NCBI GenBank assembly: GCA_005239865.1
Contig: SBBC01000013.1
Span: 36,759-100,758 of the forward strand
Reading direction: 5' to 3'
DNA from: Candidatus Microgenomatus auricola
GTDB taxonomy: Bacteria; Patescibacteriota; Patescibacteriia; SBBC01
DNA length: 64,000 nucleotides
How positions within the stretch are numbered: position 1 is the stretch's first letter; each line of letters opens with the position of its first letter. Positions 1 through 64,000 of the stretch are shown here, piece after piece. Below the pieces are notes generated by a model, which worked only from the letters and a program-made list of their open reading frames with translations, searched no databases and was not told where the DNA came from. Both the position numbers and the translations under genes were made by a program.

Positions 1-2011
1 TCGTCAGCAATTTTTTCGAAGACTCGGCATTCAGCCGAAGGACGTGGTCATGGCGGAACAGGTGCACGGGCGGTGGGTTCGACGTGTCTCAGTGGGTGAC
101 CGTCGGGCGGGCTTCAGGCCTGACACTCGCTTGGCGAGAACCGACGGCCTGGTGACGACTGACCGCGGAATCATGTTGGCGGTCTTTGCGGCCGATTGCG
201 TGCCGGTCATGGCCGTTGATTTGCAACAGCGCGTGGTCGGGGTGGCCCACGCCGGGTGGCGCGGTATTCTGGCCGGGATCATTCCATCGTTCGTGCGTGA
301 ACTCCAACGCGCCGGCGCTAGTTCGCGCTCCCTCTTCCTGTGGCTCGGTCCAGCGGCGCATGCGTGTTGCTATGCGTTGCGACCGGCTGACGCGCCACGC
401 ACCCAAGACTTCATTCGCCGGTTCGGTCACACGAGTGTTCGCGTCGAAGGCAAGACCACCTATCTTGACCTCCCGCAAGCAATAGTGACCGACCTCATCA
501 AGGCGGGCGTACCGCGCCGACAGATTGACATTGATCCGGCCTGTACCATCCACGATTCCCGCGCCTGGCCGTCTCATCGCCGCCAAGGAAAAAAGCGGCA
601 ACACTCGCTCATGGGTATGATCGGTTTGCGCGACCCGCTCGATCATGTCAAAGGAAAGCACGTCCTGGTAATTGGTTTGGGACTCCATGGGGGAGGCGTG
701 GCCAGCATTCGCTGGCTCGTTCGACACGGTGCGCGCGTCACCGTGACGGATAAAAAAAACCGATCGGGACTCGCCACCTCTCTTCGCCAGCTCAGTGAGC
801 TGCCCGTGACCTATATTCTCGGACGTCACCGATCAAGCGACGTTCGGCAAGCTGATCTCGTTATAGCCAATCCGGGCGTCCCCCGGGAATCACCGTTGAT
901 CCAAACCGCTCTCCGCCTTCGGATTCCAGTCGAGAGCGACGCGGCAATTTTTTTTCGTCACTGTCGTTCACCAATCATCGGAGTGACCGGGACGAAGGGG
1001 AAAACCACCACGACGGTACTCATCGAAGCGATGTTGCGAGCCAACCATCGCCCCGTCGTTTCAGTTGGCCACAATCAAGTGCCCCTGCTGCATGTCCTTG
1101 ATCGACTTTCCGCGCGCCAGCTGGTGGTCGCTGAATTGTCCAGTTGGCGACTTGAGGGTTTAGCCGCTCGCGGCATGAGTCCCCACATCGCGGTGATCAC
1201 GAACATCATGCCAGATCATCTCAATCGCTATCGGAACTTCGCGGCGTACGTCCGGGCTAAACAAACGATCGTCAACTGGCAACGACATAATGACAACGCC
1301 GTGCTGAATCGCGACAATCCGGTGACGAGAACTATCGGTCAACGTGTCGTGGCGCGTCGGTGGTGGTTCTCCCGTCGGTATTTTCGCGGCGAAAACGGCG
1401 CTTTCATCCGTCACGACCAAGCCTACATCCGTGAGGATGGCCAAGAACACCAGTTGTTTCGATTGGCGGATGTTCGGCGGCCGGCCGGTCATGAAATATC
1501 CAATCTGCTGGCCGCCGCGGTGGTGGCGCGAATCTGCGGCGTAAAACTCCAAGCCATCCGCCGAATTGTCCGCACGTTTCAAGGCATTCCTCATCGCCTG
1601 GAGACGCTTGGTGCGGTTGACGGCGTCCGGTACATCAACGACTCAAGCGCCACTACGCCCGAAGCGGCGCTGGCCGGTCTCGAGAGCGTTACCGGCAACC
1701 TGATCCTGATCGCCGGTGGAACTGACAAACGACTCGATTACCGCGCCTTTGGCCAGACCATCAGTGCACGGTGCAAATCTGTCATTCTTTTTGACGGATC
1801 GGCCACCCGGAAACTCCTCCGACACGTCATCAATGTGCCGGTGACGGTCGTCCGCGACATGCACCAAGCAGTTCGATTGGCAAACCTGCTGGCTGACCGC
1901 GGAGACACCGTCCTACTTTCGCCAGGAGCCGCTAGTTTTGGTGTATTCCAGCACGAGTTCGATCGAGGCGATCAATTCCGGCAGGCTGTCACGGAGTTAC
2001 GACAAGCATGA
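1..2011 (+). CDS. murD: 5'-partial ORF fusing a PgeF/YfiH (DUF152) peptidoglycan-editing domain (approx. nt 1-610) in frame to MurD, UDP-N-acetylmuramoyl-L-alanine--D-glutamate ligase (approx. nt 611-2011).
   Basis: N-terminal part carries the DUF152 motifs 'EQVHG', 'DCVPV' and 'HAGWRG'. It is followed with no stop by the MurD NAD-like fold 'KHVLVIGLGLHGGG' and the Mur ligase P-loop 'GVTGTKGKTTT'. The frame is open back to nt 2, so the 5' end lies outside the window. Confidence 0.8.
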   Translation, partial: RQQFFRRLGIQPKDVVMAEQVHGRWVRRVSVGDRRAGFRPDTRLARTDGLVTTDRGIMLAVFAADCVPVMAVDLQQRVVGVAHAGWRGILAGIIPSFVRELQRAGASSRSLFLWLGPAAHACCYALRPADAPRTQDFIRRFGHTSVRVEGKTTYLDLPQAIVTDLIKAGVPRRQIDIDPACTIHDSRAWPSHRRQGKKRQHSLMGMIGLRDPLDHVKGKHVLVIGLGLHGGGVASIRWLVRHGARVTVTDKKNRSGLATSLRQLSELPVTYILGRHRSSDVRQADLVIANPGVPRESPLIQTALRLRIPVESDAAIFFRHCRSPIIGVTGTKGKTTTTVLIEAMLRANHRPVVSVGHNQVPLLHVLDRLSARQLVVAELSSWRLEGLAARGMSPHIAVITNIMPDHLNRYRNFAAYVRAKQTIVNWQRHNDNAVLNRDNPVTRTIGQRVVARRWWFSRRYFRGENGAFIRHDQAYIREDGQEHQLFRLADVRRPAGHEISNLLAAAVVARICGVKLQAIRRIVRTFQGIPHRLETLGAVDGVRYINDSSATTPEAALAGLESVTGNLILIAGGTDKRLDYRAFGQTISARCKSVILFDGSATRKLLRHVINVPVTVVRDMHQAVRLANLLADRGDTVLLSPGAASFGVFQHEFDRGDQFRQAVTELRQA

Positions 2012-3108
2012 ACGTTCATCGCGCCGATTCCATCTTTCTCCTGATTGTTTTTTCGCTCGTCGTCTTCGGTTTAATCGTTCTCTCTAGCGCCAGCACGGTG
2101 ATTGGCCATCAAGAGTTCGGTGACAGCGCGTATTTCTTGAAACGCCAATTCCTTAGCGTGCTGATCGGGGTGCTCCTCTTCGCCATCACCTACCGTCTCG
2201 ATTATCGTGTCTGGCGGAAGTTTGCGTTCCCGTTTCTCATCATTTCGATGGCGTTGCTGGTGGCGGTATTCGTTCCCGGTATCGGTTTGAAACTCCTCGG
2301 TGCTCAACGGTGGATCAACGTCGGACTCTTCACCTTTCAGCCAGCCGAAATTGTCAAACTGACCTTCCTCGTCTACTTGGCACGTTGGCTGGAGGATCGC
2401 GGTCGGGTAATGACTGATCGGGCCTACGGATTGTGGCCGTTTCTGCTCCTAGTTGGGGCTATTGCTTTTCTCGTGATGAAACAGCCGGACGTCGGAACGA
2501 TGGTGATTATTGGGATCATCGCCCTGTCGTCGTACTGGGTGGCCGGGGCGCCGTTCAAAGATATTGCGTTGATCCTTCTCTTAGCGGCCGGATTCTTTGC
2601 ACTCGTCGTCCAAACTGCCTCGTACCGGGCAGCTCGATTTCTCGTTTTTCTCAATCCGCAATACGATCCACAGGGCGTTGGCTACCACATCAACCAGGCG
2701 TTACTCGCGATCGGGTCGGGCGGGCTGTTCGGTCTCGGCCTCGGCCACTCACGACAAAAATTCAACTATTTACCCGAGGCGCAGGGCGACTCCATTTTTG
2801 CAGTGGTGGCCGAAGAGCTCGGGTTTTTCATTGTCCTCGCCCTCCTGGTGCTGTTTGTCGCGTTTATGCTTCGTGGCTACCGCATCGCTCGTCAGGCGCC
2901 GGACAGTTTCGGCAAGGTCTTGGCCGCCGGTATCACCACCTGGCTCGGTTTCCAGGCCCTGATCAACGTCGCTGCCTTGAGCGGGATAATCCCGCTGACC
3001 GGCGTTCCACTTCCATTTATTAGTTACGGCGGAACGGCCATGATGAGTTCGCTGGCCGCCGTCGGCATCCTGGCCAATATTTCCCGGGCCGGAAACTTAC
3101 GCCCATAA
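2008..3108 (+). CDS. ftsW: SEDS-family peptidoglycan glycosyltransferase (FtsW/RodA/SpoVE)
   Basis: About 10 predicted TM segments and conserved SEDS motifs ('PAEIVKL', 'DSIFAVVAEELG', 'PLPFISYGG'). Sits between murD and murG as in a dcw cluster. Confidence 0.85.
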   Translation: MNVHRADSIFLLIVFSLVVFGLIVLSSASTVIGHQEFGDSAYFLKRQFLSVLIGVLLFAITYRLDYRVWRKFAFPFLIISMALLVAVFVPGIGLKLLGAQRWINVGLFTFQPAEIVKLTFLVYLARWLEDRGRVMTDRAYGLWPFLLLVGAIAFLVMKQPDVGTMVIIGIIALSSYWVAGAPFKDIALILLLAAGFFALVVQTASYRAARFLVFLNPQYDPQGVGYHINQALLAIGSGGLFGLGLGHSRQKFNYLPEAQGDSIFAVVAEELGFFIVLALLVLFVAFMLRGYRIARQAPDSFGKVLAAGITTWLGFQALINVAALSGIIPLTGVPLPFISYGGTAMMSSLAAVGILANISRAGNLRP

Positions 3109-3111
3109 TCT

Positions 3112-5133
3112 ATGCGCGTTCTACTCGCTGGTGGGGGAACCGGTGGATCAGTCACACCACTGTTAGCCATTGCGGCTGAACTCCGTTCGTCGTTTCCGAG
3201 CGTCGAGTTTTTGTTCATCGGTGGGAAACGCGGGCCGGAACAATCGCTCGTGGCCGCAAAAAACATTCCGTTTGTCTCAATCACGGCTGGTAAGCTCCGT
3301 CGCTATTTCTCTTTTCAGAATGTGCTTGATCTCTTTCGTGTCGCAGTCGGTTTCCTGCAGACTTTTTTTCTCCTCGGAACATTTCGACCGGATGTTATCG
3401 TCAGCGTTGGAAGCTTCGTGGCAGTACCAGTGGTCTGGGCCGGCTGGGTCCGGGGGATCCCGTGTCTCATCCATCAGCAGGATATCAGGCCGGGTTTGTC
3501 AAACAAGCTCAGCGCTCCCTTTGCAACCAAGATCACCGTCTCTTTTGAGCAGTCGCTCCGCGATTTCCCGCCAAGCAAGAGCGTCTGGGTGGGAAATCCG
3601 ATTCGGTTAGAACTTCTCCGCGGCGACCGGGAGCGAGCGCGCACACGACTCGGCCTGCGTGACGATCTCCCGGTGGTCCTCGCCTTCGGCGGCGGCACCG
3701 GCGCGTTGCATCTCAATCAACTGGTGGCGGAAGCTGGACTCAATCTCGTTCGACGATGTCAAATCGTCCTGTTGACGGGCAGCCGTGAACACCGTTTTCA
3801 CGTGGAGCATCCAAATTTTCACACCTATGAATTCCTGACCGACGACATGGCCGACGCCTACGCCGTTGCCGATCTCGTGGTTTGCCGGGCCGGCTTGTCT
3901 ACCCTGTCGGAAATCGCCGCGCTCGGTAAGCCGGCGATCGTCGTGCCGCTCCCAGGGACGCACCAGGAAGAAAACGCCAAACACTTCGAACGTAATCAGG
4001 CCGCTGTCATCCTTCACGAAAAAAACCTGCGGCGGGAAATTCTTGAGCAGACCGTTCTCAATCTTCTATCCGACCACGACCGACGATCGACCCTCGGGCA
4101 CAACATCAAAAGACTTACCCGCCTCGATGCTGGCCAGCGATTAGTTAAAGAAATTGCCGAGATCGCCCACCAGCCGGAACTTCGCCGGATTGAACGTCAA
4201 TTGTCCGGTCGTGCGGAGCGGCTGCTGCGAAACGAACCCTTGTCGCGTCACACCAATTTTCGACTTGGTGGACCAGCCGATCTGTTCGTAGTCTGCCGTT
4301 CGCGTCGGTCAGTCATTGAAACGTTCCGCTATCTCCATCAGGCCGAGGTTCCGTACCTTATTCTTGGTGGCGGTGCCAATGTCGTCTGCGCTGATCGCGG
4401 CTATCGTGGCGTGGTCGTCCAAATCAAAAACCAGGAGTTTCTAGTTCACGGCCATGAAGTCGAGGTCGGCGCCGGCATGAATACCGGACAGGTAGCCAGC
4501 CGCTGTCTTCAGGCCGGTCTGGTCGGAATGGAATTTGTGGTCGGCATTTACGGAACGATTGGCGGCGCGCTCCGCGGCAATGCCGGATCCTTTGGGACCG
4601 AGATGAAAGACGTAGTCGTGTCGTGTCAAGTCGTTACTCCGTCGGGAGTGGTCGAGACCTGGACCAACCAACAATTGAAATTCGGGTATCGCCACAGCCT
4701 TTTGAAGACCGTCAGTGCCGCGGTCGTCACCGTACGCCTGCGACTCCGACCTGGCAATGTTCAACAAGCCCATCAAAAAATTGTCGAGTATGCAACGTAC
4801 AAGCGGACGCATCAGCCGCTGAAGTATCCAAGCGCCGGTTGCCTATTCAAGAATTACGAACTCGGGCCGGATGATCTTGAGTTGCGCCAACGGTTTGCCT
4901 CGGTCCTGAAAGATAATCGGATCCCGGCCTGGGCACTGATTGCCGAAGCTGGATGTGCTGGAATGCGGATTGGTGACATCCAGGTGAGCGACCAACACGC
5001 GAACTTTTTTCTTAATCTTGGACGCGGCCGATCTGATGACGTGATCATTTTAGCGAGTCTCGTCAAGCAGAAAGTCCGCGATCTCTTTGGCGTCCAGTTG
5101 CACGAAGAGGTCCAATTTTTGGGATTCCAGTAA
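3112..5133 (+). CDS. murG-murB: MurG (UDP-GlcNAc:lipid I transferase) fused in frame to MurB (UDP-N-acetylenolpyruvoylglucosamine reductase)
   Basis: N-terminal ~355 aa is MurG ('MRVLLAGGGTGGSVTPLLAIA', the C-terminal UDP-GlcNAc binding region 'GGGTGAL' and 'VCRAGLSTLSEIAALGKPAIVVP'). C-terminal ~315 aa is MurB (FAD-binding 'NFRLGGPADLFVV', 'LGGGANVV'). Domain junction near nt 4177. Confidence 0.8.
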   Translation: MRVLLAGGGTGGSVTPLLAIAAELRSSFPSVEFLFIGGKRGPEQSLVAAKNIPFVSITAGKLRRYFSFQNVLDLFRVAVGFLQTFFLLGTFRPDVIVSVGSFVAVPVVWAGWVRGIPCLIHQQDIRPGLSNKLSAPFATKITVSFEQSLRDFPPSKSVWVGNPIRLELLRGDRERARTRLGLRDDLPVVLAFGGGTGALHLNQLVAEAGLNLVRRCQIVLLTGSREHRFHVEHPNFHTYEFLTDDMADAYAVADLVVCRAGLSTLSEIAALGKPAIVVPLPGTHQEENAKHFERNQAAVILHEKNLRREILEQTVLNLLSDHDRRSTLGHNIKRLTRLDAGQRLVKEIAEIAHQPELRRIERQLSGRAERLLRNEPLSRHTNFRLGGPADLFVVCRSRRSVIETFRYLHQAEVPYLILGGGANVVCADRGYRGVVVQIKNQEFLVHGHEVEVGAGMNTGQVASRCLQAGLVGMEFVVGIYGTIGGALRGNAGSFGTEMKDVVVSCQVVTPSGVVETWTNQQLKFGYRHSLLKTVSAAVVTVRLRLRPGNVQQAHQKIVEYATYKRTHQPLKYPSAGCLFKNYELGPDDLELRQRFASVLKDNRIPAWALIAEAGCAGMRIGDIQVSDQHANFFLNLGRGRSDDVIILASLVKQKVRDLFGVQLHEEVQFLGFQ

Positions 5134-5144
5134 AGCCGAAGGGT

Positions 5145-5441
5145 ATGGATACGAGCGTCAGTGCAAAAAACTTTGTTCTCACGCCGAGCCTCAAGACTTT
5201 CGCCGAAGAAAAGATGGAGCGGCTGCGGCGCTATTCGCCGCGCATCATCCGTGCCCATGTCGAGTTGAGCATGAACCGGCATCACCTGCACGGTGATATT
5301 TTTGTGGCCTACGTCTGGTTGGAAATCCCCGGTCAAGACATCCATGCGACTGCCGAGGCTTCAGACATTCGCACGGCCATCGACGCGGTCTACCCGAAGC
5401 TTGAACGTCAGGTCCTTCGTGGCAAAGTACGCCATCGCTGA
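5145..5441 (+). CDS. hpf: Ribosome hibernation promoting factor / RaiA (short form)
   Basis: 98 aa. Matches the HPF pattern 'AKNFVLTPSLKTFAEEKMERL...' and 'AIDAVYPKLERQVLRGKVRHR' (cf. the 'DLYAAID...LERQLRKHK' pattern). Confidence 0.8.
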   Translation: MDTSVSAKNFVLTPSLKTFAEEKMERLRRYSPRIIRAHVELSMNRHHLHGDIFVAYVWLEIPGQDIHATAEASDIRTAIDAVYPKLERQVLRGKVRHR

Positions 5442-5523
5442 CCGTCGGCGGCAACGCTCGGCTTGTGCGCTTTGTCGTTTTATGACATGCTGCTTGCAGC
5501 CAGGAGATTTTTGACTTGCCGGT

Positions 5524-8247
5524 ATGTCGATTTTGAACAAACTTTTCGGCGATGCAAACGCACGCGTCGTTCGATCATACCAGCCGATGGTCGAGGCCAT
5601 CAACCGACTTGAGCACAACGTTTCCTCGCTCGGCGATGAAAACATCCGCCAACGGCTGCTCGAGCTACGGTCAATTGTTGACGGATCGTCGGCCAAACTC
5701 GATGACGTTCTGCCGGAGGTTTTTGCCATGACACGAGAAGCGTCGCGACGGGCGCTTCAGCTTCGACATTTTGACGTCCAGCTGATTGGCGGAATCGTCT
5801 TGCATCAAGGAAAAATTGCAGAAATGAAAACCGGCGAGGGAAAAACTTTGGTCGCGACCCTGCCCGTCGTTCTCAACGCCTTGACCGGCCAGGGAGTCCA
5901 CATCGTGACCGTCAACGATTACCTGGCCAAACGCGACGCCGGATGGATGGGACCGATCTACGCCCGACTTGGACTGACCTGTGCGGCTATCGTGCATGAG
6001 GCCTCATGGATTTTCGACGAGACGTTCACGAACGAACCGACGACCGATCCGTTGCTTAAGCATCTTCGCCCGATCAGCCGTCGTGAAGCGTACGCCGCTG
6101 ACATTACGTACGGCACGAACAATGAGTTCGGATTCGATTACCTGCGCGACAACATGGTCCCATCACCGGATCACCTCGGGCAGCGCCAACTTCACTACGC
6201 CATCGTTGACGAAGTTGATTCGATCCTGATTGACGAAGCGCGGACGCCGCTCATCATTTCGGCTCCGGTCGAACGTTCGGCCGATGACTATCGCAAAATT
6301 GACCAGCTCGTCAAACGACTGACGGCCGAGCGTGACTTCAAAATTGATGAGAAAATGCGCTCGGTTTTCCTGACCGAGGCTGGCATTACCAGCATGGAAC
6401 GGATGCTCGGTGTGCCGAACATCTATTCGGCCGCGGACAGCGACCTCTTGAACATCATCAATCAAGCGCTCCGCGCGAACTCCAACTTATTCGAGCGCGA
6501 CAAACAGTACGTTGTTCGGAATGGCGAAATCGTGATAGTTGACGAATTCACCGGCCGCTTAATGTTCGGACGAAGATACTCCGACGGTCTCCATCAGGCG
6601 ATTGAGGCCAAGGAAGGAGTCGAGATCAAGCAGGAAAGCCAAACCTTGGCCACGATTACCTTTCAGAATCTCTTTCGGATGTATGAAAAGCTGGCCGGGA
6701 TGACCGGAACGGCGGTGACTGAAGCCGAGGAATTTCACAAAATTTACCAACTCGACGTGGTGGTAATTCCGACCCATCAACCGATGATCCGGGTTGATTT
6801 CGAGGATTCGGTCTACAAAAACGAGCAGGGAAAGTTCACGGCCGTGGTGCGGGAAATCAAAAAGCGTCACGCTCAAGGACAACCTATTCTGGCCGGAACG
6901 ATTTCGATCGCCAAAAACGAACTCCTCTCCGCCCTCCTCCAACGCGAGGGCATTCGCCATGAAGTACTCAACGCGAAAAACCATGAACGGGAGGCCCAGA
7001 TCATCGCCCAGGCCGGTCGGCTAGGAGCGGTCACCATCGCCACGAACATGGCCGGTCGCGGCGTAGACATCATTCTTGGCGGCAACCCACCCAATCCTCA
7101 AGAACATGCGGCCGTGAAAGAACGCGGCGGTCTTCACGTCATTGGGACGGAACGACACGAGGCCCGACGCATTGATTTGCAGCTGCGTGGCCGATCCGGG
7201 CGACAGGGCGATCCGGGCTCCTCGCAATTCTTCGTTTCGATGGAAGACGACTTGATGCGGATCTTCGGCAGTGATCGAATGAAAAATCTCATGGATCGCC
7301 TCGGGATTCCCGATGACATGCCGATTGAGAATAGAATGGTCAGCAAATCGATTGAAGCCGCGCAGAAGAAAGTTGAGGGTCACAACTTCGATATTCGAAA
7401 ACATCTCGTCGAATACGACGACGTCATGAACAAACATCGCGAGGTGATCTACCGGAAGCGAAAGGAAATTCTTCTGGCCGAACCGGTCCGGCTGCGAGAG
7501 ATGGCAAATAAGATGATTGAACAGGAACTCGAAACGCTCGTTGTCTTTCACACCACCGAAGAAAGCCCGGAGCAGTGGAAACTCGATAAAGTCTACGATT
7601 CGGTCAACGCCATTTTCGCTCTGCGATCAGACGAACGGAAACTCCTGCCGGAGCTCGTCAGCCAGTCAGGGAGCGTTCCGCCGGCGTCGTCGTTCCGTCA
7701 CGATCTAACAACGTATCTGGTCGAATTGGCGACCGTCAAATTTTCTACTTTGCTGGCAGCTTCGGCCGAGCCTGATCAGGCCCTCCACATCGTCCGGAGC
7801 ATCATGCTGCGAACAATTGATGTGATGTGGATTGAACATCTGGATTTAATGGAACATTTGCGGGAGGGAATTGGTCTGCGTGGGTACGGACAACGCGATC
7901 CACTCATCGAATACAAGCGCGAGGCGTATCAACTTTTCACCCAACTTCTGAATTCAATTAATGAGCAGACCGCGATTGCGATTTTTAAACTCGAACACGC
8001 TCACACACCGGAACAAACGCCGATGGCGCGTCGGAAATTGATCGAATCAGCACCGGCCAAAACCATGGCTGACGAGCTGGCGCATCCGGTTACCGTGTCC
8101 GGCGTTCCGTCACATGCCCAACCCACCTCGCCGAAAGCGACGTTCCGGAAGGTCGGAAGAAACGACCCGTGTCCATGTGGCTCTGGAAAAAAATTCAAAA
8201 AATGCTACCTAGCCAATGATCCGGGCTGCAAATTACGGACTCAGTAG
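5524..8247 (+). CDS. secA: Preprotein translocase ATPase SecA
   Basis: 907 aa. Has the DEAD motor (Walker A 'MKTGEGKT'), SecA motifs throughout, and the C-terminal zinc-binding tail 'CPCGSGKKFKKC'. Confidence 0.95.
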   Translation: MSILNKLFGDANARVVRSYQPMVEAINRLEHNVSSLGDENIRQRLLELRSIVDGSSAKLDDVLPEVFAMTREASRRALQLRHFDVQLIGGIVLHQGKIAEMKTGEGKTLVATLPVVLNALTGQGVHIVTVNDYLAKRDAGWMGPIYARLGLTCAAIVHEASWIFDETFTNEPTTDPLLKHLRPISRREAYAADITYGTNNEFGFDYLRDNMVPSPDHLGQRQLHYAIVDEVDSILIDEARTPLIISAPVERSADDYRKIDQLVKRLTAERDFKIDEKMRSVFLTEAGITSMERMLGVPNIYSAADSDLLNIINQALRANSNLFERDKQYVVRNGEIVIVDEFTGRLMFGRRYSDGLHQAIEAKEGVEIKQESQTLATITFQNLFRMYEKLAGMTGTAVTEAEEFHKIYQLDVVVIPTHQPMIRVDFEDSVYKNEQGKFTAVVREIKKRHAQGQPILAGTISIAKNELLSALLQREGIRHEVLNAKNHEREAQIIAQAGRLGAVTIATNMAGRGVDIILGGNPPNPQEHAAVKERGGLHVIGTERHEARRIDLQLRGRSGRQGDPGSSQFFVSMEDDLMRIFGSDRMKNLMDRLGIPDDMPIENRMVSKSIEAAQKKVEGHNFDIRKHLVEYDDVMNKHREVIYRKRKEILLAEPVRLREMANKMIEQELETLVVFHTTEESPEQWKLDKVYDSVNAIFALRSDERKLLPELVSQSGSVPPASSFRHDLTTYLVELATVKFSTLLAASAEPDQALHIVRSIMLRTIDVMWIEHLDLMEHLREGIGLRGYGQRDPLIEYKREAYQLFTQLLNSINEQTAIAIFKLEHAHTPEQTPMARRKLIESAPAKTMADELAHPVTVSGVPSHAQPTSPKATFRKVGRNDPCPCGSGKKFKKCYLANDPGCKLRTQ

Positions 8248-8261
8248 GTCCTCAATAGCTG

Positions 8262-8290
8262 TTGACAGGCAGAATTTTTTCTGCTATGCT
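8262..8290 (+). promoter_or_regulatory. Sigma70-type promoter, TTGACA-N17-TATGCT
   Basis: Perfect -35 hexamer with a 17-nt spacer and a near-consensus -10, in the secA/LDT intergenic region. Confidence 0.6.
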
Positions 8291-8449
8291 GGTAATAGTT
8301 CGTTGTTTCCAACATAAAAACAAAGAGCAAAGATGAAGGCCAGAGGTCTTCATCTACACAGATGACGATAAAACGTCTTCTCGGTAGTGGGCCTCTGGCC
8401 ATTCTCCATTTCCATCGGGGAATGCGCTTGTAGAGCCACCGCGTTTTGC

Positions 8450-9853
8450 ATGTCACACTTACGCCATCCGGTCATCCTCGTGTCCATCGTCGTTGGCGCT
8501 TTTTGTCTATTGATGAACCCGGCAGCAGCGAAGGAGGTTGGGGTGATGGCTCCAGAGGTCCGGGTCCTCAACCACAACGGCGCGGTCCAAACAACCTTTC
8601 AAGCCAACCATCAGAATTTTCACGGGGGCGTTCACGTGGCTGTCGGCGACATGGACAGCGACGGCGCAACGGAGCTTGTGACTGGACCGGGCGCCGGGAC
8701 GACACCGACGGTTCGCGTTTTTGAATTAGACGGTACGCTCATCAGGAGTTTTCTGGCTTACGGCGAAGGATTCCGCGGCGGCGTCAATGTGGCGGTCTAT
8801 GATCTTGACAGAGATGGAACCGCGGAGATCATTACCGGTCCCGGCCTCGGCGGCGGCCCCGAGGTTCGCGTCTTTCGGGCGGATGGCACACGCCTCGCCG
8901 CCTTTTTTGCTTTTGATCCAACATTCCGCGGCGGCGTCAATGTCGCCGCCGGCCGATTCGGCACCAACCGACAACCATTGATCGCGGCCGCCTCTGGATA
9001 CGGCGGCGCGCACGTCCGATTGTTTACACCAGCCGGGAAATACGCGGGTGTCAATCTTCGTCCCTTCGGTCAGGTTAGGCATGGCGTGGTGGTGGCCGAA
9101 CTTCCCGTCAACACTCACCGCTCAAAATTGGTGGCCATCCCCGAGCGATCGGCCGCGGCAAAAGTCGAGATCTACAATCTCGATTCGCCAACTAAACCGG
9201 AGCGCAGCTTTCACGGCGTACCGAAACGTTACGAAGCCGGTGCTCGACTCGCGATCAGTGACGTTGATCTCGATGGCGAACATGAGATCGTCGTCGGCAC
9301 CGGTCCCGGCAGCGCACCGCGCGTTCGCATCTTCAACACCGGCGGCAGACTGGAAAAAGACGTGGCGGCTTTTCGAAGCAATTTTCGTGGCGGACTGGCG
9401 GTGGCGGCTGGTCCGGGTATGGTCGTGGTTGGACCAGGCGCGGTTGATCTGGATGGTCGTCCAGACCTCTACAAGTACATCCAGATTGACCTTTCGAGGC
9501 AGACCTTAAAGTATTTTCAAAATGGTCGTCTCCTCAACACCCACCAGGTCTCGACCGGCAAGTGGGATACACCGACACCGATCGGCACGTTCGCCATCAA
9601 GAATCACATCGCGAATGCTTACTCGAAACGCTACGACCTGTATATGGAGTGGTGGATGGCGTTCAGTCCGGACGGGTCGTACGGCATTCACGCACTCCCG
9701 TATTGGAAAACGAAGAATGGCGGAAAACGTTACGAGGGGCAAGGACATCTCGGAACACCGGTGTCGCATGGCTGTATTCGTCAAACTTTGGCTGAAGCGA
9801 AGCGCCTGTACGCCTGGGCAGAAAACGGGACACCCGTGATCGTCAAGAAGTAA
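8450..9853 (+). CDS. Secreted FG-GAP-like beta-propeller protein with a C-terminal L,D-transpeptidase (YkuD) domain
   Basis: Signal-peptide-like N-terminus. About six repeats of 'RGGVNVAVxDxDxDGxxEIxxGPGxGxxPxVRVF'. C-terminal YkuD catalytic motif with 'HGCIR'. The ORF track starts at a GTG at 8387; an ATG at 8450 precedes the signal peptide. Confidence 0.75.
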   Translation: MSHLRHPVILVSIVVGAFCLLMNPAAAKEVGVMAPEVRVLNHNGAVQTTFQANHQNFHGGVHVAVGDMDSDGATELVTGPGAGTTPTVRVFELDGTLIRSFLAYGEGFRGGVNVAVYDLDRDGTAEIITGPGLGGGPEVRVFRADGTRLAAFFAFDPTFRGGVNVAAGRFGTNRQPLIAAASGYGGAHVRLFTPAGKYAGVNLRPFGQVRHGVVVAELPVNTHRSKLVAIPERSAAAKVEIYNLDSPTKPERSFHGVPKRYEAGARLAISDVDLDGEHEIVVGTGPGSAPRVRIFNTGGRLEKDVAAFRSNFRGGLAVAAGPGMVVVGPGAVDLDGRPDLYKYIQIDLSRQTLKYFQNGRLLNTHQVSTGKWDTPTPIGTFAIKNHIANAYSKRYDLYMEWWMAFSPDGSYGIHALPYWKTKNGGKRYEGQGHLGTPVSHGCIRQTLAEAKRLYAWAENGTPVIVKK

Positions 9854-9899
9854 GGCGTTTGACCGCCGAAAAAAATCCGTGATACGATGATGACGTCAC

Positions 9900-11546
9900 A
9901 TGCGAAAAAACCCCTGGTTGAGCTTAGCGCTAATTCTCGTTCTGACCGTCGTCGTCGGTACGATCGATTACCCCCGTGGTCCTGATCTTCGAATCGGTCG
10001 CTATTTTAAAGAACTGAAAGTTCACCTGGGATTGGACCTCCAGGGCGGGACGCGTCTGATTTACGACGCTGATACCTCCACCATCCCGGAGCGAGACCGT
10101 GAAGACGCGCTCCAGGGCGTGCGTGACGTGGTTGAACGTCGCGTCAACGCCTTTGGCGTTTCCGAGCCGGTGGTCCAGACTAACCGTGTCGGTAGCCAGT
10201 GGCGGGTGTCAGTTGAGTTGGCCGGCGTGCGCGATATCAACGAAGCCATTCGCTTGATCGGGGAAACGCCATTTCTCGAATTCCGGGAAGAAACGCCACC
10301 AGTTCAACTTCGCACTGACGAGGAAGCCAAGGCCCGCGCTCAAGACGTCTTGCAGAAGATCGGTGCTCCCAACGCGGATTTTGCCGCTTTGGCAAAGGAA
10401 TTTTCCGACGACCCCGGATCGAAAGATCTAGGCGGCGATTTGGGCTTTGCTCGCCGCGGTCAATTCGTCAACGAATTTGAAGTCGCTCTCTTTGACGAAT
10501 TGCAAGACGGTGAGATTGTCAACCAGCCGATCAAAACGCAATTCGGCTACCACCTCATCAAACGGATTGAATCGCGAGCAATCGACGATGGGAGTGGAAA
10601 TCAGACAGCGGAAGTTCATGGCCAGCACATTCTCGTCGCCACCACCCAGCCACCGCCTGAAGGTAACTTTACCCCGACTAAACTGTCTGGAAAAAACCTC
10701 CGCCATGCAACTGTCCAGTTCGATCCAAATACCGGCGAACCGGAAGTCGGACTCCAATTTGATGACGAGGGAACGCAGCTCTTCGCCGACATCACCAAAC
10801 GGAACGTCGGAAAAAGCGTGGCCATTTACCTCGACGGTAGTCCGATCTCGATCCCCGTTGTCCAGCAGGAAATTACGGCTGGCACGGCCGTCATCACCGG
10901 TAACTTCTCACTGGCGGAAGCGAAGGTTTTAGCTCGGCGTCTCAATGCCGGCGCTTTACCCGTACCGATTATGCTCGTCAATCAGCAGACTGTCGGACCG
11001 AGCTTAGGAAAGGAATCGGTAGCGCGGAGTGTCTTCGCTGGCCTGGTTGGGATCTTGGCGGTGGCTGCCTTTATGGTGGCCTACTATCGTCTTCCCGGAC
11101 TCTTGGCGACCTTCGCCTTGGGACTGTATGCGCTCATCGTGTTGGCAGTTTTCAAGCTCTGGCCAATTACCTTGACGCTAGCTGGGGTGGCTGGATTTAT
11201 TCTTTCAATTGGCATGGCGGTTGACGCGAACGTTCTCATCTTCGAACGCTTTCGTGAAGAACTTCGGAGCGGACGCCCACTCCAGAGTGCGCTGGACGAA
11301 GGATTCCGGCGGGCCTGGCTCTCGATTCGCGATTCAAACGTCTCGACGCTCATCACCGCTCTTATTCTGGCCTGGTTCGGAACAAGTATTATCAAGGGTT
11401 TTGCCATCACGCTAGCCATTGGCATCATCGTCAGCATGTTTACTGCCATTTCCGTCTCGCGGACTCTCTTACGGGTGGTCGGAACGCAGTGGCTCGACCG
11501 TCGCCGAGGATTAATCGGCGCAAACATTCCGCCGGCATCATCCTAA
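9900..11546 (+). CDS. secD: Protein-export membrane protein SecD with a parvulin-type PPIase domain inserted in the periplasmic P1 region
   Basis: SecD start 'LGLDLQGG', P1 head and 6 C-terminal TM segments. Residues ~131-255 carry parvulin motifs ('GGDLGFARRGQFVNEFEVALF', 'GEIVNQPIKTQFGYHLIK'). Confidence 0.85.
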   Translation: MRKNPWLSLALILVLTVVVGTIDYPRGPDLRIGRYFKELKVHLGLDLQGGTRLIYDADTSTIPERDREDALQGVRDVVERRVNAFGVSEPVVQTNRVGSQWRVSVELAGVRDINEAIRLIGETPFLEFREETPPVQLRTDEEAKARAQDVLQKIGAPNADFAALAKEFSDDPGSKDLGGDLGFARRGQFVNEFEVALFDELQDGEIVNQPIKTQFGYHLIKRIESRAIDDGSGNQTAEVHGQHILVATTQPPPEGNFTPTKLSGKNLRHATVQFDPNTGEPEVGLQFDDEGTQLFADITKRNVGKSVAIYLDGSPISIPVVQQEITAGTAVITGNFSLAEAKVLARRLNAGALPVPIMLVNQQTVGPSLGKESVARSVFAGLVGILAVAAFMVAYYRLPGLLATFALGLYALIVLAVFKLWPITLTLAGVAGFILSIGMAVDANVLIFERFREELRSGRPLQSALDEGFRRAWLSIRDSNVSTLITALILAWFGTSIIKGFAITLAIGIIVSMFTAISVSRTLLRVVGTQWLDRRRGLIGANIPPASS

Positions 11547-11550
11547 ACCA

Positions 11551-12444
11551 ATGTATCGGATCATTCAAAAACGCAACTATCTGTTTGCCTTGTCGCTGGC
11601 GCTGTTGGTGCCTGGCATGATCGGCTGGTGGCTGTGGGGACTGCGACTGGGTATCGATTTTACTGGCGGGACGGTCATGACCGTCGTCATTCCCTCGGCC
11701 CCGACACCCGAAGAGGTAAAGACTGCCCTGAGCGCGACCGCATTTGGAAATGCCGTCATCGAACGCGCCGATAAAGATGAATATCTCCTCCGGCTTCCCC
11801 AGCTCTCCAACGAACAGCATGCATCATTAAATGCGACATTGACCAGCGCATTCACCGATGCCACAGAATTGGCATTCGAAACGGTTGGCCCGACGATCGG
11901 ACGTGAATTGAAACAGCGCGCGGTCGTAGCCGTGGTGACCGTCCTGGTTGCAATCATTCTTTACATCACCTGGGCTTTTCGAAAGGTTTCGTCCGGGCCA
12001 GTCCCGTCGTGGGTTTACGGATTGTCGGCTTTTGTCGCACTCCTTCACGATGTCTTCATGGTAGTCGGCGTCTTTGCTATTCTTGGCCATGTCTTTAAGC
12101 TCGAGGTCAATTCCTTGTTCGTCACGGCTCTGCTCACAGTTCTCGGTTTCTCCGTTCACGATACGATTGTGGTCTTTGATCGGATTCGTGAGCGTCTGCG
12201 CTTGAGTGCCGCGCGAACATTCGAGGACGTGGTCAACGAAAGCTTGAATCAAACCCTGGTTCGATCTCTGAATACATCCATCACCACCCTCCTCGTCCTG
12301 GTTGCGTTATTCATCTTCGGAGGAAGCTCAATTCGCTTCTTCGTTTTAGCCCTCATTATCGGGATTACGCTGGGTACGTACTCCTCGATTTTTGTCGCCT
12401 CACCGCTCTTGGTCGTTTACGAGCGGTTGCGGTCGCGACCGTAG
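11551..12444 (+). CDS. secF: Protein-export membrane protein SecF
   Basis: 297 aa. SecF topology and motifs ('GIDFTGGT', 'HDTIVVFDRIRE'). Confidence 0.9.
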   Translation: MYRIIQKRNYLFALSLALLVPGMIGWWLWGLRLGIDFTGGTVMTVVIPSAPTPEEVKTALSATAFGNAVIERADKDEYLLRLPQLSNEQHASLNATLTSAFTDATELAFETVGPTIGRELKQRAVVAVVTVLVAIILYITWAFRKVSSGPVPSWVYGLSAFVALLHDVFMVVGVFAILGHVFKLEVNSLFVTALLTVLGFSVHDTIVVFDRIRERLRLSAARTFEDVVNESLNQTLVRSLNTSITTLLVLVALFIFGGSSIRFFVLALIIGITLGTYSSIFVASPLLVVYERLRSRP

Positions 12445-12486
12445 ATCACACCATCTTAAGGTTCAGGCCCGCGCCGAGTCATCCAT

Positions 12487-12521
12487 CATTCGCCTGAAAG
12501 ACTCATGTGCGAATGTTTTTG
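12487..12521 (+). terminator. Rho-independent terminator candidate after secF
   Basis: Inverted repeat cattcgc...gcgaatg (7 bp) followed by TTTTTG. Confidence 0.45.
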
Positions 12522-12543
12522 TCAACTTTGCAGCGGTTTGTTC

Positions 12544-12572
12544 TTGACAGAAAATGGATGATATGCTATATT
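12544..12572 (+). promoter_or_regulatory. Sigma70-type promoter, TTGACA-N17-TATATT with extended -10 (TGC)
   Basis: Consensus -35 and 17-nt spacer. The 'tgctatatt' forms an extended -10. About 30 nt upstream of the 12605 ATG. Confidence 0.6.
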
Positions 12573-12604
12573 ATACTTAGCTAAACCCATACAGTTCAAA
12601 CCAG

Positions 12605-13753
12605 ATGGAATCAAACGAAACGCAAGAAACGCGAAAAGTTTCCAACTCGATCCTTGATCGGGTGCTTTCGAGTCAGCAAGCCGCCGCGATTGAGCATTTT
12701 GTTCCGAGCGAGACGTTTTCTTCATTAGCACGATCGTTATTGGAAAAAGAGCATGATGTGCTCCGCCGGAGATTCGGCCTCCACGGTCAGGATCCGGAAA
12801 CACTCGAGGAAATCGGAAAATTATACGCCGTCACCCGCGAACGTATTCGTCAGATTGAAAATACGGGTGTTTTGAAAATGCTCCACGCGAAACACTACCG
12901 TGAGACGATCACCCCGGTCGAGCGGCTGCTCATGAACGTTTTTAACACCTACGGCGGCATCATCGAGGAGCAACTGTTTTTTCAAGAAACGTTGAGCCAC
13001 GGCGGTAACTCTCCGTCGGAACAACGGGCCCTGACCTTCCTGCTGACGAAACTCTTGACCCATCGTTTTAGCTACCATCCACCGGATCAGGAACTCCGTG
13101 CTAGCTGGAAACTCAAGGCCCAGTCACTGGAACTCGTACGTCAGGTGATCAGCGACCTCATGACCATCGTCCAAGAACGCCGCCAGCCGCTCTTGCGGGC
13201 GGAGCTCCTAGAAGCGTTCCGTGCCCGTCCGCTCTTCCAACGGCATGCTTCATTGTTGAACGACGAGGTTGTCAGTTCATACCTCAATCTGTCCGTCGCC
13301 ATCAGTCATAATCCCTTCGGCGAGTACGGCCTCACGACCTGGGGCACCATCATTCCGAAACGAATGAACGATAAAATCTACCTGGTTCTCAAGAAGGCCG
13401 GTCGGCCGCTCCACTTCACCGAGATTGCCAGACAGATTAATCAGACCGGATTCGACCATCGCCGGGCCTATCCGCCGACCGTACATAACGAATTAATTCT
13501 CAATCCCCAGTACGTCCTCGTCGGACGGGGGATTTACGCCCTGGCTGAATGGGGCTACAAACCCGGCGTCGTGGCCGAGGTCCTGGTCGACATTCTCAAA
13601 CAGGAAAATCGAGCCATGACGCGCGACGAACTGATCGATCGAGTAGCCAAACAACGACTGGTCAAGCGGAACACCATTCTCCTAGCCCTGACGAACAAGC
13701 AACTTTTTCGACGGCTAGCTTCGGGCGCGTATGAACTGGTCAAACAAACCTAA
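12605..13753 (+). CDS. DNA-binding protein with an N-terminal sigma-70 region-4-like HTH and a C-terminal HARE-HTH domain
   Basis: Region 4 signature 'LRRRFGLHGQDPETLEEIGKLYAVTRERIRQIENTGVLKM'. C-terminal 'YLVLKKAGRPLHFTEIARQI...VLVGRGIYALAEWG' resembles HARE-HTH. No sigma region 2 is present. Confidence 0.6.
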   Translation: MESNETQETRKVSNSILDRVLSSQQAAAIEHFVPSETFSSLARSLLEKEHDVLRRRFGLHGQDPETLEEIGKLYAVTRERIRQIENTGVLKMLHAKHYRETITPVERLLMNVFNTYGGIIEEQLFFQETLSHGGNSPSEQRALTFLLTKLLTHRFSYHPPDQELRASWKLKAQSLELVRQVISDLMTIVQERRQPLLRAELLEAFRARPLFQRHASLLNDEVVSSYLNLSVAISHNPFGEYGLTTWGTIIPKRMNDKIYLVLKKAGRPLHFTEIARQINQTGFDHRRAYPPTVHNELILNPQYVLVGRGIYALAEWGYKPGVVAEVLVDILKQENRAMTRDELIDRVAKQRLVKRNTILLALTNKQLFRRLASGAYELVKQT

Positions 13754-13763
13754 ATCTTGAACC

Positions 13764-15233
13764 ATGGAAATCATTCTCGATTTAAGCGGCGTCAGCGGTG
13801 CGCAGGGGATTCCGAACCCCCTGGCGGTCATGTGGACGCTCTTGACCCACGGTGGCTGGATCGCGCTCATTCCCGTTTTTTTGTGGGGTGGATTCGCCAT
13901 TTGGCTCAACTATATCCAGGGGGTCTACGCCATGCGACAAAAGTACGTACTGCTGGCGATCGATGTACCGAAAGAAAATGAATTAAGTCCTAAAGCCGTT
14001 GAGCAAGTTTTTGCGCACCTCTCGGGAATTTACAAGAGTGGGAATAAAAAAGAGCGGTACCTGCGGGGTTACCTCATGCCATCGCTGTCACTCGAACTGG
14101 TTAGTATTGAGGGATATGTCCAGTTTCTCATTCGTACTCCGGCAAAATTCCGCGACCTAGTCGAAGCGACCATCTACGCACAATATCCGAATGCCGAAAT
14201 TTCTGAAGTCGGGGATTATGCCACGGAATTCAAAGCCGAGTTCCCGAACGAGGAGTACGACATCTGGGGGACGGAGCTCAAACTGACGAATAAACAGCAC
14301 TACCCGATTCGGACCTACCCCATGTTCGAGCACTCACTGTCACAGACCTTCTATGATCCAATGGCTAGCATTCTTGAATTTTTTTCGCGGATGCAGCGGG
14401 GTGAACAAGTGTGGTTACAAATTGTTATCACACCGCCGCGGACCGATGATTGGCGCAAGGACGGAATGCGGCTTGTCAAAAAGCTGATTGGCGCACGCGG
14501 GGCGCCGTCTGGCATGCCCGGCTACGTCAACATCCCGTCACAAGTTCTCCGCGGGATCTATGAAACTGCGGCCGCCTCGGTGATTGCTCCAGGCACGTCG
14601 GAAGAACGCCGGAACGAAGAGAATCAACCACCGAGCTTAATGCTCCATCTCCCGCCAAACGAGCGAGCGGTGGTTGAACAGGTTGGCATGAAAATCTCTA
14701 AAATTGGTTGGTTAACGAAAATGCGGCTTATCTACATCGGTAAACACGGCGTCTTCACAAAAGACCGAATTTCGCCGCTCATGGGCGCACTGCGACAATT
14801 CAACACCCTCGACATGAACGGATTCACGCTCGACTCGAAGACCAAAACGAACATTGATTATTTTGTCAATCCACGGGTCAACTGGCGCAAACGTCGCCTG
14901 ATGCTCGGCTACAAGTATCGCAGCAACTGGCGTGGTCGCAATCTGTTCATCATGAACGTTGAAGAACTCGCCACAATTTTCCACTTCCCCGTGACGACGG
15001 TAGTCAAAGCACCGCGAGTTCAAAAGACCGAAGCCAAGCGCGGTGAGCCGCCGGCCGCGCTGCCAGTCGAATCGGAGTTTCAACGCGTCCGCCCGTTTAC
15101 GCCCGGCCAATCGGCCTTTCCGCCGCCAGCCGAGCGACCAGCGGTTGAACTGCCAACGATTGTCACCCCGCCAGAACTCAAACCGACTCCACCCCGCAAG
15201 GGTGGCCATGCCCCCGGTAATCTTCCGGTCTAG
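13764..15233 (+). CDS. Membrane-anchored hypothetical protein (one N-terminal TM segment and a Pro-rich C-terminal tail)
   Basis: TM segment 'GGWIALIPVFLWGGFAIWL'. No family recognised. Pro-rich tail 'PPAERPAVELPTIVTPPELKPTPP'. Sits 10 nt after the HTH gene and 12 nt before the ATPase gene. Confidence 0.45.
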   Translation: MEIILDLSGVSGAQGIPNPLAVMWTLLTHGGWIALIPVFLWGGFAIWLNYIQGVYAMRQKYVLLAIDVPKENELSPKAVEQVFAHLSGIYKSGNKKERYLRGYLMPSLSLELVSIEGYVQFLIRTPAKFRDLVEATIYAQYPNAEISEVGDYATEFKAEFPNEEYDIWGTELKLTNKQHYPIRTYPMFEHSLSQTFYDPMASILEFFSRMQRGEQVWLQIVITPPRTDDWRKDGMRLVKKLIGARGAPSGMPGYVNIPSQVLRGIYETAAASVIAPGTSEERRNEENQPPSLMLHLPPNERAVVEQVGMKISKIGWLTKMRLIYIGKHGVFTKDRISPLMGALRQFNTLDMNGFTLDSKTKTNIDYFVNPRVNWRKRRLMLGYKYRSNWRGRNLFIMNVEELATIFHFPVTTVVKAPRVQKTEAKRGEPPAALPVESEFQRVRPFTPGQSAFPPPAERPAVELPTIVTPPELKPTPPRKGGHAPGNLPV

Positions 15234-15245
15234 CCGCACGGTGCC

Positions 15246-16964
15246 ATGAAGCCCATTCAACCTTCACTCTCAACCGTCCCGACCGTCCTCCCACCGCTGC
15301 AGACGCAGCCGTCACATGAGGATCGGATTACCTACTTCGCGGAAACGAACTTTCACAACGTTCGCCGTAAGTTTGGCATTAAGACTGATGATCGTCGGCG
15401 TCACATGTATCTCATTGGCAAAACCGGCATGGGCAAGTCGACCGCATTGGAAAACATGGTCATGGCGGACATCAATGCCGGCAACGGGCTGGTGGTCATT
15501 GATCCGCTGGGCGACTTGGTGGAAAAAGTGATTGATTTCATCCCGTCGCACCGCGTCAACGACATCATTTACTTCAATCCAGCCGACTTCGATCATCCGG
15601 TCGCCTTCAACGTGCTCGAAGCTATTGATCCGAATCACCATCACCTCGTCGCCTCCGGACTGATCGCGGTCTTTAAGAAAATCTGGGTTGATTCCTGGGG
15701 ACCGCGCTTGGAATACGTTTTGCGCAACTGCATTCTGTCATTGCTCGAATATCCTGGCTCAACCTTGCTTGGCGTCACCCGCCTGCTGGTCGACAAGAGG
15801 TATCGCGCCAAGATCGTAGCGCGGGTGTCTGATCCGATTGTCAAGGCCTTCTGGGTCGACGAATTCGCCGCCTACTCCAACCAGTTTCGGACCGAAGCGA
15901 TTAGCCCGATTCAGAACAAGGTCGGTCAATTCCTGTCCTCATCGGTCATTCGAAATATCGTCGGTCAGCCCAAGTCCTCATTTGATCTCCGCTGGCTGAT
16001 GGACGAAGGCAAGATTCTCCTCATGAATCTCTCCAAGGGGCGCATCGGCGAAGACAACAGCTCGCTGCTCGGCGCGATGATGATTACAAAACTTCAGTTG
16101 GCGGCCATGAGTCGGATTGACATTCCCGAGTCCCAACGGCGAGACTTCTACATGTACGTTGACGAATTCCAAAACTTCGCGACCGAATCTTTCGCTACAA
16201 TCCTGTCTGAAGCGCGCAAATACCACCTCAACCTGATTATTGCCCACCAGTACATCGAGCAGCTCTCGGAAACTGTTCAGGCGTCGGTCTTCGGGAATGT
16301 TGGCACGATTGCCTGTTTCCGCATTGGTGCGGCCGACGCCGAATTCCTGGAGAAAGAGTTTGCTCCGATTTTTACGGAAACTGATCTCGTCAATCTGGCG
16401 AAATACGATATTTACCTCAAGCTCATGATCGACGGTATCGCATCTGATCCTTTTTCAGCCACCGGACTTCCGCCGATCGATCAGACCTACCAAAAAGAAG
16501 ACAACCGCGATAAAATCATTCGTGTTTCTCGTGAACGGTATGCCACACCCCGCACCGTGGTCGAGGAAAAAATAATGCGCTGGAGTGGCGTTGGCGAAAT
16601 CTTCCGAGGCAGCGCCGACGAAGAAAATACGGCTGCCCAACGCGAGCAACGTAGAGCCGCGGCCGTCAACGAACCACCAGCTAAACCAAAGCTTGATCTT
16701 GCTCGCGATGAGATTGTGGAAGAACCCACGGTCGTCGCCACACCACCGCCCATCTCGCTCAACGAAGCACTGAAGAAACCACCAGTCACGTTTGGACAGC
16801 CGAAATCACCAGCCCGGCCAGCCCTCCGTTTACCCGATCAGCGACCCACGCCGCCGACCAGACAATTTCGGGGTGAGCACCTGCGTCGACGACCGCCGCC
16901 TCCCATCCGCCCGGAACGACCGGCCCCAATTCCGCTACAACCAGGCAGAACCGTCCGACCGTGA
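15246..16964 (+). CDS. TraD/TrwB/VirD4-like (coupling-protein / HerA-FtsK superfamily) P-loop ATPase with a Pro/Arg-rich C-terminal tail
   Basis: Walker A 'GKTGMGKST'. An inserted all-alpha-like region. Walker B 'YMYVDEFQNF', then 'LIIAHQYIEQL' (the QS..QL-like motif of coupling proteins). No N-terminal TM domain. Confidence 0.55.
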   Translation: MKPIQPSLSTVPTVLPPLQTQPSHEDRITYFAETNFHNVRRKFGIKTDDRRRHMYLIGKTGMGKSTALENMVMADINAGNGLVVIDPLGDLVEKVIDFIPSHRVNDIIYFNPADFDHPVAFNVLEAIDPNHHHLVASGLIAVFKKIWVDSWGPRLEYVLRNCILSLLEYPGSTLLGVTRLLVDKRYRAKIVARVSDPIVKAFWVDEFAAYSNQFRTEAISPIQNKVGQFLSSSVIRNIVGQPKSSFDLRWLMDEGKILLMNLSKGRIGEDNSSLLGAMMITKLQLAAMSRIDIPESQRRDFYMYVDEFQNFATESFATILSEARKYHLNLIIAHQYIEQLSETVQASVFGNVGTIACFRIGAADAEFLEKEFAPIFTETDLVNLAKYDIYLKLMIDGIASDPFSATGLPPIDQTYQKEDNRDKIIRVSRERYATPRTVVEEKIMRWSGVGEIFRGSADEENTAAQREQRRAAAVNEPPAKPKLDLARDEIVEEPTVVATPPPISLNEALKKPPVTFGQPKSPARPALRLPDQRPTPPTRQFRGEHLRRRPPPPIRPERPAPIPLQPGRTVRP

Positions 16965-17761
16965 GGTGGCTGTGGGTTCTTTTCGCCGTCTGCCTGCTCA
17001 ACGTTCAGGCGCTGGATGTCGGTGAAGCGAAGACAAGTCCACGCCCATATTTGCCAACCATCACTCATTCCAGGGTGCTTGGTAGCGTCAGCTTCAGATT
17101 GCCAGTATTGCTCTATCACTATGTCCGGGAAATCCCTGACGATGACCCGCTCGGTGCCTCGCTCTCGATCACGCCATTGAATTTCCGCCGGCAACTTAAT
17201 TTCTTGCTCGAGAACGGCTACACGCCAGTCTCAATCAAGACGCTTGTCCGGGCCCTCGACGGCAGCGAAACTTTACCACCACGCCCAATCATCTTGACCT
17301 TTGACGATAGCACGGCTGATTTCGCTCAAACCGTTTTTCCGCTGCTATCCGCCTATGGTATCCCGGCCGTGGTCTTTGTGGTGACTGGATTTGTCGGAAC
17401 ACCCAACTATCTTTCGTGGAGCGAGATCAGAAAAATCTCGCGCTCGCCGTTAATCTCCATCGGTTCGCATGGACTGAATCATGTCAGTTTTACGCAACTT
17501 CCCGATCCAATCGCCGACCGTCAAATCCTCCTCTCCCGAAACATCCTGGCCGCCACCACCAACCAACCGATTGATTCCCTGGCGTATCCAAACGGAGCCT
17601 TCAACCAACGTACCACGACAAGCGTCAACCAAGCTGGGTATGACGTCGCCTTCACCGCCCGTCGCGGCGTGGTGCATGCGTCCGATCGCCGCTTCGAACT
17701 TCCACGCATCCGTCCCGGCGGTTCGGTTGATTCACTCGATCAGGCCCTAACGCCGCCGTGA
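16961..17761 (+). CDS. Secreted polysaccharide deacetylase (NodB homology domain)
   Basis: GTG start overlaps the preceding stop. Signal peptide present. Motifs 'ILTFDDS' and 'SHGLNH'. Confidence 0.75.
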   Translation: MRWLWVLFAVCLLNVQALDVGEAKTSPRPYLPTITHSRVLGSVSFRLPVLLYHYVREIPDDDPLGASLSITPLNFRRQLNFLLENGYTPVSIKTLVRALDGSETLPPRPIILTFDDSTADFAQTVFPLLSAYGIPAVVFVVTGFVGTPNYLSWSEIRKISRSPLISIGSHGLNHVSFTQLPDPIADRQILLSRNILAATTNQPIDSLAYPNGAFNQRTTTSVNQAGYDVAFTARRGVVHASDRRFELPRIRPGGSVDSLDQALTPP

Positions 17762-17766
17762 CTTGA

Positions 17767-18921
17767 ATGGGCAGTGGATATATGCTAAACTCCGGCGGTA
17801 TGCAGCCGAAGCGAATTTTTGTCGCACTCTCAGGCGGCGTTGATTCAGCCGTCGCCGCAGCACTCCTTCAACGCGACGGTTATGAGGTTCAGGGTGTCTA
17901 CCTAAAATATGCCTCGGAGATCGTCCACGGGTTGGTCAATACTAGGTCATGTTCATGGGAACAAGATCTTGAATCAGTTCGCGCTGTAGGGAAACAACTG
18001 AATATCCCGGTCCAGTCACTCAACGTCGAGCGCCAGTACAACCAGGCCGTGGTTGCGGCGTTCCTCCGAGAATACGCGACGGGTCGGACACCGAACCCCG
18101 ATATCCTGTGCAATCGAGATATCAAATTTGGGCTTTTTTTACGTTGGGCAAAAGAGCGCGGGGCAGACGCGATCGCAACTGGACACTACGCCCGGATTGG
18201 GATTTGGGAAGGACGGTCGGTGCTGCTGGCCGGCGCTGATCACGACAAAGACCAATCGTATTTTCTCTATGCGCTGCCGGCCGACCATCTGCCGAACGTT
18301 AGATTTCCGATCGGACATCTCACCAAGCCACAGGTTCGCCAACTGGCGAAAAAGTTTAGACTGCCGAATGCCGACCGCCCGGACAGCCAGGGTATCTGCT
18401 TCGTCGGTAACCTAAACGTTCGAAAATTTCTCGAGCGCTTTATTCCCTCACATCCCGGACCAATCATCACAACCGACGGTCAACTCGTTGGCCAGCATCC
18501 TAGTCTGTCATACTTTACGATTGGTCAACGTCACGGCCTGGGCCTCGGCGGCGGAGCTCCGTACTATATCGTGGGAAAAGATCTCAAACGAAATACGTTG
18601 TTGGTCAGTCGCGGCGCAAACGATTCAGCCCTCTATCAACGGGTGCTCCTGACGGGCGAAATTTCCTGGACGGCCGGACCGCCAGTCGACCACACCTTGC
18701 TGTGTCAAGCGCGAATTAGGTACCGTCAGCCTCTTGAGACTGCTCTTGTGGAGCGTCGCCGTGACGGAACGGCGGTCGTAACGTTTGCCCATCGGCAGCG
18801 CGCCATTACCCCCGGGCAGGCGATTGTGTTCTACCACGACGACCTCGTTCTCGGTGGCGCCGTCATCGACCGGGTGCTGGCGGTAGCACAACCGTCAAGC
18901 CGCCTGGCCCAATTCTCATGA
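17767..18921 (+). CDS. mnmA: tRNA-specific 2-thiouridylase MnmA
   Basis: PP-loop 'ALSGGVDSAVAA'. Catalytic Cys motifs match MnmA. An alternative start at 17800 is possible. Confidence 0.85.
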   Translation: MGSGYMLNSGGMQPKRIFVALSGGVDSAVAAALLQRDGYEVQGVYLKYASEIVHGLVNTRSCSWEQDLESVRAVGKQLNIPVQSLNVERQYNQAVVAAFLREYATGRTPNPDILCNRDIKFGLFLRWAKERGADAIATGHYARIGIWEGRSVLLAGADHDKDQSYFLYALPADHLPNVRFPIGHLTKPQVRQLAKKFRLPNADRPDSQGICFVGNLNVRKFLERFIPSHPGPIITTDGQLVGQHPSLSYFTIGQRHGLGLGGGAPYYIVGKDLKRNTLLVSRGANDSALYQRVLLTGEISWTAGPPVDHTLLCQARIRYRQPLETALVERRRDGTAVVTFAHRQRAITPGQAIVFYHDDLVLGGAVIDRVLAVAQPSSRLAQFS

Positions 18922-20747
18922 AAGCCCTAGCCTTACGAAAAAAATTTCTTGCCTATTTCCAAAAACAAGAACACGTCGCTGTTTCTTCCGCGTCACTGAT
19001 TCCGGACAACGACCCGTCAGTCCTTCTGACGGCGGCCGGGATGCAGCAGTTTAAGCCATATTTCCTTGGCCAACGTCGACCGGAGGAGGACTTCAAGAGT
19101 CGCCGATTAACTACAGTCCAGCGTTGTTTTCGAACGTCCGACATTGACACGGTAGGCGACGATTCACATTTGACGTTTTTCGAAATGCTCGGCAACTTCG
19201 CCTTCGGTGACTACGGCAAAGACGCGGCTATTCGTTTCGCCTGGCAATGTCTCACCCGCACGTTTCGAGTACCGGCCGGCCGCTTGTGGGCGACTATTTT
19301 TAGTGGTGACGAGCATTCCGTCAAGGATTTCGAGGCGTTCAAGGTTTGGCAGGCGATTATCCCACCCGAGCGAATTCGTGAATTCGGACGCCACGAGAAT
19401 TGGTGGGGGCCGGCCGGCCGTTCCGGTCCCTGCGGACCGTCGTCAGAAATCCACATCGACCTGCGAGAAACGCCTTGCGAGCGAAAGGAGCGGTGCGCAC
19501 CAAACTGCCCGTGCGGCCGGTTCCTCGAGCTCTGGAATCTTGTCTTCATGGAACATTTCCAGGATGAGGCCGGAAATTTTCGTTCACTCCCAGCAAAAAA
19601 TATCGATACCGGCATGGGACTTGAACGACTGGCGATGGTCACGCAAAAACGTTCGTCGGTCTTCGCGACTGACCTGTTTGTTCCAATTATTAACGCCATC
19701 GAGCAGGAACCTGGTTTTGGCAACGGACTCAGCCAAGCCGAGCGCAATCGTCGGTTGCGAATTATCGCTGACCACATCAAGGGAGCCGTCTTTCTGGTGG
19801 CTGACGGTGTTCGTTTTTCGAACAAGGAACAAGGCTACGTCCTTCGACGCGTCTGGCGTCGGGCACTCGACCAGTTTTCCACTCCATTAGCATCGTACCC
19901 AGGAGTGGTTGATGCAATCATCAATCTCTATCACCATCCTTACAACGAGTTGGGACGGCAGCGATCCGCCATCCACACGATCCTGCGGGCGGAAACCGAG
20001 GAGTACCTCAAGCACTTAAAAACGATTGTCGAACGCGTCAAAACCAAGCTACGCAAACGGCGCCCGCCGGCAGGGGACAATCAAGCACCGGTCACGGCGA
20101 CACTCAGTCCCAACGAGGCCTTCGAATTATTCACCACCTACGGAATTTCGCTTGACCGTCTGCGGCGCGAAGGATTCACCTTCGACGAGTCGGCGGTCGA
20201 GAAAAAATTTGCCGAGCACCGAAAGAAATCTCGAGCCGGGGCAGTCAAGAAATTCGGCGGACACGGACTCGGGTACACCCTTGATACCACAAAATACACA
20301 CCTGCTGAAACGGCACGCGCGACCCGCCTGCACTCGGCCACCCACCTGTTGCATCAAGCGCTTCGCCTCGTCTTGGGAAACCATGTTCGCCAAAACGGAT
20401 CAGACATTTCTCCAGAACGTTTGCGCTTTGACTTCCAGCACCCGACAAAACTTCGGCCGGATGAACTCCGAAAAATTGAAGACCTCGTCAACGAACAAAT
20501 CCGAAGAAACCTTTCGGTCACGCGGGTGGACATGGACCTTGAACAAGCACTCCAGTCCGGCGCCCTGTCTTTCTTCAAAGAACGCTATCCCCAACGAGTC
20601 ACGGTATATTCAATCGGCGAATTTTCAAAAGAAATTTGCGGCGGTCCGCATGTCCGGCAGGCCAGCGAGATCGGTCGACTGAAAATCATTTCGGAAAAAT
20701 CAAGCGCCGCCGGTGTCCGGCGAATCAAAGCAATCGTCGAGCCCTAA
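18918..20747 (+). CDS. alaS: Alanine--tRNA ligase, compact form lacking the C-Ala domain
   Basis: AlaS catalytic N-terminus and the editing HxxxH motif '[11 protein letters not shown]'. Only 609 aa. Confidence 0.85.
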
Positions 20748-20782
20748 AACGTGTGTTCAAGTGAACGACGCGGGACAGGGGG

Positions 20783-20811
20783 TTGACAGTTATATCACCC
20801 GCCTGTATACT
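20783..20811 (+). promoter_or_regulatory. Sigma70-type promoter, TTGACA-N17-TATACT
   Basis: Consensus hexamers upstream of infA. Confidence 0.6.
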
Positions 20812-20922
20812 TCACCCCGAACCGCAAGAATCTGTGTCAGAAGCGCATTATCTCAATCGTCTGAAGGCACAAGTATCCCTCGATCAGGGATTCGACTTGC
20901 GATCACGCGCAGGCATTTTGTT

Positions 20923-21207
20923 ATGACACGACGACCGTTTTTCCGGTCGAAGAAGCTCCAGAAACAACGGCGACAACTGGCTCCGCCAACGCCAAAAAAC
21001 AAAGGGTTTCTTGAACTCATTGGGACTGTTCATGAGATGCTTCCAAACGCCTCATTCCGGGTTCATCTCGAGAATGGCCATCAAATTCTCGCCCATCTCT
21101 CTGGCCGTATGCGCCTGAATAAAATCAGTGTTCTGCCTGGCGACAAAGTGACGGTCGAGATGACGCCGTACGATTTGACGAAAGGCCGGATCATCTATCG
21201 CCATTAA
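20923..21207 (+). CDS. infA: Translation initiation factor IF-1 with a ~25-aa basic N-terminal extension
   Basis: S1-like IF-1 core '[60 protein letters not shown]'. The ATG at 20923 is the first in-frame start codon upstream of the core. The longer ORF from 20713 is likely spurious. Confidence 0.85.
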
Positions 21208-21214
21208 TCATCGC

Positions 21215-21331
21215 ATGAAGGTTCGCGCAAGCATAAAGCCAATCTGTGATCGCTGTCGCGTGATCCGACGAAAGGGTCGGCTGTATGTCACCTGTCCAGC
21301 GAACCCGAAACATAAGCAACGTCAAGGATAA
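21215..21331 (+). CDS. rpmJ: 50S ribosomal protein L36
   Basis: 38-aa ORF, absent from the ORF track: [38 protein letters not shown]. Has the C-x2-C...C-x5-H zinc ribbon and sits between infA and rpsM as usual. Confidence 0.9.
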
Positions 21332-21338
21332 TTAGGAT

Positions 21339-21731
21339 ATGGCTGTCCGCATCGCCGGCGTTCTCTTGCCTGGTCGCAAACGTATCGAATTCGCACTGCC
21401 GTATATTTACGGCGTCGGGTTGTCTTTAAGCCGGAAAATTTTGTCGGAGGCGAAGGTTGACCGGGCCCGAAAAACCGACGAACTGACCGAAGAGGAACTT
21501 GGGCGAATTCGCAAGCTATTGGAAAACAAAACTCGTGTCGAGGGTGACTTGCGCCGAGAAATATTCATGCATGTCAAGCGCTTGAAAGACATCGGCGCAT
21601 ATCGCGGGACCCGGCATGTGAAAAACCTTCCGGTTCGCGGGCAGCGGACGCGAACGAACTCGCGGACAGTCCGCGGCAACGTCCGCCGGACGATGGGATC
21701 GGGACGACGACCGGCGGCTGAGAAAACCTAG
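21339..21731 (+). CDS. rpsM: 30S ribosomal protein S13
   Basis: 'ARIAGV.LP..KRIEFALPYIYGVG' S13 signature. Confidence 0.9.
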   Translation: MAVRIAGVLLPGRKRIEFALPYIYGVGLSLSRKILSEAKVDRARKTDELTEEELGRIRKLLENKTRVEGDLRREIFMHVKRLKDIGAYRGTRHVKNLPVRGQRTRTNSRTVRGNVRRTMGSGRRPAAEKT

Positions 21732-21739
21732 TCCTAAAA

Positions 21740-22195
21740 ATGACCAAAGACGTCAACAAACCAACGACCCAAGACCCGCCGCCCAGCACGCAACCAGTTG
21801 CGGAGACGGGTACGCGCACGCTGCGCAAAAAGACGAAGAAAAAGAAATTCGTCTCAGCCGGCAAAGTCTACATTCAAGCCACCTACAACAACACGATGGT
21901 CACCATGACCGATCAATCTGGTGCGGTCTTGGCCTGGTCGTCAGCAGGGAAAATGGGATTTAAGGGACCAAAAAAATCGACGCCGTTCGCCGCCGGCATC
22001 ACCGTTCGCGATGTGGTTGACCGAATTCGGGACGTGGGGTTAAAAAACGTCGAAGTTTTCGTCCGAGGCGTCGGCCCTGGTCGGGAAGCCGCGGTACGGG
22101 CACTTGGCGCGCAGGGATTGAACATCACCACCATCAAGGACATCACGCCGATCCCTCACAACGGTGCCCGACCGCCAAAAGTTCGACGAGTATAA
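21740..22195 (+). CDS. rpsK: 30S ribosomal protein S11 with an N-terminal extension
   Basis: 'GKVYIQATYNNTMVTMTD' and 'TPFAAGI' S11 core. About 25 extra N-terminal residues. Confidence 0.9.
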   Translation: MTKDVNKPTTQDPPPSTQPVAETGTRTLRKKTKKKKFVSAGKVYIQATYNNTMVTMTDQSGAVLAWSSAGKMGFKGPKKSTPFAAGITVRDVVDRIRDVGLKNVEVFVRGVGPGREAAVRALGAQGLNITTIKDITPIPHNGARPPKVRRV

Positions 22196-22211
22196 TTTTT
22201 CTTTCTCACCC

Positions 22212-22823
22212 ATGGCTCGCAATCTCAATCCGCGCACAAAACGAATTCGACGGATCGGCGAAAAGCTCATTGTACACGGCGAAAAGGCGTTCAGTCGTCG
22301 TCCCTACCCACCGGGCGTGCATGGTCCGAAAGGACAAGCGCGACTGTCGGAGTACGGCATTCGACTGCGAGAAAAACAAAAAGCCCAGCTCGTCTACGGG
22401 ATCCTCGAACGTCAATTCCGCCGTTACGTCGAAAGAGCCAAACGCCAAACCGGCAACACGGGCGAAGTTCTCCTCCAGTTACTCGAGCTGCGTCTCGACA
22501 ATGTTGTCTATCGCGCCGGCTTGACGCCCACCCGCGAAGCCGCCCGTCAACTCGTGCGACACGGTCATGTGACCATCAACGGAAAACGGGTGACGATTCC
22601 TTCCTGCAGCGTCCGCGTTGGTGCGACGGTGGCCCTGGCCAAACGCACGATGGCAAAACCTTTCGTTCAAACCCTCCTGAAACAATTGGAAAATTATCAG
22701 CCACCCGCGTGGATCACCTTAACGAAACAGCAGTTAACCGCGACCGTGTCCGCCGCGCCGACGCTTGAAGAGGCAGCGGCTGGCATCAATCCTCAATTCG
22801 TCGTGGAATTTTACTCACGCTAG
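22212..22823 (+). CDS. rpsD: 30S ribosomal protein S4
   Basis: 'MARNLNPRTKRIRR' S4 N-terminus and an S4 RNA-binding domain. The ATG at 22212 is preferred over the ORF-track start at 22164. Confidence 0.9.
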   Translation: MARNLNPRTKRIRRIGEKLIVHGEKAFSRRPYPPGVHGPKGQARLSEYGIRLREKQKAQLVYGILERQFRRYVERAKRQTGNTGEVLLQLLELRLDNVVYRAGLTPTREAARQLVRHGHVTINGKRVTIPSCSVRVGATVALAKRTMAKPFVQTLLKQLENYQPPAWITLTKQQLTATVSAAPTLEEAAAGINPQFVVEFYSR

Positions 22824-22842
22824 TCAAAGGAGGACACCGGCA

Positions 22843-23652
22843 ATGGAATCAATACCGCTGCCAACCAGCATCGAAGTCAACGAAGCCACCAAGGATCGCG
22901 CCCGCTTCGTCATTGAACCGTGCTACCCCGGATATGGAACTACGATCGGTAACGCCCTTCGTCGTGTCCTGCTCTCGTCGTTATCCGGAGCCGCGGTTAC
23001 AGCGGTAAAAATTGAAGGTGTTGACCATGAATTTTCCACGCTTCCCTTTGTCAAAGAAGACGTCGTCGGCATTCTTCTCAACGTCAAACTTCTTCGCTTC
23101 AAACTTCACGGTGACGAACCGGCCACACTTCGCTTAAACGTCAAGGGTGAGAAAGTGGTGACCGCTGGCGACCTCGATGGTCCAAGTACGGTTGACGTCA
23201 TCAACCCGAAACAACTGATTGCCACCCTGACCGACAAGGCCGCCTCCCTCAACATGGAAATGGTGGTTCAACGCGGGCGCGGATACGTGCCCGTCGAAAA
23301 CCGCGAAAAGGAAAAACTTGATATCGGCTGGATTGCCGTTGACGCCGTCTACACACCGATGAAGGTCGTCAGCTTTACCGTCGAGAACGTCCGCGTCGGC
23401 CAGATTACGAACTTCGATCGGCTCATCCTCCAGGTTGAAACCGACGGGACGATGCGCGCCGAGGACGCGCTGGCCCAAGCCGCAAAAATTCTCGTCGATC
23501 ACTTCGCCCAGTATACTTCCCTGGGTGCAAGCCCGGCGCCAGAAGCACCGAAAAAAAAGCGTGGTCGGACCAAGAAAGAAGAAAAAACCGAGACCGTTGA
23601 CCCATCGCCAAAAGCAGAAGATAAAGACGAGGCGGGCCATGCGGCACCGTAA
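22843..23652 (+). CDS. rpoA: DNA-directed RNA polymerase alpha subunit, apparently lacking the alpha C-terminal domain
   Basis: SD 'aaggagga' before the ATG at 22843. Alpha-NTD motifs ('EPCYPGYGTTIGNALRRVLLSSL'). Ends after ~235 aa of NTD in a Lys/Glu-rich tail with no helix-hairpin-helix CTD. Confidence 0.85.
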   Translation: MESIPLPTSIEVNEATKDRARFVIEPCYPGYGTTIGNALRRVLLSSLSGAAVTAVKIEGVDHEFSTLPFVKEDVVGILLNVKLLRFKLHGDEPATLRLNVKGEKVVTAGDLDGPSTVDVINPKQLIATLTDKAASLNMEMVVQRGRGYVPVENREKEKLDIGWIAVDAVYTPMKVVSFTVENVRVGQITNFDRLILQVETDGTMRAEDALAQAAKILVDHFAQYTSLGASPAPEAPKKKRGRTKKEEKTETVDPSPKAEDKDEAGHAAP

Positions 23653-24001
23653 GACCGGCGTCATCCTCGGCCGTCAGCGCGCTCCCCGGCGAGCTCTTTT
23701 CCGGCAGCTCGCTATCAGTCTGATTGACAACGGTCGCATCACGACGACCACGGCCAAAGCGAAAGCCCTGCGTCCGTTCATCGAAAGACTGATCACACGA
23801 GCTCGCGGGACGAAGTCGCTCGCTGGCCAGCGACAGCTCCTCAAAGTTCTCGACAACCACCAGGCAGTCACAAAACTCATCAAGACCATCGCCCCGCAGT
23901 ATGCCAAACGAAGCGGCGGCTATACCCGCATCATCAAACTTGGGCGACACCGCGGCGACAGCAGTCCGGTCGCGCTCATCGAGTTGATCAAAGAATCATG
24001 A
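23639..24001 (+). CDS. rplQ: 50S ribosomal protein L17
   Basis: 'MRHRKTGVILGR' L17 start at the internal ATG (23639). Overlaps the rpoA 3' end by 14 nt. Confidence 0.85.
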   Translation: MRHRKTGVILGRQRAPRRALFRQLAISLIDNGRITTTTAKAKALRPFIERLITRARGTKSLAGQRQLLKVLDNHQAVTKLIKTIAPQYAKRSGGYTRIIKLGRHRGDSSPVALIELIKES

Positions 24002-24348
24002 AACTTCACTACGAGCGCATCGACGCGACCAATCAATCGCTTGGACGTCTCGCCAGCCGTGTCGCCACGCTTCTGCGTGGCAAAACGCGCGCCGATTTCG
24101 ACCCGACCAAGATCCCGCCGATGGCGGTCCATGTCGAACATGCCCGGCGGGTTCGCCTGACTGGTAAAAAGCCTGCCCAATCCTTCGTCTATCGTTTTTC
24201 CGGCTACCCTGGCGGATTGAAGAAAACTTCGCTCGAAGATGTCTGGAAGAAATCGCCGGAGACCGTCATCCGGCGAGCAGTGACGAACATGCTCCCAAAC
24301 AACAAACTCCGGCCGCGACTGTTACGACGTCTCATGATTAGTCCTTAA
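23998..24348 (+). CDS. rplM: 50S ribosomal protein L13
   Basis: 116 aa. 'GRLASRVATLLRGK' L13 signature. Confidence 0.85.
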   Translation: MKLHYERIDATNQSLGRLASRVATLLRGKTRADFDPTKIPPMAVHVEHARRVRLTGKKPAQSFVYRFSGYPGGLKKTSLEDVWKKSPETVIRRAVTNMLPNNKLRPRLLRRLMISP

Positions 24349-24352
24349 GGCC

Positions 24353-24892
24353 ATGACGACCGCGAAGTCAGCCAGCACGAAAAAACCCGGCGCCAGACCG
24401 ACTAAACCATTGAAGAAAAAAGTGGTCGCCGCGCCGCGTCGAGCCAAGAAAACCGCGGTTGCTCCACCCGCCCCACCGCGCGTCGTCAGCAAACCGAAAC
24501 GCCGAACATATACCTTTGCGGTCGGACGTCGGAAGTCAGCGATTGCCAGGGTTCGCTTCGTGGCGGAAGGAACGGCCAGGTTTTTGGTCAACGGAAAACC
24601 GCCGGACGCATACTTTCCGACGTTCGAAATGCGAACGCTCGTCCGGGCACCGCTCGCTCTGACCGGCTTCAGTTCGCCTGGTGATTTTGCCGTAAAAGTC
24701 ACCGGTGGCGGGCTGCACGGCCAGGCCGAAGCCGTTCGCCTCGGCCTGGCTCGGGTTTTAGTAAAACTTAATCCTGAATTCCGGACCACCCTGAAGCGCG
24801 CCGGTCTCCTGACGCGCGATCCACGGGTCAAAGAACGAAAGAAGTACGGATTGAAGCGTGCCCGCCGCGCGCCGCAGTGGCAGAAGCGCTGA
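24353..24892 (+). CDS. rpsI: 30S ribosomal protein S9 with a ~48-aa Lys/Pro/Ala-rich N-terminal extension
   Basis: C-terminal S9 core 'GRRKSAIARVRF...GGGLHGQAEAVRLGLARVL...KKYGLKRARRAPQWQKR'. Confidence 0.9.
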   Translation: MTTAKSASTKKPGARPTKPLKKKVVAAPRRAKKTAVAPPAPPRVVSKPKRRTYTFAVGRRKSAIARVRFVAEGTARFLVNGKPPDAYFPTFEMRTLVRAPLALTGFSSPGDFAVKVTGGGLHGQAEAVRLGLARVLVKLNPEFRTTLKRAGLLTRDPRVKERKKYGLKRARRAPQWQKR

Positions 24893-24926
24893 TCATAATC
24901 TTTCGCCAACCGGGTCGGACGTCAGA

Positions 24927-24954
24927 TTGACGTTTTGAGTTCTTGTGGTATGAA
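24927..24954 (+). promoter_or_regulatory. Promoter candidate TTGACG-N16-TATGAA with extended -10 (TGG), 9 nt before the 24964 ATG
   Basis: The hexamer spacing implies a near-leaderless transcript for the glycan-locus flippase gene. Confidence 0.4.
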
Positions 24955-24963
24955 TGAAAGAGC

Positions 24964-26430
24964 ATGAAAAACGACGAGCGCGTCGTGCGTGGTCAGGCGC
25001 GGATCCTGACGAATACGACGTATCTGCTGGCCGCGTCAATTATCCAAAAGTTCATCTCTTTTGGCTACTTCATTTACTACGCCCGGACGATTGGACCGAA
25101 GAGCGTCGGTTTGTTCGAACCGATTCGTTCGGTCATCCCGATCGCGCTGGTCATCATCGACTTTGCGCTGTCCGTTGTTCTAACCAGGGAAATCGCGCGC
25201 AACCAGGAAAAGGCCAAGCACTATCTGAATACCGTCCTGTCGCTGAAACTCCTGTTCGCGGTGGCGACGCTACTCATCACCTTCGCCGTCACGGCTTTTA
25301 CGAATTTTGATCAGCCGACACGAACCCTCCTCTTCATCGCCGGGATGATCGTCGCCTTTGACATGTTCACGATGACCTACGCTGCGACCCTGCGCGGGAT
25401 CCAGATTTTTCGATATGAAGCGATTGGTATCATCCTGACGCAGCTCACGACCGTCCTGGTTGGTGTGATCGCGCTCAACTTAAAACTTGGGCTGCCAGCG
25501 CTGATGATTGCACTTCTCGGCGGCAGCGTTGTGAACTTCTTCTTTCTCCTTCGGATGGTGCGTCGACGGCTCGGCGCCTTCCCGAAACTCGCCTGGGACG
25601 CTGAACTGGTCAAAAGGTTTCTACTGATCGCGGTGCCGATCCTCGGGGCGCAACTGATTGCTCGACTTTTCACTTATGCCGATCGCTATCTCTTGCTGTC
25701 GCTGGCCGACAAAACGACCACGGGCATTTACCTGGCGGCTCACCGTATTCCGTTTGCACTCGAATTTATTCCGGCCGCCTTTGCCGCGAGTTTACTTCCG
25801 GCGATGAGTAATTACTTTCTGCATTCCCGCGAACAACTGGCTCGCGCTTTTCACCAAGCCTTCCGCTACCTCATCCTCTTAAGCGTCCCGCTGGTCGTCG
25901 GCATTTTCGTTCTGGCACAACCTTTCGTCATCAAACTCTTGAAACAGGCGTATAGTGATTCAATCACACCACTACGGATTATGATCATCGCCCTGCCGCT
26001 CATTTTTTTGAATTTCCCGGCCGGACATTTTCTGATCGCCACGAACCGTCAGATCTGGAACACGATCAACATGGGCTTGGCGGTGGTCACGAACATCGTT
26101 CTGAATCTGGCGCTCATTCCTCGGCTCGGTGCCAACGGCGCCGCCCTTTCGGTGGTGGTGAGCTACGTCATGCTTTTCACCCTCAACATGATTCAAGTCC
26201 GCCGAGTGATGCCACTTCGGTCGCGCGACCTCATCGCCGTGATCATTCAATCGCTGGCGGCGGCCGCCATCATGGGGGTGGCGATCGGTTTTCTCCAACG
26301 GATGTTTTCCCCTTATTTCCTCATTCTTCCTGGCGCCGTCATATATGTCGCCGCACTCTTCATCCTCGGTACGGTGAAATTCAGTGACGTCCGGCTTTTG
26401 CTCGAGGCGCTGGGAAGAAAAACGTCCTGA
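24964..26430 (+). CDS. MOP-superfamily oligosaccharide flippase (Wzx/polysaccharide biosynthesis protein)
   Basis: 488 aa with about 14 TM segments. Polysaccharide biosynthesis protein topology. Confidence 0.7.
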   Translation: MKNDERVVRGQARILTNTTYLLAASIIQKFISFGYFIYYARTIGPKSVGLFEPIRSVIPIALVIIDFALSVVLTREIARNQEKAKHYLNTVLSLKLLFAVATLLITFAVTAFTNFDQPTRTLLFIAGMIVAFDMFTMTYAATLRGIQIFRYEAIGIILTQLTTVLVGVIALNLKLGLPALMIALLGGSVVNFFFLLRMVRRRLGAFPKLAWDAELVKRFLLIAVPILGAQLIARLFTYADRYLLLSLADKTTTGIYLAAHRIPFALEFIPAAFAASLLPAMSNYFLHSREQLARAFHQAFRYLILLSVPLVVGIFVLAQPFVIKLLKQAYSDSITPLRIMIIALPLIFLNFPAGHFLIATNRQIWNTINMGLAVVTNIVLNLALIPRLGANGAALSVVVSYVMLFTLNMIQVRRVMPLRSRDLIAVIIQSLAAAAIMGVAIGFLQRMFSPYFLILPGAVIYVAALFILGTVKFSDVRLLLEALGRKTS

Positions 26431-28226
26431 TGCACCGCACCTTGCTCATCACGCACTTCTTTCCACCGCAGGTGGGCGGGGCAGAGCGCTATTGTGAAGT
26501 CCTGGCGCGACGACTACCGGCTTCTGATCTGGTTGTCGTTGCATCGCCGACGGTCGGTGATCATGATTTTGACCGTACCCTGCCGGTCCCAGTCATCCGG
26601 AAGAACTTCCTTAAACCAGGCTTGCTCCAACCAAGCTGGCTTTTGACGTTGTCGTGGCTGGTCCGGACGATCAAACAGGAAAGGGTCACACGCGTCGTCT
26701 TTGGACATTATGCCGGCTTCGTCACCCTCGGTCTCCTTGTAAAACTCGTCCTCGGCATTCCGTTCGTCATCTCGGTCTTCGGCTTGGATTTCATCGCTTA
26801 CCGACGGTCGTTTTGGCGTCGTCTCCTACTCCGCTGGAACCTCCGCGCAGCGGAATGGGTCATCACGATCAGCTCGTACACCGCCGGTCTCCTCCGTAAC
26901 TTCGGGGTGCCGCAGGGCAAAATGCTCATCGCCGCGCCCGGCACTGATCCGCATGAACCGCCGGATCAACAATCAATTGAGCGTTTCCGGAGTACTTACG
27001 GACTAGGGCAGTCAACCATCCTCTTGACTGTTGGCCGCCTCGTCCAGCGCAAGGGCCACGCCCGCGTCCTGCACGCACTGCCGGCTGTCATCCAGACATT
27101 ACCGGATCTACGCTATGTGATGGTTGGCGATGGACCGGAACTGACCAATCTCGAACGCCTGGTCCGTGAGCTCAACCTCCAGCACCATGTCACATTTCTT
27201 GGCCAACTCTCTGATCACGACGTCCGCCTGGCCTTCCACGCCAGCCACGCCTTCATCATGCTCCCCAGCACTAGCCAAAAAGATGCCGAGGGATTCGGCA
27301 TCGTCTACATCGAGGCATTGATCGCGAAGAAGCCGATTATCGCTACGCGAAGTGGGGGAGTGGTCGATATTATTCGCGACGGCGAAAATGGGGTGGCTTT
27401 GAATGAAGACGCTTCCGCTCGTGATATCGCGCAGGCGATCGTTTCCCTGATGCGCAACCGGCCCCGGATGCAGGCCCTTGGGCAGCAGGGATTCGCCTTC
27501 GTGCAAAAACATTTCTCGCTTGACCAACAGGTCGCTCCGTTCCGCCGCGTTCTGGCAACCCCGCCGCGCGAGGCCGGGCATGTTCCGACCGTCAGCATCA
27601 TCATTCCGGTCTGGAATTCGAGCGACACCGTGGCCCGGACCCTCCAAAGCGTGGCCGTGCAAACCTATAAAGACCTGGAGGTCATACTCGTCGATGATGG
27701 TTCAACTGACAACCCAGCGATCATCGCCCAGCGCTTTCCTAAAGTCCGTCTCATTCGACAAGACCACCGCGGGGCAGCGATCGCGCGTAACCACGGATTT
27801 CGGGAAAGCCGTGGACGGTATGTTCTCTTTTGCGACGCCGACGTCATTCTTCACCCGCGCATGCTCGAACGGATGGTCACGACGCTCGATCTCAAGCCGG
27901 AGGCGGCGTACGCGTATGCGAGCTTCCGCTTTGGCTGGCGGACTTTCGACCTCTTCGATTTTGATCGGAAGCGACTACAGCACGCGAATTACATTAGCAC
28001 GATGTCCATGATCCGACGGGAAGCGTTTCCTGGTTTTGACGAGACACTCCCGCGACTTCAGGATTGGGACCTCTGGCTGACCATGCTCGAACAGGGGAAA
28101 ACCGGCACCTGGGTGCCAGCCCGGTTGTTTAGCGCCTCCGTCGCCAAGCGTGGCATCAGCCAACGCATCAGCGTTCCGCCGCTCGACGTGGTTAACCGCA
28201 TCCGACAAAAACACCGCCTGGCATAG
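26430..28226 (+). CDS. Bifunctional glycosyltransferase: GT4 (GT-B) N-terminal domain fused to a GT2 (GT-A) C-terminal domain
   Basis: GT4 motif 'RSGGVVDIIRDGENGVAL'. GT2 start 'VSIIIPVWNSSDTVARTLQSVAVQTYKDLEVILVDDGSTD' and the DAD/'CDADV' motif. Confidence 0.75.
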   Translation: MHRTLLITHFFPPQVGGAERYCEVLARRLPASDLVVVASPTVGDHDFDRTLPVPVIRKNFLKPGLLQPSWLLTLSWLVRTIKQERVTRVVFGHYAGFVTLGLLVKLVLGIPFVISVFGLDFIAYRRSFWRRLLLRWNLRAAEWVITISSYTAGLLRNFGVPQGKMLIAAPGTDPHEPPDQQSIERFRSTYGLGQSTILLTVGRLVQRKGHARVLHALPAVIQTLPDLRYVMVGDGPELTNLERLVRELNLQHHVTFLGQLSDHDVRLAFHASHAFIMLPSTSQKDAEGFGIVYIEALIAKKPIIATRSGGVVDIIRDGENGVALNEDASARDIAQAIVSLMRNRPRMQALGQQGFAFVQKHFSLDQQVAPFRRVLATPPREAGHVPTVSIIIPVWNSSDTVARTLQSVAVQTYKDLEVILVDDGSTDNPAIIAQRFPKVRLIRQDHRGAAIARNHGFRESRGRYVLFCDADVILHPRMLERMVTTLDLKPEAAYAYASFRFGWRTFDLFDFDRKRLQHANYISTMSMIRREAFPGFDETLPRLQDWDLWLTMLEQGKTGTWVPARLFSASVAKRGISQRISVPPLDVVNRIRQKHRLA

Positions 28227-28274
28227 CCGCGTACCAATGCCGGTGGTTGCCCCACATCCCAGCTGCAGCATTCT

Positions 28275-28814
28275 CTACCTCAAGAGTCGAGCAAACTTCT
28301 TCCTGAATTTCGCCAGCTTCGGACCAATCACCGCCTGACAGTACGGCTGTTCCGGGTTCTTCGCGAAAAAGTCCTGATGCTCGTTCTCAGCCGGATAGAA
28401 GTTCTTGAGCGGCACAATCGCCGTCACCACCGGCTCGTCAAAAATTTGTTTGCGCTCAATCCGCTGCCTGACCGCTTCTGCAATCCTCCGCTGGTGTTCA
28501 TCGTGATAGAAAATCACCGACCGGTACTGTTCGCCAATGTCGTTTCCTTGACGATTCATTTGCGTCGGGTCGTGCGTCAAGAAAAAGACTTCCACCAGTT
28601 GTTGATACGTAATCACCGCCGGATTGAACCTGATCTGGACGGCTTCAGCATGTCCGGTGGCGTGACTGCAAACCTGTTCATAGGTCGGATTCGGCATCCG
28701 ACCGCCGCTATATCCGGATGTCACACGCTCAACGCCGCGCAATTGTTTGAAAAGTGCTTCGGTGCACCAAAAACACCCGGCGCCGAATGTAGCAAGTTCT
28801 GAAGTCGCGACCAT
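28275..28814 (-). CDS. msrA: Peptide methionine sulfoxide reductase MsrA
   Basis: Catalytic 'GAGCFWCTEALF' motif. Start taken at the internal Met 'MVATSELATF' rather than the long ORF-track start at 28910. Confidence 0.85.
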   Translation of the reverse strand: MVATSELATFGAGCFWCTEALFKQLRGVERVTSGYSGGRMPNPTYEQVCSHATGHAEAVQIRFNPAVITYQQLVEVFFLTHDPTQMNRQGNDIGEQYRSVIFYHDEHQRRIAEAVRQRIERKQIFDEPVVTAIVPLKNFYPAENEHQDFFAKNPEQPYCQAVIGPKLAKFRKKFARLLR

Positions 28815-28820
28815 AAAAAC

Positions 28821-28829
28821 AGTATACCA
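28821..28829 (-). promoter_or_regulatory. Extended -10 (TGG-TATACT) lying 6 nt upstream of the msrA ATG; a leaderless-transcript candidate
   Basis: The reverse complement reads tggtatact-gttttt-ATG. Confidence 0.4.
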
Positions 28830-28929
28830 CGTCAGTAGCGAGCGTTTTACGTAATTTGAAAATGAGCCGGACGCAGACCATGCTGTACTCTGTCTCCACC
28901 TGACGCTCAACCCCGCCGCGACGAAAAGG

Positions 28930-28959
28930 TTGACAGGTCTTGAGGCCCTGACGTAGGAT
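28930..28959 (+). promoter_or_regulatory. Promoter TTGACA-N18-TAGGAT
   Basis: Lies in the divergent msrA/small-ORF intergenic region. Confidence 0.45.
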
Positions 28960-29018
28960 GAAGCCGCTCAATTGTCGGTCGCGTTCATTCTCGTTCCTAA
29001 AAGGAGGGTGATCAGGAA

Positions 29019-29288
29019 ATGCCGCAGCGCCAACTACCACAGCTACCGGTGGGAACACGCGTCCGGCTGGCCGAAACCCGTCGCTGGGGCGAGATCGCTC
29101 CCTGGCCAGAGGGCCTGCCAGAAGTCGTCAAAGCACTTCAGAAAACCCATGTCTGTGTCCGTCCTGACGTCCGAGACGCGGGCGAGGAACTCCTTCAGTA
29201 CTGGCCAAAAAACAAACTGTTGCAGGCGGGAGAGTCAGAACCTCCGAGCGATCCACCGCGCTTCTCGGCTACACCGGAGCAAGCGTAG
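29019..29288 (+). CDS. Small hypothetical protein (89 aa)
   Basis: Strong SD 'aaaggaggg' 9 nt before the ATG. Has its own promoter upstream and a terminator-like hairpin downstream. No recognisable domain. Confidence 0.5.
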   Translation: MPQRQLPQLPVGTRVRLAETRRWGEIAPWPEGLPEVVKALQKTHVCVRPDVRDAGEELLQYWPKNKLLQAGESEPPSDPPRFSATPEQA

Positions 29289-29330
29289 CACGTGGCCACC
29301 GACGAAAAGGCGACCACGTTTTATTGTTTG
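29289..29330 (+). terminator. Terminator-like hairpin (acgtgg...ccacgt) followed by TTTTATTGTTTG
   Basis: The imperfect stem plus T-rich tract sits immediately after the small-ORF stop. Confidence 0.4.
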
Positions 29331-29504
29331 ACTGCTATCAAACCAACAAAGAAAGCTCGCTTTAACCCCCTAGGACACGGGGACGGAGCCGTTTTTTATT
29401 TGACCTTGCGAATTTTCCGTAGAAACGCTACACTTGGTGAGGTCCATGATCCAGAAAATTTTTCTCCCAGTGTTGACCGACTGTGAGGATGGTTGAATTT
29501 CAAC

Positions 29505-30377
29505 ATGCCGCCACCGACCATGACTGCCATTATCGTCAGTTACAATGCCAGCCCGGAACTCCGACGATGCCTCCGGAGCGCGGCGACCTCGCGCGGCGTT
29601 TCCCTCAAGATCGTTGTCGTCGACAATGCCTCTACCGACGACAACGTCAATATGATCCGAGACGAGTTCCCTCAAGTTGACCTGATCGTCAATATGACCA
29701 ACCGCGGGTTTGCGGCCGCTGTAAATCAAGGACTGACGCGGGCGACGGGCAATATTGTCCTCCTCAACCCCGACCTTGAGCTCGAACCGGATACCCTGAC
29801 GGCGCTCGAAGCCGCATTGAAACGCCACCCACACGTCGGGATCGTCGGACCAGCGCTCAAGTACCCTGACGGCTCGCTCCAGCCCTCGGTCAAAAAATTT
29901 CCGCGCTGGATAGACCTCCTCCTCATCTTGACGAAGCTGCCGAACCTCTGGCCCGGTTTAGCGCGCTCATACAACGGCCTTGACGTTGACTATAAACGGG
30001 AACAGGTCGTTGATCAGGTCATGGGATCGTGCTTCATGATTCGACAATCCTGCCTGGACGACGTCGGGAAGTTTGACGAAGGTTTTTACATCTGGTTTGA
30101 GGAGGTTGATTTCTGTAAACGAGCCAGAGACCGGGGCTGGTCAACGCTTTTCACCCCGTCAGCGCGGGCGCGGCACAGCCGCGGAGCGAGCTTCAGGCAA
30201 TTACCGGCCAGGAGGAGACAGCGCATCCTGCGCCGGAGCGTGGTACATTACTGCCGAAAACATTTTGGATGGTTGGTCACATGGCTACTGCTTCCTGGTC
30301 TGTTCGTCAGTTGGCTTTCCGCCCTCATGATTGATGCCTTCCGGCTGGCCAAACCGCAACGGGCAAAAAATTTCTAA
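29505..30377 (+). CDS. GT2-family glycosyltransferase
   Basis: 'MTAIIVSYNASPELRRCLRS...VVVDNASTDD' GT-A fold start. The ATG at 29505 is preferred over the TTG at 29493. Confidence 0.75.
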   Translation: MPPPTMTAIIVSYNASPELRRCLRSAATSRGVSLKIVVVDNASTDDNVNMIRDEFPQVDLIVNMTNRGFAAAVNQGLTRATGNIVLLNPDLELEPDTLTALEAALKRHPHVGIVGPALKYPDGSLQPSVKKFPRWIDLLLILTKLPNLWPGLARSYNGLDVDYKREQVVDQVMGSCFMIRQSCLDDVGKFDEGFYIWFEEVDFCKRARDRGWSTLFTPSARARHSRGASFRQLPARRRQRILRRSVVHYCRKHFGWLVTWLLLPGLFVSWLSALMIDAFRLAKPQRAKNF

Positions 30378-30379
30378 GC

Positions 30380-31333
30380 ATGCCCCATCCATCGTACCGT
30401 TGCCCTAACTGCCACGCCCAGCTGCCTGACGCGAACCAGGCCACGCTGGCCTGCTCGCATTGCCAGGAAAGATACGTAATCCTTCATGGGATTCCCCAAT
30501 TCATCGCCAGGAGATTTCTCGACCCCTTCAAACAGACCGAGCAACATTTCCACGACGAACTGTCGTGCGCGGCCACCGCTGCCGGCGTGGCGGCACGCGA
30601 TTCAACTTTCCATCTCCACTTCAAGCAGCCGATGATGAATCTGTCGCCGGGCTCGACCGTTCTCGAAGTGGCCGGCGGAACGCGCGCCGATGGCATTGAG
30701 ATCGCCCTGGCCGGTCAATTCGTCACCATGCTCGATCTGGCACCGCAAGCAGTCGAGCGTGCGCGTCAGCTTGCTCAAGACGCTGGCGTCAGAGAGCGAA
30801 TGCGATTCTGCGTGGCTGACAGTGAACATCTTCCGTTTGCCGATCGAAGTTTCGATGCCACCTTTGTGGCCGCGTCGTTTCATCACTTTCCAAACCAGCT
30901 GGCTGCGCTCCAAGAGATGAAACGGGTGACCAAACCTGGCGGGTATGTCATCTGGGGGGTTGAACCGGCGGCCTGGCCGTATACAACGGTGTTCAAGATT
31001 CTCGGTCCGCTCAAACGCTTCATCCGCCGCCGACGAATCCGGGCCTTCAATTCCATCGCCGACGATACGACCAGCGGCTTCACGAAATCGCAGATCAAGG
31101 AGTTGTTTAACCGCGCCGGACTCCAGGTCCAAACCATCAAACCGGTAAAATTCCTCACGGAATTCTATGATTCTTGCGTGCGGATGCTCGGGAAACTCGC
31201 CCGACGCAACTTCGTGCCAATCGCAAGTATTGATCACCACTTAAGCAAAGTTGACGCATTGCTTGAACGCCTGCCACTCGTCACCAAACTCTATTGGCAC
31301 TGGAACGTCATTAGCCGGGTCCCTCGAGCATGA
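30380..31333 (+). CDS. Trm112-like zinc-ribbon domain fused to a class I SAM-dependent methyltransferase
   Basis: 'CPNCHAQL...CSHCQERYVILHGIPQF' zinc ribbon. Methyltransferase motif I 'VLEVAGGTRADGIEIA' and motif 'VAASFHHF'. Confidence 0.65.
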   Translation: MPHPSYRCPNCHAQLPDANQATLACSHCQERYVILHGIPQFIARRFLDPFKQTEQHFHDELSCAATAAGVAARDSTFHLHFKQPMMNLSPGSTVLEVAGGTRADGIEIALAGQFVTMLDLAPQAVERARQLAQDAGVRERMRFCVADSEHLPFADRSFDATFVAASFHHFPNQLAALQEMKRVTKPGGYVIWGVEPAAWPYTTVFKILGPLKRFIRRRRIRAFNSIADDTTSGFTKSQIKELFNRAGLQVQTIKPVKFLTEFYDSCVRMLGKLARRNFVPIASIDHHLSKVDALLERLPLVTKLYWHWNVISRVPRA

Positions 31334-32805
31334 TCGTCGAGCGACCAAAATTCACGATCTACCTCTGGCTGACCCTGGCCCTGGCCGCAAACGAAGGACT
31401 GTCATTCCTCGGGTATATCCATCCCGCCATCGGCACCGCGCTCTTCATCGCCATGGTGATTGGCGCCGGACTGGCGAGTTTTCGTTCGCTCGAAACTGGC
31501 CTCCTGATACTTTTTACCGAACTCTTCGTCGGCGGTAAAGGCTACCTCTACAGTCTTGAGATTGACTCGACGCGAATCTCCATCCGGATGGCGTTCTTTG
31601 TCATCGTCATGCTGGCCTGGGCATTCCGCTTCGCCCGGCATCGTGACCTCCGGCCTCGACTCGCCAGCGGGCTCCGACCATGGCTGTGGGCGTTCGCGGT
31701 CGTCGTCGTTCTCGGCGTTTTTGTTGGTCTCATCAAGGGCCACGGTCTGAAAGCTGTCTTCTTCGACGCCAATGCTTACTTCTTCTTTGCCCTGGCGCTA
31801 GTGTTGCTTTCGACCGCGATCAACCTCCAACGACTATTCTCGAATCTCATCGTCCTCATCGCCGCTGCTGCCACACTGATTGGCCTCAAGAGTCTGATCG
31901 CCCTCGGACTGTTCGTCGAGCTGCAGGTCAATTCCCTCCGCACGCTCTACACCTGGATCCGCAACACCGGCAGTGGCGAAGTCGCGCCGATTTTCGGTGG
32001 AACCTACCGCGTTTTCTTCCAGAGCCAAGTTTACGGGCTCTTGGGCGTTAGCCTCCTCGCCCCCTTCCTTGTTCCTAAAATCATTCGAGAGAAAAAGCCG
32101 TGGTGGCTTCTCCTCCCGATCACGCTCGGCGTGACTGCGGTCATCGTCTCCCTGTCCCGGAGTTTTTGGCTCGGTGGCGCAGCCGCCTTCTTCATCGCAC
32201 TCATTATCGGGATCCGCTGGTTCCGTTGGCGGATGGGCGACGTCGTTCGCATCGGCTCTGTCTCGATGGCTGTCATCGGAGTGGCCCTGACCCTCAACTC
32301 CTGGGCTTTAAACTTTCCGTATCCCTTTCCGCCACCTGGACAAGAAGGAAAAACGAATATCATCAGCCAACGACTTTCCGAGTTCGGGAGCGAGGCCGCG
32401 GCTACCAGCCGAATCACCTTAGCGCGTGCGCTCTTACCGGTCATCGCTCAAAGTCCGATTATTGGCTATGGCTTCGGCAAAACAGTCACGTACCAGAGCG
32501 ACGACCCGCGACAGGTTCAGTCACCAACCCAGGGGCGCTTCACGACCTATGCCTTTGAGCTCGGCTATCTCGATGTGGCTCTCAAAGTCGGACTGCTCGG
32601 ACTGCTGGTTCTCCTTGGCGTACTTTTCCAAACACTCCGCGTGCTCATCGCCCGTCCATCGCTTGTCAACTTCGGCTTGGCGGTCGGCCTGGTCACGCTC
32701 GCCACCGTCCACGTCACAACGCCGTATCTCAACCACCCCCTCGGAATCGGCTTCCTCCTGCTCGCCTTGGCCGCGGCTAATCAGCCGGAACCGAACGCTC
32801 CATGA
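31330..32805 (+). CDS. O-antigen ligase / Wzy-like polytopic membrane protein
   Basis: About 11 TM segments. Wzy_C-like motif 'SLSRSFWLGGAAAFFIALIIG'. Confidence 0.6.
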   Translation: MIVERPKFTIYLWLTLALAANEGLSFLGYIHPAIGTALFIAMVIGAGLASFRSLETGLLILFTELFVGGKGYLYSLEIDSTRISIRMAFFVIVMLAWAFRFARHRDLRPRLASGLRPWLWAFAVVVVLGVFVGLIKGHGLKAVFFDANAYFFFALALVLLSTAINLQRLFSNLIVLIAAAATLIGLKSLIALGLFVELQVNSLRTLYTWIRNTGSGEVAPIFGGTYRVFFQSQVYGLLGVSLLAPFLVPKIIREKKPWWLLLPITLGVTAVIVSLSRSFWLGGAAAFFIALIIGIRWFRWRMGDVVRIGSVSMAVIGVALTLNSWALNFPYPFPPPGQEGKTNIISQRLSEFGSEAAATSRITLARALLPVIAQSPIIGYGFGKTVTYQSDDPRQVQSPTQGRFTTYAFELGYLDVALKVGLLGLLVLLGVLFQTLRVLIARPSLVNFGLAVGLVTLATVHVTTPYLNHPLGIGFLLLALAAANQPEPNAP

Positions 32806-33806
32806 CCGTCTCACTTCACCTTGTTACCTGGAACAGTCACGCGTTCGTGCCGACGTTTCTCCGGAGCCTCGAGCAGCAAACCCGCAAACCGGATCGCGTT
32901 CTCGTCGTGGACAACAATTCACTGGACGGCACACTCGACCTCCTCAAGGAATTTCCAACGGTTCATGTCTTACGAAACACGCGCAATCTCGGTTTCGCCC
33001 GCGCCCATAACCAGGCCATTCGCCTGAGCACATCGGACGCCATTCTGATTGCCAACCCCGATCTTCTGCTTGAACCAACCTGCCTGGCTGAACTTGTCCA
33101 GACGCTTGAACGTCAACCAGCCCTCAGCAGCGTCTGCCCGAAACTCCTGCGATTCTCCTTCAGTCCGGATGACTTGAGGGAACCACAATTATCTGCTACC
33201 ATCGATAGCGCCGGCATGATCGTCAGACGCTCGCGTCAGGCCATAAATCGTGGCGAGGGCGAGCCTGATCATGGCCAATACGACCAGCCGGCGGATGTGT
33301 TCGGGGCGCCCGGTGTTTTAGCGCTCTACCGACGCCAGGCTCTCAACGACGTGGCGGACGACGAAGAATACTTCGACGAGGATTTCTTCGCATACAAAGA
33401 AGACGTTGACTTGGCGTGGCGACTCCAATCGGCCGGCTGGCGATGCCGTTACGTTCCTACCGCCCGGGCGTTTCACTACCGAACGTTAAGTCACCACGGC
33501 GACCAACTTACCGCCCTCATGAAAACTCGTCCACAACGGTCATCGTCGCTCCGCCGACTTTCATACCGAAATCACCTTCTGCTGCTCATTAAGAACGAAA
33601 CGCTCGGAACTTTCCTTCCGCACCTGCCATTCATCCTGTGGTACGAACTTCAAAAGCTGCTTTACCTCCTCCTCCGGGAGTGGCCAACACTCCCTGCGCT
33701 CGTCCAAGCGATTCAACGCATCCCAGCGATGCTCCGAAAGCGTCGCGCCTTCCGCGATCGCCGGCGCGTCGCCTCCGCGACGCTGCGTCAACTCTTCCGA
33801 CCATAG
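32802..33806 (+). CDS. GT2-family glycosyltransferase
   Basis: 'VSLHLVTWNS...VLVVDNNSLDGT' GT-A motifs and a DXD motif. Confidence 0.7.
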   Translation: MTVSLHLVTWNSHAFVPTFLRSLEQQTRKPDRVLVVDNNSLDGTLDLLKEFPTVHVLRNTRNLGFARAHNQAIRLSTSDAILIANPDLLLEPTCLAELVQTLERQPALSSVCPKLLRFSFSPDDLREPQLSATIDSAGMIVRRSRQAINRGEGEPDHGQYDQPADVFGAPGVLALYRRQALNDVADDEEYFDEDFFAYKEDVDLAWRLQSAGWRCRYVPTARAFHYRTLSHHGDQLTALMKTRPQRSSSLRRLSYRNHLLLLIKNETLGTFLPHLPFILWYELQKLLYLLLREWPTLPALVQAIQRIPAMLRKRRAFRDRRRVASATLRQLFRP

Positions 33807-33809
33807 ACC

Positions 33810-34628
33810 ATGGATCTCTCGATCATCATTGTCAACTACAAAGAGCCGGGTTTCCTGAAGCAATGCCTGAAGGGTATCCGCCAGGCCCAACCGCAGTTGA
33901 CCTATGAGGTGATCGTCGTTGATAACGCTTCCGGCGATCGCAGCCTCCCGATGGTGCGTGAACATTTCCCCGAAGTCATCCTTTTGCCGCAGAAAAAAAA
34001 CCTTGGTTTCCCCGTCGGAAACAATGTCGGAGTCCGCCGCTCGCGCGGGCGCTACGTCCTCCTGCTGAATCCGGACATCGCCGTTTTCAAAGGGGTACTC
34101 GAACAGCTGGTCGCCTATTTGGATGAGCATCCTGACGTCGGTATCGTGGCGCCAAAACTACTGAATCCCGATCAATCGGTCCAAACATCGTGTTACCGTT
34201 TCCCCACGCCGATGGTGCCGATTCTCCGACGAACGCCGTTAGGCCGACTCCCATTCGCGAAAAAGATCCTCCGGCACTACTTGATGCTCGACTGGGATCA
34301 CAACGATGACCGTTTAGTCGGGTGGGTCCTCGGTTCGTGCATGCTGGTACGACGCACAGCGTTCGAGCAGGTCGGGCTGATGGATGAACGATTCTTCATG
34401 TACTTTGAAGATGTTGACTGGTGCCGACGATTCTGGGAGCACGGCTGGAAAGTCGTCTATCGGTCATCGACGAGTATGGTTCACTACCACCAACGGATGT
34501 CGGCCGAGAGTCCGGGACTGAATGGCGTTTTTCAGAAATTAACGCGAATTCATATTCAAAGCGGCCTCAAGTACTTTCGGAAATACTTCCGTAAACCGTT
34601 ACCAGTGATCCCTCCCTCGCATGCTTAG
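33810..34628 (+). CDS. GT2-family glycosyltransferase
   Basis: 'LSIIIVNYKEPGFLKQCL...VIVVDNASGD' and 'FEDVDWC'. Confidence 0.75.
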   Translation: MDLSIIIVNYKEPGFLKQCLKGIRQAQPQLTYEVIVVDNASGDRSLPMVREHFPEVILLPQKKNLGFPVGNNVGVRRSRGRYVLLLNPDIAVFKGVLEQLVAYLDEHPDVGIVAPKLLNPDQSVQTSCYRFPTPMVPILRRTPLGRLPFAKKILRHYLMLDWDHNDDRLVGWVLGSCMLVRRTAFEQVGLMDERFFMYFEDVDWCRRFWEHGWKVVYRSSTSMVHYHQRMSAESPGLNGVFQKLTRIHIQSGLKYFRKYFRKPLPVIPPSHA

Positions 34629-36528
34629 ATACCACCGATCGTCACGAACAAACCGGCGGTGGTATCGCGACCAAAAAATCGTGGTCCGCGCAGCCGCACT
34701 GCTCGGAGCGCTGATGATTTTTAGCGCCGCCGTAGTGATCCCCGGGCTCTCGACGAAACGACACGGGGCCAAAGCCAAGACGGAACTCCTCCGCGCCCAA
34801 ACCCTCCTAGAAGATCAAGAGTTTTCCGCCGCGCGGCAAAGCTTAGCGCAAGCCCGGACCGACCTCCAGCGTGCCCAGCAGTCGTTTGCTCCGTTGCACG
34901 CCTTTCAAGGCGCGCCATTTCTCGGGACGCAAGTCCGTGCCCTCCGCGTCATTCTCGATGTCGGGATTAATCTCACCGAGGCGCTCGGGGACGGCGTCCG
35001 TGCGGCGGAACAAATCTTCGGACCGCTCCAGCAGGGGAGAGGCGAGATCAGTTTGGCCACCCTGACACCCGCGGATAAACAACACATTCTCGAGCGCTTC
35101 GGCCAAGCCAGTCCGCTGCTCGAATCGGTCAACCAACATATCGCCGGGGCCGTACGTCGTTTCCGCGACCTTCCCGAACGCGGCCTCCTACCGCCGCTCA
35201 ACGCCCTCGCCGCCCCAGTCAAGGAACAGCTGCCGTTCCTCGAAGACACCGTTGCCAAACTCATCCCCGCCACCCAAATCATTCCGGCGATCGTCGGATT
35301 TCCGGAACCAAAAACCTACCTCTTCCTCCTCCAGAATAATTCTGAACTTCGACCAACTGGCGGATTCATCGGCACCTACGGTATTTTGAAGGTAAACGCC
35401 GGCGAAATTGTCAGCTTTTCAACCCAGGACGTCTACACCCTTGATCGACCAGTCCGGAACACGCTCTTTGTAGAACCACCCGCCCCGCTCCGCAGATACA
35501 ACGCTACCACCCAGTGGTTCTTCCGCGACTCGAACTGGTCACCCGATTTCCCGACCGCTGCCGCGAAGGCGCTCGAATTCTACCGACTGGAGCGAGGTCC
35601 GGAACGGAATATCGATGGCGTCATCGCGGTCACACCGACCTTCATCTCCTCACTCCTCCGCTTAAGCGGTCAGATTACCGTCGACGGCATCACGTTTACG
35701 CCCGACAACCTCGTTGACCGACTTCAACCACTGGCGTCCCGGAAAGAACTGATCGGTGAAATGTCAAAAATTCTTCTCAACCGAATCTTGGCGCTGCCGC
35801 AACGCCGGTGGCAGGAGCTGGTCAGAACGCTCGTCGTTGCCCTCGAAGAAAAACACATGCTTCTGTACGCTCAAGAGCATGAGCTCGAACAAAAAATTCT
35901 GGCCCAACACTGGGGGGGAGAACTTCAAGCCCTCAAAGGCGATGGTCTCATGGTGGTCGACGCCAACCTGGCCAGTTTGAAAACCGATACCGTCGTCAAC
36001 CGTTCACTCACCTACGACCTCGAGGTGACGAGCCAAGCGGCGACTGCGACCCTCATGATTTCCTACACCAACAGCGGGGCTTTCACCAAAACGACGACGC
36101 GCTATCGGACCTACGTACGGATCTACGTCCCGCGCGGCAGTTCACTCATCAGTTCAACCGGAGCCATGGCAAATGATAAACTCCACGGCGGCCGATCGGG
36201 AACCATCGATGTCAGCGAAGAACTTGGACGGACGGTCTTCGGCGGATTCATCTCGATCGAACCAGGCGAAACACAGCACCTCAATTTTACCTATGCCTTA
36301 CCGGCCGATCTCCACCGTCGCCTCCAAACCAACGATTATACACTGACCGTTCAGAAACAACCGGGCACCCAGGCCCATGCCTTGACGGCCAAGGTAAAGT
36401 TCGACCGTCCGGTCAAACTCTTCACCGGCGTTGACGAGATGGAGAGAATTGGACATACTGGTGTCGCTTTGACCACTGACCTCCGGAGGGATCGCCACCT
36501 GACGGTGACGTTCTCATCAACGCAATAA
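34621..36528 (+). CDS. N-terminally anchored extracytoplasmic protein, possibly DUF4012-like
   Basis: N-terminal TM segment. Large extracellular domain with 'ELRPTGGFIGTYGILKV'. Family assignment is from memory only. Confidence 0.35.
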   Translation: MLRYHRSSRTNRRWYRDQKIVVRAAALLGALMIFSAAVVIPGLSTKRHGAKAKTELLRAQTLLEDQEFSAARQSLAQARTDLQRAQQSFAPLHAFQGAPFLGTQVRALRVILDVGINLTEALGDGVRAAEQIFGPLQQGRGEISLATLTPADKQHILERFGQASPLLESVNQHIAGAVRRFRDLPERGLLPPLNALAAPVKEQLPFLEDTVAKLIPATQIIPAIVGFPEPKTYLFLLQNNSELRPTGGFIGTYGILKVNAGEIVSFSTQDVYTLDRPVRNTLFVEPPAPLRRYNATTQWFFRDSNWSPDFPTAAAKALEFYRLERGPERNIDGVIAVTPTFISSLLRLSGQITVDGITFTPDNLVDRLQPLASRKELIGEMSKILLNRILALPQRRWQELVRTLVVALEEKHMLLYAQEHELEQKILAQHWGGELQALKGDGLMVVDANLASLKTDTVVNRSLTYDLEVTSQAATATLMISYTNSGAFTKTTTRYRTYVRIYVPRGSSLISSTGAMANDKLHGGRSGTIDVSEELGRTVFGGFISIEPGETQHLNFTYALPADLHRRLQTNDYTLTVQKQPGTQAHALTAKVKFDRPVKLFTGVDEMERIGHTGVALTTDLRRDRHLTVTFSSTQ

Positions 36529-36535
36529 TGTCGCC

Positions 36536-37543
36536 ATGTTCATCAAGCGCATCGGCATTGATCTCGGCACCACCAACACTCTCGTTCACCTCCCGGGCAA
36601 GGGGATTGTCTTGAATGAACCGTCAGTAGTCGCGATCTCACTCACCGATCGCAAGATCCTAGCGGTCGGCAACGAGGCCAAGGAGATGATCGGCCGGACA
36701 CCCGATTCAATTGTCGCCTTGCGACCGCTGAAAGATGGCGTGATTGCCGATTATCGCACGACCGAAGCGATGCTCCGTTACTTTATCAATAAAGCCACGG
36801 GCGGCATTCACATTTTTCGGCCAGAGGTTATGATTGCTGTGCCGGCCGGTATCACCTCGACCGAACGACGAGCAGTCATCGACGCGACGATCGCTGCCGG
36901 AGCTAGAGCCGCCTACATCATCAAAGAACCGATTGCCGCTGCTATCGGTTCGAACATTCCGATCGGCTCGGCGTCCGGACACATGATCATTGACGTCGGC
37001 GGCGGGACGACCGAGATCGCTGTCATTAGTTTGGGCGGCATTGTGGCCAATACCAGCGTCCGGATTGGTGGCAACAAGCTCGACGCCGCGATCCAAGAGT
37101 TTATCCGTAAAAAGTATGGGCTGGCGATCGGCGAGCGGACGGCTGAAGAAATGAAAATCTCGATCGGCTCAGCCACACCACTTGAACCGAAACTCTCGAT
37201 GGAAATCCGCGGCCGGGACGTCGTCAGCGGTCTGCCGCGGACGATGACCGTGATGTCGGACGATGTGACGGAAGCAATCGAGGATGAGCTCAGCGGCGTC
37301 ATTCAAGCAGTCAAACAAGTGCTTCAGGAGACGCCGCCCGAACTTTCAGCCGACGTCATTGACAAAGGCATGGTCCTGTCTGGCGGGTCGGCCCAACTCC
37401 GACAACTCGACCGTCTCCTCGCCACCGCGACCGGCGTCCCAACCTACGTAGCTGAAGAACCCCTTCTGTCGGTCGCGCGCGGGACCGGCATCGCACTCGA
37501 CAACCTCGAATCGTATAAACGTAGCATCCTGGCGGCGAAGTAA
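36536..37543 (+). CDS. mreB: Actin-like rod-shape protein MreB (paralog 1)
   Basis: 'IGIDLGTTNTLVH', 'DVGGGTTEIAVISLGG' and other actin-fold motifs. Confidence 0.85.
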   Translation: MFIKRIGIDLGTTNTLVHLPGKGIVLNEPSVVAISLTDRKILAVGNEAKEMIGRTPDSIVALRPLKDGVIADYRTTEAMLRYFINKATGGIHIFRPEVMIAVPAGITSTERRAVIDATIAAGARAAYIIKEPIAAAIGSNIPIGSASGHMIIDVGGGTTEIAVISLGGIVANTSVRIGGNKLDAAIQEFIRKKYGLAIGERTAEEMKISIGSATPLEPKLSMEIRGRDVVSGLPRTMTVMSDDVTEAIEDELSGVIQAVKQVLQETPPELSADVIDKGMVLSGGSAQLRQLDRLLATATGVPTYVAEEPLLSVARGTGIALDNLESYKRSILAAK

Positions 37544-37547
37544 AGGC

Positions 37548-38735
37548 ATGGTCATTGGTATCGACGCTTCGCGAGCCAACGTCCGTCAACGGACCGGGAC
37601 CGAGTGGTATTCCCTTCAGATTATCCGAGGACTGGTTGAGCAAGACCGAAGCCAACGTTTCGTTCTCTACCTCAAAGAAGAACCACGACCAGAGCTTCAA
37701 CATCTCGGACCGCATATCGAGCTGCGAATTCTTCGCTGGCCGCCTCGTTTCCTTTGGAACATCATCCGCTTATCGTGGGAGATGATCCGCCGCCCACCCG
37801 ATGTCCTGTTTGTGCCCGCTCACACAATTCCGCTCATCCATCCGCAAAAAACAGTTGTCACGCTCCATGATATCGGCTTCGAGCGGTTTCCCAACCTGTA
37901 TAGCCAAACCCGGATCGGCGGACAAACCATAGTCGGGTCGATCCTTCATCTCCTAGCCCGTCTCTTCACGCTCGGGCGGTACGGCAACAGCGAGCTCGAT
38001 TACCATCGCTGGTCGGCCCGTTTTGCCCTCAGCCACGCCCGCACCATCATCACGGTTTCCGAGTTTTCAAAGCGCGAAATCGCCGACGTCTATGGTGTCC
38101 CAAAAAACCAGATTGCCGTCGTCTACCATGGATTCGACCAGGCCCTGTATCGGCGGCCGTCTGATAAGCGAATCACCGAGATTCAACGACATTTTCACTT
38201 GCGTCGTCCGTATATCGTCTTTACTGGGCGCCTGGAAAAAAAGAAAAACATCGTCGGACTTCTCCAGGCGTTTGCTCACGCTCGTCATCATCTTCCCGAA
38301 CTTGAGCTCGTCCTCATCGGTCACGAAGGTCTCGGCTGGGACGAGGCCCGTATCGAACTCCGTCAACATGGCCTATCGAACGCCGCTCACGTGCTGGGTT
38401 GGCAACCGCCAGAGATTGCCATCCCGCTCCTGGCCGGGGCCGCCGCGCTCGTGTTCCTCTCGCAGTATGAAGGATTCGGAATGCCGTTGCTTGAGGCCTT
38501 TGCCCTGGGCGTACCGGTCGTCGCCTCCGCCTCAAGCGCGCTACCAGAAATCGGCGGGGCCGCTCCGTTGTTCGTTCAGCCCAACGTCCCGGCCGAAGCC
38601 GGACGCGCAATTGTGAAGATCATCACGAGCCGATCGCTGCGTCAACACCGGATTGCGCTCGGCTACGAGCAGGTCGCGTCGTTCACCTGGGAACGGGCTG
38701 CCCGGACGACACTCGAGATTCTCCGCCGAACGTAG
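37548..38735 (+). CDS. GT4-family (GT-B) glycosyltransferase
   Basis: 'SQYEGFGMPLLEAFALGVPVVAS' GT4 E-x7-E region. Confidence 0.75.
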   Translation: MVIGIDASRANVRQRTGTEWYSLQIIRGLVEQDRSQRFVLYLKEEPRPELQHLGPHIELRILRWPPRFLWNIIRLSWEMIRRPPDVLFVPAHTIPLIHPQKTVVTLHDIGFERFPNLYSQTRIGGQTIVGSILHLLARLFTLGRYGNSELDYHRWSARFALSHARTIITVSEFSKREIADVYGVPKNQIAVVYHGFDQALYRRPSDKRITEIQRHFHLRRPYIVFTGRLEKKKNIVGLLQAFAHARHHLPELELVLIGHEGLGWDEARIELRQHGLSNAAHVLGWQPPEIAIPLLAGAAALVFLSQYEGFGMPLLEAFALGVPVVASASSALPEIGGAAPLFVQPNVPAEAGRAIVKIITSRSLRQHRIALGYEQVASFTWERAARTTLEILRRT

Positions 38736-38813
38736 GACTTGCCGGTTCTTCGTGTTTCTGCTACAGTAGCAGTCACGAAAAACTCCTCGGCCAGTTCAAG
38801 CCTGCGCAAATCC

Positions 38814-39839
38814 ATGACATTAGGAAAGCGAGCGACCGCGCCTTCTGTTCTTCGGCCTGACGAACGGTGGGGCGTAATTGGTAACCGCGATCGCCTAGAA
38901 CGATTACAACGCCTGGTCCACCAGGGGCTCGACAGCCACGCTTTTTTGTTTATCGGTCCGCGCGGCATTGGAAAAACGACTATGGCTCGAGCCTTTGCCA
39001 GCGCCTTGCTCTGCGAACGACCGCAGGCGGGAACGGCTTGCGGCGATTGCGTACAATGTGCAGCCCTTAGTCAAGAACGACACCCAGACATCATCGAATT
39101 CACGACGGCGGGTAAACGACTTGGCATCGCCGACGTTCGCCTGGTGCTTCGAACCCTAGAACGACGTCCGACGCTGGCCGCTCGGCGGATCGCGATCCTC
39201 GACCGGGCCGAATTCATGACCGAGGAAGCGGCCAACGCCCTCCTCAAAGTCCTCGAGGAGCCGCGTGGTGACACCGTCCTCCTCCTGACCGCAACCAGTA
39301 CGAGCCGTCTGCCAGCCACCGTGGTCTCCCGCTGCTCACTCCAACACCTGACGGTCGTGGCGAATGAGCTGATTCGCCAGCGCCTAGTCGAACAAGGGGT
39401 CAAAAAAGCCGAGGCCACCGATCTGGCCGTCTTCTCTGACGGACGGCCGGCCTTCGCGATCTTCCTGGCGGAACAACGCGGGGCCTACGAACAGGCGCTG
39501 GGGGACACTCGGCAGTTCCTCGACCTCTTTCAGACCTCACTCCATGAACGGTTCGCCTTCGCCGAAACACTCGGGCCGCGATGTGCGGAAATCCAGTCAA
39601 GCGAAACCCTGATCGAACGGTGGGAATCAATTTGTCGACGTCTGCTCCATCTGACGCTTGGTCGCAATGATCGGGGGCCGCTCGCCGAACAGCTGCGGGT
39701 ACTGACTCGACGCCTAACGCTCCCAGCGCTCCTCACAACCTTTGATCATCTGCGCAGGCTCCGCGAACAGCTTCATCCCTCGGGCAACGCCCGACTCCTC
39801 CTCGAATCGCTGTTTCTTCATCTTCCGCGACTGGTATGA
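38814..39839 (+). CDS. holB: DNA polymerase III delta' subunit
   Basis: 'HAFLFIGPRGIGKTTMARAFASALLC' and the zinc module 'CGDCVQCAAL'. The ORF track starts at a TTG at 38739; the ATG at 38814 is preferred. Confidence 0.75.
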   Translation: MTLGKRATAPSVLRPDERWGVIGNRDRLERLQRLVHQGLDSHAFLFIGPRGIGKTTMARAFASALLCERPQAGTACGDCVQCAALSQERHPDIIEFTTAGKRLGIADVRLVLRTLERRPTLAARRIAILDRAEFMTEEAANALLKVLEEPRGDTVLLLTATSTSRLPATVVSRCSLQHLTVVANELIRQRLVEQGVKKAEATDLAVFSDGRPAFAIFLAEQRGAYEQALGDTRQFLDLFQTSLHERFAFAETLGPRCAEIQSSETLIERWESICRRLLHLTLGRNDRGPLAEQLRVLTRRLTLPALLTTFDHLRRLREQLHPSGNARLLLESLFLHLPRLV

Positions 39840-40909
39840 CCGAGTCCCTGCAACGCATCCTGGTTGTCCCCGCCCTGCTCTTTCTTGTCGCCGCCGGCTG
39901 TTCCATCAACATCCGAACAGTCAAACAGGCCGACGGCGGAGTCTTTCGTTCCGACGATGCCGGTCTAACCTGGCGGCAAGTCGTCCAAGCCGGCACGACG
40001 GAGAAAGGAAAGCCGATCACACTTGACAACGTGGACGTCGCTTTCACGAAATTCGATCCGAACGATGCCGCCATCATCTACCTGGCCACCCGTGGCAGCG
40101 GCTTGTACCGATCGGACGACGCTGGCGAACAATGGGTCAAGACCGGACTGGGAATGAGCACTCCAGCGGCGCTGGCCATTGACCCGCAGACGACCTCCAT
40201 CCTCTACGCTGCCAGCGGCGGAACGATTGCAAAAACGACCGACGGCGGAGCCCACTGGTCGCCGATCTATTTTGAGACGAAACCTGACCGATTGATTACT
40301 GACCTGGTGGTTCGACCGACACGTCCCAACGAAGTCCTGGCTGCGACAAGCACCGCTGAAGTTCTGCTGAGCAAGGACTACGGTAATACCTGGCAACTCT
40401 ACTCCTCGCTCAACGTTGCCGACCGGATTGTCCAGCTCGTGTTCGCGACCGGCGATGTGACCACGCTCTACGCTCAAACTTCGGCCAACGCCTTGCTCAA
40501 GTCGGCGGACGGCGGCACCACCTGGACATCACTGAAACCATCCCTCAACGCCTATCCAAAAGCGGCATCAGTGGCGTCGTTCGCGATGATGCCTAACACA
40601 CCGGAAATCCTCTATATCGCCACTGGCTACGGCTTGTTGCAAACGACCGATGGCGGAACAACCTGGCGACCTATCCAGACGCTGGTGCCGTTCGCCAGCC
40701 AACCACTCCAATTCGTGGCGGTCAATCCGGAGAATCAGCGGGTCCTCTACGTAATTGTCGGCAACCGGCTGCGAAAGTCCGAGGATGGCGGCACGAACTG
40801 GGACGCGAAAATTACTATCCCCACCGGCCGACTCATTTCCTCACTGGCACTCAACCCAAAAAACCCGAATCAAGTATTTATTGGCACGGTCAAACCGAAG
40901 AAACGATAA
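39836..40909 (+). CDS. BNR/Asp-box repeat lipoprotein (Ycf48/sortilin-like beta-propeller)
   Basis: Lipobox 'LVAAGC'. Seven 'S-x-D-x-G-x-T-W' repeats (SDDAGLTW, SDDAGEQW, TTDGGAHW, SKDYGNTW, SADGGTTW, TTDGGTTW, SEDGGTNW). Confidence 0.8.
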   Translation: MTESLQRILVVPALLFLVAAGCSINIRTVKQADGGVFRSDDAGLTWRQVVQAGTTEKGKPITLDNVDVAFTKFDPNDAAIIYLATRGSGLYRSDDAGEQWVKTGLGMSTPAALAIDPQTTSILYAASGGTIAKTTDGGAHWSPIYFETKPDRLITDLVVRPTRPNEVLAATSTAEVLLSKDYGNTWQLYSSLNVADRIVQLVFATGDVTTLYAQTSANALLKSADGGTTWTSLKPSLNAYPKAASVASFAMMPNTPEILYIATGYGLLQTTDGGTTWRPIQTLVPFASQPLQFVAVNPENQRVLYVIVGNRLRKSEDGGTNWDAKITIPTGRLISSLALNPKNPNQVFIGTVKPKKR

Positions 40910-40915
40910 TTTCAT

Positions 40916-41458
40916 ATGACGACTTCGCAAGCCCAATTTGAGAGCGTCATTGCGCGACTCCGCCAAGACCTCCAGAACATTCGCGCCGGCCGAGCTAACC
41001 CGGCGATGGTTGAGCACCTTAATGTCGCCGCCTACAATGCCGCGGTGCCACTCGTTCAACTCGCCAGTCTCACCTTGACTGACAGCCGGACGCTCGTCAT
41101 CCAACCATGGGACAAAAACGTACTGAAAGACATCGAGCAGGCAGTCACCCAGGCGAACATCGGGATCACGCCGATCAACGACGGGACCGTCATTCGCCTC
41201 GTCATGCCGCAACTAACTGAAGAACGGCGCCGCGAATACCTGAAACTCCTCAACCAAAAGCTCGAGCACGCGCGGATTGCGGTTCGGAAAGTGCGAGAAG
41301 CACAATTACAGGAACTCCGGGAAAAGAAAAATGACGGAAAAATTTCGGAAGATGCCTTTTTTGCCCAACACAAAGAGCTCCAAAAAGACGTAGACGCCTG
41401 GATGGAAAAAATTCATGACCTCGGCCAGCGCAAAGAGCAAGAATTACTAACGGTCTAA
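40916..41458 (+). CDS. frr: Ribosome recycling factor
   Basis: 180 aa. 'RAGRANPAMVEHLNV' and 'VRKVR' RRF motifs. Confidence 0.9.
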   Translation: MTTSQAQFESVIARLRQDLQNIRAGRANPAMVEHLNVAAYNAAVPLVQLASLTLTDSRTLVIQPWDKNVLKDIEQAVTQANIGITPINDGTVIRLVMPQLTEERRREYLKLLNQKLEHARIAVRKVREAQLQELREKKNDGKISEDAFFAQHKELQKDVDAWMEKIHDLGQRKEQELLTV

Positions 41459-41464
41459 CCACCG

Positions 41465-42577
41465 ATGCTAACGCTTCTCATTTTCATCATCGTCATATCA
41501 ATTCTGGTGTTTGTCCATGAGCTCGGACACTTTCTGAGCGCCCGGCGGCTGGGCGTGGCCGTCGAGGAATTCGGTTTCGGCTTCCCGCCCCGGCTCATCG
41601 GGCTGCGCCGAAAAGACACAATCTACTCCATCAACTGGATTCCGTTCGGTGGCTTTGTAAAACTTAAAGGCGAAACGGCCGATCGAACCAGCGACCAGGA
41701 CAGCTTTGCCGCCCAGTCAAAAACCCGGCGGTTCTTAATTTTGAGCGCCGGTGTCATCATGAATTACCTCCTGACCATTGTGCTCTTCACGATCGGTTAC
41801 TCCGTCGGGCTGCCAGCGGCCCATGATCCGACCGCTCCGAATCCAGCGCTCCAAGACATCCGTCCACAAGTGATTCGGGTCGAAGCCGGAAGCCCCGCCG
41901 CCCAAGCCGGACTACGGGTCGGTGACGTCATCATCAGCGCGGCCGACACCCCGGTCAGTAACCCCGAATCGTTAAAAGCCATTCAGGAGCAATATCGCGA
42001 CCGCGATCTACCGCTGGTCATCCGCCACGGCTCGAGCGAACGAACCGTGATCGTCCGTCCCACCCCGACCGAGAACGACGAAATTCGGATCGGCATCGCC
42101 CTCCTCAACATCGGACACCTCCAGTACCCCTTCCCGCAATCACTGCTCGAGGGCACCAAAACCACCCTCAATGTAACCGGGCAAATCTTCGTCTCCTTCG
42201 GTCATCTCCTGCGCGATCTAGTGGTCGACCGTAAAGTCAGCCAAGACGTCTCCGGTCCGGTCGGGATTATAGTTCTAACGCGAGAGGCGTTCAATCTCGG
42301 CTTTCCCTATCTCCTGCAGTTCGTCGCCCTCCTCTCGGCGACGCTGGCGGTCATCAACTTTTTGCCGTTTCCTGGTCTCGACGGTGGACGAGCATTGTTC
42401 GTCACGATTGAGGCCTTTCGCGGTCGGGCCGTCGACCAACGCATCGAATCGCTCGTCCACGTCGTTGGTTTTTACCTTCTGATCGCCCTCGTTCTCCTCG
42501 TGAGTGTCCGCGACGTCCAAAAATTTGGCGTTGGTGAACGGTTGCTCGACGGATTGAAAAACGTCCTCGGGAGATAA
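41465..42577 (+). CDS. rseP: RseP-family site-2 zinc metalloprotease (M50) with a PDZ domain
   Basis: 'HELGHF' motif in TM1. PDZ domain 'AGLRVGDVIIS'. C-terminal 'LNFLPFPGLDGG'. Confidence 0.85.
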   Translation: MLTLLIFIIVISILVFVHELGHFLSARRLGVAVEEFGFGFPPRLIGLRRKDTIYSINWIPFGGFVKLKGETADRTSDQDSFAAQSKTRRFLILSAGVIMNYLLTIVLFTIGYSVGLPAAHDPTAPNPALQDIRPQVIRVEAGSPAAQAGLRVGDVIISAADTPVSNPESLKAIQEQYRDRDLPLVIRHGSSERTVIVRPTPTENDEIRIGIALLNIGHLQYPFPQSLLEGTKTTLNVTGQIFVSFGHLLRDLVVDRKVSQDVSGPVGIIVLTREAFNLGFPYLLQFVALLSATLAVINFLPFPGLDGGRALFVTIEAFRGRAVDQRIESLVHVVGFYLLIALVLLVSVRDVQKFGVGERLLDGLKNVLGR

Positions 42578-42582
42578 ACTCA

Positions 42583-43638
42583 ATGTTTGGAAAATTCTTA
42601 AGTAAATTCTCGCGGGACATGGGGATTGATCTGGGCACGAAGAATACCCTCGTCTACGTCAAGGACAAGGGCATCATCATCAATGAACCCTCGGTCGTCG
42701 CCGTCAACAACAAAACTAACCAGATCCTCGCAGTCGGCGAGGAGGCCCGCCGGATGGTCGGAAAAACACCGAGCCACATCGTCGCCATTCGACCGCTGAT
42801 GAGCGGCGTCATCTCCGATTTCGAAGTAACCGAACGAATGTTGAAACACTTCATCGAAAAGGTCAACCGCGAAAGTGCCTCACTCCTTTCCCGGCCGCGC
42901 GTCGTGATCGGGATCCCACTCGGCGTCACCGAGGTCGAGCGCAAAGCGGTGGAAGACGCGACGCTCCACGCCGGCGCCCGGGAAGTATTCCTGATCGAGG
43001 AACCGATGGCGGCGGCCATCGGCGCCCGCCTACCCATTCAGGAGGCCTCCGGAAATATGGTCGTTGACATGGGCGGCGGAACCACCGAAATTGCCATTAT
43101 CTCACTCGGCGGGATTGTTAGTTGGCGATCACTCCGGATCGCCGGCAACGAACTTGACCAGAACATCATTCAGTATGCCCGTGAACACTTCAATCTCCTC
43201 CTCGGTGAACGGACCGCCGAAGAATTGAAAATCAAGATTGGTGGCGTAACCGAGGACGTTGAACTTCTCGAGACGCCGATGCGCGGACGCGACCTCCTGA
43301 CCGGCTTGCCGAAAGAGGTGATCATTTCAACCGCCCACCTCCGTGAGGCCATGAGCCGTTCCATCAACCTGATCATCGAAAACATCAAGGCCACCATCGA
43401 GGCGACGCCGCCCGAACTAGTCGCCGACATTTACTCCCGGGGAATCGTGTTGACTGGCGGGGGAGCACTGCTGCGAGGGTTCGCCCAGGCAATCCAGAAC
43501 GAAACCCATATTCCGGTCCATATCGTTGACGATCCCTTGACCGCGGTGGTCCGCGGCACCGGGATCGTCCTCGATGATCTTGACAATCTTCGCGACATCC
43601 TCGTCCTCTCGACCAACGAATCATCAATAACTAAATAA
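42583..43638 (+). CDS. mreB: Rod-shape protein MreB (paralog 2, in the mreBCD-mrdA operon)
   Basis: 'MGIDLGTKNTLVYV' and 'DMGGGTTEIAIISLGG'. Confidence 0.9.
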   Translation: MFGKFLSKFSRDMGIDLGTKNTLVYVKDKGIIINEPSVVAVNNKTNQILAVGEEARRMVGKTPSHIVAIRPLMSGVISDFEVTERMLKHFIEKVNRESASLLSRPRVVIGIPLGVTEVERKAVEDATLHAGAREVFLIEEPMAAAIGARLPIQEASGNMVVDMGGGTTEIAIISLGGIVSWRSLRIAGNELDQNIIQYAREHFNLLLGERTAEELKIKIGGVTEDVELLETPMRGRDLLTGLPKEVIISTAHLREAMSRSINLIIENIKATIEATPPELVADIYSRGIVLTGGGALLRGFAQAIQNETHIPVHIVDDPLTAVVRGTGIVLDDLDNLRDILVLSTNESSITK

Positions 43639-43639
43639 C

Positions 43640-44443
43640 GTGCCAGAACCGCGGTTTCATCAGAGCCCGATGGTGCACATGACCGTGGTTGTGGTCGGCA
43701 TTCTTGTCCTCCACTACCTCGGTGCGCTGACCGGCCTTGAACGACTCCTGCTCGCAGGTCTCCGTCCAGTCGGTCGAACCTTAACGTTCTGGTTGACCCA
43801 ACCACCGTCCGATGCCGGTTCAATCGACGAAAAGGAACGGCAGCAACCCGATCTTGAACAGCGACTGGCCGACTTGAGCGTGGAAAATATTGAACTTCGG
43901 TCGGCACTCGAGGCCTTAGGCGAGATCGCGGTGCAGCAAAAATTTTTGGAAGAGCGAAGGTTGAGCGGTGTCACCGGTCGGATTTTTGCCCGGAGTGCCG
44001 ACCCGACGTCGGAATATGTCATGATTGACGCCGGACTGAACGATGGTCTCGAAGTTGGCGCCCCGGCAATCGTCGGACGGGCGATGATCATCGGTCGGGT
44101 AGTGTCGGTCAGTCCTGACACCGCCCGCGTTCTCCTGACCACCGACAACCGCAGCAGTTTCGCCGGCGTGGTAGCAGACAACCCGGCGGCCGAGGGGGTC
44201 GTCAGCGGCAATCGAGGATTATCGCTCCGAATGGAACTCATTCCGCAATCGGAAATTATTCAGCCCCACCAAATTGTCGTTTCTTCGGGCACCGACGCGC
44301 GGGTCCCGCGTGGTCTGATTCTGGGCGAAATTGAGCGGGTCGAAAAACAGCAGGGCGCGCTCTTTCAGTCCGCTACTCTCCGGACGCTCTACCAAACGTC
44401 GCGCCTCGACGCCGTCACGATCTTGCGAATTCAACTCCAATGA
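43640..44443 (+). CDS. mreC: Rod-shape protein MreC
   Basis: N-terminal TM segment, a coiled coil and an MreC beta-domain. GTG start at 43640; alternative ATG at 43670. Confidence 0.75.
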   Translation: MPEPRFHQSPMVHMTVVVVGILVLHYLGALTGLERLLLAGLRPVGRTLTFWLTQPPSDAGSIDEKERQQPDLEQRLADLSVENIELRSALEALGEIAVQQKFLEERRLSGVTGRIFARSADPTSEYVMIDAGLNDGLEVGAPAIVGRAMIIGRVVSVSPDTARVLLTTDNRSSFAGVVADNPAAEGVVSGNRGLSLRMELIPQSEIIQPHQIVVSSGTDARVPRGLILGEIERVEKQQGALFQSATLRTLYQTSRLDAVTILRIQLQ

Positions 44444-44961
44444 AAAAACGCTTGATCATCACTTTGATCGTTTTGGCCGCATTGCTCTTGTCACTCTTCG
44501 CCACACCGTCGATCAATGGACTGACGTACAATCTCTTCGCCGCGGTGCTCATCCTGACGCTCCTCGGCGGAGAAACCCGCCTGGCGTACATCGCCGCTCT
44601 AAGCGGGGGATTCATGGTTGACGTTGTCGCCGCCCACCCATTCGGCACGGCCTTGATTACCTATCCGCTTGGACTCGCGATCACGCGGTGGCTACTTAGA
44701 ACACGTTTCACCAACCGCTCGCTGCTGGCGTATCTGACGCTCACTGTCAGCGGAACGCTAGTCATCGAAACCCTCCTCGTGCTGATCAGCACGATCGGAC
44801 AGATCGCTGACCCGCGTGCGCTCTCGATCACGCTCAATCAAACGTGGTTGATTAGTGTGGCCATCGCCTTGACGCGGAATTTCGTTGTCAGTGTCATTGT
44901 CCACAGCACTTTCCGATTGAGCGGTCAGAGATATGCGACCCTCGCCCAACGGGAATTTTAA
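44440..44961 (+). CDS. mreD: Rod-shape protein MreD
   Basis: 173-aa polytopic membrane protein directly after mreC. Confidence 0.65.
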   Translation: MKKRLIITLIVLAALLLSLFATPSINGLTYNLFAAVLILTLLGGETRLAYIAALSGGFMVDVVAAHPFGTALITYPLGLAITRWLLRTRFTNRSLLAYLTLTVSGTLVIETLLVLISTIGQIADPRALSITLNQTWLISVAIALTRNFVVSVIVHSTFRLSGQRYATLAQREF

Positions 44962-44964
44962 ACG

Positions 44965-46878
44965 ATGAAACGGATTGATCCTTTTTCTCCGGTTCCGCTG
45001 TCCCGCGGCTTACGCCCGATCGTACTCCGACGCGATCAGCGTGGCCATGATCTCGATGAACACCTCACGCCCGCGAAAACCGAGGCCCACATCGGAAGCA
45101 TCGAACTCTTGCAACTTCGAATCATCGTTGTGCTGGTCGCGCTATTTTTCGTTATTTTCGCCCGCGTGACGTACCTTCAAATCGCCCAAGGCGATATCTA
45201 TCGCCTCGCCTCGGAACGAAACCGCGTCCGGTTAGAAACGATCATCGCACCACGCGGGATTATCCTCGACCGTCATGAACAACCTCTCCTCAACAACACC
45301 CCGAACTTCACGCTGGTCGCTATACCAGCCGACCTTCCCGCCGCGGCCGACGAACGACGCGCGATTGTTGATGAACTCGCCGCGACCTTACCGTCGCTCA
45401 ATCGCGACGTTGTGCGCACTGCCCTGCTTGACGCTCCGACCGGTTCGATCCAACCAATCACGCTGTCTGAACACGTGGACTACCACAGCGCCATCCGCCT
45501 CTCGACCACGATCGCCCGAATGCCCGGCGTCTCGCTCGAAACCCTGAGTACACGTTCCTATCCCTATGGGACGGCCTTCGCCCATGTCATAGGCTATCTT
45601 GGCAAACCATCATCCGAAGAACTGGCTGATGATTCGTACCTCTCGCCGCTCTCGGTCATTGGCCGGATGGGGATCGAGCAGTACTACGACGTCGAACTTC
45701 GCGGACGCGACGGCATCCGCGAGGTCGAACGCGATCACCTCAACAAACAGCTGAGCGTGATTGCCAATCGCGATTCGGTGCCGGGTCAGAACCTCGTCCT
45801 GGCGCTCGACCGACCACTCCAGGAAACGCTGAGCGCCGGATTGCACGGCATGGTAAAACGCCTCGGCGTTCCGGGTGGGGCGGCGATCGCACTTGATCCT
45901 CGAAACGGTGAGATCTTGGCAATCGTTTCGGAACCATCGTTTGATCCCAACCTCTTTACCCAGGGCGGCGATTCAACCGCGTTTGATACCATCTTTCAAG
46001 ATCCGGACCACCCCCTCTTCTTCCGCGCTATCAGTGGAGCCTATCCGTCGGGTTCGACCATCAAGCCGGTGATCGCCGCCGCCGGTCTGGCCGAAGGACT
46101 AATCAATGAACGGACAACGGTCAACAGCGTCGGCGGCATCAAAGTCGGTCCGAATTTCTTTCCCGATTGGAAACAAGGCGGACACGGTCTAACCGACGTT
46201 CGCAAAGCGTTGGCCGAATCGGTCAACACTTTTTTCTATATTCTCGGCGGTGGCTTTGAGGATCGTCTCGGATTAGGAGTTGATCGAATCGTTCATTACC
46301 TCGAGCGCTTTGGCCTCGGGAAAAAACTCGGGGTTGATCTGCCAAACGAAACCGGCGGCTTTCTGCCAACTAAGGACTGGCGAAAACGCCCCGGCGCCCA
46401 AGTCTGGTACCTCGGCGACACCTACCATCTCGCAATTGGGCAGGGCTACATCAATCTCACTCCGCTCCAGGTCGCCAGTTACACAGCCGCAATTGCCAAC
46501 GGCGGAACACTCTTCCGGCCGCACCTGCTGAAAAAAATCCTAAGCGCCGATGGCACGGTCGAGCAAGAAACCACGCCAACGGCAATTGGAAAAACTGTTG
46601 ACCCTCAATCGCTCGCTATCGTCCGCTCCGGCATGCGAGAAGCGGTCGTCACCGGTAGCGCCCGCGCGCTCGGCGATCTCCCCGTGCCGGTCGCGGCCAA
46701 GACCGGAACCGCGCAGTTTGGTAGCGGCGGCCGCACGCACGCCTGGCTGACGAGCTTTGCCCCGTATGACCGCCCGGAAATCGTCGTGACCGTCGTCATT
46801 GAAGAGGGTGGCGAGGGGACAATCGCCGCGCTGCCAGTGGCGAAACAAGCGCTGGCGCACTACTTCGGCCGTCGTTAG
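44965..46878 (+). CDS. mrdA: Penicillin-binding protein 2 (elongasome transpeptidase)
   Basis: PBP dimerisation domain plus transpeptidase domain with the 'SGSTIKP', 'SVN' and 'KTGTAQ' motifs. Confidence 0.9.
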   Translation: MKRIDPFSPVPLSRGLRPIVLRRDQRGHDLDEHLTPAKTEAHIGSIELLQLRIIVVLVALFFVIFARVTYLQIAQGDIYRLASERNRVRLETIIAPRGIILDRHEQPLLNNTPNFTLVAIPADLPAAADERRAIVDELAATLPSLNRDVVRTALLDAPTGSIQPITLSEHVDYHSAIRLSTTIARMPGVSLETLSTRSYPYGTAFAHVIGYLGKPSSEELADDSYLSPLSVIGRMGIEQYYDVELRGRDGIREVERDHLNKQLSVIANRDSVPGQNLVLALDRPLQETLSAGLHGMVKRLGVPGGAAIALDPRNGEILAIVSEPSFDPNLFTQGGDSTAFDTIFQDPDHPLFFRAISGAYPSGSTIKPVIAAAGLAEGLINERTTVNSVGGIKVGPNFFPDWKQGGHGLTDVRKALAESVNTFFYILGGGFEDRLGLGVDRIVHYLERFGLGKKLGVDLPNETGGFLPTKDWRKRPGAQVWYLGDTYHLAIGQGYINLTPLQVASYTAAIANGGTLFRPHLLKKILSADGTVEQETTPTAIGKTVDPQSLAIVRSGMREAVVTGSARALGDLPVPVAAKTGTAQFGSGGRTHAWLTSFAPYDRPEIVVTVVIEEGGEGTIAALPVAKQALAHYFGRR

Positions 46879-46918
46879 CCAGACACCAGGCCCAAAGAAA
46901 CGAATCCGGAGTGTGGGG

Positions 46919-46947
46919 TTGACAGTCGTGAGAAAACGTCCTATGCT
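46919..46947 (+). promoter_or_regulatory. Sigma70-type promoter, TTGACA-N17-TATGCT
   Basis: Consensus hexamers. A 52-nt leader with SD 'gagggag' lies before the greA ATG. Confidence 0.6.
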
Positions 46948-46999
46948 ACCTCCTGGTCACTACGCTGACCGCCAATTTACGCATTGAGGGAGCTCCACC

Positions 47000-47464
47000 A
47001 TGACCGAGCGACAAACTTTTATCACCGCCGACGGTTTAGAAAAACTGACTGAAGAATTGAAGCAGCTGAAGACTGTCAAACGGCGCGAAATCGCACAACG
47101 TATTCAAGAAGCCAAGGAGCTCGGCGACCTCTCGGAAAACGCCGAATACGTCGAAGCCAAAAACGAACAGGCCTTCGTCGAGGGTCGAATTGCCGAGCTC
47201 GAAGCGATCGTCAAAAACGCCGTCATCATTCAATCAGAAAAGAACTCCGAAATGGTGCGTGTCGGATCGAAAGTCAGGGTCAAAGCCGAAGGCAAGACTG
47301 AATCGTACTCGATCGTCGGTTCGAACGAAGCAGATCCAAAAAACGGGCGGATTTCCAACGAGTCACCGCTCGGTCAAGCGTTCCTCGGAAGACGCATCGG
47401 CGAGACCGTCGAGGTGAGCGTGCCAAGCGGAAAACGACTGTTCCGCATCCTGGCGATCACCTAA
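47000..47464 (+). CDS. greA: Transcription elongation factor GreA
   Basis: 154 aa. N-terminal coiled coil with 'DLSENAEY' and a C-terminal FKBP-like domain. Confidence 0.9.
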   Translation: MTERQTFITADGLEKLTEELKQLKTVKRREIAQRIQEAKELGDLSENAEYVEAKNEQAFVEGRIAELEAIVKNAVIIQSEKNSEMVRVGSKVRVKAEGKTESYSIVGSNEADPKNGRISNESPLGQAFLGRRIGETVEVSVPSGKRLFRILAIT

Positions 47465-47566
47465 CGGTCCGCGCGGCCACAACTCATGCCCGGCTCAAGC
47501 CAAGAGTCCATTCGATAAGCTGGCATGACCTCGAGGCTGCCCGAAGCAACCGGAAGAGTTTTTTCG

Positions 47567-47596
47567 TTGGACGAAAACCGTTCGACCGGCTATACT
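47567..47596 (+). promoter_or_regulatory. Promoter TTGGAC-N18-TATACT ending 7 nt before the lysS ATG; a leaderless candidate
   Basis: There is no SD between the -10 and the ATG (the sequence is 'acctccc'). Confidence 0.45.
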
Positions 47597-47603
47597 ACCT
47601 CCC

Positions 47604-49070
47604 ATGCGGCAGCGAAGCGATCAGGAGGAGGCGCGAAGAGAAAAACTCGAGCGCTACCGAACCGCCGGGAACGATCCGTACCCCGCCCGCAGCGGACAGA
47701 CGGTTCGTCTCGTCGACGTTCGTCAGCAGTTCGACAAACTGGTGCGATCATCGACCACCGTCAACGTCGCCGGTCGTATTCGCGCACTTCGCCTCCATGG
47801 CGGATCAATGTTCGTCGACCTGGATGACGGCAGCGGCAGCTTCCAGTGCTTTCTAACCAACGAACAGCTCGGATCATCCTATGCGGATCTGACGGCGGTT
47901 CTCGACCTCGGCGACTTTCTCGACGTCACTGGCGTGCCTTTCAAAACACAGAGGGGAGAAGCGACCATCCAAGCAGCAACCGCCCGTCTCATCGCCAAGT
48001 CGCTTCGCCCGCTGCCGGAAAAACGGCACGGTCTGGCCGACGTTGAACTCCGCTATCGTCATCGTGAGCTCGACCTGATTGCGAGTCAACGGAGCCGCGC
48101 GCTGCTCCAGCTCCGTGGGAAGCTGCTGGCCGCAGTCAGGGACGTCCTCCAGCAGGAACGATTTCTGGAGGTCGAAACCCCCGTCCTCCAACCAATCCCC
48201 GGCGGCGCCAATGCGAGACCATTCGTCACTCACCACCAAGCGCTCGACATCGACCTCTATCTCCGGATCGCTCCAGAACTCTATTTGAAACGTCTCATCA
48301 TCGGTGGGCTCGAACGTGTCTTCGAAATTGCTCGCTGCTTCCGCAACGAAGGGATAGATCATGAACACAACCCCGAATTCACGCAGGTCGAGATCTACGC
48401 TGCCTACGCCGACTACGCCTGGATGATGAAATTCACGGAACAGCTGCTCGTCAAAGTGACGAAGGCGGTCCTCGGCGCGACCACGCTCACGATCGGCGAT
48501 CACCAGGTCAAACTGACTCCGCCGTTTCCCCAGCAAACGTTCCGTCAAGCGATTAAGGAACAGACTGGCATCGACATCGAACAGCATCTCGAGGCGAAAT
48601 CGCTGGCCGCCATCGCGAAAAAGGCAGGGGCCAACGTAACGATCACCGATCATCGCCCGGCCATCCTGGATGAGCTCTACAAGACCTTTGTCCGACCGCA
48701 GCTCGTCGCGCCGACGTTCATCATCGATCACCCAGTTGAGCTCTCGCCGTTGGCAAAGAAAAAGGCGGATGATCCACGCTACGTGGAGCGCTTTCAGCTC
48801 ATCGTCGGCGGCACCGAACTAGCGAATGCCTTCTCCGAACTGAACGATCCCGACGATCAGCGACAGCGGTTCGTGGCCCAAGAAAAACTCCGCCAGACTG
48901 GAGACGAAGAAGCCCAGCGCATCGATGAAGAATTCCTGGAAGCGTTGGAGTACGGCATGCCACCGACGGCCGGTCTCGGTCTCGGCATTGATCGTTTGGT
49001 CATGCTGTTAGCCAACGAGCATTCCATTAAAGAGGTGATTGCCTTCCCCACCCTCAAACCGAAAGTATGA
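47604..49070 (+). CDS. lysS: Lysine--tRNA ligase (class II)
   Basis: Anticodon-binding OB fold and class II motifs ('FRNEG', 'GGTELANAFSELNDP', 'GLGLGIDRLVM'). Confidence 0.9.
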   Translation: MRQRSDQEEARREKLERYRTAGNDPYPARSGQTVRLVDVRQQFDKLVRSSTTVNVAGRIRALRLHGGSMFVDLDDGSGSFQCFLTNEQLGSSYADLTAVLDLGDFLDVTGVPFKTQRGEATIQAATARLIAKSLRPLPEKRHGLADVELRYRHRELDLIASQRSRALLQLRGKLLAAVRDVLQQERFLEVETPVLQPIPGGANARPFVTHHQALDIDLYLRIAPELYLKRLIIGGLERVFEIARCFRNEGIDHEHNPEFTQVEIYAAYADYAWMMKFTEQLLVKVTKAVLGATTLTIGDHQVKLTPPFPQQTFRQAIKEQTGIDIEQHLEAKSLAAIAKKAGANVTITDHRPAILDELYKTFVRPQLVAPTFIIDHPVELSPLAKKKADDPRYVERFQLIVGGTELANAFSELNDPDDQRQRFVAQEKLRQTGDEEAQRIDEEFLEALEYGMPPTAGLGLGIDRLVMLLANEHSIKEVIAFPTLKPKV

Positions 49071-49150
49071 TCCTGTTAGAGAGCCCGCCATTCATCCATT
49101 CTCAATGAAATGTTTATTACGAATGCTTTACAAGCTAACTCTCTAACGGG

Positions 49151-49702
49151 ATGACCCGCGCCGACGCCCTGGTAATTCTCGATGCGTACATCAAAAATCC
49201 CAACCTTAGAAAGCACATGCTGGCGGTCGAGGCCGCCATGCGGACCTACGCCGGGGTTTTCGGAGACAATCCCGAGGAGTGGGGGATCGTCGGGTTGCTC
49301 CATGACTTTGACTACGAAATCCACCCGACCATTGACGAACATCCCATGAAAGGCCAGCCCATCCTCGAACGGCGCGGCGTTCCTGCCCATATCCGGCGCG
49401 CGATCCTGGCTCACGCCAAGCATACCGGCGTGCTGCCGGAAACACCCATGGAGCGGGCGGTCTTCGCCTGCGATGAGCTCTGCGGTTTCATTATTGCCGT
49501 CGCCCTGGTCATGCCCAGCAAGCAACTGGCCGAAGTCACGGTCGAGAGCATCGAAAAGAAACTCAAACAGAAATCATTCGCGGCCAAAGTCAACCGCCAG
49601 GAAATTGAAGAGGGAATCAGCGTCTTGGGCATGCCGCGGACAGAGCATTTCCGCACCGTCCTTGAAGCGCTCCAGGGTATTCACGACGATCTCGGATTGT
49701 AA
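49151..49702 (+). CDS. HD/HDIG-domain phosphohydrolase
   Basis: 'VGLLHDFDY' HD motif. 183 aa. Confidence 0.6.
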   Translation: MTRADALVILDAYIKNPNLRKHMLAVEAAMRTYAGVFGDNPEEWGIVGLLHDFDYEIHPTIDEHPMKGQPILERRGVPAHIRRAILAHAKHTGVLPETPMERAVFACDELCGFIIAVALVMPSKQLAEVTVESIEKKLKQKSFAAKVNRQEIEEGISVLGMPRTEHFRTVLEALQGIHDDLGL

Positions 49703-49705
49703 GCC

Positions 49706-50302
49706 ATGGCCAAGTTGCTGATTGCATCGAGAAACCCCGGTAAAATCAGAGAACTCAAAGCGGTCGTGTCGCGCTATGTCGATGAGGTAGTCACGCTCGA
49801 TGACCTGGGCGTGAGTGAGGAACCCGTTGAAGACGGTGAGACCTTCGAAGAAAACTCACTCATCAAGGCGAATTTCTACTGGCAGCGCGCACACATTCCG
49901 ACCCTAGCCGATGACAGCGGTCTCGAGATCGACGCCCTCCAGGGTCAGCCCGGAGTGCACTCGCGGGTCTGGCATGGTCAACGCCTGACCGATGAGGAAC
50001 TGCGGAATGAAATTCTCAAACTGCTCCAGGGCATTCCAGAACAAGAACGAACCGCCCGACTGCGAACAGTCGTCACACTCCGGATCAATCAAGACATGAA
50101 CTTTCAATCCGAACTCGCCCACCCAGGCATCATCCGTGACAGCCGCCTGCCGATTGACCCGGGGTACCCGTATCGTTCAATCTTCTGGCTACCTGAACTG
50201 AAAAAATTCTACTGCGAATTGACGCCAGAGGAGCACGAAAAAATCAATCATCGCCGAAAAGCCGTTGAAAAGCTCCTGCCCTATATTCAGCAATACGTAT
50301 GA
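49706..50302 (+). CDS. rdgB: Non-canonical purine NTP pyrophosphatase (RdgB/HAM1)
   Basis: 'LLIASRNPGKIREL' and 'ADDSGLEIDAL' motifs. Confidence 0.85.
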   Translation: MAKLLIASRNPGKIRELKAVVSRYVDEVVTLDDLGVSEEPVEDGETFEENSLIKANFYWQRAHIPTLADDSGLEIDALQGQPGVHSRVWHGQRLTDEELRNEILKLLQGIPEQERTARLRTVVTLRINQDMNFQSELAHPGIIRDSRLPIDPGYPYRSIFWLPELKKFYCELTPEEHEKINHRRKAVEKLLPYIQQYV

Positions 50303-51573
50303 TCGACGCTAAGGATTTCCAACAACGAACTGATTACTACATCCAAGCCATTGGCCGACGTGGCAAGAGGTTTGCTCGGGAAGCCCAGTCCCTGACCTCA
50401 CTCCTGTTACACCGTGATACCACCAAGCAACAAGAGTTAGAAAAACTCCGCGCCGAAATCAACACCGCCTCACGCCTGATCCCGACACTTCCGGCTGTTG
50501 AGAAAAAGAAAAAAATCTCCGAGTTGAAAAAAACTTCTGATCGGATTACTGCCCTTGAATCCGACGTCGTACAGGCTTCCAAAACCATCGACCTTCAGAT
50601 CCGAAATCTTCCGAACCCCCCAAAAGAAGACGTACCCGACGGTGATGACGCAAGCCACAATAAAGTATTGCGTGAGTGGGGAAAGAAATCAGATCTCAAA
50701 AAACCCCTCGATTATCTCACAGTCGCCGAGGACTTAGGAATCATCGACATCAAACGGGCAGCCAAAGTTTCGGGTTCACGCTTCGGCTACCTCCTCGGTC
50801 CAGCCGCTCAACTCGAGTTCGCACTGATTCAATATGCGCAATCAATCTTGCTGCGAGAAAATTTCACGATGGTGATACCACCGGTGATGATTACATCCCA
50901 GAACATGGCAGCCATGGGCTACCTCGCCGGCGCTGGAGGAAACGAGGTCTACCACCTCACCGAGGACGATCTCTATCTTGTCGGCACCTCGGAACAATCC
51001 ATTGGGCCTATGCACCGGGGTGAAACGTTTGACGAACAAGCATTACCAAAACGTTACCTTGGTTTTTCCACGTGTTTCCGCCGTGAGGCCGGCTCATACG
51101 GAAAAGACACCAAAGGCATTCTCCGCGTTCACCAATTCGACAAACTGGAAATGTTTTCGTTCGCGCTGCCGGAAAAATCTGACGAGGAACAGGAGTTCCT
51201 TCTGGCTATGCAGGAAAAGCTCTGGCAGGGACTCGATATCCCGTACCGTGTGGTCAAACTTTGCTCCGGCGACCTCGGTTTCCCCAGTGCCAGAACCTAC
51301 GATATCGAGGCCTGGCTCCCGGGACAGGGGGTATACCGTGAAATGGGATCAACGTCAACCACCACGGACTATCAGTCGCGCGAACTGGCCATTCGCGTGC
51401 AGCGCCAAGAGAAAAAAGAACTCGTTCACATGCTCAACGGCACAGCATTCGCCATCGGCCGCACACTCATCGCCATCATCGAAAATTACCAGCAAGCCGA
51501 CGGCTCTGTCGCCATTCCCAAAGTCCTCCAAACGTACCTCAATGGCCAAAGGGTGATTGCCAAGCCAGACTAG
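50299..51573 (+). CDS. serS: Serine--tRNA ligase
   Basis: N-terminal coiled coil. Class II core ('FRREAGS', 'GSRFGYLLG'). Confidence 0.9.
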   Translation: MIDAKDFQQRTDYYIQAIGRRGKRFAREAQSLTSLLLHRDTTKQQELEKLRAEINTASRLIPTLPAVEKKKKISELKKTSDRITALESDVVQASKTIDLQIRNLPNPPKEDVPDGDDASHNKVLREWGKKSDLKKPLDYLTVAEDLGIIDIKRAAKVSGSRFGYLLGPAAQLEFALIQYAQSILLRENFTMVIPPVMITSQNMAAMGYLAGAGGNEVYHLTEDDLYLVGTSEQSIGPMHRGETFDEQALPKRYLGFSTCFRREAGSYGKDTKGILRVHQFDKLEMFSFALPEKSDEEQEFLLAMQEKLWQGLDIPYRVVKLCSGDLGFPSARTYDIEAWLPGQGVYREMGSTSTTTDYQSRELAIRVQRQEKKELVHMLNGTAFAIGRTLIAIIENYQQADGSVAIPKVLQTYLNGQRVIAKPD

Positions 51574-51575
51574 CC

Positions 51576-52676
51576 ATGCCCAACCCGCAGCACCGCACCT
51601 GGGTCGAGGTTTCCCGTAGTGCTTTGCTGTGGAATTTTGGCCAATTTCAGCGCTTTTTCCGTCATCAAGCCCTAATTGCCCCAGTAGTAAAAGCGAATGC
51701 GTATGGGCACGGAGACCGCTGGGTCGTCCAAAACCTTCAGCAGAGCCCAATTTGGGGCTTTTGTGTGGCTTACGACACCGAGGCTCAAGAACTTCGGCCC
51801 AGCACTTCAAAGCCGATCCTCGTGCTAAGTGCCTGGCAAGAAGCCAATCTACCACAACTCATTCGCCAGGGTATTCGACTGGTGGTCTGGGATATTGACG
51901 CGGCCACAACCGTAGCCCGGGTGGCGCAGCGCCTTGGCCGCAAGGCGATTGTCCACCTGAAAATTGACACCGGCACCACCCGCATCGGCACCCGACCGGA
52001 AGAACTTCGTCAACTGCAAGCTCAACTCCACCGAGCCAGGCACCTTGTGGTCGAAGGGGTTTTCTCCCACTATGCAGATTCAGAAAACGAGCGGCTAACA
52101 TTTGCTCGACATCAACGGCAAACCTTTCTCGATCAGGCGGCTCGCTTCAAGGCGCCGTTCTCTCACCTCGCCTGCACCGCCGCCAGCTTACGACTGCCGC
52201 TGACTGGTACCAACCTCGTCCGGCTTGGCCTCGGGCTCTATGGTTTATGGCCATCGACGGCGACGAAAAAATTCAACCGCCTCATCATCCGTCCAGTCCT
52301 GTCGTGGAAAACGCGACTGTTGCAAACCAAGCGCGTCCCCGCTGGCACGACCGTTGGCTACGACCGCACCCACCGCGTCCGATCAGCCACGACCGTCGGC
52401 ATCCTGCCGATCGGCTACGCCGACGGGTACGACCGTCGCGGCTCCAACCGGAGTTTTGTCGTGATCGCGGGACGACGGTATCCGATCGTTGGCCGCGTCA
52501 GCATGAACCTCGTGATGGTCGACCTGGGACCACGAGCTCGCCCGCGCCCAGGAACCGCAGTCACGCTCATCGGGCAAGGCATCAGCGCCGATGACCTGGC
52601 GGCCGGCTGGAACACAATCAACTACGAGGTGGTGGCGCGGATTGACCGGCGTATTCCCCGCATTGCGATGCCCTAA
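51576..52676 (+). CDS. alr: Alanine racemase
   Basis: PLP lysine motif 'VKANAYGHG'. C-terminal beta domain. Confidence 0.85.
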   Translation: MPNPQHRTWVEVSRSALLWNFGQFQRFFRHQALIAPVVKANAYGHGDRWVVQNLQQSPIWGFCVAYDTEAQELRPSTSKPILVLSAWQEANLPQLIRQGIRLVVWDIDAATTVARVAQRLGRKAIVHLKIDTGTTRIGTRPEELRQLQAQLHRARHLVVEGVFSHYADSENERLTFARHQRQTFLDQAARFKAPFSHLACTAASLRLPLTGTNLVRLGLGLYGLWPSTATKKFNRLIIRPVLSWKTRLLQTKRVPAGTTVGYDRTHRVRSATTVGILPIGYADGYDRRGSNRSFVVIAGRRYPIVGRVSMNLVMVDLGPRARPRPGTAVTLIGQGISADDLAAGWNTINYEVVARIDRRIPRIAMP

Positions 52677-52693
52677 CGCGTGATGCGCCAACC

Positions 52694-53716
52694 ATGTTCA
52701 ACCCCTTTCGACTCATCTTCCGTCCACGATCAATCCGCCGTGACTTCGCTGGTTCGCCGAGCCGAGCGGCCAACCCTTTCTTTCGTGCTTCGCCGCCCCG
52801 TTGGTCGGGGTGGTTAGCCGCTTTCCTCCTGGCTCTGGTCGGCGCCAGTGCGTACATAATGTGGTCGCCGAAATTCCGTATCAGCGTGGTCAACGTCGAG
52901 GGAACCGAGAAACTGAACCCCGAGAGTATTCAGCGTTTCGTCACCGCCCGCCTCGATGAAACGTTTCTCGGAGTCACATGGAAGCGCGTCAGCTACCTCG
53001 TTCCGCTGACCGCGCTCACGAAAGAATTGCAGATGGCAATTACGAAACTCATGAGCGTTGAGACCCTCTCGATCGAACGGCAGGGACGGAATGCGCTGAT
53101 CGTTCGTTTGCAGGAACGATCGCCGAACCTGGTCTGGCAAAGCGGAGAGCAAACCTTCTATACGCTCGACGAAAACGGTGTGATCGTCGAGCGCCTCCAC
53201 GGCAATATCCCGGAGGGATTTCCCACCGTGGTTGATGCCAACGACCTCGTCCCGGTGATCGGATCGACCGTTCTCAAATCGCGAACGATTTCCGCCCTCT
53301 ACCTCCTGCGGGAACGGTTGCCGACTCTGGGTCTCGAGGTGGCGTCATACGCCACCTGGCCGGTCGAGTGCCCGGTTCGCCTGCCTGACCAACGCGAAAC
53401 ACCTACCAACGCGTCCGTGCCGACGAACAACGCCAACACAAACTCCGCGAACACCAACCGGCGAACGGAAAACGTGAACGCCCGAAAAAGCACTGTCGAT
53501 ATTGATACGCCGATATGCGATCGTCGGGCGCTCGCCATCAATGAACCGACCTTGGTCGTCCGGACGAGCGAGGGCTGGGATATTCGTTTTGATGCTTCCT
53601 TTGACCTTGAACTCCAAATGCAAAAACTCTCCCTGACGCTCAAGGAACGCCTCCAGCAACGAAAAAACCTCAAGTATATCGACGTCCGTTTCGGCGATCG
53701 CGTGTTTTTCCAGTAA
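52694..53716 (+). CDS. ftsQ: FtsQ/DivIB-like cell-division protein (TM segment plus POTRA domain)
   Basis: N-terminal TM segment then 'FRISVVNVEGTEKLNPESIQ' POTRA start. A Thr/Asn-rich low-complexity insert is present. Confidence 0.55.
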   Translation: MFNPFRLIFRPRSIRRDFAGSPSRAANPFFRASPPRWSGWLAAFLLALVGASAYIMWSPKFRISVVNVEGTEKLNPESIQRFVTARLDETFLGVTWKRVSYLVPLTALTKELQMAITKLMSVETLSIERQGRNALIVRLQERSPNLVWQSGEQTFYTLDENGVIVERLHGNIPEGFPTVVDANDLVPVIGSTVLKSRTISALYLLRERLPTLGLEVASYATWPVECPVRLPDQRETPTNASVPTNNANTNSANTNRRTENVNARKSTVDIDTPICDRRALAINEPTLVVRTSEGWDIRFDASFDLELQMQKLSLTLKERLQQRKNLKYIDVRFGDRVFFQ

Positions 53717-53723
53717 CCACCAG

Positions 53724-56312
53724 ATGACACAACCACCACCGACAGTTCCACTCTCGCACCAAACGGTGCAAACCCAGACACCGACCGATGTCCTGCGAGT
53801 CCTTGGCACGCCAGCCGACGGCCTCTCATCTGGACAGTCCACTGAACGACGACTCCGCGACGGTCCCAATATCATCCAGGAAAGAGAGCGGGGATGGATC
53901 GCGATTTTCTGCCGGCAGTTTGCCAGCCCGCTCATCGGACTCCTGGCGGCGGCTGGAATCGTCTCGTTCATCCTCGGCGAAACGACTGACGGTTTAACGA
54001 TCGTCCTCATCCTGATCATCAACGGTTTTCTGGGTTTCGTCCAGGAGTTCCGTTCGGCGCACTCGCTGCGTTCCCTCAAAAAATTTTTAAAAACGACGAC
54101 CGCGGTTCGACGAAGCGGTTCGATCAGGATCGTTCCGCGGGAAGAACTGGTGGTTGGCGATGTCGTTGTCATGAGAGCCGGTGATGAGGTACCGGCTGAC
54201 CTGCGCCTGATTGACGCGAGCGATTTCCGGAGTGATGAGTCAACGCTGACCGGTGAATCCACTGACGTCTTCAAGACCGCGAGCCCGCTCGACCGACCGG
54301 CGACCACACTGTACCAATGCCACAACCTCGTTTTTTCCGGCAGTACCGTCCGCCGCGGAGAAGGGGAGGGGATCGTCATCGCGACGGGCGGCCGGACCAT
54401 CCTCGGCTCGATCGCGCACCTGGTCGCCGAGACCCAACACGTCAGCACATTCGAAGCAAACCTCAAACGCTTTAGCCGATTCCTTCTCAACGTCGTGGCG
54501 GTCTCGCTCGGCTTGGTCGTCATCGTCAACCTCCTGACAAAAGGGGAGAGCGTCCACCTGACCGAGCAGCTCCTCTTCGCGCTGGCTTTAGCCGTCTCCG
54601 TCATTCCTGAAGCCCTACCGGCAGTCACAACGATTACCCTCTCCCGCGGAGCGTTGGAGTTAGCCCGGCGCCATGTCGTGGTAAAACGTCTAACCGCCAT
54701 CGAGGACCTGGGACAGATTGACATTCTGTGTACGGACAAAACCGGAACGTTGACGGAAAACGCGCCGGCCGTGGCCCAGCTGATCGCCGATGACCGGGGT
54801 GAGCTTGTCCACGCACTCCTGGAAGGAATTCCGCCGACGGTCCGGGCCGGCGGTCGCGAATCTGGCGACCCTTTCGACCACGCCCTGCTCGTCTTGGCCG
54901 GCCAGCAAGGACTCCCTTTACCGACCGCTGCGTTGTTGCGTGAAATACCGTTCGAACCAACCCGACGCCGTTCCGGGGTCATCGTCCGAAGGGCGCTTGG
55001 CCAGCGCCTGATTCTACGCGGAGCACCGGAGACGATTTTACCACTATGCACCCATGGCTTTGATCGGTTGACCCCGGCCACCCTGCTGAAGAAAACCGAA
55101 TCGCTCGGGAGAGTAGGGGAGCGCGTCATCGCCGTCGCGGTTCGTGACCTAGACGCGCCGATTTTCGAAAAGACGGCAACGCTCGAGCGCGACCTGACCT
55201 TCCTCGGACTGGTCTCATTTGTTGACCCATTGAAGCCGACCAGCCGGCGGGCGATCATCCAGGCCGAGCAACTCGGTGTGGAAGTAAAAATCGTCACCGG
55301 CGACAACCCGGCAGTGGCCGGTGCGGTTGCCCAGAAACTAGGGCTGATCCGCGCGCCCACCGAGGTCATCAGCGGCGACCACCTCGAACGGCTCTCACCA
55401 GCTGACTACGGCCAGGCAGCACGTCATTATCGAGTTTTCGCGCGCATGACGCCGGAGCAAAAATACCACCTCATCCGGACGCTCGAAAAGACGAACTCCG
55501 TCGGCTTCCTCGGTGAGGGAATGAATGACGCGCCGGCGTTGAAGCTCGCCTCGGTCTCGCTGGTCGTCAACACCGCCTCGGACGTCGCCCGTGGGGCGGC
55601 TGACATTGTCCTGCTCAATACCGGGCTGGACGTGATAGTTGAAGGCATTACTCAAGGACGCCTGATCTTCGCCAACGTTATCAAGTACATCAAGTACACG
55701 CTCATCGGCAACTTCGGAAATTTCTTCGCGATCGCCGGGATTTCCCTGATCGTTGATTTCTTGCCGATGCTGCCGGTCCAAATCCTGCTGACGAATCTCC
55801 TGACTGATTTCCCGCTGGTCGCGGTGGCAGGGGATCGAGTTGACCGCAGTGAACTCACCCGACCGCAGCACTTTCACCTGCGCGAACTCGGATTCTTGAC
55901 GTTGCTCCTCGGTTTAACAAGCGCCCTGTTCGACTTCATCTTCTTTGGCCTCTTCCGTTCACAGTCGCCGATCGTGATTCAATCGCTGTGGTTCACGGAA
56001 AGCATCTTAACCGAGCTTCTCCTGATCTATTCCATTCGCACGACCCTCCCGCTTGAACGCAGCCGGGGATCGTCACCCACCCTCATCTGGCTGACGCTCC
56101 TCGCTGGTCTGACTGCCATTGCTCTGCCGCTCACCCCGTTCGGATCACGAGTTTTTCACTTCGTGCCGCCGACCGCCAGCATGCTTTTCATCATCGGCGC
56201 CATCGTCGTCGCCTACTTTGTTGTTACCGAAAGTGTCAAACGTCTCTATTACCGCCGCTACCGATTCCACGCACAATCGAGGCGTATCAATAACACTGTT
56301 CTAGAGACATAA
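53724..56312 (+). CDS. Cation-transporting P-type ATPase (type II/III, Mg2+/Ca2+-like)
   Basis: 'CTDKTGTLTEN' phosphorylation site, 'VTGDNPAVA', 'GEGMNDAPAL', and 10 TM segments. Confidence 0.85.
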   Translation: MTQPPPTVPLSHQTVQTQTPTDVLRVLGTPADGLSSGQSTERRLRDGPNIIQERERGWIAIFCRQFASPLIGLLAAAGIVSFILGETTDGLTIVLILIINGFLGFVQEFRSAHSLRSLKKFLKTTTAVRRSGSIRIVPREELVVGDVVVMRAGDEVPADLRLIDASDFRSDESTLTGESTDVFKTASPLDRPATTLYQCHNLVFSGSTVRRGEGEGIVIATGGRTILGSIAHLVAETQHVSTFEANLKRFSRFLLNVVAVSLGLVVIVNLLTKGESVHLTEQLLFALALAVSVIPEALPAVTTITLSRGALELARRHVVVKRLTAIEDLGQIDILCTDKTGTLTENAPAVAQLIADDRGELVHALLEGIPPTVRAGGRESGDPFDHALLVLAGQQGLPLPTAALLREIPFEPTRRRSGVIVRRALGQRLILRGAPETILPLCTHGFDRLTPATLLKKTESLGRVGERVIAVAVRDLDAPIFEKTATLERDLTFLGLVSFVDPLKPTSRRAIIQAEQLGVEVKIVTGDNPAVAGAVAQKLGLIRAPTEVISGDHLERLSPADYGQAARHYRVFARMTPEQKYHLIRTLEKTNSVGFLGEGMNDAPALKLASVSLVVNTASDVARGAADIVLLNTGLDVIVEGITQGRLIFANVIKYIKYTLIGNFGNFFAIAGISLIVDFLPMLPVQILLTNLLTDFPLVAVAGDRVDRSELTRPQHFHLRELGFLTLLLGLTSALFDFIFFGLFRSQSPIVIQSLWFTESILTELLLIYSIRTTLPLERSRGSSPTLIWLTLLAGLTAIALPLTPFGSRVFHFVPPTASMLFIIGAIVVAYFVVTESVKRLYYRRYRFHAQSRRINNTVLET

Positions 56313-56372
56313 AAGGTATATTGTGCGACACATTAATATCTCTAAAACAAGCTGGTTTCTATCCATCCCCCA

Positions 56373-57719
56373 TCAGCCTGGCGGCAAGTACTTCAACGGA
56401 TCATCCGGTATACCGTTAACGCGTACTTCAAAATGCAGGTGCGGTCCAGTAGTCAACCGCCCGGCTCCGGCAGTGCCTGGCGTCCCGCCTGACTTGCCGA
56501 TTACCTGTCCTCGCTTAACCGTATCTCCTTCGCTGACGTTGACCTGACTCAAGTGTCCGTACACTGTCGCTAGGTCGCCGCCATGGACGATGGTGATGAA
56601 ATTGTAGGCGGACCACAGGATTTGTCCTTGGCTGTTCTTGACCCAGTCGACTTTCCGGGCAATCGCCACGACGCCATCAGCCGCGGCGGTCACGGTCGAA
56701 CCGTGCGCAGTGCGAATATCGATGGCCGGGTGCTCAAAGATTTTCCGAAACGGATAGGTCGGATCATGGAAATAGGCGCTTATCCCCTTGCTCGTGTCAA
56801 TCGGCCAGGAGAGCTGTCCGGGCTGGACAAACGAGACGCCCTCGCCACGCGCCGCCAGACGGTCGTTGACCTGCTGGATGAGCGTCTCGATCTCCTGATC
56901 GACGGACGCCGCCTGCTGCTTCAATTCCTGGAGCAGCGCTTGATACTTGGTTTCTGAATTCTTCGTCGCATCGAGCAGGTTGGTCTTGTAACTCTCCTGG
57001 TCTTCGAGGAGCGCCTGTTGGCCTTCCAGTTCTTGTCGCTTCTCATCGAGCGCGGTCTGCTTCGAGGTCAGATCCTCTTTACCCGCTTCGAGTTTTCGTT
57101 TTGTCTCGAGGACGCGATTGAGCGCCTCCTCGATCGAGGTGCTCAAGGCATGCAGATTTTGGACGCGCGAGAAGAAGCTCGAGAATGTTTGTTCTTGGAC
57201 GACGAGTTCGAGCTGGCTCGTCTGGTCGGTTTCGTAGAGACGGCGGAGCAGCGAGGCCAGTTCGTCGCGGTGTGCAGCAATGTCATATTCACGGGCCACG
57301 ATGTCGCGCTCGATTCTCCGGATTTCCAGCTGCAGCGACTCAATCTCGGCCTGGTTGAGTTTCAGCGCCACGGCGGTTTGCCCGATCGTATCCTCAAGGA
57401 TTCGCAGCTCTGATTGAAGCGAGGCCCGTTCATTCTGCTTGCCCTCGAGTTGCCGCTCGTAAATTTGGGTTTGGCGTTTCAGTTCGTCGATGTGTTGGCG
57501 CTTGGCTTCAATCTGCTGGTTAAGTTCATCGATCTCCGTGGTGATCGGTTCGACGGATGGTACAGCGTCGGGCGCGCTGTTGATGTTTGCATCAACGTTG
57601 ACGTTGAAATTCGTATCGGCGTTTGTCTGCGCCAACGCCAAACCGCTGGTCAAGACCAGGAACAGGGCGCTCATGACAGCCAAGAAAACGCGATAGATGA
57701 TTTTGGGTTTTTTGTCCAT
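56373..57719 (-). CDS. M23 peptidase with a long N-terminal coiled coil (EnvC-like murein hydrolase/activator)
   Basis: Signal anchor and about 270 aa of coiled coil. C-terminal LytM/M23 domain with 'HAIDI' and 'GPHLHFEV'. Start taken at 'MDKKPK' (57719); an extended -10 'tgctatact' lies 11 nt upstream. Confidence 0.8.
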   Translation of the reverse strand: MDKKPKIIYRVFLAVMSALFLVLTSGLALAQTNADTNFNVNVDANINSAPDAVPSVEPITTEIDELNQQIEAKRQHIDELKRQTQIYERQLEGKQNERASLQSELRILEDTIGQTAVALKLNQAEIESLQLEIRRIERDIVAREYDIAAHRDELASLLRRLYETDQTSQLELVVQEQTFSSFFSRVQNLHALSTSIEEALNRVLETKRKLEAGKEDLTSKQTALDEKRQELEGQQALLEDQESYKTNLLDATKNSETKYQALLQELKQQAASVDQEIETLIQQVNDRLAARGEGVSFVQPGQLSWPIDTSKGISAYFHDPTYPFRKIFEHPAIDIRTAHGSTVTAAADGVVAIARKVDWVKNSQGQILWSAYNFITIVHGGDLATVYGHLSQVNVSEGDTVKRGQVIGKSGGTPGTAGAGRLTTGPHLHFEVRVNGIPDDPLKYLPPG

Positions 57720-57772
57720 GCGACAAGAAGAGTATAGCACAAAGAAGCCGAGGATTTCAAGCGCCCTGACGA

Positions 57773-59236
57773 CTATAAAAAATGCTCAATCCGACGAAGG
57801 CTTTCCGCGCGGCCGAGCAGTGCGAGAACGGCGAACACGTCCGGGCTGGCTGCCCGCAACGTCAACGCCACCCGCAGCGGCCACAGCACGTTGATGTTTT
57901 TCTTTTCGGCCTTCGCGATGGCAGCCAACATCGCCGCTTTCAACGTTTGATCATCCCAGGGCTCGACCTGACCTTCCAGCCATGTTTTCGCCCAGCGAAG
58001 ATTATCTGGCACGTTCTCTTTCCTCCCCGGCTTCGGCGTGAGCAGCGCTCGATCGAATGCTTTCGCTTCCTCGTTCCAGCCGGTCGTGAACACAAAGTTG
58101 ATGAGCTCGTTGATCTCGGACAACCGTTTCATGCGTTCTCGCACCAGTGCCAGCGCTTTCAGCGTCCACTCGCGGGCGGGCTTTTCACCACCCGGAATCT
58201 TCCACCAGACCGAAAGCCGTTCAAGCAATTGCTCGATCGGCAAATTGCGGATGTACACACCATTCATCCATTCGAGTTTTCGGCGGTCGAAGATCGCGCC
58301 GGCGGGATGGATGTCGGCCAGCCGGAATTCCGACAAAATCTCCTGGCGCGACAGCACCTCGTGATCGCCCTTCGGGTGCCAGCCCATGAGCGCCAGAAAG
58401 TTCTGCATCGCCTCGGGCAAAAATCCCTCATCGCGATACGCTAAGGCCGACGTGGCGCCGTGACGTTTCGACAATTTTGAGCGGTCCGGTCCTAAGAGGA
58501 GCGGCAGATGCGCAAACACGGGCGGGGTCCAACCAAAAGCATCGTAGAGAAAAAGATGCTTCGGCGCCGAAGGCAACCATTCCTCCGCCCGAATGATGTG
58601 TGAAATTTCCATCAGGTGATCATCAACGACGTTGGCTAGGTGGTAGGTTGGAAAACCATCAGCTTTCAGGAGGACGCTATCGTCAAGCTGGTCGAAACGG
58701 AAGGTCACCCGGCCGCGAATGACATCATCCAAGACGATCGTACCGTGAGGCGGGAGCTTAATTCGAATGACCGACGGTTCACCAGCTTCCACCCGCCGCT
58801 TGGCTTCCGTCGGCGGAATGGAAGCACAGCGTTTGTCATAACGCGGCGGCTGCTTGAGGGCCAGTTGCTGTTGCCGTAGTTCCGCCAGCCGCGCGGTCGT
58901 ACAAAAACAGTAATATCCCCTCCCCTGCTCAACGAGTTGCGCCACGTGCTGATGGTACATAGCCAGTCGCTGACTCTGGATATATGGCCCATGCGGTCCG
59001 CCTTGTTCCGGCCCTTCGTCTGGCAGGACGTCATACCAAGCCAGGGCTTCGTAAATCTTCTGGAGTGAGCCCGGGACGAAGCGCTGCTGATCAGTATCCT
59101 CGATCCGTAGAACGAACGTACCACGATGTTGACGGGCAAACATCCAGTTGAACTGCGCAGTCCAGAGACTGCCGACGTGGGGATCGCCGGTCGGCGACGG
59201 CGCGAAGCGGACGCGGACTGGCTTATGAAGCACCAT
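57773..59236 (-). CDS. gltX: Glutamate--tRNA ligase
   Basis: 'RFAPSPTGDPHVGSLWTA' HIGH region and the 'KLSKR' motif. The internal Met 'MVLHKPVRVRF' is preferred over the ORF-track start at 59263. Confidence 0.85.
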   Translation of the reverse strand: MVLHKPVRVRFAPSPTGDPHVGSLWTAQFNWMFARQHRGTFVLRIEDTDQQRFVPGSLQKIYEALAWYDVLPDEGPEQGGPHGPYIQSQRLAMYHQHVAQLVEQGRGYYCFCTTARLAELRQQQLALKQPPRYDKRCASIPPTEAKRRVEAGEPSVIRIKLPPHGTIVLDDVIRGRVTFRFDQLDDSVLLKADGFPTYHLANVVDDHLMEISHIIRAEEWLPSAPKHLFLYDAFGWTPPVFAHLPLLLGPDRSKLSKRHGATSALAYRDEGFLPEAMQNFLALMGWHPKGDHEVLSRQEILSEFRLADIHPAGAIFDRRKLEWMNGVYIRNLPIEQLLERLSVWWKIPGGEKPAREWTLKALALVRERMKRLSEINELINFVFTTGWNEEAKAFDRALLTPKPGRKENVPDNLRWAKTWLEGQVEPWDDQTLKAAMLAAIAKAEKKNINVLWPLRVALTLRAASPDVFAVLALLGRAESLRRIEHFL

Positions 59237-59978
59237 CTCGAAATTTCTCCTGGAGGATGGCAATCGGAAACTCGACGACCGCGGTCATGATCCGACGCCA
59301 GCGCCGTCGCGGCTGACGCACTAGCCGCCACAGCCACTCCAAGCCGAGCGTCCGCACCAGGCGCGGTGGCTCGGGGACAACCCCGCCGAGGTAGTCGAAC
59401 GCACCCCCGACGCCTATCGCCACCTGGACGTGTCCGAGGGCGTGACGATGACGATCGATCCAAAGTTCTTGCCGCGGCGCACCGAGCGCCACCAAGAGAA
59501 TCTCCGCTTTGGAGCGTCGAATCCGCCAGCAGACCAAGCGATCGGGCAGACGAAACCAACGGCGGAACCCACTTTCGACGCCCACCACACTCAAACCGCG
59601 GTACTCCTTCGCGATCCGCGCCGCTACCCGTTCGGCCACTCCGGGCATCGCACCGTAGAGGAAGATCCGCCAGCCCTCGCGGCCGGCTCGCGGAAAAAGT
59701 CTTCGCAACAGATCCATCCCGGTCACCCGTCGTAACCGTCCACGTCGCAAGAAATGCCCGGCCAGGACGACCCCGAAGCCGTCCGGGAGCGAAAGCTCGG
59801 CCCGTCGCAGAACATCGCGAAATAGTTGATTGGTCTTCGCCATCATGAGAAACTCCGGTCCGGCTGTCACCACTTGGCAAAACTTCTGGTGTTCGATGGC
59901 TTGGGCGATGCGTCGCAGGACGTCGTCGATCATGACGGCGTCGAACGGAATACCGAGAATGGTCGTCCGTGTATTCAT
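59223..59978 (-). CDS. tagA: WecB/TagA/CpsF-family glycosyltransferase
   Basis: 'ILGIPFDAVMIDDVL' N-terminus and family-specific motifs. 251 aa. Confidence 0.75.
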   Translation of the reverse strand: MNTRTTILGIPFDAVMIDDVLRRIAQAIEHQKFCQVVTAGPEFLMMAKTNQLFRDVLRRAELSLPDGFGVVLAGHFLRRGRLRRVTGMDLLRRLFPRAGREGWRIFLYGAMPGVAERVAARIAKEYRGLSVVGVESGFRRWFRLPDRLVCWRIRRSKAEILLVALGAPRQELWIDRHRHALGHVQVAIGVGGAFDYLGGVVPEPPRLVRTLGLEWLWRLVRQPRRRWRRIMTAVVEFPIAILQEKFRDGAS

Positions 59979-60007
59979 GTCAGGTCCAGTTCAATTTGTA
60001 GTATATC

Positions 60008-61477
60008 ATGAATTTCGCTATACTGAAGAGGTCCATGGATCGTCGAACCATCCGAACATTCTTACCGTTGAAATGCATCCTGATGGGAATGTCGGCGTTC
60101 GCGCTCGCAGCCGCGGGGCTGGTGCCCGCCACTCCAGTTCGCGCCGTGAGCAACGACTTTATCTTGAGCGACGCCGATTTCCTCGACGCCGAAGCGATGA
60201 GTGCTGACCGCATCCGGCGATTCCTTGAAGATCGCGGCAGTTTTCTGGCTGACTACTCGGTCGATGACGGAGGCACGACGAAAAAAGCGGCTCAACTCCT
60301 GGCTGAGGTATCGCGCGACTACGGTCTGAGCCCAAAATTTTTCCTGACCCTCCTCCAGAAAGAACAATCGCTCGTGACTGATCCAAATCCGACGCCGAAC
60401 CAACTCGATTACGCCCTCGGCTACGGCTGCCCGTCAACATGCAGCTCGGCTTACAAAGGATTTGCCACCCAGCTCCGTGCCGCCGGGGCGCGGATCCACG
60501 ACGATTACCTGCCAGCCCTCCGGGAACACGGACAGTTCAACGGTTGGGGTCCCGGCATCGCCAAACTGACGATTGACAACCTCCTGGTCACGCCGGCCAA
60601 CATTGCCACAGCCGTCCTCTATATCTACAATCCCTACGTCGGGAAGTACGGCGGCGGCGATCAGCGCTACGGCGCGAACTCCTTGTTCCAACAACTCTGG
60701 CTACGCTGGTTCGTGCGGAAACATCCGGACGGCTCGCTCCTTCGCGTGCGCGGCCAGCCGGGGATCTGGCTCATCCGCGATGGCCGTCGATCGGCCTTTC
60801 TCTCGCGCGCCGCTTTTGTCAGTAACTATGACCCCGAAAAGGTCGTTACTGTCGATCGTGACGAAATTGAAACCTATGAAGTCGGTTCGCCGATTCGTTA
60901 TCCAGAACCATCTCTTCTCCAACTGCGCACCGGCGGCGTGTATCTCCTGGTCAATGGCATGAAGCGCCCGCTGGCCTCGCACGAAACGCTGCGCCTTCTC
61001 GGCTATAACCCCGAAGAGATCATTCGCGGCGTTGACGCCGCCGAGCTCGAGATTTACCCGAAAGGTGATCCAATCACCGAACACGACACCTTTCCGACCG
61101 GGCGTCTCCTCCAATCCACGACCTCCGGCGGCGTGGCCTACATCGGCACCGATGACCTGCGTCATGCCATTTACTCAAAAGAGATCTATCGTTCACAATT
61201 CCGCAACCAGCGACCGCAACGCGCATCGGAAGAAGAGTTGTTATCGTACCCCGAAGGCGACCCGGTGAAATTCCGCGACGGTGAAATCGTCGCCTCCCGG
61301 ACCGAGCGAAAAATCTACTTTATCTCCAACGGCCAACGACGACCCATTCCCGATATCGAAACGTTCCGCGAGTTGGGCTTGAAGATAAAAAACCTCGTCT
61401 GGACGAACGATCGTTCGCTGGCCGCGCATCCGCTCGGCGAAGCTTTAAGCGATCTGTCAACCAACCCAGGGTCATAA
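60008..61477 (+). CDS. Secreted hypothetical protein with a conserved N-terminal domain and four ~55-aa C-terminal repeats
   Basis: Signal peptide present. N-terminal domain 'FLDAEAMSADRIRRFLEDRGSFLADY...LSPKFFLTLLQKEQSLV'. C-terminal repeats of the form 'G.vYL..NG.rRPi...E.f..LG........v...EL..YP.GdPi'. Confidence 0.5.
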   Translation: MNFAILKRSMDRRTIRTFLPLKCILMGMSAFALAAAGLVPATPVRAVSNDFILSDADFLDAEAMSADRIRRFLEDRGSFLADYSVDDGGTTKKAAQLLAEVSRDYGLSPKFFLTLLQKEQSLVTDPNPTPNQLDYALGYGCPSTCSSAYKGFATQLRAAGARIHDDYLPALREHGQFNGWGPGIAKLTIDNLLVTPANIATAVLYIYNPYVGKYGGGDQRYGANSLFQQLWLRWFVRKHPDGSLLRVRGQPGIWLIRDGRRSAFLSRAAFVSNYDPEKVVTVDRDEIETYEVGSPIRYPEPSLLQLRTGGVYLLVNGMKRPLASHETLRLLGYNPEEIIRGVDAAELEIYPKGDPITEHDTFPTGRLLQSTTSGGVAYIGTDDLRHAIYSKEIYRSQFRNQRPQRASEEELLSYPEGDPVKFRDGEIVASRTERKIYFISNGQRRPIPDIETFRELGLKIKNLVWTNDRSLAAHPLGEALSDLSTNPGS

Positions 61478-61479
61478 CC

Positions 61480-62277
61480 ATGCCCTTCATCGGCGCTGCA
61501 ATCGTCCCCCACTCACCCCTCCTCTTGCCGTCGATCGGCAAGGAGTACCACCGACAAACAAAAAAAACCCAGCGCGCGCTGGCCGCAGTCAGTCATGAAC
61601 TCTACGGACTCCAGCCCGATGTGCTCGTCATTCTCCATCCCCATGGTCAGCACCTCGAGGAGGCGTTTGGCGTCAACATCGCCGATCGCTTCACGATCGG
61701 ATTCACCGAATTCGGCGACCTCGTCACCACGACCACACGACCGGGTGCCGTCACCCTCGGTCAACTGATCAGGGAACGAGCCGAGGATAGCGGCTTCCCG
61801 GTAACGCTCATCCACGATCCTTCGCTCGGGTATGCGACCGGTGTGCCGCTGGTGCTCGTGGCCGATCATCTTCCGGCGGTCGGGTTGCTGCCGATCCGAC
61901 CGACCACGCTTGATCCCCAGACCCACGTCCATGCTGGTCGCCTCCTGGGAGAGGAATTTGACGCCGCCCGACAACGCATCGCGGTCATCGCCAGCGCCGA
62001 ACTCTCCCACCATCTCACGCCAGCCGCCCCGGGCGGTCAGCGCCCCGAGGGCAAAACCTTCGACGCCACGGTCCTTCGTTCGCTCCAAAAAAAATTCTGG
62101 GCAGAACACTTGCTTCGGATCGATGACGTGATTGTGGAACAAGCGGATGCCTGCGGCTATCGGCCACTCTTGATGCTGGCTGGCCTCGTGGCTCGAAAAA
62201 ATATCGCGATCCGAAAACTGGCGTACGAACATCCATTCGGGATTGGCTTGTTAACCGCCAATCTCACGTTAACCTAA
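61480..62277 (+). CDS. LigB-family (class III extradiol dioxygenase / DODA-like) protein
   Basis: 'GAAIVPHSPLLLP' N-terminus and 'HPHGQH', consistent with the LigB/AmmeMemo-like fold. 265 aa. Confidence 0.5.
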   Translation: MPFIGAAIVPHSPLLLPSIGKEYHRQTKKTQRALAAVSHELYGLQPDVLVILHPHGQHLEEAFGVNIADRFTIGFTEFGDLVTTTTRPGAVTLGQLIRERAEDSGFPVTLIHDPSLGYATGVPLVLVADHLPAVGLLPIRPTTLDPQTHVHAGRLLGEEFDAARQRIAVIASAELSHHLTPAAPGGQRPEGKTFDATVLRSLQKKFWAEHLLRIDDVIVEQADACGYRPLLMLAGLVARKNIAIRKLAYEHPFGIGLLTANLTLT

Positions 62278-62284
62278 ACCTACC

Positions 62285-64000
62285 ATGATTGCCCGCGTCG
62301 CCCCACTCCTGCGTCTGCCGCGGGCGCTTGGCGTCTTCGACTACCGTCTTCCGGAAACGATGACTGTTGTCGTCGGGAGTATCGTCCGAATCCCCTTTCG
62401 CCGCCGCTCACACATCGGCGTGGTTCTGGAACTCGCGTCAACTAGCTCCCTCGCTCCCGCAAACATCCTCGCCCTCAACGCAGTCATCAGTCAGTCTCCC
62501 CTCCTGCCCCTCCCCCAACTACAAGCGGCGCAACAGATCGCGCACGAGGGTTTTACCTCAATCGCCACGACCCTGCGAAGCATCATCCCGTCGCTCCGGC
62601 TCCGGACGGCCATCAGTCTTTTGCCACCGTCATCGCCAGCACCGGATCGAACCTGGCGGAATGAACTTGATAGTCTAACGGGCTCCCAACAGGACGTCGC
62701 ACTGATCTCGTACCTCAATGATCACTCTCGGACGACCTTCTACGAACATCTGGTGGCGCTCGCACAAAAACACCATCGTTCAACTCTACTCATCGTGCCA
62801 ACGATCGCCCGCCTGCGGGCCTACGCTCGCCTCTTTCCTCGCGCCTTCCTTCTCCACCACGGTCTGCCCGCGAGGCAATACCGCGAACTCTTTCTCAACA
62901 TCCGCAATGGACAGTCACTCATCGTCATCGGAACACGTTCGGCCATTTTCGCCCCGCTGACTGATCTCGGACTGGTCATCATTGACGACGAGGACGCCGA
63001 CGAACACGTCCAAGAAGAGCCGAGTCCGCGTTTCGACTGTCGAAGTGTGGCGGCCGCTCTGGTTACCCGGACCGGCGGAAAACTGGTGCTCATGAGTCGA
63101 CTCCCCTCGCTTCAATCTTTTCTCCAATATGGCGTTCACGAACATCTTGATGCCCCTCCACAAATCACAGTTGCGTTTGTTGACCTTGATGAACAGCGTG
63201 ACCAGCACGACTACCGAATAGTGCCTGATGTAACGCTGGCCGCGCTTCAGCGGGTTGCCGCGCAAGGGCGTCGCGCCGTCATCGTTCACCATCGCCGCTC
63301 GCTCTTCGGTTCGCTCGAATGCCGGGACTGCGGCTTCATCCCGACCTGCTCGATCTGCCGCGTCCCGCTGCGACAGGACGGGGCAGTTCTCGTCTGTCGT
63401 CACTGCGGGCAGACCGCCAACATTCCCTTGACCTGTCCGCGCTGCCGGGGTTACTCGCTGCGCGGACGCGGTCGTGGGATTGAGTATCTCGTCCTGGAAC
63501 TCCGCCGGGCTGGTCTCAAACCGGTCATCGCCGGGGCGACCGACTCCGATCGCGGGCTGATCCTCGTGACCACCCCGTCGCGCCTGGATGAACTTGATCT
63601 CTCGGAGGTCACCCTGGCCGTCATCACGCGTTACGATAGTTTGCTCTCCGTGCCCCGGATTGATGCCGAGGAACGCGCCCGACGGATCCTCCGCATGCTG
63701 GCGGCGAAAATTTCAGTTGGTGGAACGTTGTTGGTCCAGGGGTCGCGCGGTTACGAAGAACTTTCCCGAACGGTGTTCGACGATCGTGTGCTCGAGCAGG
63801 GGCGGGAGGAACGCGAACGCTTCGGCTACCCGCCCGCCTGGAACCTCCTGGCCTTACGCCGCCGCTTAGTGGCACGCGCGCCGGGCCTGACCGCGAACGA
63901 ACTCGTCCGCCGACTCAAACGACACGATCCGACCTTGCTCATCATTGGACCACAGCGTTCCCGCGGTCGGTCCCGCATCGATCCGGGTGGCGATCTCGTC
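62285..64000 (+). CDS. priA: Primosomal protein N' (PriA)-like, 3'-partial, with a degenerate Walker A
   Basis: The ORF is open to the end of the window and so is absent from the ORF track. PriA 3'-DNA-binding N-terminus ('VFDYRLPE...VRIPFRRRSHIGVV'). A helicase core where the P-loop 'GSGKT' is replaced by 'DHSRTT'. A DEEH-like 'DDEDADEH'. An intact Cys4 zinc module 'CRDCG...CSIC...CRHCG...CPRC'. Confidence 0.7.
   Translation, partial: MIARVAPLLRLPRALGVFDYRLPETMTVVVGSIVRIPFRRRSHIGVVLELASTSSLAPANILALNAVISQSPLLPLPQLQAAQQIAHEGFTSIATTLRSIIPSLRLRTAISLLPPSSPAPDRTWRNELDSLTGSQQDVALISYLNDHSRTTFYEHLVALAQKHHRSTLLIVPTIARLRAYARLFPRAFLLHHGLPARQYRELFLNIRNGQSLIVIGTRSAIFAPLTDLGLVIIDDEDADEHVQEEPSPRFDCRSVAAALVTRTGGKLVLMSRLPSLQSFLQYGVHEHLDAPPQITVAFVDLDEQRDQHDYRIVPDVTLAALQRVAAQGRRAVIVHHRRSLFGSLECRDCGFIPTCSICRVPLRQDGAVLVCRHCGQTANIPLTCPRCRGYSLRGRGRGIEYLVLELRRAGLKPVIAGATDSDRGLILVTTPSRLDELDLSEVTLAVITRYDSLLSVPRIDAEERARRILRMLAAKISVGGTLLVQGSRGYEELSRTVFDDRVLEQGREERERFGYPPAWNLLALRRRLVARAPGLTANELVRRLKRHDPTLLIIGPQRSRGRSRIDPGGDLV

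Follow-up and report, generated by a model that had tools for sequence, protein, structure and literature searches.

A priA orthologue with a degenerate ATP site in a Patescibacteria genome, a predicted replication restart pseudohelicase

Results

The priA locus

The 64-kb window, which is the whole stretch of DNA analysed here, ends within a priA-like open reading frame on the forward strand (positions 62285–64000). Translation of the window revealed that this ORF begins with an ATG codon at position 62285 and remains open up to base 64000, giving 572 codons, as the preliminary description had indicated when it reported a gene truncated by the end of the window. The complete product, whose recovery had also been proposed there, was provided by a database protein of 605 aa (P0001) that is 100% identical across the 572 aa of the ORF; the ORF thus corresponds to its residues 1–572, and the remaining 33 residues, about 102 nt including the stop codon, lie past the end of the window. 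A protein identical to the priA product is present in two sources. The ORF is intact and presents 84 invariant columns in an alignment of 18 homologues of 38–47% identity. A frameshift or an assembly artefact, a concern raised in the preliminary description, was rejected on the basis of the continuous frame and of its colinearity with 17 homologues from independent assemblies.

The start codon of priA is located 7 nt past the stop codon of a LigB/Memo-family gene (positions 61480–62277, forward strand; PF02900, E 8e-24), a conserved neighbour of priA, and the two genes probably constitute one operon. The gene order of the Kerfeld-clade contigs is gltX-wecG-unknown-LigB-priA-def-fmt. Upstream and through priA, the order in the window is identical to that of contigs L002 and L004; the window ends before def and, as def and fmt are past its end, the downstream context was read from homologous contigs. 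The LigB/Memo gene was found upstream of a P-loop-less priA in L002, L004, L086 and L087, and the priA-def-fmt arrangement also at the P-loop-less gene of a 984-kb Magasanikbacteria contig and at a second P-loop-less gene. This position is held by a canonical CPR PriA too. Gene-by-gene annotation of the 64-kb window identified none of dnaB, dnaC, dciA, dnaA, priB, dnaT and dnaD; the only replication-related neighbour in the window, in which no helicase or loader genes accompany priA, is a gene encoding a holB-like clamp-loader subunit (positions 38739–39839).

Identification as PriA

The Pfam, NCBIfam, phmmer and Foldseek matches agreed in supporting the previous view of this protein as a PriA homologue. 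The PriA 3' DNA-binding domain family (PF17764) matches aa 14–102 with an E value of 1.1e-16, the best NCBIfam matches are PriA models only, and a phmmer search against the PDB retrieved the PriA proteins of Escherichia coli and Klebsiella pneumoniae at E 1e-27. Its scores are under the curated cut-offs of the corresponding models, with 152 bits for TIGR00595 (cut-off of 230 bits) and 191 bits for NF004066 (cut-off of 813), the PRK05580 models being likewise under cut-off. The AlphaFold2 (AF2) model of the product has a pLDDT of 91.5 and a pTM of 0.89, and the nine top matches of this predicted structure in a Foldseek search of the PDB are all PriA (E 2e-41 to 4e-30), the best one being 8fak_H (E 2e-41, TM 0.77). 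The next fold matches after the PriAs are Mfd, UvrB and RecQ5, at E 1e-11 or worse. Two RecA-like SF2 lobes with the PriA-specific topology are present in this model, which is a prediction and not a solved structure. The ORF is a genuine, orthologous priA of a Candidatus Kerfeldbacteria-like Patescibacteria (CPR) genome.

Predicted DNA-binding and zinc-binding regions

The 3' DNA-binding domain (3'BD), previously said to be conserved and recognised here by PF17764, comprises aa 1–105 (positions 62285–62599). It contains the 3'-end pocket residues F18-D19-Y20 (nt 62336–62344), which align with F16, D17 and Y18 of E. coli PriA; F18 and Y20 do not vary in any of the aligned PriAs, nor does D19 within the clade. 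In the E. coli protein, Asp17 and Tyr18 touch the 3' terminal nucleotide (PMC5778457). Residue G37 of E. coli is R39 here, and K61 is not conserved. The domain is followed by a linker of 16 residues (aa 106–121, positions 62600–62647) that replaces the winged-helix (WH) domain and corresponds to an alignment gap of about 85–100 residues with respect to E. coli. In this linker the pLDDT of the AF2 model falls to 82 and conservation is the lowest of the protein, with none of the 16 columns invariant. The winged-helix domain, which is not a universal feature, is missing in the canonical short PriAs of Patescibacteria too. The RecA-like lobe 1 of the helicase core extends from aa 122 to 300 (positions 62648–63184), as delimited by AF2 secondary structure, Foldseek and sequence alignment, and includes motif Ib, VIGTRSAIF (aa 214–222, positions 62924–62950), a fully conserved PriA signature whose G216, R218 and S219 are shared by each of the 53 aligned PriAs.

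A cysteine-rich region (CRR; aa 343–395, positions 63311–63469) is inserted in lobe 2. Its eight cysteines (C346, C349, C355, C358, C371, C374, C384 and C387) do not vary in any of the alignments and form two predicted zinc sites, and their CXXC...CXXC...CXXC...CXXC spacing fits that of the PriA CRR (pattern from PMC5778457). The zinc module had been described as an intact Cys4 module; the module is indeed kept, but the Cys4 zinc-finger reading was rejected since the eight invariant cysteines correspond to a two-zinc CRR as in PriA. The Pfam family PF18319 gave no score on the priA product, and the alignment showed that the CRR residues that contact PriB in E. coli, T482 and H483, are not conserved in it. 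The second part of lobe 2, defined by alignment (aa 396–500, positions 63470–63784), holds the remnants of motifs V and VI and the conserved element PRIDAEERARR (positions 63653–63685); 8 of the 20 columns of aa 448–467 are invariant in the 18-member clade, and about 20 aa are deleted ahead of motif V relative to E. coli PriA. The C-terminal domain (CTD; aa 501–572, positions 63785–64000, truncated at the window end) carries a conserved FGYPPAW whose P516 and P517 occur in every PriA aligned. PF18074 gave no score here and a weak match in one related P-loop-less protein; the Foldseek alignment of the predicted structure to PriA reaches the C-terminus.

Degeneration of the ATP-site motifs

The alignment to the motifs of E. 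coli PriA, a check that had been suggested beforehand, established that motifs I, III, V and VI are lost, motif Ib is kept and motif II is altered. The two segments on which the preliminary description was based, NDHSRTTFYEHL (aa 145–156, nt 62717–62752) for the P-loop and DDEDADEH (aa 234–241, nt 62984–63007) for motif II, were found in place in the ORF translation. The motif I (Walker A) remnant is YLNDHSRTTFY (aa 143–153, positions 62711–62743), which aligns with GVTGSGKTEVY of E. coli (from G226) when anchored on the conserved Tyr after the motif. The counterpart of GSGKT is therefore the glycine-free DHSRT, K230 corresponding to R149 and T231 to T150, so that the Thr is retained at the Walker position in this protein. 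The P-loop had been reported as destroyed, with GSGKT changed to HSRTT; the loss of the glycines and the Arg at the position of the Walker lysine bear this out, the register being one residue off. In the AF2 model, the loop between strand 138–142 and helix 146–162 is a 3-residue turn only, and just 1 of the 11 columns of the remnant is invariant in the 18-member clade. Neither G..G.GK[ST] nor GK[ST] occurs in the whole 605-aa protein, whose sole GK belongs to a GGKL at approximately aa 264, on the motif III strand; hence a conventional Walker A elsewhere in the protein, which according to the preliminary description would speak against the loss, was not found.

The altered motif II (IIDDEDADEHVQ, aa 232–243, positions 62978–63013) had been quoted in the preliminary description together with the damaged P-loop. 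According to the alignment it is certainly altered but not destroyed: the segment IIDDEDADEH keeps an acidic D-D/E-E core and has lost the DExH histidine, with a spacing that is ambiguous by one residue, and D235, E236, D239 and Q243 are invariant in the clade. The degeneration of motifs III, V and VI and the missing winged-helix domain had gone unnoticed. Motif III, canonically GSATP, is reduced to MSRLP (positions 63092–63106; alignment and column statistics), of which R272 and P274 are invariant in the clade. At the motif V remnant (positions 63563–63601) the aligned segment is VTTPSRLDE and the canonical GTQM..KG is absent, and at that of motif VI, MLAAKISV (positions 63695–63718), the canonical QxxGRxGR with its arginine fingers is absent. 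None of the 13 columns of motif V and none of the 8 of motif VI are invariant in the 18-member clade.

Conservation and distribution

The 17 homologues of 38–47% identity have the same architecture as the priA product, and the loss of the P-loop is common to 187 short PriA sequences that were collected. Column statistics of these 187 P-loop-less sequences and of 90 canonical PriA sequences revealed that the three Walker glycines, present in 90–100% of the canonical proteins, are missing from the top residues of the P-loop-less ones, and that the Walker Thr drops from 100% to 9% and the motif VI arginines from 100% to 7–9%. The Gln and Gly of motif V are lost in the P-loop-less group as well. 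Lys or Arg occupies the Walker lysine column in 67% of the 187 sequences, and the third position of motif II is E in 81% of them; in P0005 and P0007–P0010, which are close clade members, the residue aligned with the Walker lysine is Leu or another non-basic one. Mean conservation in the 18-member clade is 0.88 for motif Ib, 0.80 for motif II and its loop, 0.69 for the CRR and 0.84 for aa 448–467, and the remnants of the ATP site are at or under the average, with 0–1 invariant columns each.

In a distance tree built with the motif columns removed, 178 of the 187 P-loop-less sequences form one pure split, the resulting clade of at least 178 members being counted as clusters at 50% identity. The named P-loop-less relatives are all Patescibacteria (Kerfeld-, Falkow-, Magasanik-, Terry- and Parcubacteria), and the degenerate motifs recur among homologues in assemblies of NCBI, JGI, ENA and Logan. 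A scan of genome contigs with the clade profile yielded two clade members, L006 and L007, and 78 further loci, which encode ordinary PriAs of other phyla; L007 belongs to Kerfeldbacteria, and L006 is labelled as a Gammaproteobacteria MAG, probably as a result of mis-binning. Canonical short PriAs exist in other Patescibacteria. The loss thus characterises a whole lineage rather than a single gene: it is shared across a very large set of related uncultured bacteria and represents the usual condition of priA in a large Patescibacteria group.

Discussion

The priA product is probably a PriA pseudohelicase, a protein that would recognise forks and recruit the replicative helicase without ATP. From the sequence, it is predicted to lack ATPase and helicase activity, to bind forks and to recruit the helicase. 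The prediction of a loader that is ATPase- and helicase-dead, already advanced in the preliminary description, is strengthened by the additional loss of the motif VI arginines, the motif V Gln and Gly and the motif III SAT, and also by the fact that the loss is common to a large clade. In the proposed mechanism, abandoned forks and D-loops would be recognised through the 3'-end pocket of the 3'BD, with the participation of the retained DNA-contacting motifs Ia and Ib and of the loop next to motif II. Lobe 2, the CRR and the CTD would then clamp the lagging-strand ssDNA. Finally, the surface formed by the CRR and the CTD would recruit DnaB, directly or via an adaptor, without ATP turnover and leaving the lagging arm un-unwound. 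Several observations count against the pseudohelicase interpretation, namely the lack of conservation of the E. coli PriB contacts T482 and H483, the absence from the window of genes for a candidate partner (dnaB, dnaC, dciA, dnaA, priB, dnaT and dnaD), the Lys or Arg at the Walker lysine in 67% of the sequences, the strong conservation of the motif II acids, the TIGR00595 and PRK05580 scores under their cut-offs, and the fact that 64 kb of a genome of about 1 Mb were seen, so that a second, canonical priA may lie elsewhere. Instead of a structural salt bridge, the Lys/Arg and the motif II acids could be what is left of a nucleotide or metal site of non-canonical type.

Other explanations were also considered. 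It is unlikely that the protein was repurposed and binds branched DNA by means of its 3'BD and CRR in a role other than reloading, for instance in fork protection, in the binding of recombination intermediates or in initiation. [quoted passage not shown] However, the ancestral priA-def-fmt position is kept and no other priA was seen at the locus, restart in E. coli needs precisely the 3'-end pocket, the CRR and the CTD, and a helicase-dead PriA restarts replication in E. coli (K230R) and apparently in Deinococcus. Even less probable is an active NTPase or helicase whose non-canonical site would be made up of the Lys/Arg at the Walker position and the acidic motif II. The frequency of these basic residues, that of E at the third motif II position and the clade-wide invariance of D235 and E236 point to it, but the three P-loop glycines are gone in the priA product, its predicted loop is too short for an anion hole in the AF2 model, and several close relatives (P0005, P0007–P0010) have a non-basic residue at the critical position. 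Moreover, the Mg-ligand Thr (9% kept; the protein studied here has Thr150), the arginine fingers and the motif V Gln and Gly are lost in the 187 sequences, and the K230R change by itself kills the ATPase of E. coli PriA (PMC5778457).

The same low probability is given to a degenerate paralogue or decaying gene accompanied by a canonical PriA restart helicase encoded elsewhere in the genome. This idea draws on a view limited to 64 kb of the genome, on the canonical short PriAs known in other Patescibacteria, and on the NCBIfam scores under cut-off together with the database entries named hypothetical protein. It is contradicted by an intact ORF with its 84 invariant columns among 18 homologues (38–47% identity), by the orthologous priA-def-fmt slot, also that of canonical CPR PriAs, and by the single pure split formed by 178 of the 187 P-loop-less sequences. 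Furthermore, genomes of this group of Patescibacteria are of about 1 Mb and rarely keep redundant paralogues, which also argues against a decaying copy. That an assembly or frameshift artefact broke the P-loop in one sequence only has a negligible probability, given the continuous frame, the identical protein in two sources and the degenerate motifs of the NCBI, JGI, ENA and Logan homologues.

If the pseudohelicase interpretation is extended to the whole clade, it is conceivable, although we propose it tentatively, that the PriA ATPase was lost once, early in a major radiation of Patescibacteria, and that the protein has long been kept as an obligate ATP-independent fork-recognition adaptor. 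Were this true, the Lys/Arg at the Walker position and the acidic motif II would act as a salt-bridge lock fixing the two RecA lobes in one DNA-clamping conformation, the PriA CRR and CTD would recruit DnaB directly, without PriB, DnaT and DnaC, and restart would be helicase-independent in a large slice of bacterial diversity.

Descriptions of PriA generally present it as a universally conserved helicase, with motifs retained in all bacteria but Deinococcus-Thermus. UniProt flags some actinobacterial PriAs as having no detectable helicase domains, a point on which a mycobacterial review is silent. Literature searches on PriA in the candidate phyla radiation, including Parcubacteria, and in Actinobacteria, and on DciA in CPR, gave no description of P-loop loss in Patescibacteria; a single match, on gene neighbourhoods in phylum UBP6, names both PriA and Patescibacteria. 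The Patescibacteria proteins would constitute a second natural set of PriA pseudohelicases, larger and more radically eroded than that of Deinococcus-Thermus, and the occurrence of P-loop-less PriAs alongside canonical short ones in sister lineages offers a natural comparative system for sorting the ATP-dependent functions of PriA from the others. A further question that it touches, raised in PMC5778457, is the way in which bacteria lacking PriB, DnaT and DnaC reload DnaB. Public annotation of these proteins is inconsistent (hypothetical protein, primosomal protein N', replication restart helicase PriA), and the model cut-offs miss P-loop-less PriAs.

Comparison with known PriA proteins

The P-loop-less PriA of Patescibacteria adds to a known type of pseudohelicase, with precedents in Deinococcus radiodurans and in the E. 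coli K230R variant. The ATPase-inactive Deinococcus PriA, mentioned in the preliminary description, is real: PriA of D. radiodurans was shown to be inactive both as an ATPase and as a helicase but to bind ssDNA, forks and DnaB (Lopper, Boone & Morrow 2015, PMC4504706). Deinococcus-Thermus pseudohelicases were defined by poor matches to Walker A and B and by the change of Lys to Arg in GKT (PMC4504706), which is what was found in the priA product, with R149 at the K230 position and the whole P-loop degenerate. Both proteins are orthologues of PriA in which Walker A is degenerate and Walker B altered, with an Arg for the Walker lysine and a presumed restart role without unwinding, and the domains responsible for the DNA binding kept by D. 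radiodurans PriA are present in the priA product. In contrast, the latter comes from Patescibacteria and not from Deinococcus-Thermus and, as its named relatives are all Patescibacteria, the loss is independent of that lineage. Its erosion is also deeper: all P-loop glycines and both arginines of motif VI have gone, as have motifs III and V, and the deletion of the WH domain and of some 20 residues in lobe 2 leaves a protein of 605 aa. D. radiodurans PriA was tested biochemically, whereas the protein studied here is known from its sequence and predicted structure.

With the PriA proteins of E. coli and K. pneumoniae (PDB 4NL4, 6DGD, 8FAK) the priA product shares the fold (TM 0.77 to 8fak_H), the Asp/Tyr pocket of the 3'BD, the GTRS of motif Ib, the eight-Cys CRR, a PDFRxxER-like element, the YPP motif of the CTD and the typical priA linkage, but it is devoid of Walker A, the DExH histidine, SAT, motifs V and VI and the WH domain. 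In E. coli, PriB docks on the CRR, which also forms one wall of the ssDNA pore (PMC10175261); here the PriB contacts T482 and H483 are not conserved, and neither PriB nor DnaT was seen nearby. The K230R variant of E. coli PriA, although enzymatically inactive, still supports restart via PriA-PriB (PMC5778457). The K230R (priA300) and K230A/D variants, dead as ATPase, helicase and translocase and able to assemble the primosome via PriA-PriB, are a functional model for the role proposed for this protein. They differ from the loss reported here, a natural and ancient one that extends to many motifs, in being point mutants made in the laboratory, with a helicase core that is intact apart from the substitution, and in their dependence on PriB and DnaT. 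E. coli PriA with the WH domain deleted (PDB 6DCR), the second-best structural match of the predicted structure (Foldseek, E 8e-38), has the same domain composition, with the 3'BD joined straight to the helicase core; it is, however, an engineered construct whose ATPase core is active. Finally, the canonical short PriAs of Patescibacteria (e.g., P0276, P0291, P0295, P0310 Gracilibacteria) are of the same size class (638–678 aa), are without the WH domain, so that Walker A is at about residue 155 instead of about 241 as in long PriAs, and occupy the same priA-def-fmt position as the P-loop-less genes, but they keep GVTGSGKT, DEEH, GSATP, GTQM and QxxGRxGR intact.

Identification of the priA-like gene

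A single open frame on the + strand fills positions 62285-64000 of the window, beginning with an ATG at 62285, 7 nt after the stop codon of the preceding gene, and running for 572 codons without a stop up to the last base. A database protein search retrieved P0001, a protein of 605 aa showing 100% identity across all 572 window residues, and therefore the final 33 residues and the stop codon fall immediately past the window end. The ORF is thus cut by the window, as the preliminary description had proposed, which could account for the absence of the gene from the gene track. ORFs in other frames and on the minus strand of 62285-64000 were unsupported and were considered the usual by-product of G+C-rich coding DNA.

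The searches identified the protein as a PriA. The sole Pfam match was PF17764, the PriA 3' DNA-binding domain (3'BD; E 1.1e-16), and the DEAD, Helicase_C, PriA zinc-ribbon and PriA_C families gave no Pfam match in the window protein. The best 14 NCBIfam matches were all PriA models, with RecG, Mfd and Csl4 lower (E 0.004 or worse); all 14 fell far short of their curated cut-offs (NF004066, 191 bits vs 813; TIGR00595, 152 vs 230). With phmmer, E. coli and K. pneumoniae PriA were found among PDB sequences (E about 1e-27). The AlphaFold2 model, built from a 53-sequence alignment, was confident (mean pLDDT 91.5, pTM 0.89), and the best nine Foldseek matches of this model in the PDB were PriA chains only. 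Among these nine were 8fak_H (E 2e-41, TM 0.77) and 6dcr, a construct engineered to lack the winged helix (E 8e-38), and Mfd, UvrB, RecQ5 and RecG formed the next group (1e-11 or worse). The window protein is a PriA by its predicted fold, 3'BD, cysteine-rich region (CRR) and synteny; it is not one by its enzymatic motifs or by the curated equivalog score cut-offs.

Motifs lost and parts retained

The two strings noticed earlier, NDHSRTTFYEHL (aa 145-156) and DDEDADEH (aa 234-241), are present in the protein. Alignment with E. coli PriA (from MG1655) and canonical PriAs revealed that motif I, GVTGSGKTEVY in E. coli, reads YLNDHSRTTFY; motif II changes from VIDEEHDSSYKQ to IIDDEDADEHVQ, motif III from GSATP to MSRLP, motif V from LIGTQMLAKGHHF to LVTTPSRLDELDL, and motif VI from QVAGRAGR to MLAAKISV. 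Motif I is glycine-free and has R149 at the position of E. coli K230. Consequently, the loss of the P-loop was upheld, with the correction that the aligned pentapeptide is DHSRT and not HSRTT. A whole-protein search detected no GK[ST], so no conventional Walker A exists elsewhere in the window protein. In addition, about 20 residues are deleted from lobe 2 ahead of motif V, and a linker of 16 residues takes the place of the winged-helix domain (WH; E. coli 109-181). In the AlphaFold2 model, the lobe 1 loop from the first strand (138-142) to the first helix (146-162) has three residues, and as predicted is too short for a phosphate-binding loop.

The 3'-DNA-binding N-terminus is conserved, in agreement with the preliminary description: F18-D19-Y20 corresponds to E. 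coli F16-D17-Y18, of which Asp17 and Tyr18 touch the 3' terminal nucleotide (PMC5778457). Motif Ib GTRS, a PriA signature, the acidic core of motif II, a PRxDAxER element and, in the C-terminal domain (CTD), the YPP motif are also kept. The zinc module is likewise conserved, although it had been described as Cys4 and is in fact an eight-cysteine arrangement (CXXC...CXXC...CXXC...CXXC, all invariant), as in the two-zinc CRR. Among the residues contacting PriB in E. coli, D438 is conserved as D348 and T482 and H483 are not conserved, indicating that the partner differs from the PriB of E. coli.

Conservation and genomic position

Seventeen homologues of 588-609 aa (38-47% identity), two of them named Candidatus Kerfeldbacteria, were collected from NCBI, JGI, ENA and Logan assemblies. 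All share the architecture of the window protein and miss the same motifs, and 84 columns are invariant across this 18-member clade. For these reasons a pseudogene was rejected, and a frameshift artefact, which would have explained the motif loss, was refuted by the continuous frame and by the same loss in the 17 homologues. Conservation in the clade, measured as mean majority fraction and invariant columns, was low in the remnants of the P-loop (0.47; 1/11), motif V (0.45; 0/13) and motif VI (0.54; 0/8), and higher in motif Ib (0.88; 6/11), motif II with its adjacent loop (0.80; 9/25), motif III (0.78; 3/9), the CRR (0.69; 16/53) and aa 448-467 (0.84; 8/20). At sequence level, this pattern is as would be expected for a protein giving up ATP and keeping DNA and partners.

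Contigs of clade members carry, in order, genes for a P-type ATPase, an M23 peptidase, gltX, wecG, an unknown protein, LigB/Memo, the priA-like gene, def and fmt, and the window order is identical as far as priA. The priA-def-fmt arrangement is the classical priA position, and it also holds a P-loop-less Magasanikbacteria gene (984-kb contig), a second P-loop-less gene and one canonical Patescibacteria PriA. Since P-loop-less and canonical forms have this position in common, the gene is a priA orthologue and not an extra paralogue.

In all lineages examined, the P-loop-less priA had a LigB/Memo-family gene (AmmeMemoRadiSam 'B' type) as its immediate upstream neighbour: window 61480-62277, Kerfeld-clade contigs L002 (9197-9994) and L004 (9196-9996), and two further loci, L086 (7207-7998) and L087 (6683-7994). 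AMMECR1 comes after this gene in L087, where a radical SAM gene (347-1372) also lies some 5 kb farther upstream. At L088, with a canonical Patescibacteria priA, the upstream neighbour is secDF instead. Contig L006 (CAYGGS010000002.1), deposited as 'uncultured Gammaproteobacteria bacterium', carries a priA-like gene 44% identical to the Kerfeld-clade protein; this MAG contig has probably been mis-binned or mislabelled.

Distribution of the loss

A search of 1.84 billion representatives with the clade profile retrieved 19,198 relatives. The best 150 were nearly all of 590-670 aa, and among them only 4 of 141 new representatives had GSGKT and GRxGR, both being missing in the rest. A second profile, from non-Kerfeld P-loop-less sequences, yielded the names Candidatus Parcubacteria, Falkowbacteria, Magasanikbacteria, 'Patescibacteria group' and Gracilibacteria, and also uncovered canonical short PriAs with fully intact motifs. 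Public names of P-loop-less PriAs (P0382, P0386, P0004, P0012) are inconsistent: 'hypothetical protein', 'primosomal protein N'' and 'replication restart helicase PriA'.

Of all sequences retrieved, 188 lacked a Walker A match, reduced to 187 (median 627 aa) when P0242 (EVTGSGKT) was moved to the canonical set. Canonical sequences comprised 34 under 700 aa and 145 long ones, with Walker A at about residue 155 and 241, respectively; the WH must therefore be missing in the short canonical PriAs too. Column statistics compared 90 canonical with 187 P-loop-less sequences. The three P-loop glycines (90-100% in canonical) were not among the top five residues in the P-loop-less set, the Walker Thr fell from 100% to 9% and the motif VI arginines from 100% to 7-9%, whereas the Walker lysine position (K 100%) remained K/R in 67% and the third motif II residue was E in 90% and 81%, respectively.

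Neighbour joining placed 184 of the 188 sequences lacking a Walker A match in one pure clade; after masking of all motif columns, this still held for 178 of the 187 that truly have no P-loop, the window protein included. Those outside seem to be separate cases of partial decay. One main loss of ancient date, accompanied by several minor ones, is suggested, provisionally, since long-branch attraction is a common problem in distance trees when sequences evolve fast. P0106, P0111 and P0120 (691-741 aa) align without Walker A or motif VI, and the WH region of P0111 and P0120 still contains an insert. These three suggest that the ATPase was also lost independently elsewhere than in the short Patescibacteria group.

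Proposed role and alternatives

E. coli PriA K230R is devoid of ATPase, helicase and translocase activity, and supports restart via PriA-PriB in vivo and in vitro (PMC5778457). The ATPase-inactive Deinococcus PriA mentioned in the preliminary description is a real precedent: neither ATPase nor helicase activity could be measured for the D. radiodurans protein, whose Walker lysine position is occupied by Arg; it binds ssDNA with a Kd of about 215 nM and forks with one of about 108 nM, and DnaB is among its interaction partners (PMC4504706). The structure of E. coli PriA with PriB and a fork shows that the CRR pivots, so that together with lobe 2 and the CTD it makes a pore for ssDNA, and a partner-docking surface is uncovered (PMC10175261). 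By analogy, the best explanation is that the window protein would be a pseudohelicase keeping precisely the parts that PriA uses in these precedents. At abandoned forks or D-loops it would recognise the 3' end, clamp the lagging-strand template and recruit DnaB directly or via an adaptor, and could not clear a duplex lagging arm. The Lys/Arg and acidic motif II that are retained may, speculatively, form a structural salt bridge holding the lobes together. Within the 64-kb window dnaA, dnaB, dnaC, dciA, priB, dnaT and dnaD were not found, a holB-like clamp-loader subunit being the only other replication-related gene there.

Neofunctionalisation away from restart was judged unlikely. Less probable still is a non-canonical NTPase site, for glycines and arginine fingers are lost together, the Mg-ligand Thr is lost too across the wider group, and the Walker position is non-basic in several of the closest clade relatives. 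A redundant, decaying paralogue is equally improbable given the orthologous gene position and the strong conservation.

Other genes in the window

The 673-aa ORF at 3112-5133 contains MurG (Glyco_transf_28 N and C) plus MurB (FAD_binding_4 and MurB_C), an apparent murG-murB gene fusion. The 655-aa ORF at 44-2011 combines a PgeF/YfiH-like Cu-oxidase_4 domain, matched from profile position 46, with a complete MurD-type Mur ligase, and represents a fusion or else two genes with no intervening stop. SecD (9900-11546) bears a PpiC-type peptidyl-prolyl isomerase (rotamase) insert at the first periplasmic segment/P1 head boundary. Among housekeeping genes, 15246-16964 encodes a 572-aa protein with TrwB/VirD4-type coupling-protein domains, which may be part of Patescibacteria type IV secretion machinery; the 489-aa ORF ahead of it (13764-15233) had no Pfam match. 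Two MreB paralogues (36536-37543 and 42583-43638) are separated by about 5 kb. After the second come mreC, a small ORF without Pfam match and a PBP2-type transpeptidase, and the DNA between and upstream of the two paralogues encodes a DUF4012 protein and, at about 25-38 kb, a long cluster of glycosyltransferases. A 382-aa protein (12605-13753) has an unusual pairing of sigma-70 region 4, near the N-terminus, with HARE-HTH. Finally, in the 164-aa ORF at 20713-21207, overlapping the alaS end, the IF-1 domain occupies only residues 101-163; the true start is most likely further downstream, the long extension at the N-terminus being an artefact of ORF calling.

Comparison with known PriA pseudohelicases

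No description of PriA motif loss in Patescibacteria was found in the literature searched, whose incomplete coverage leaves novelty unproven. Given priA300 and Deinococcus, specialists should feel little shock; the scale of the loss, and the occurrence of canonical and dead forms together in sister lineages, provide a natural experiment on the need of PriA for ATP. The window protein is best filed alongside the Deinococcus-Thermus PriA pseudohelicase, which it would resemble in its way of working. However, it differs from that protein in its independent origin, in being far more eroded and without the WH, and in standing for a much larger radiation.
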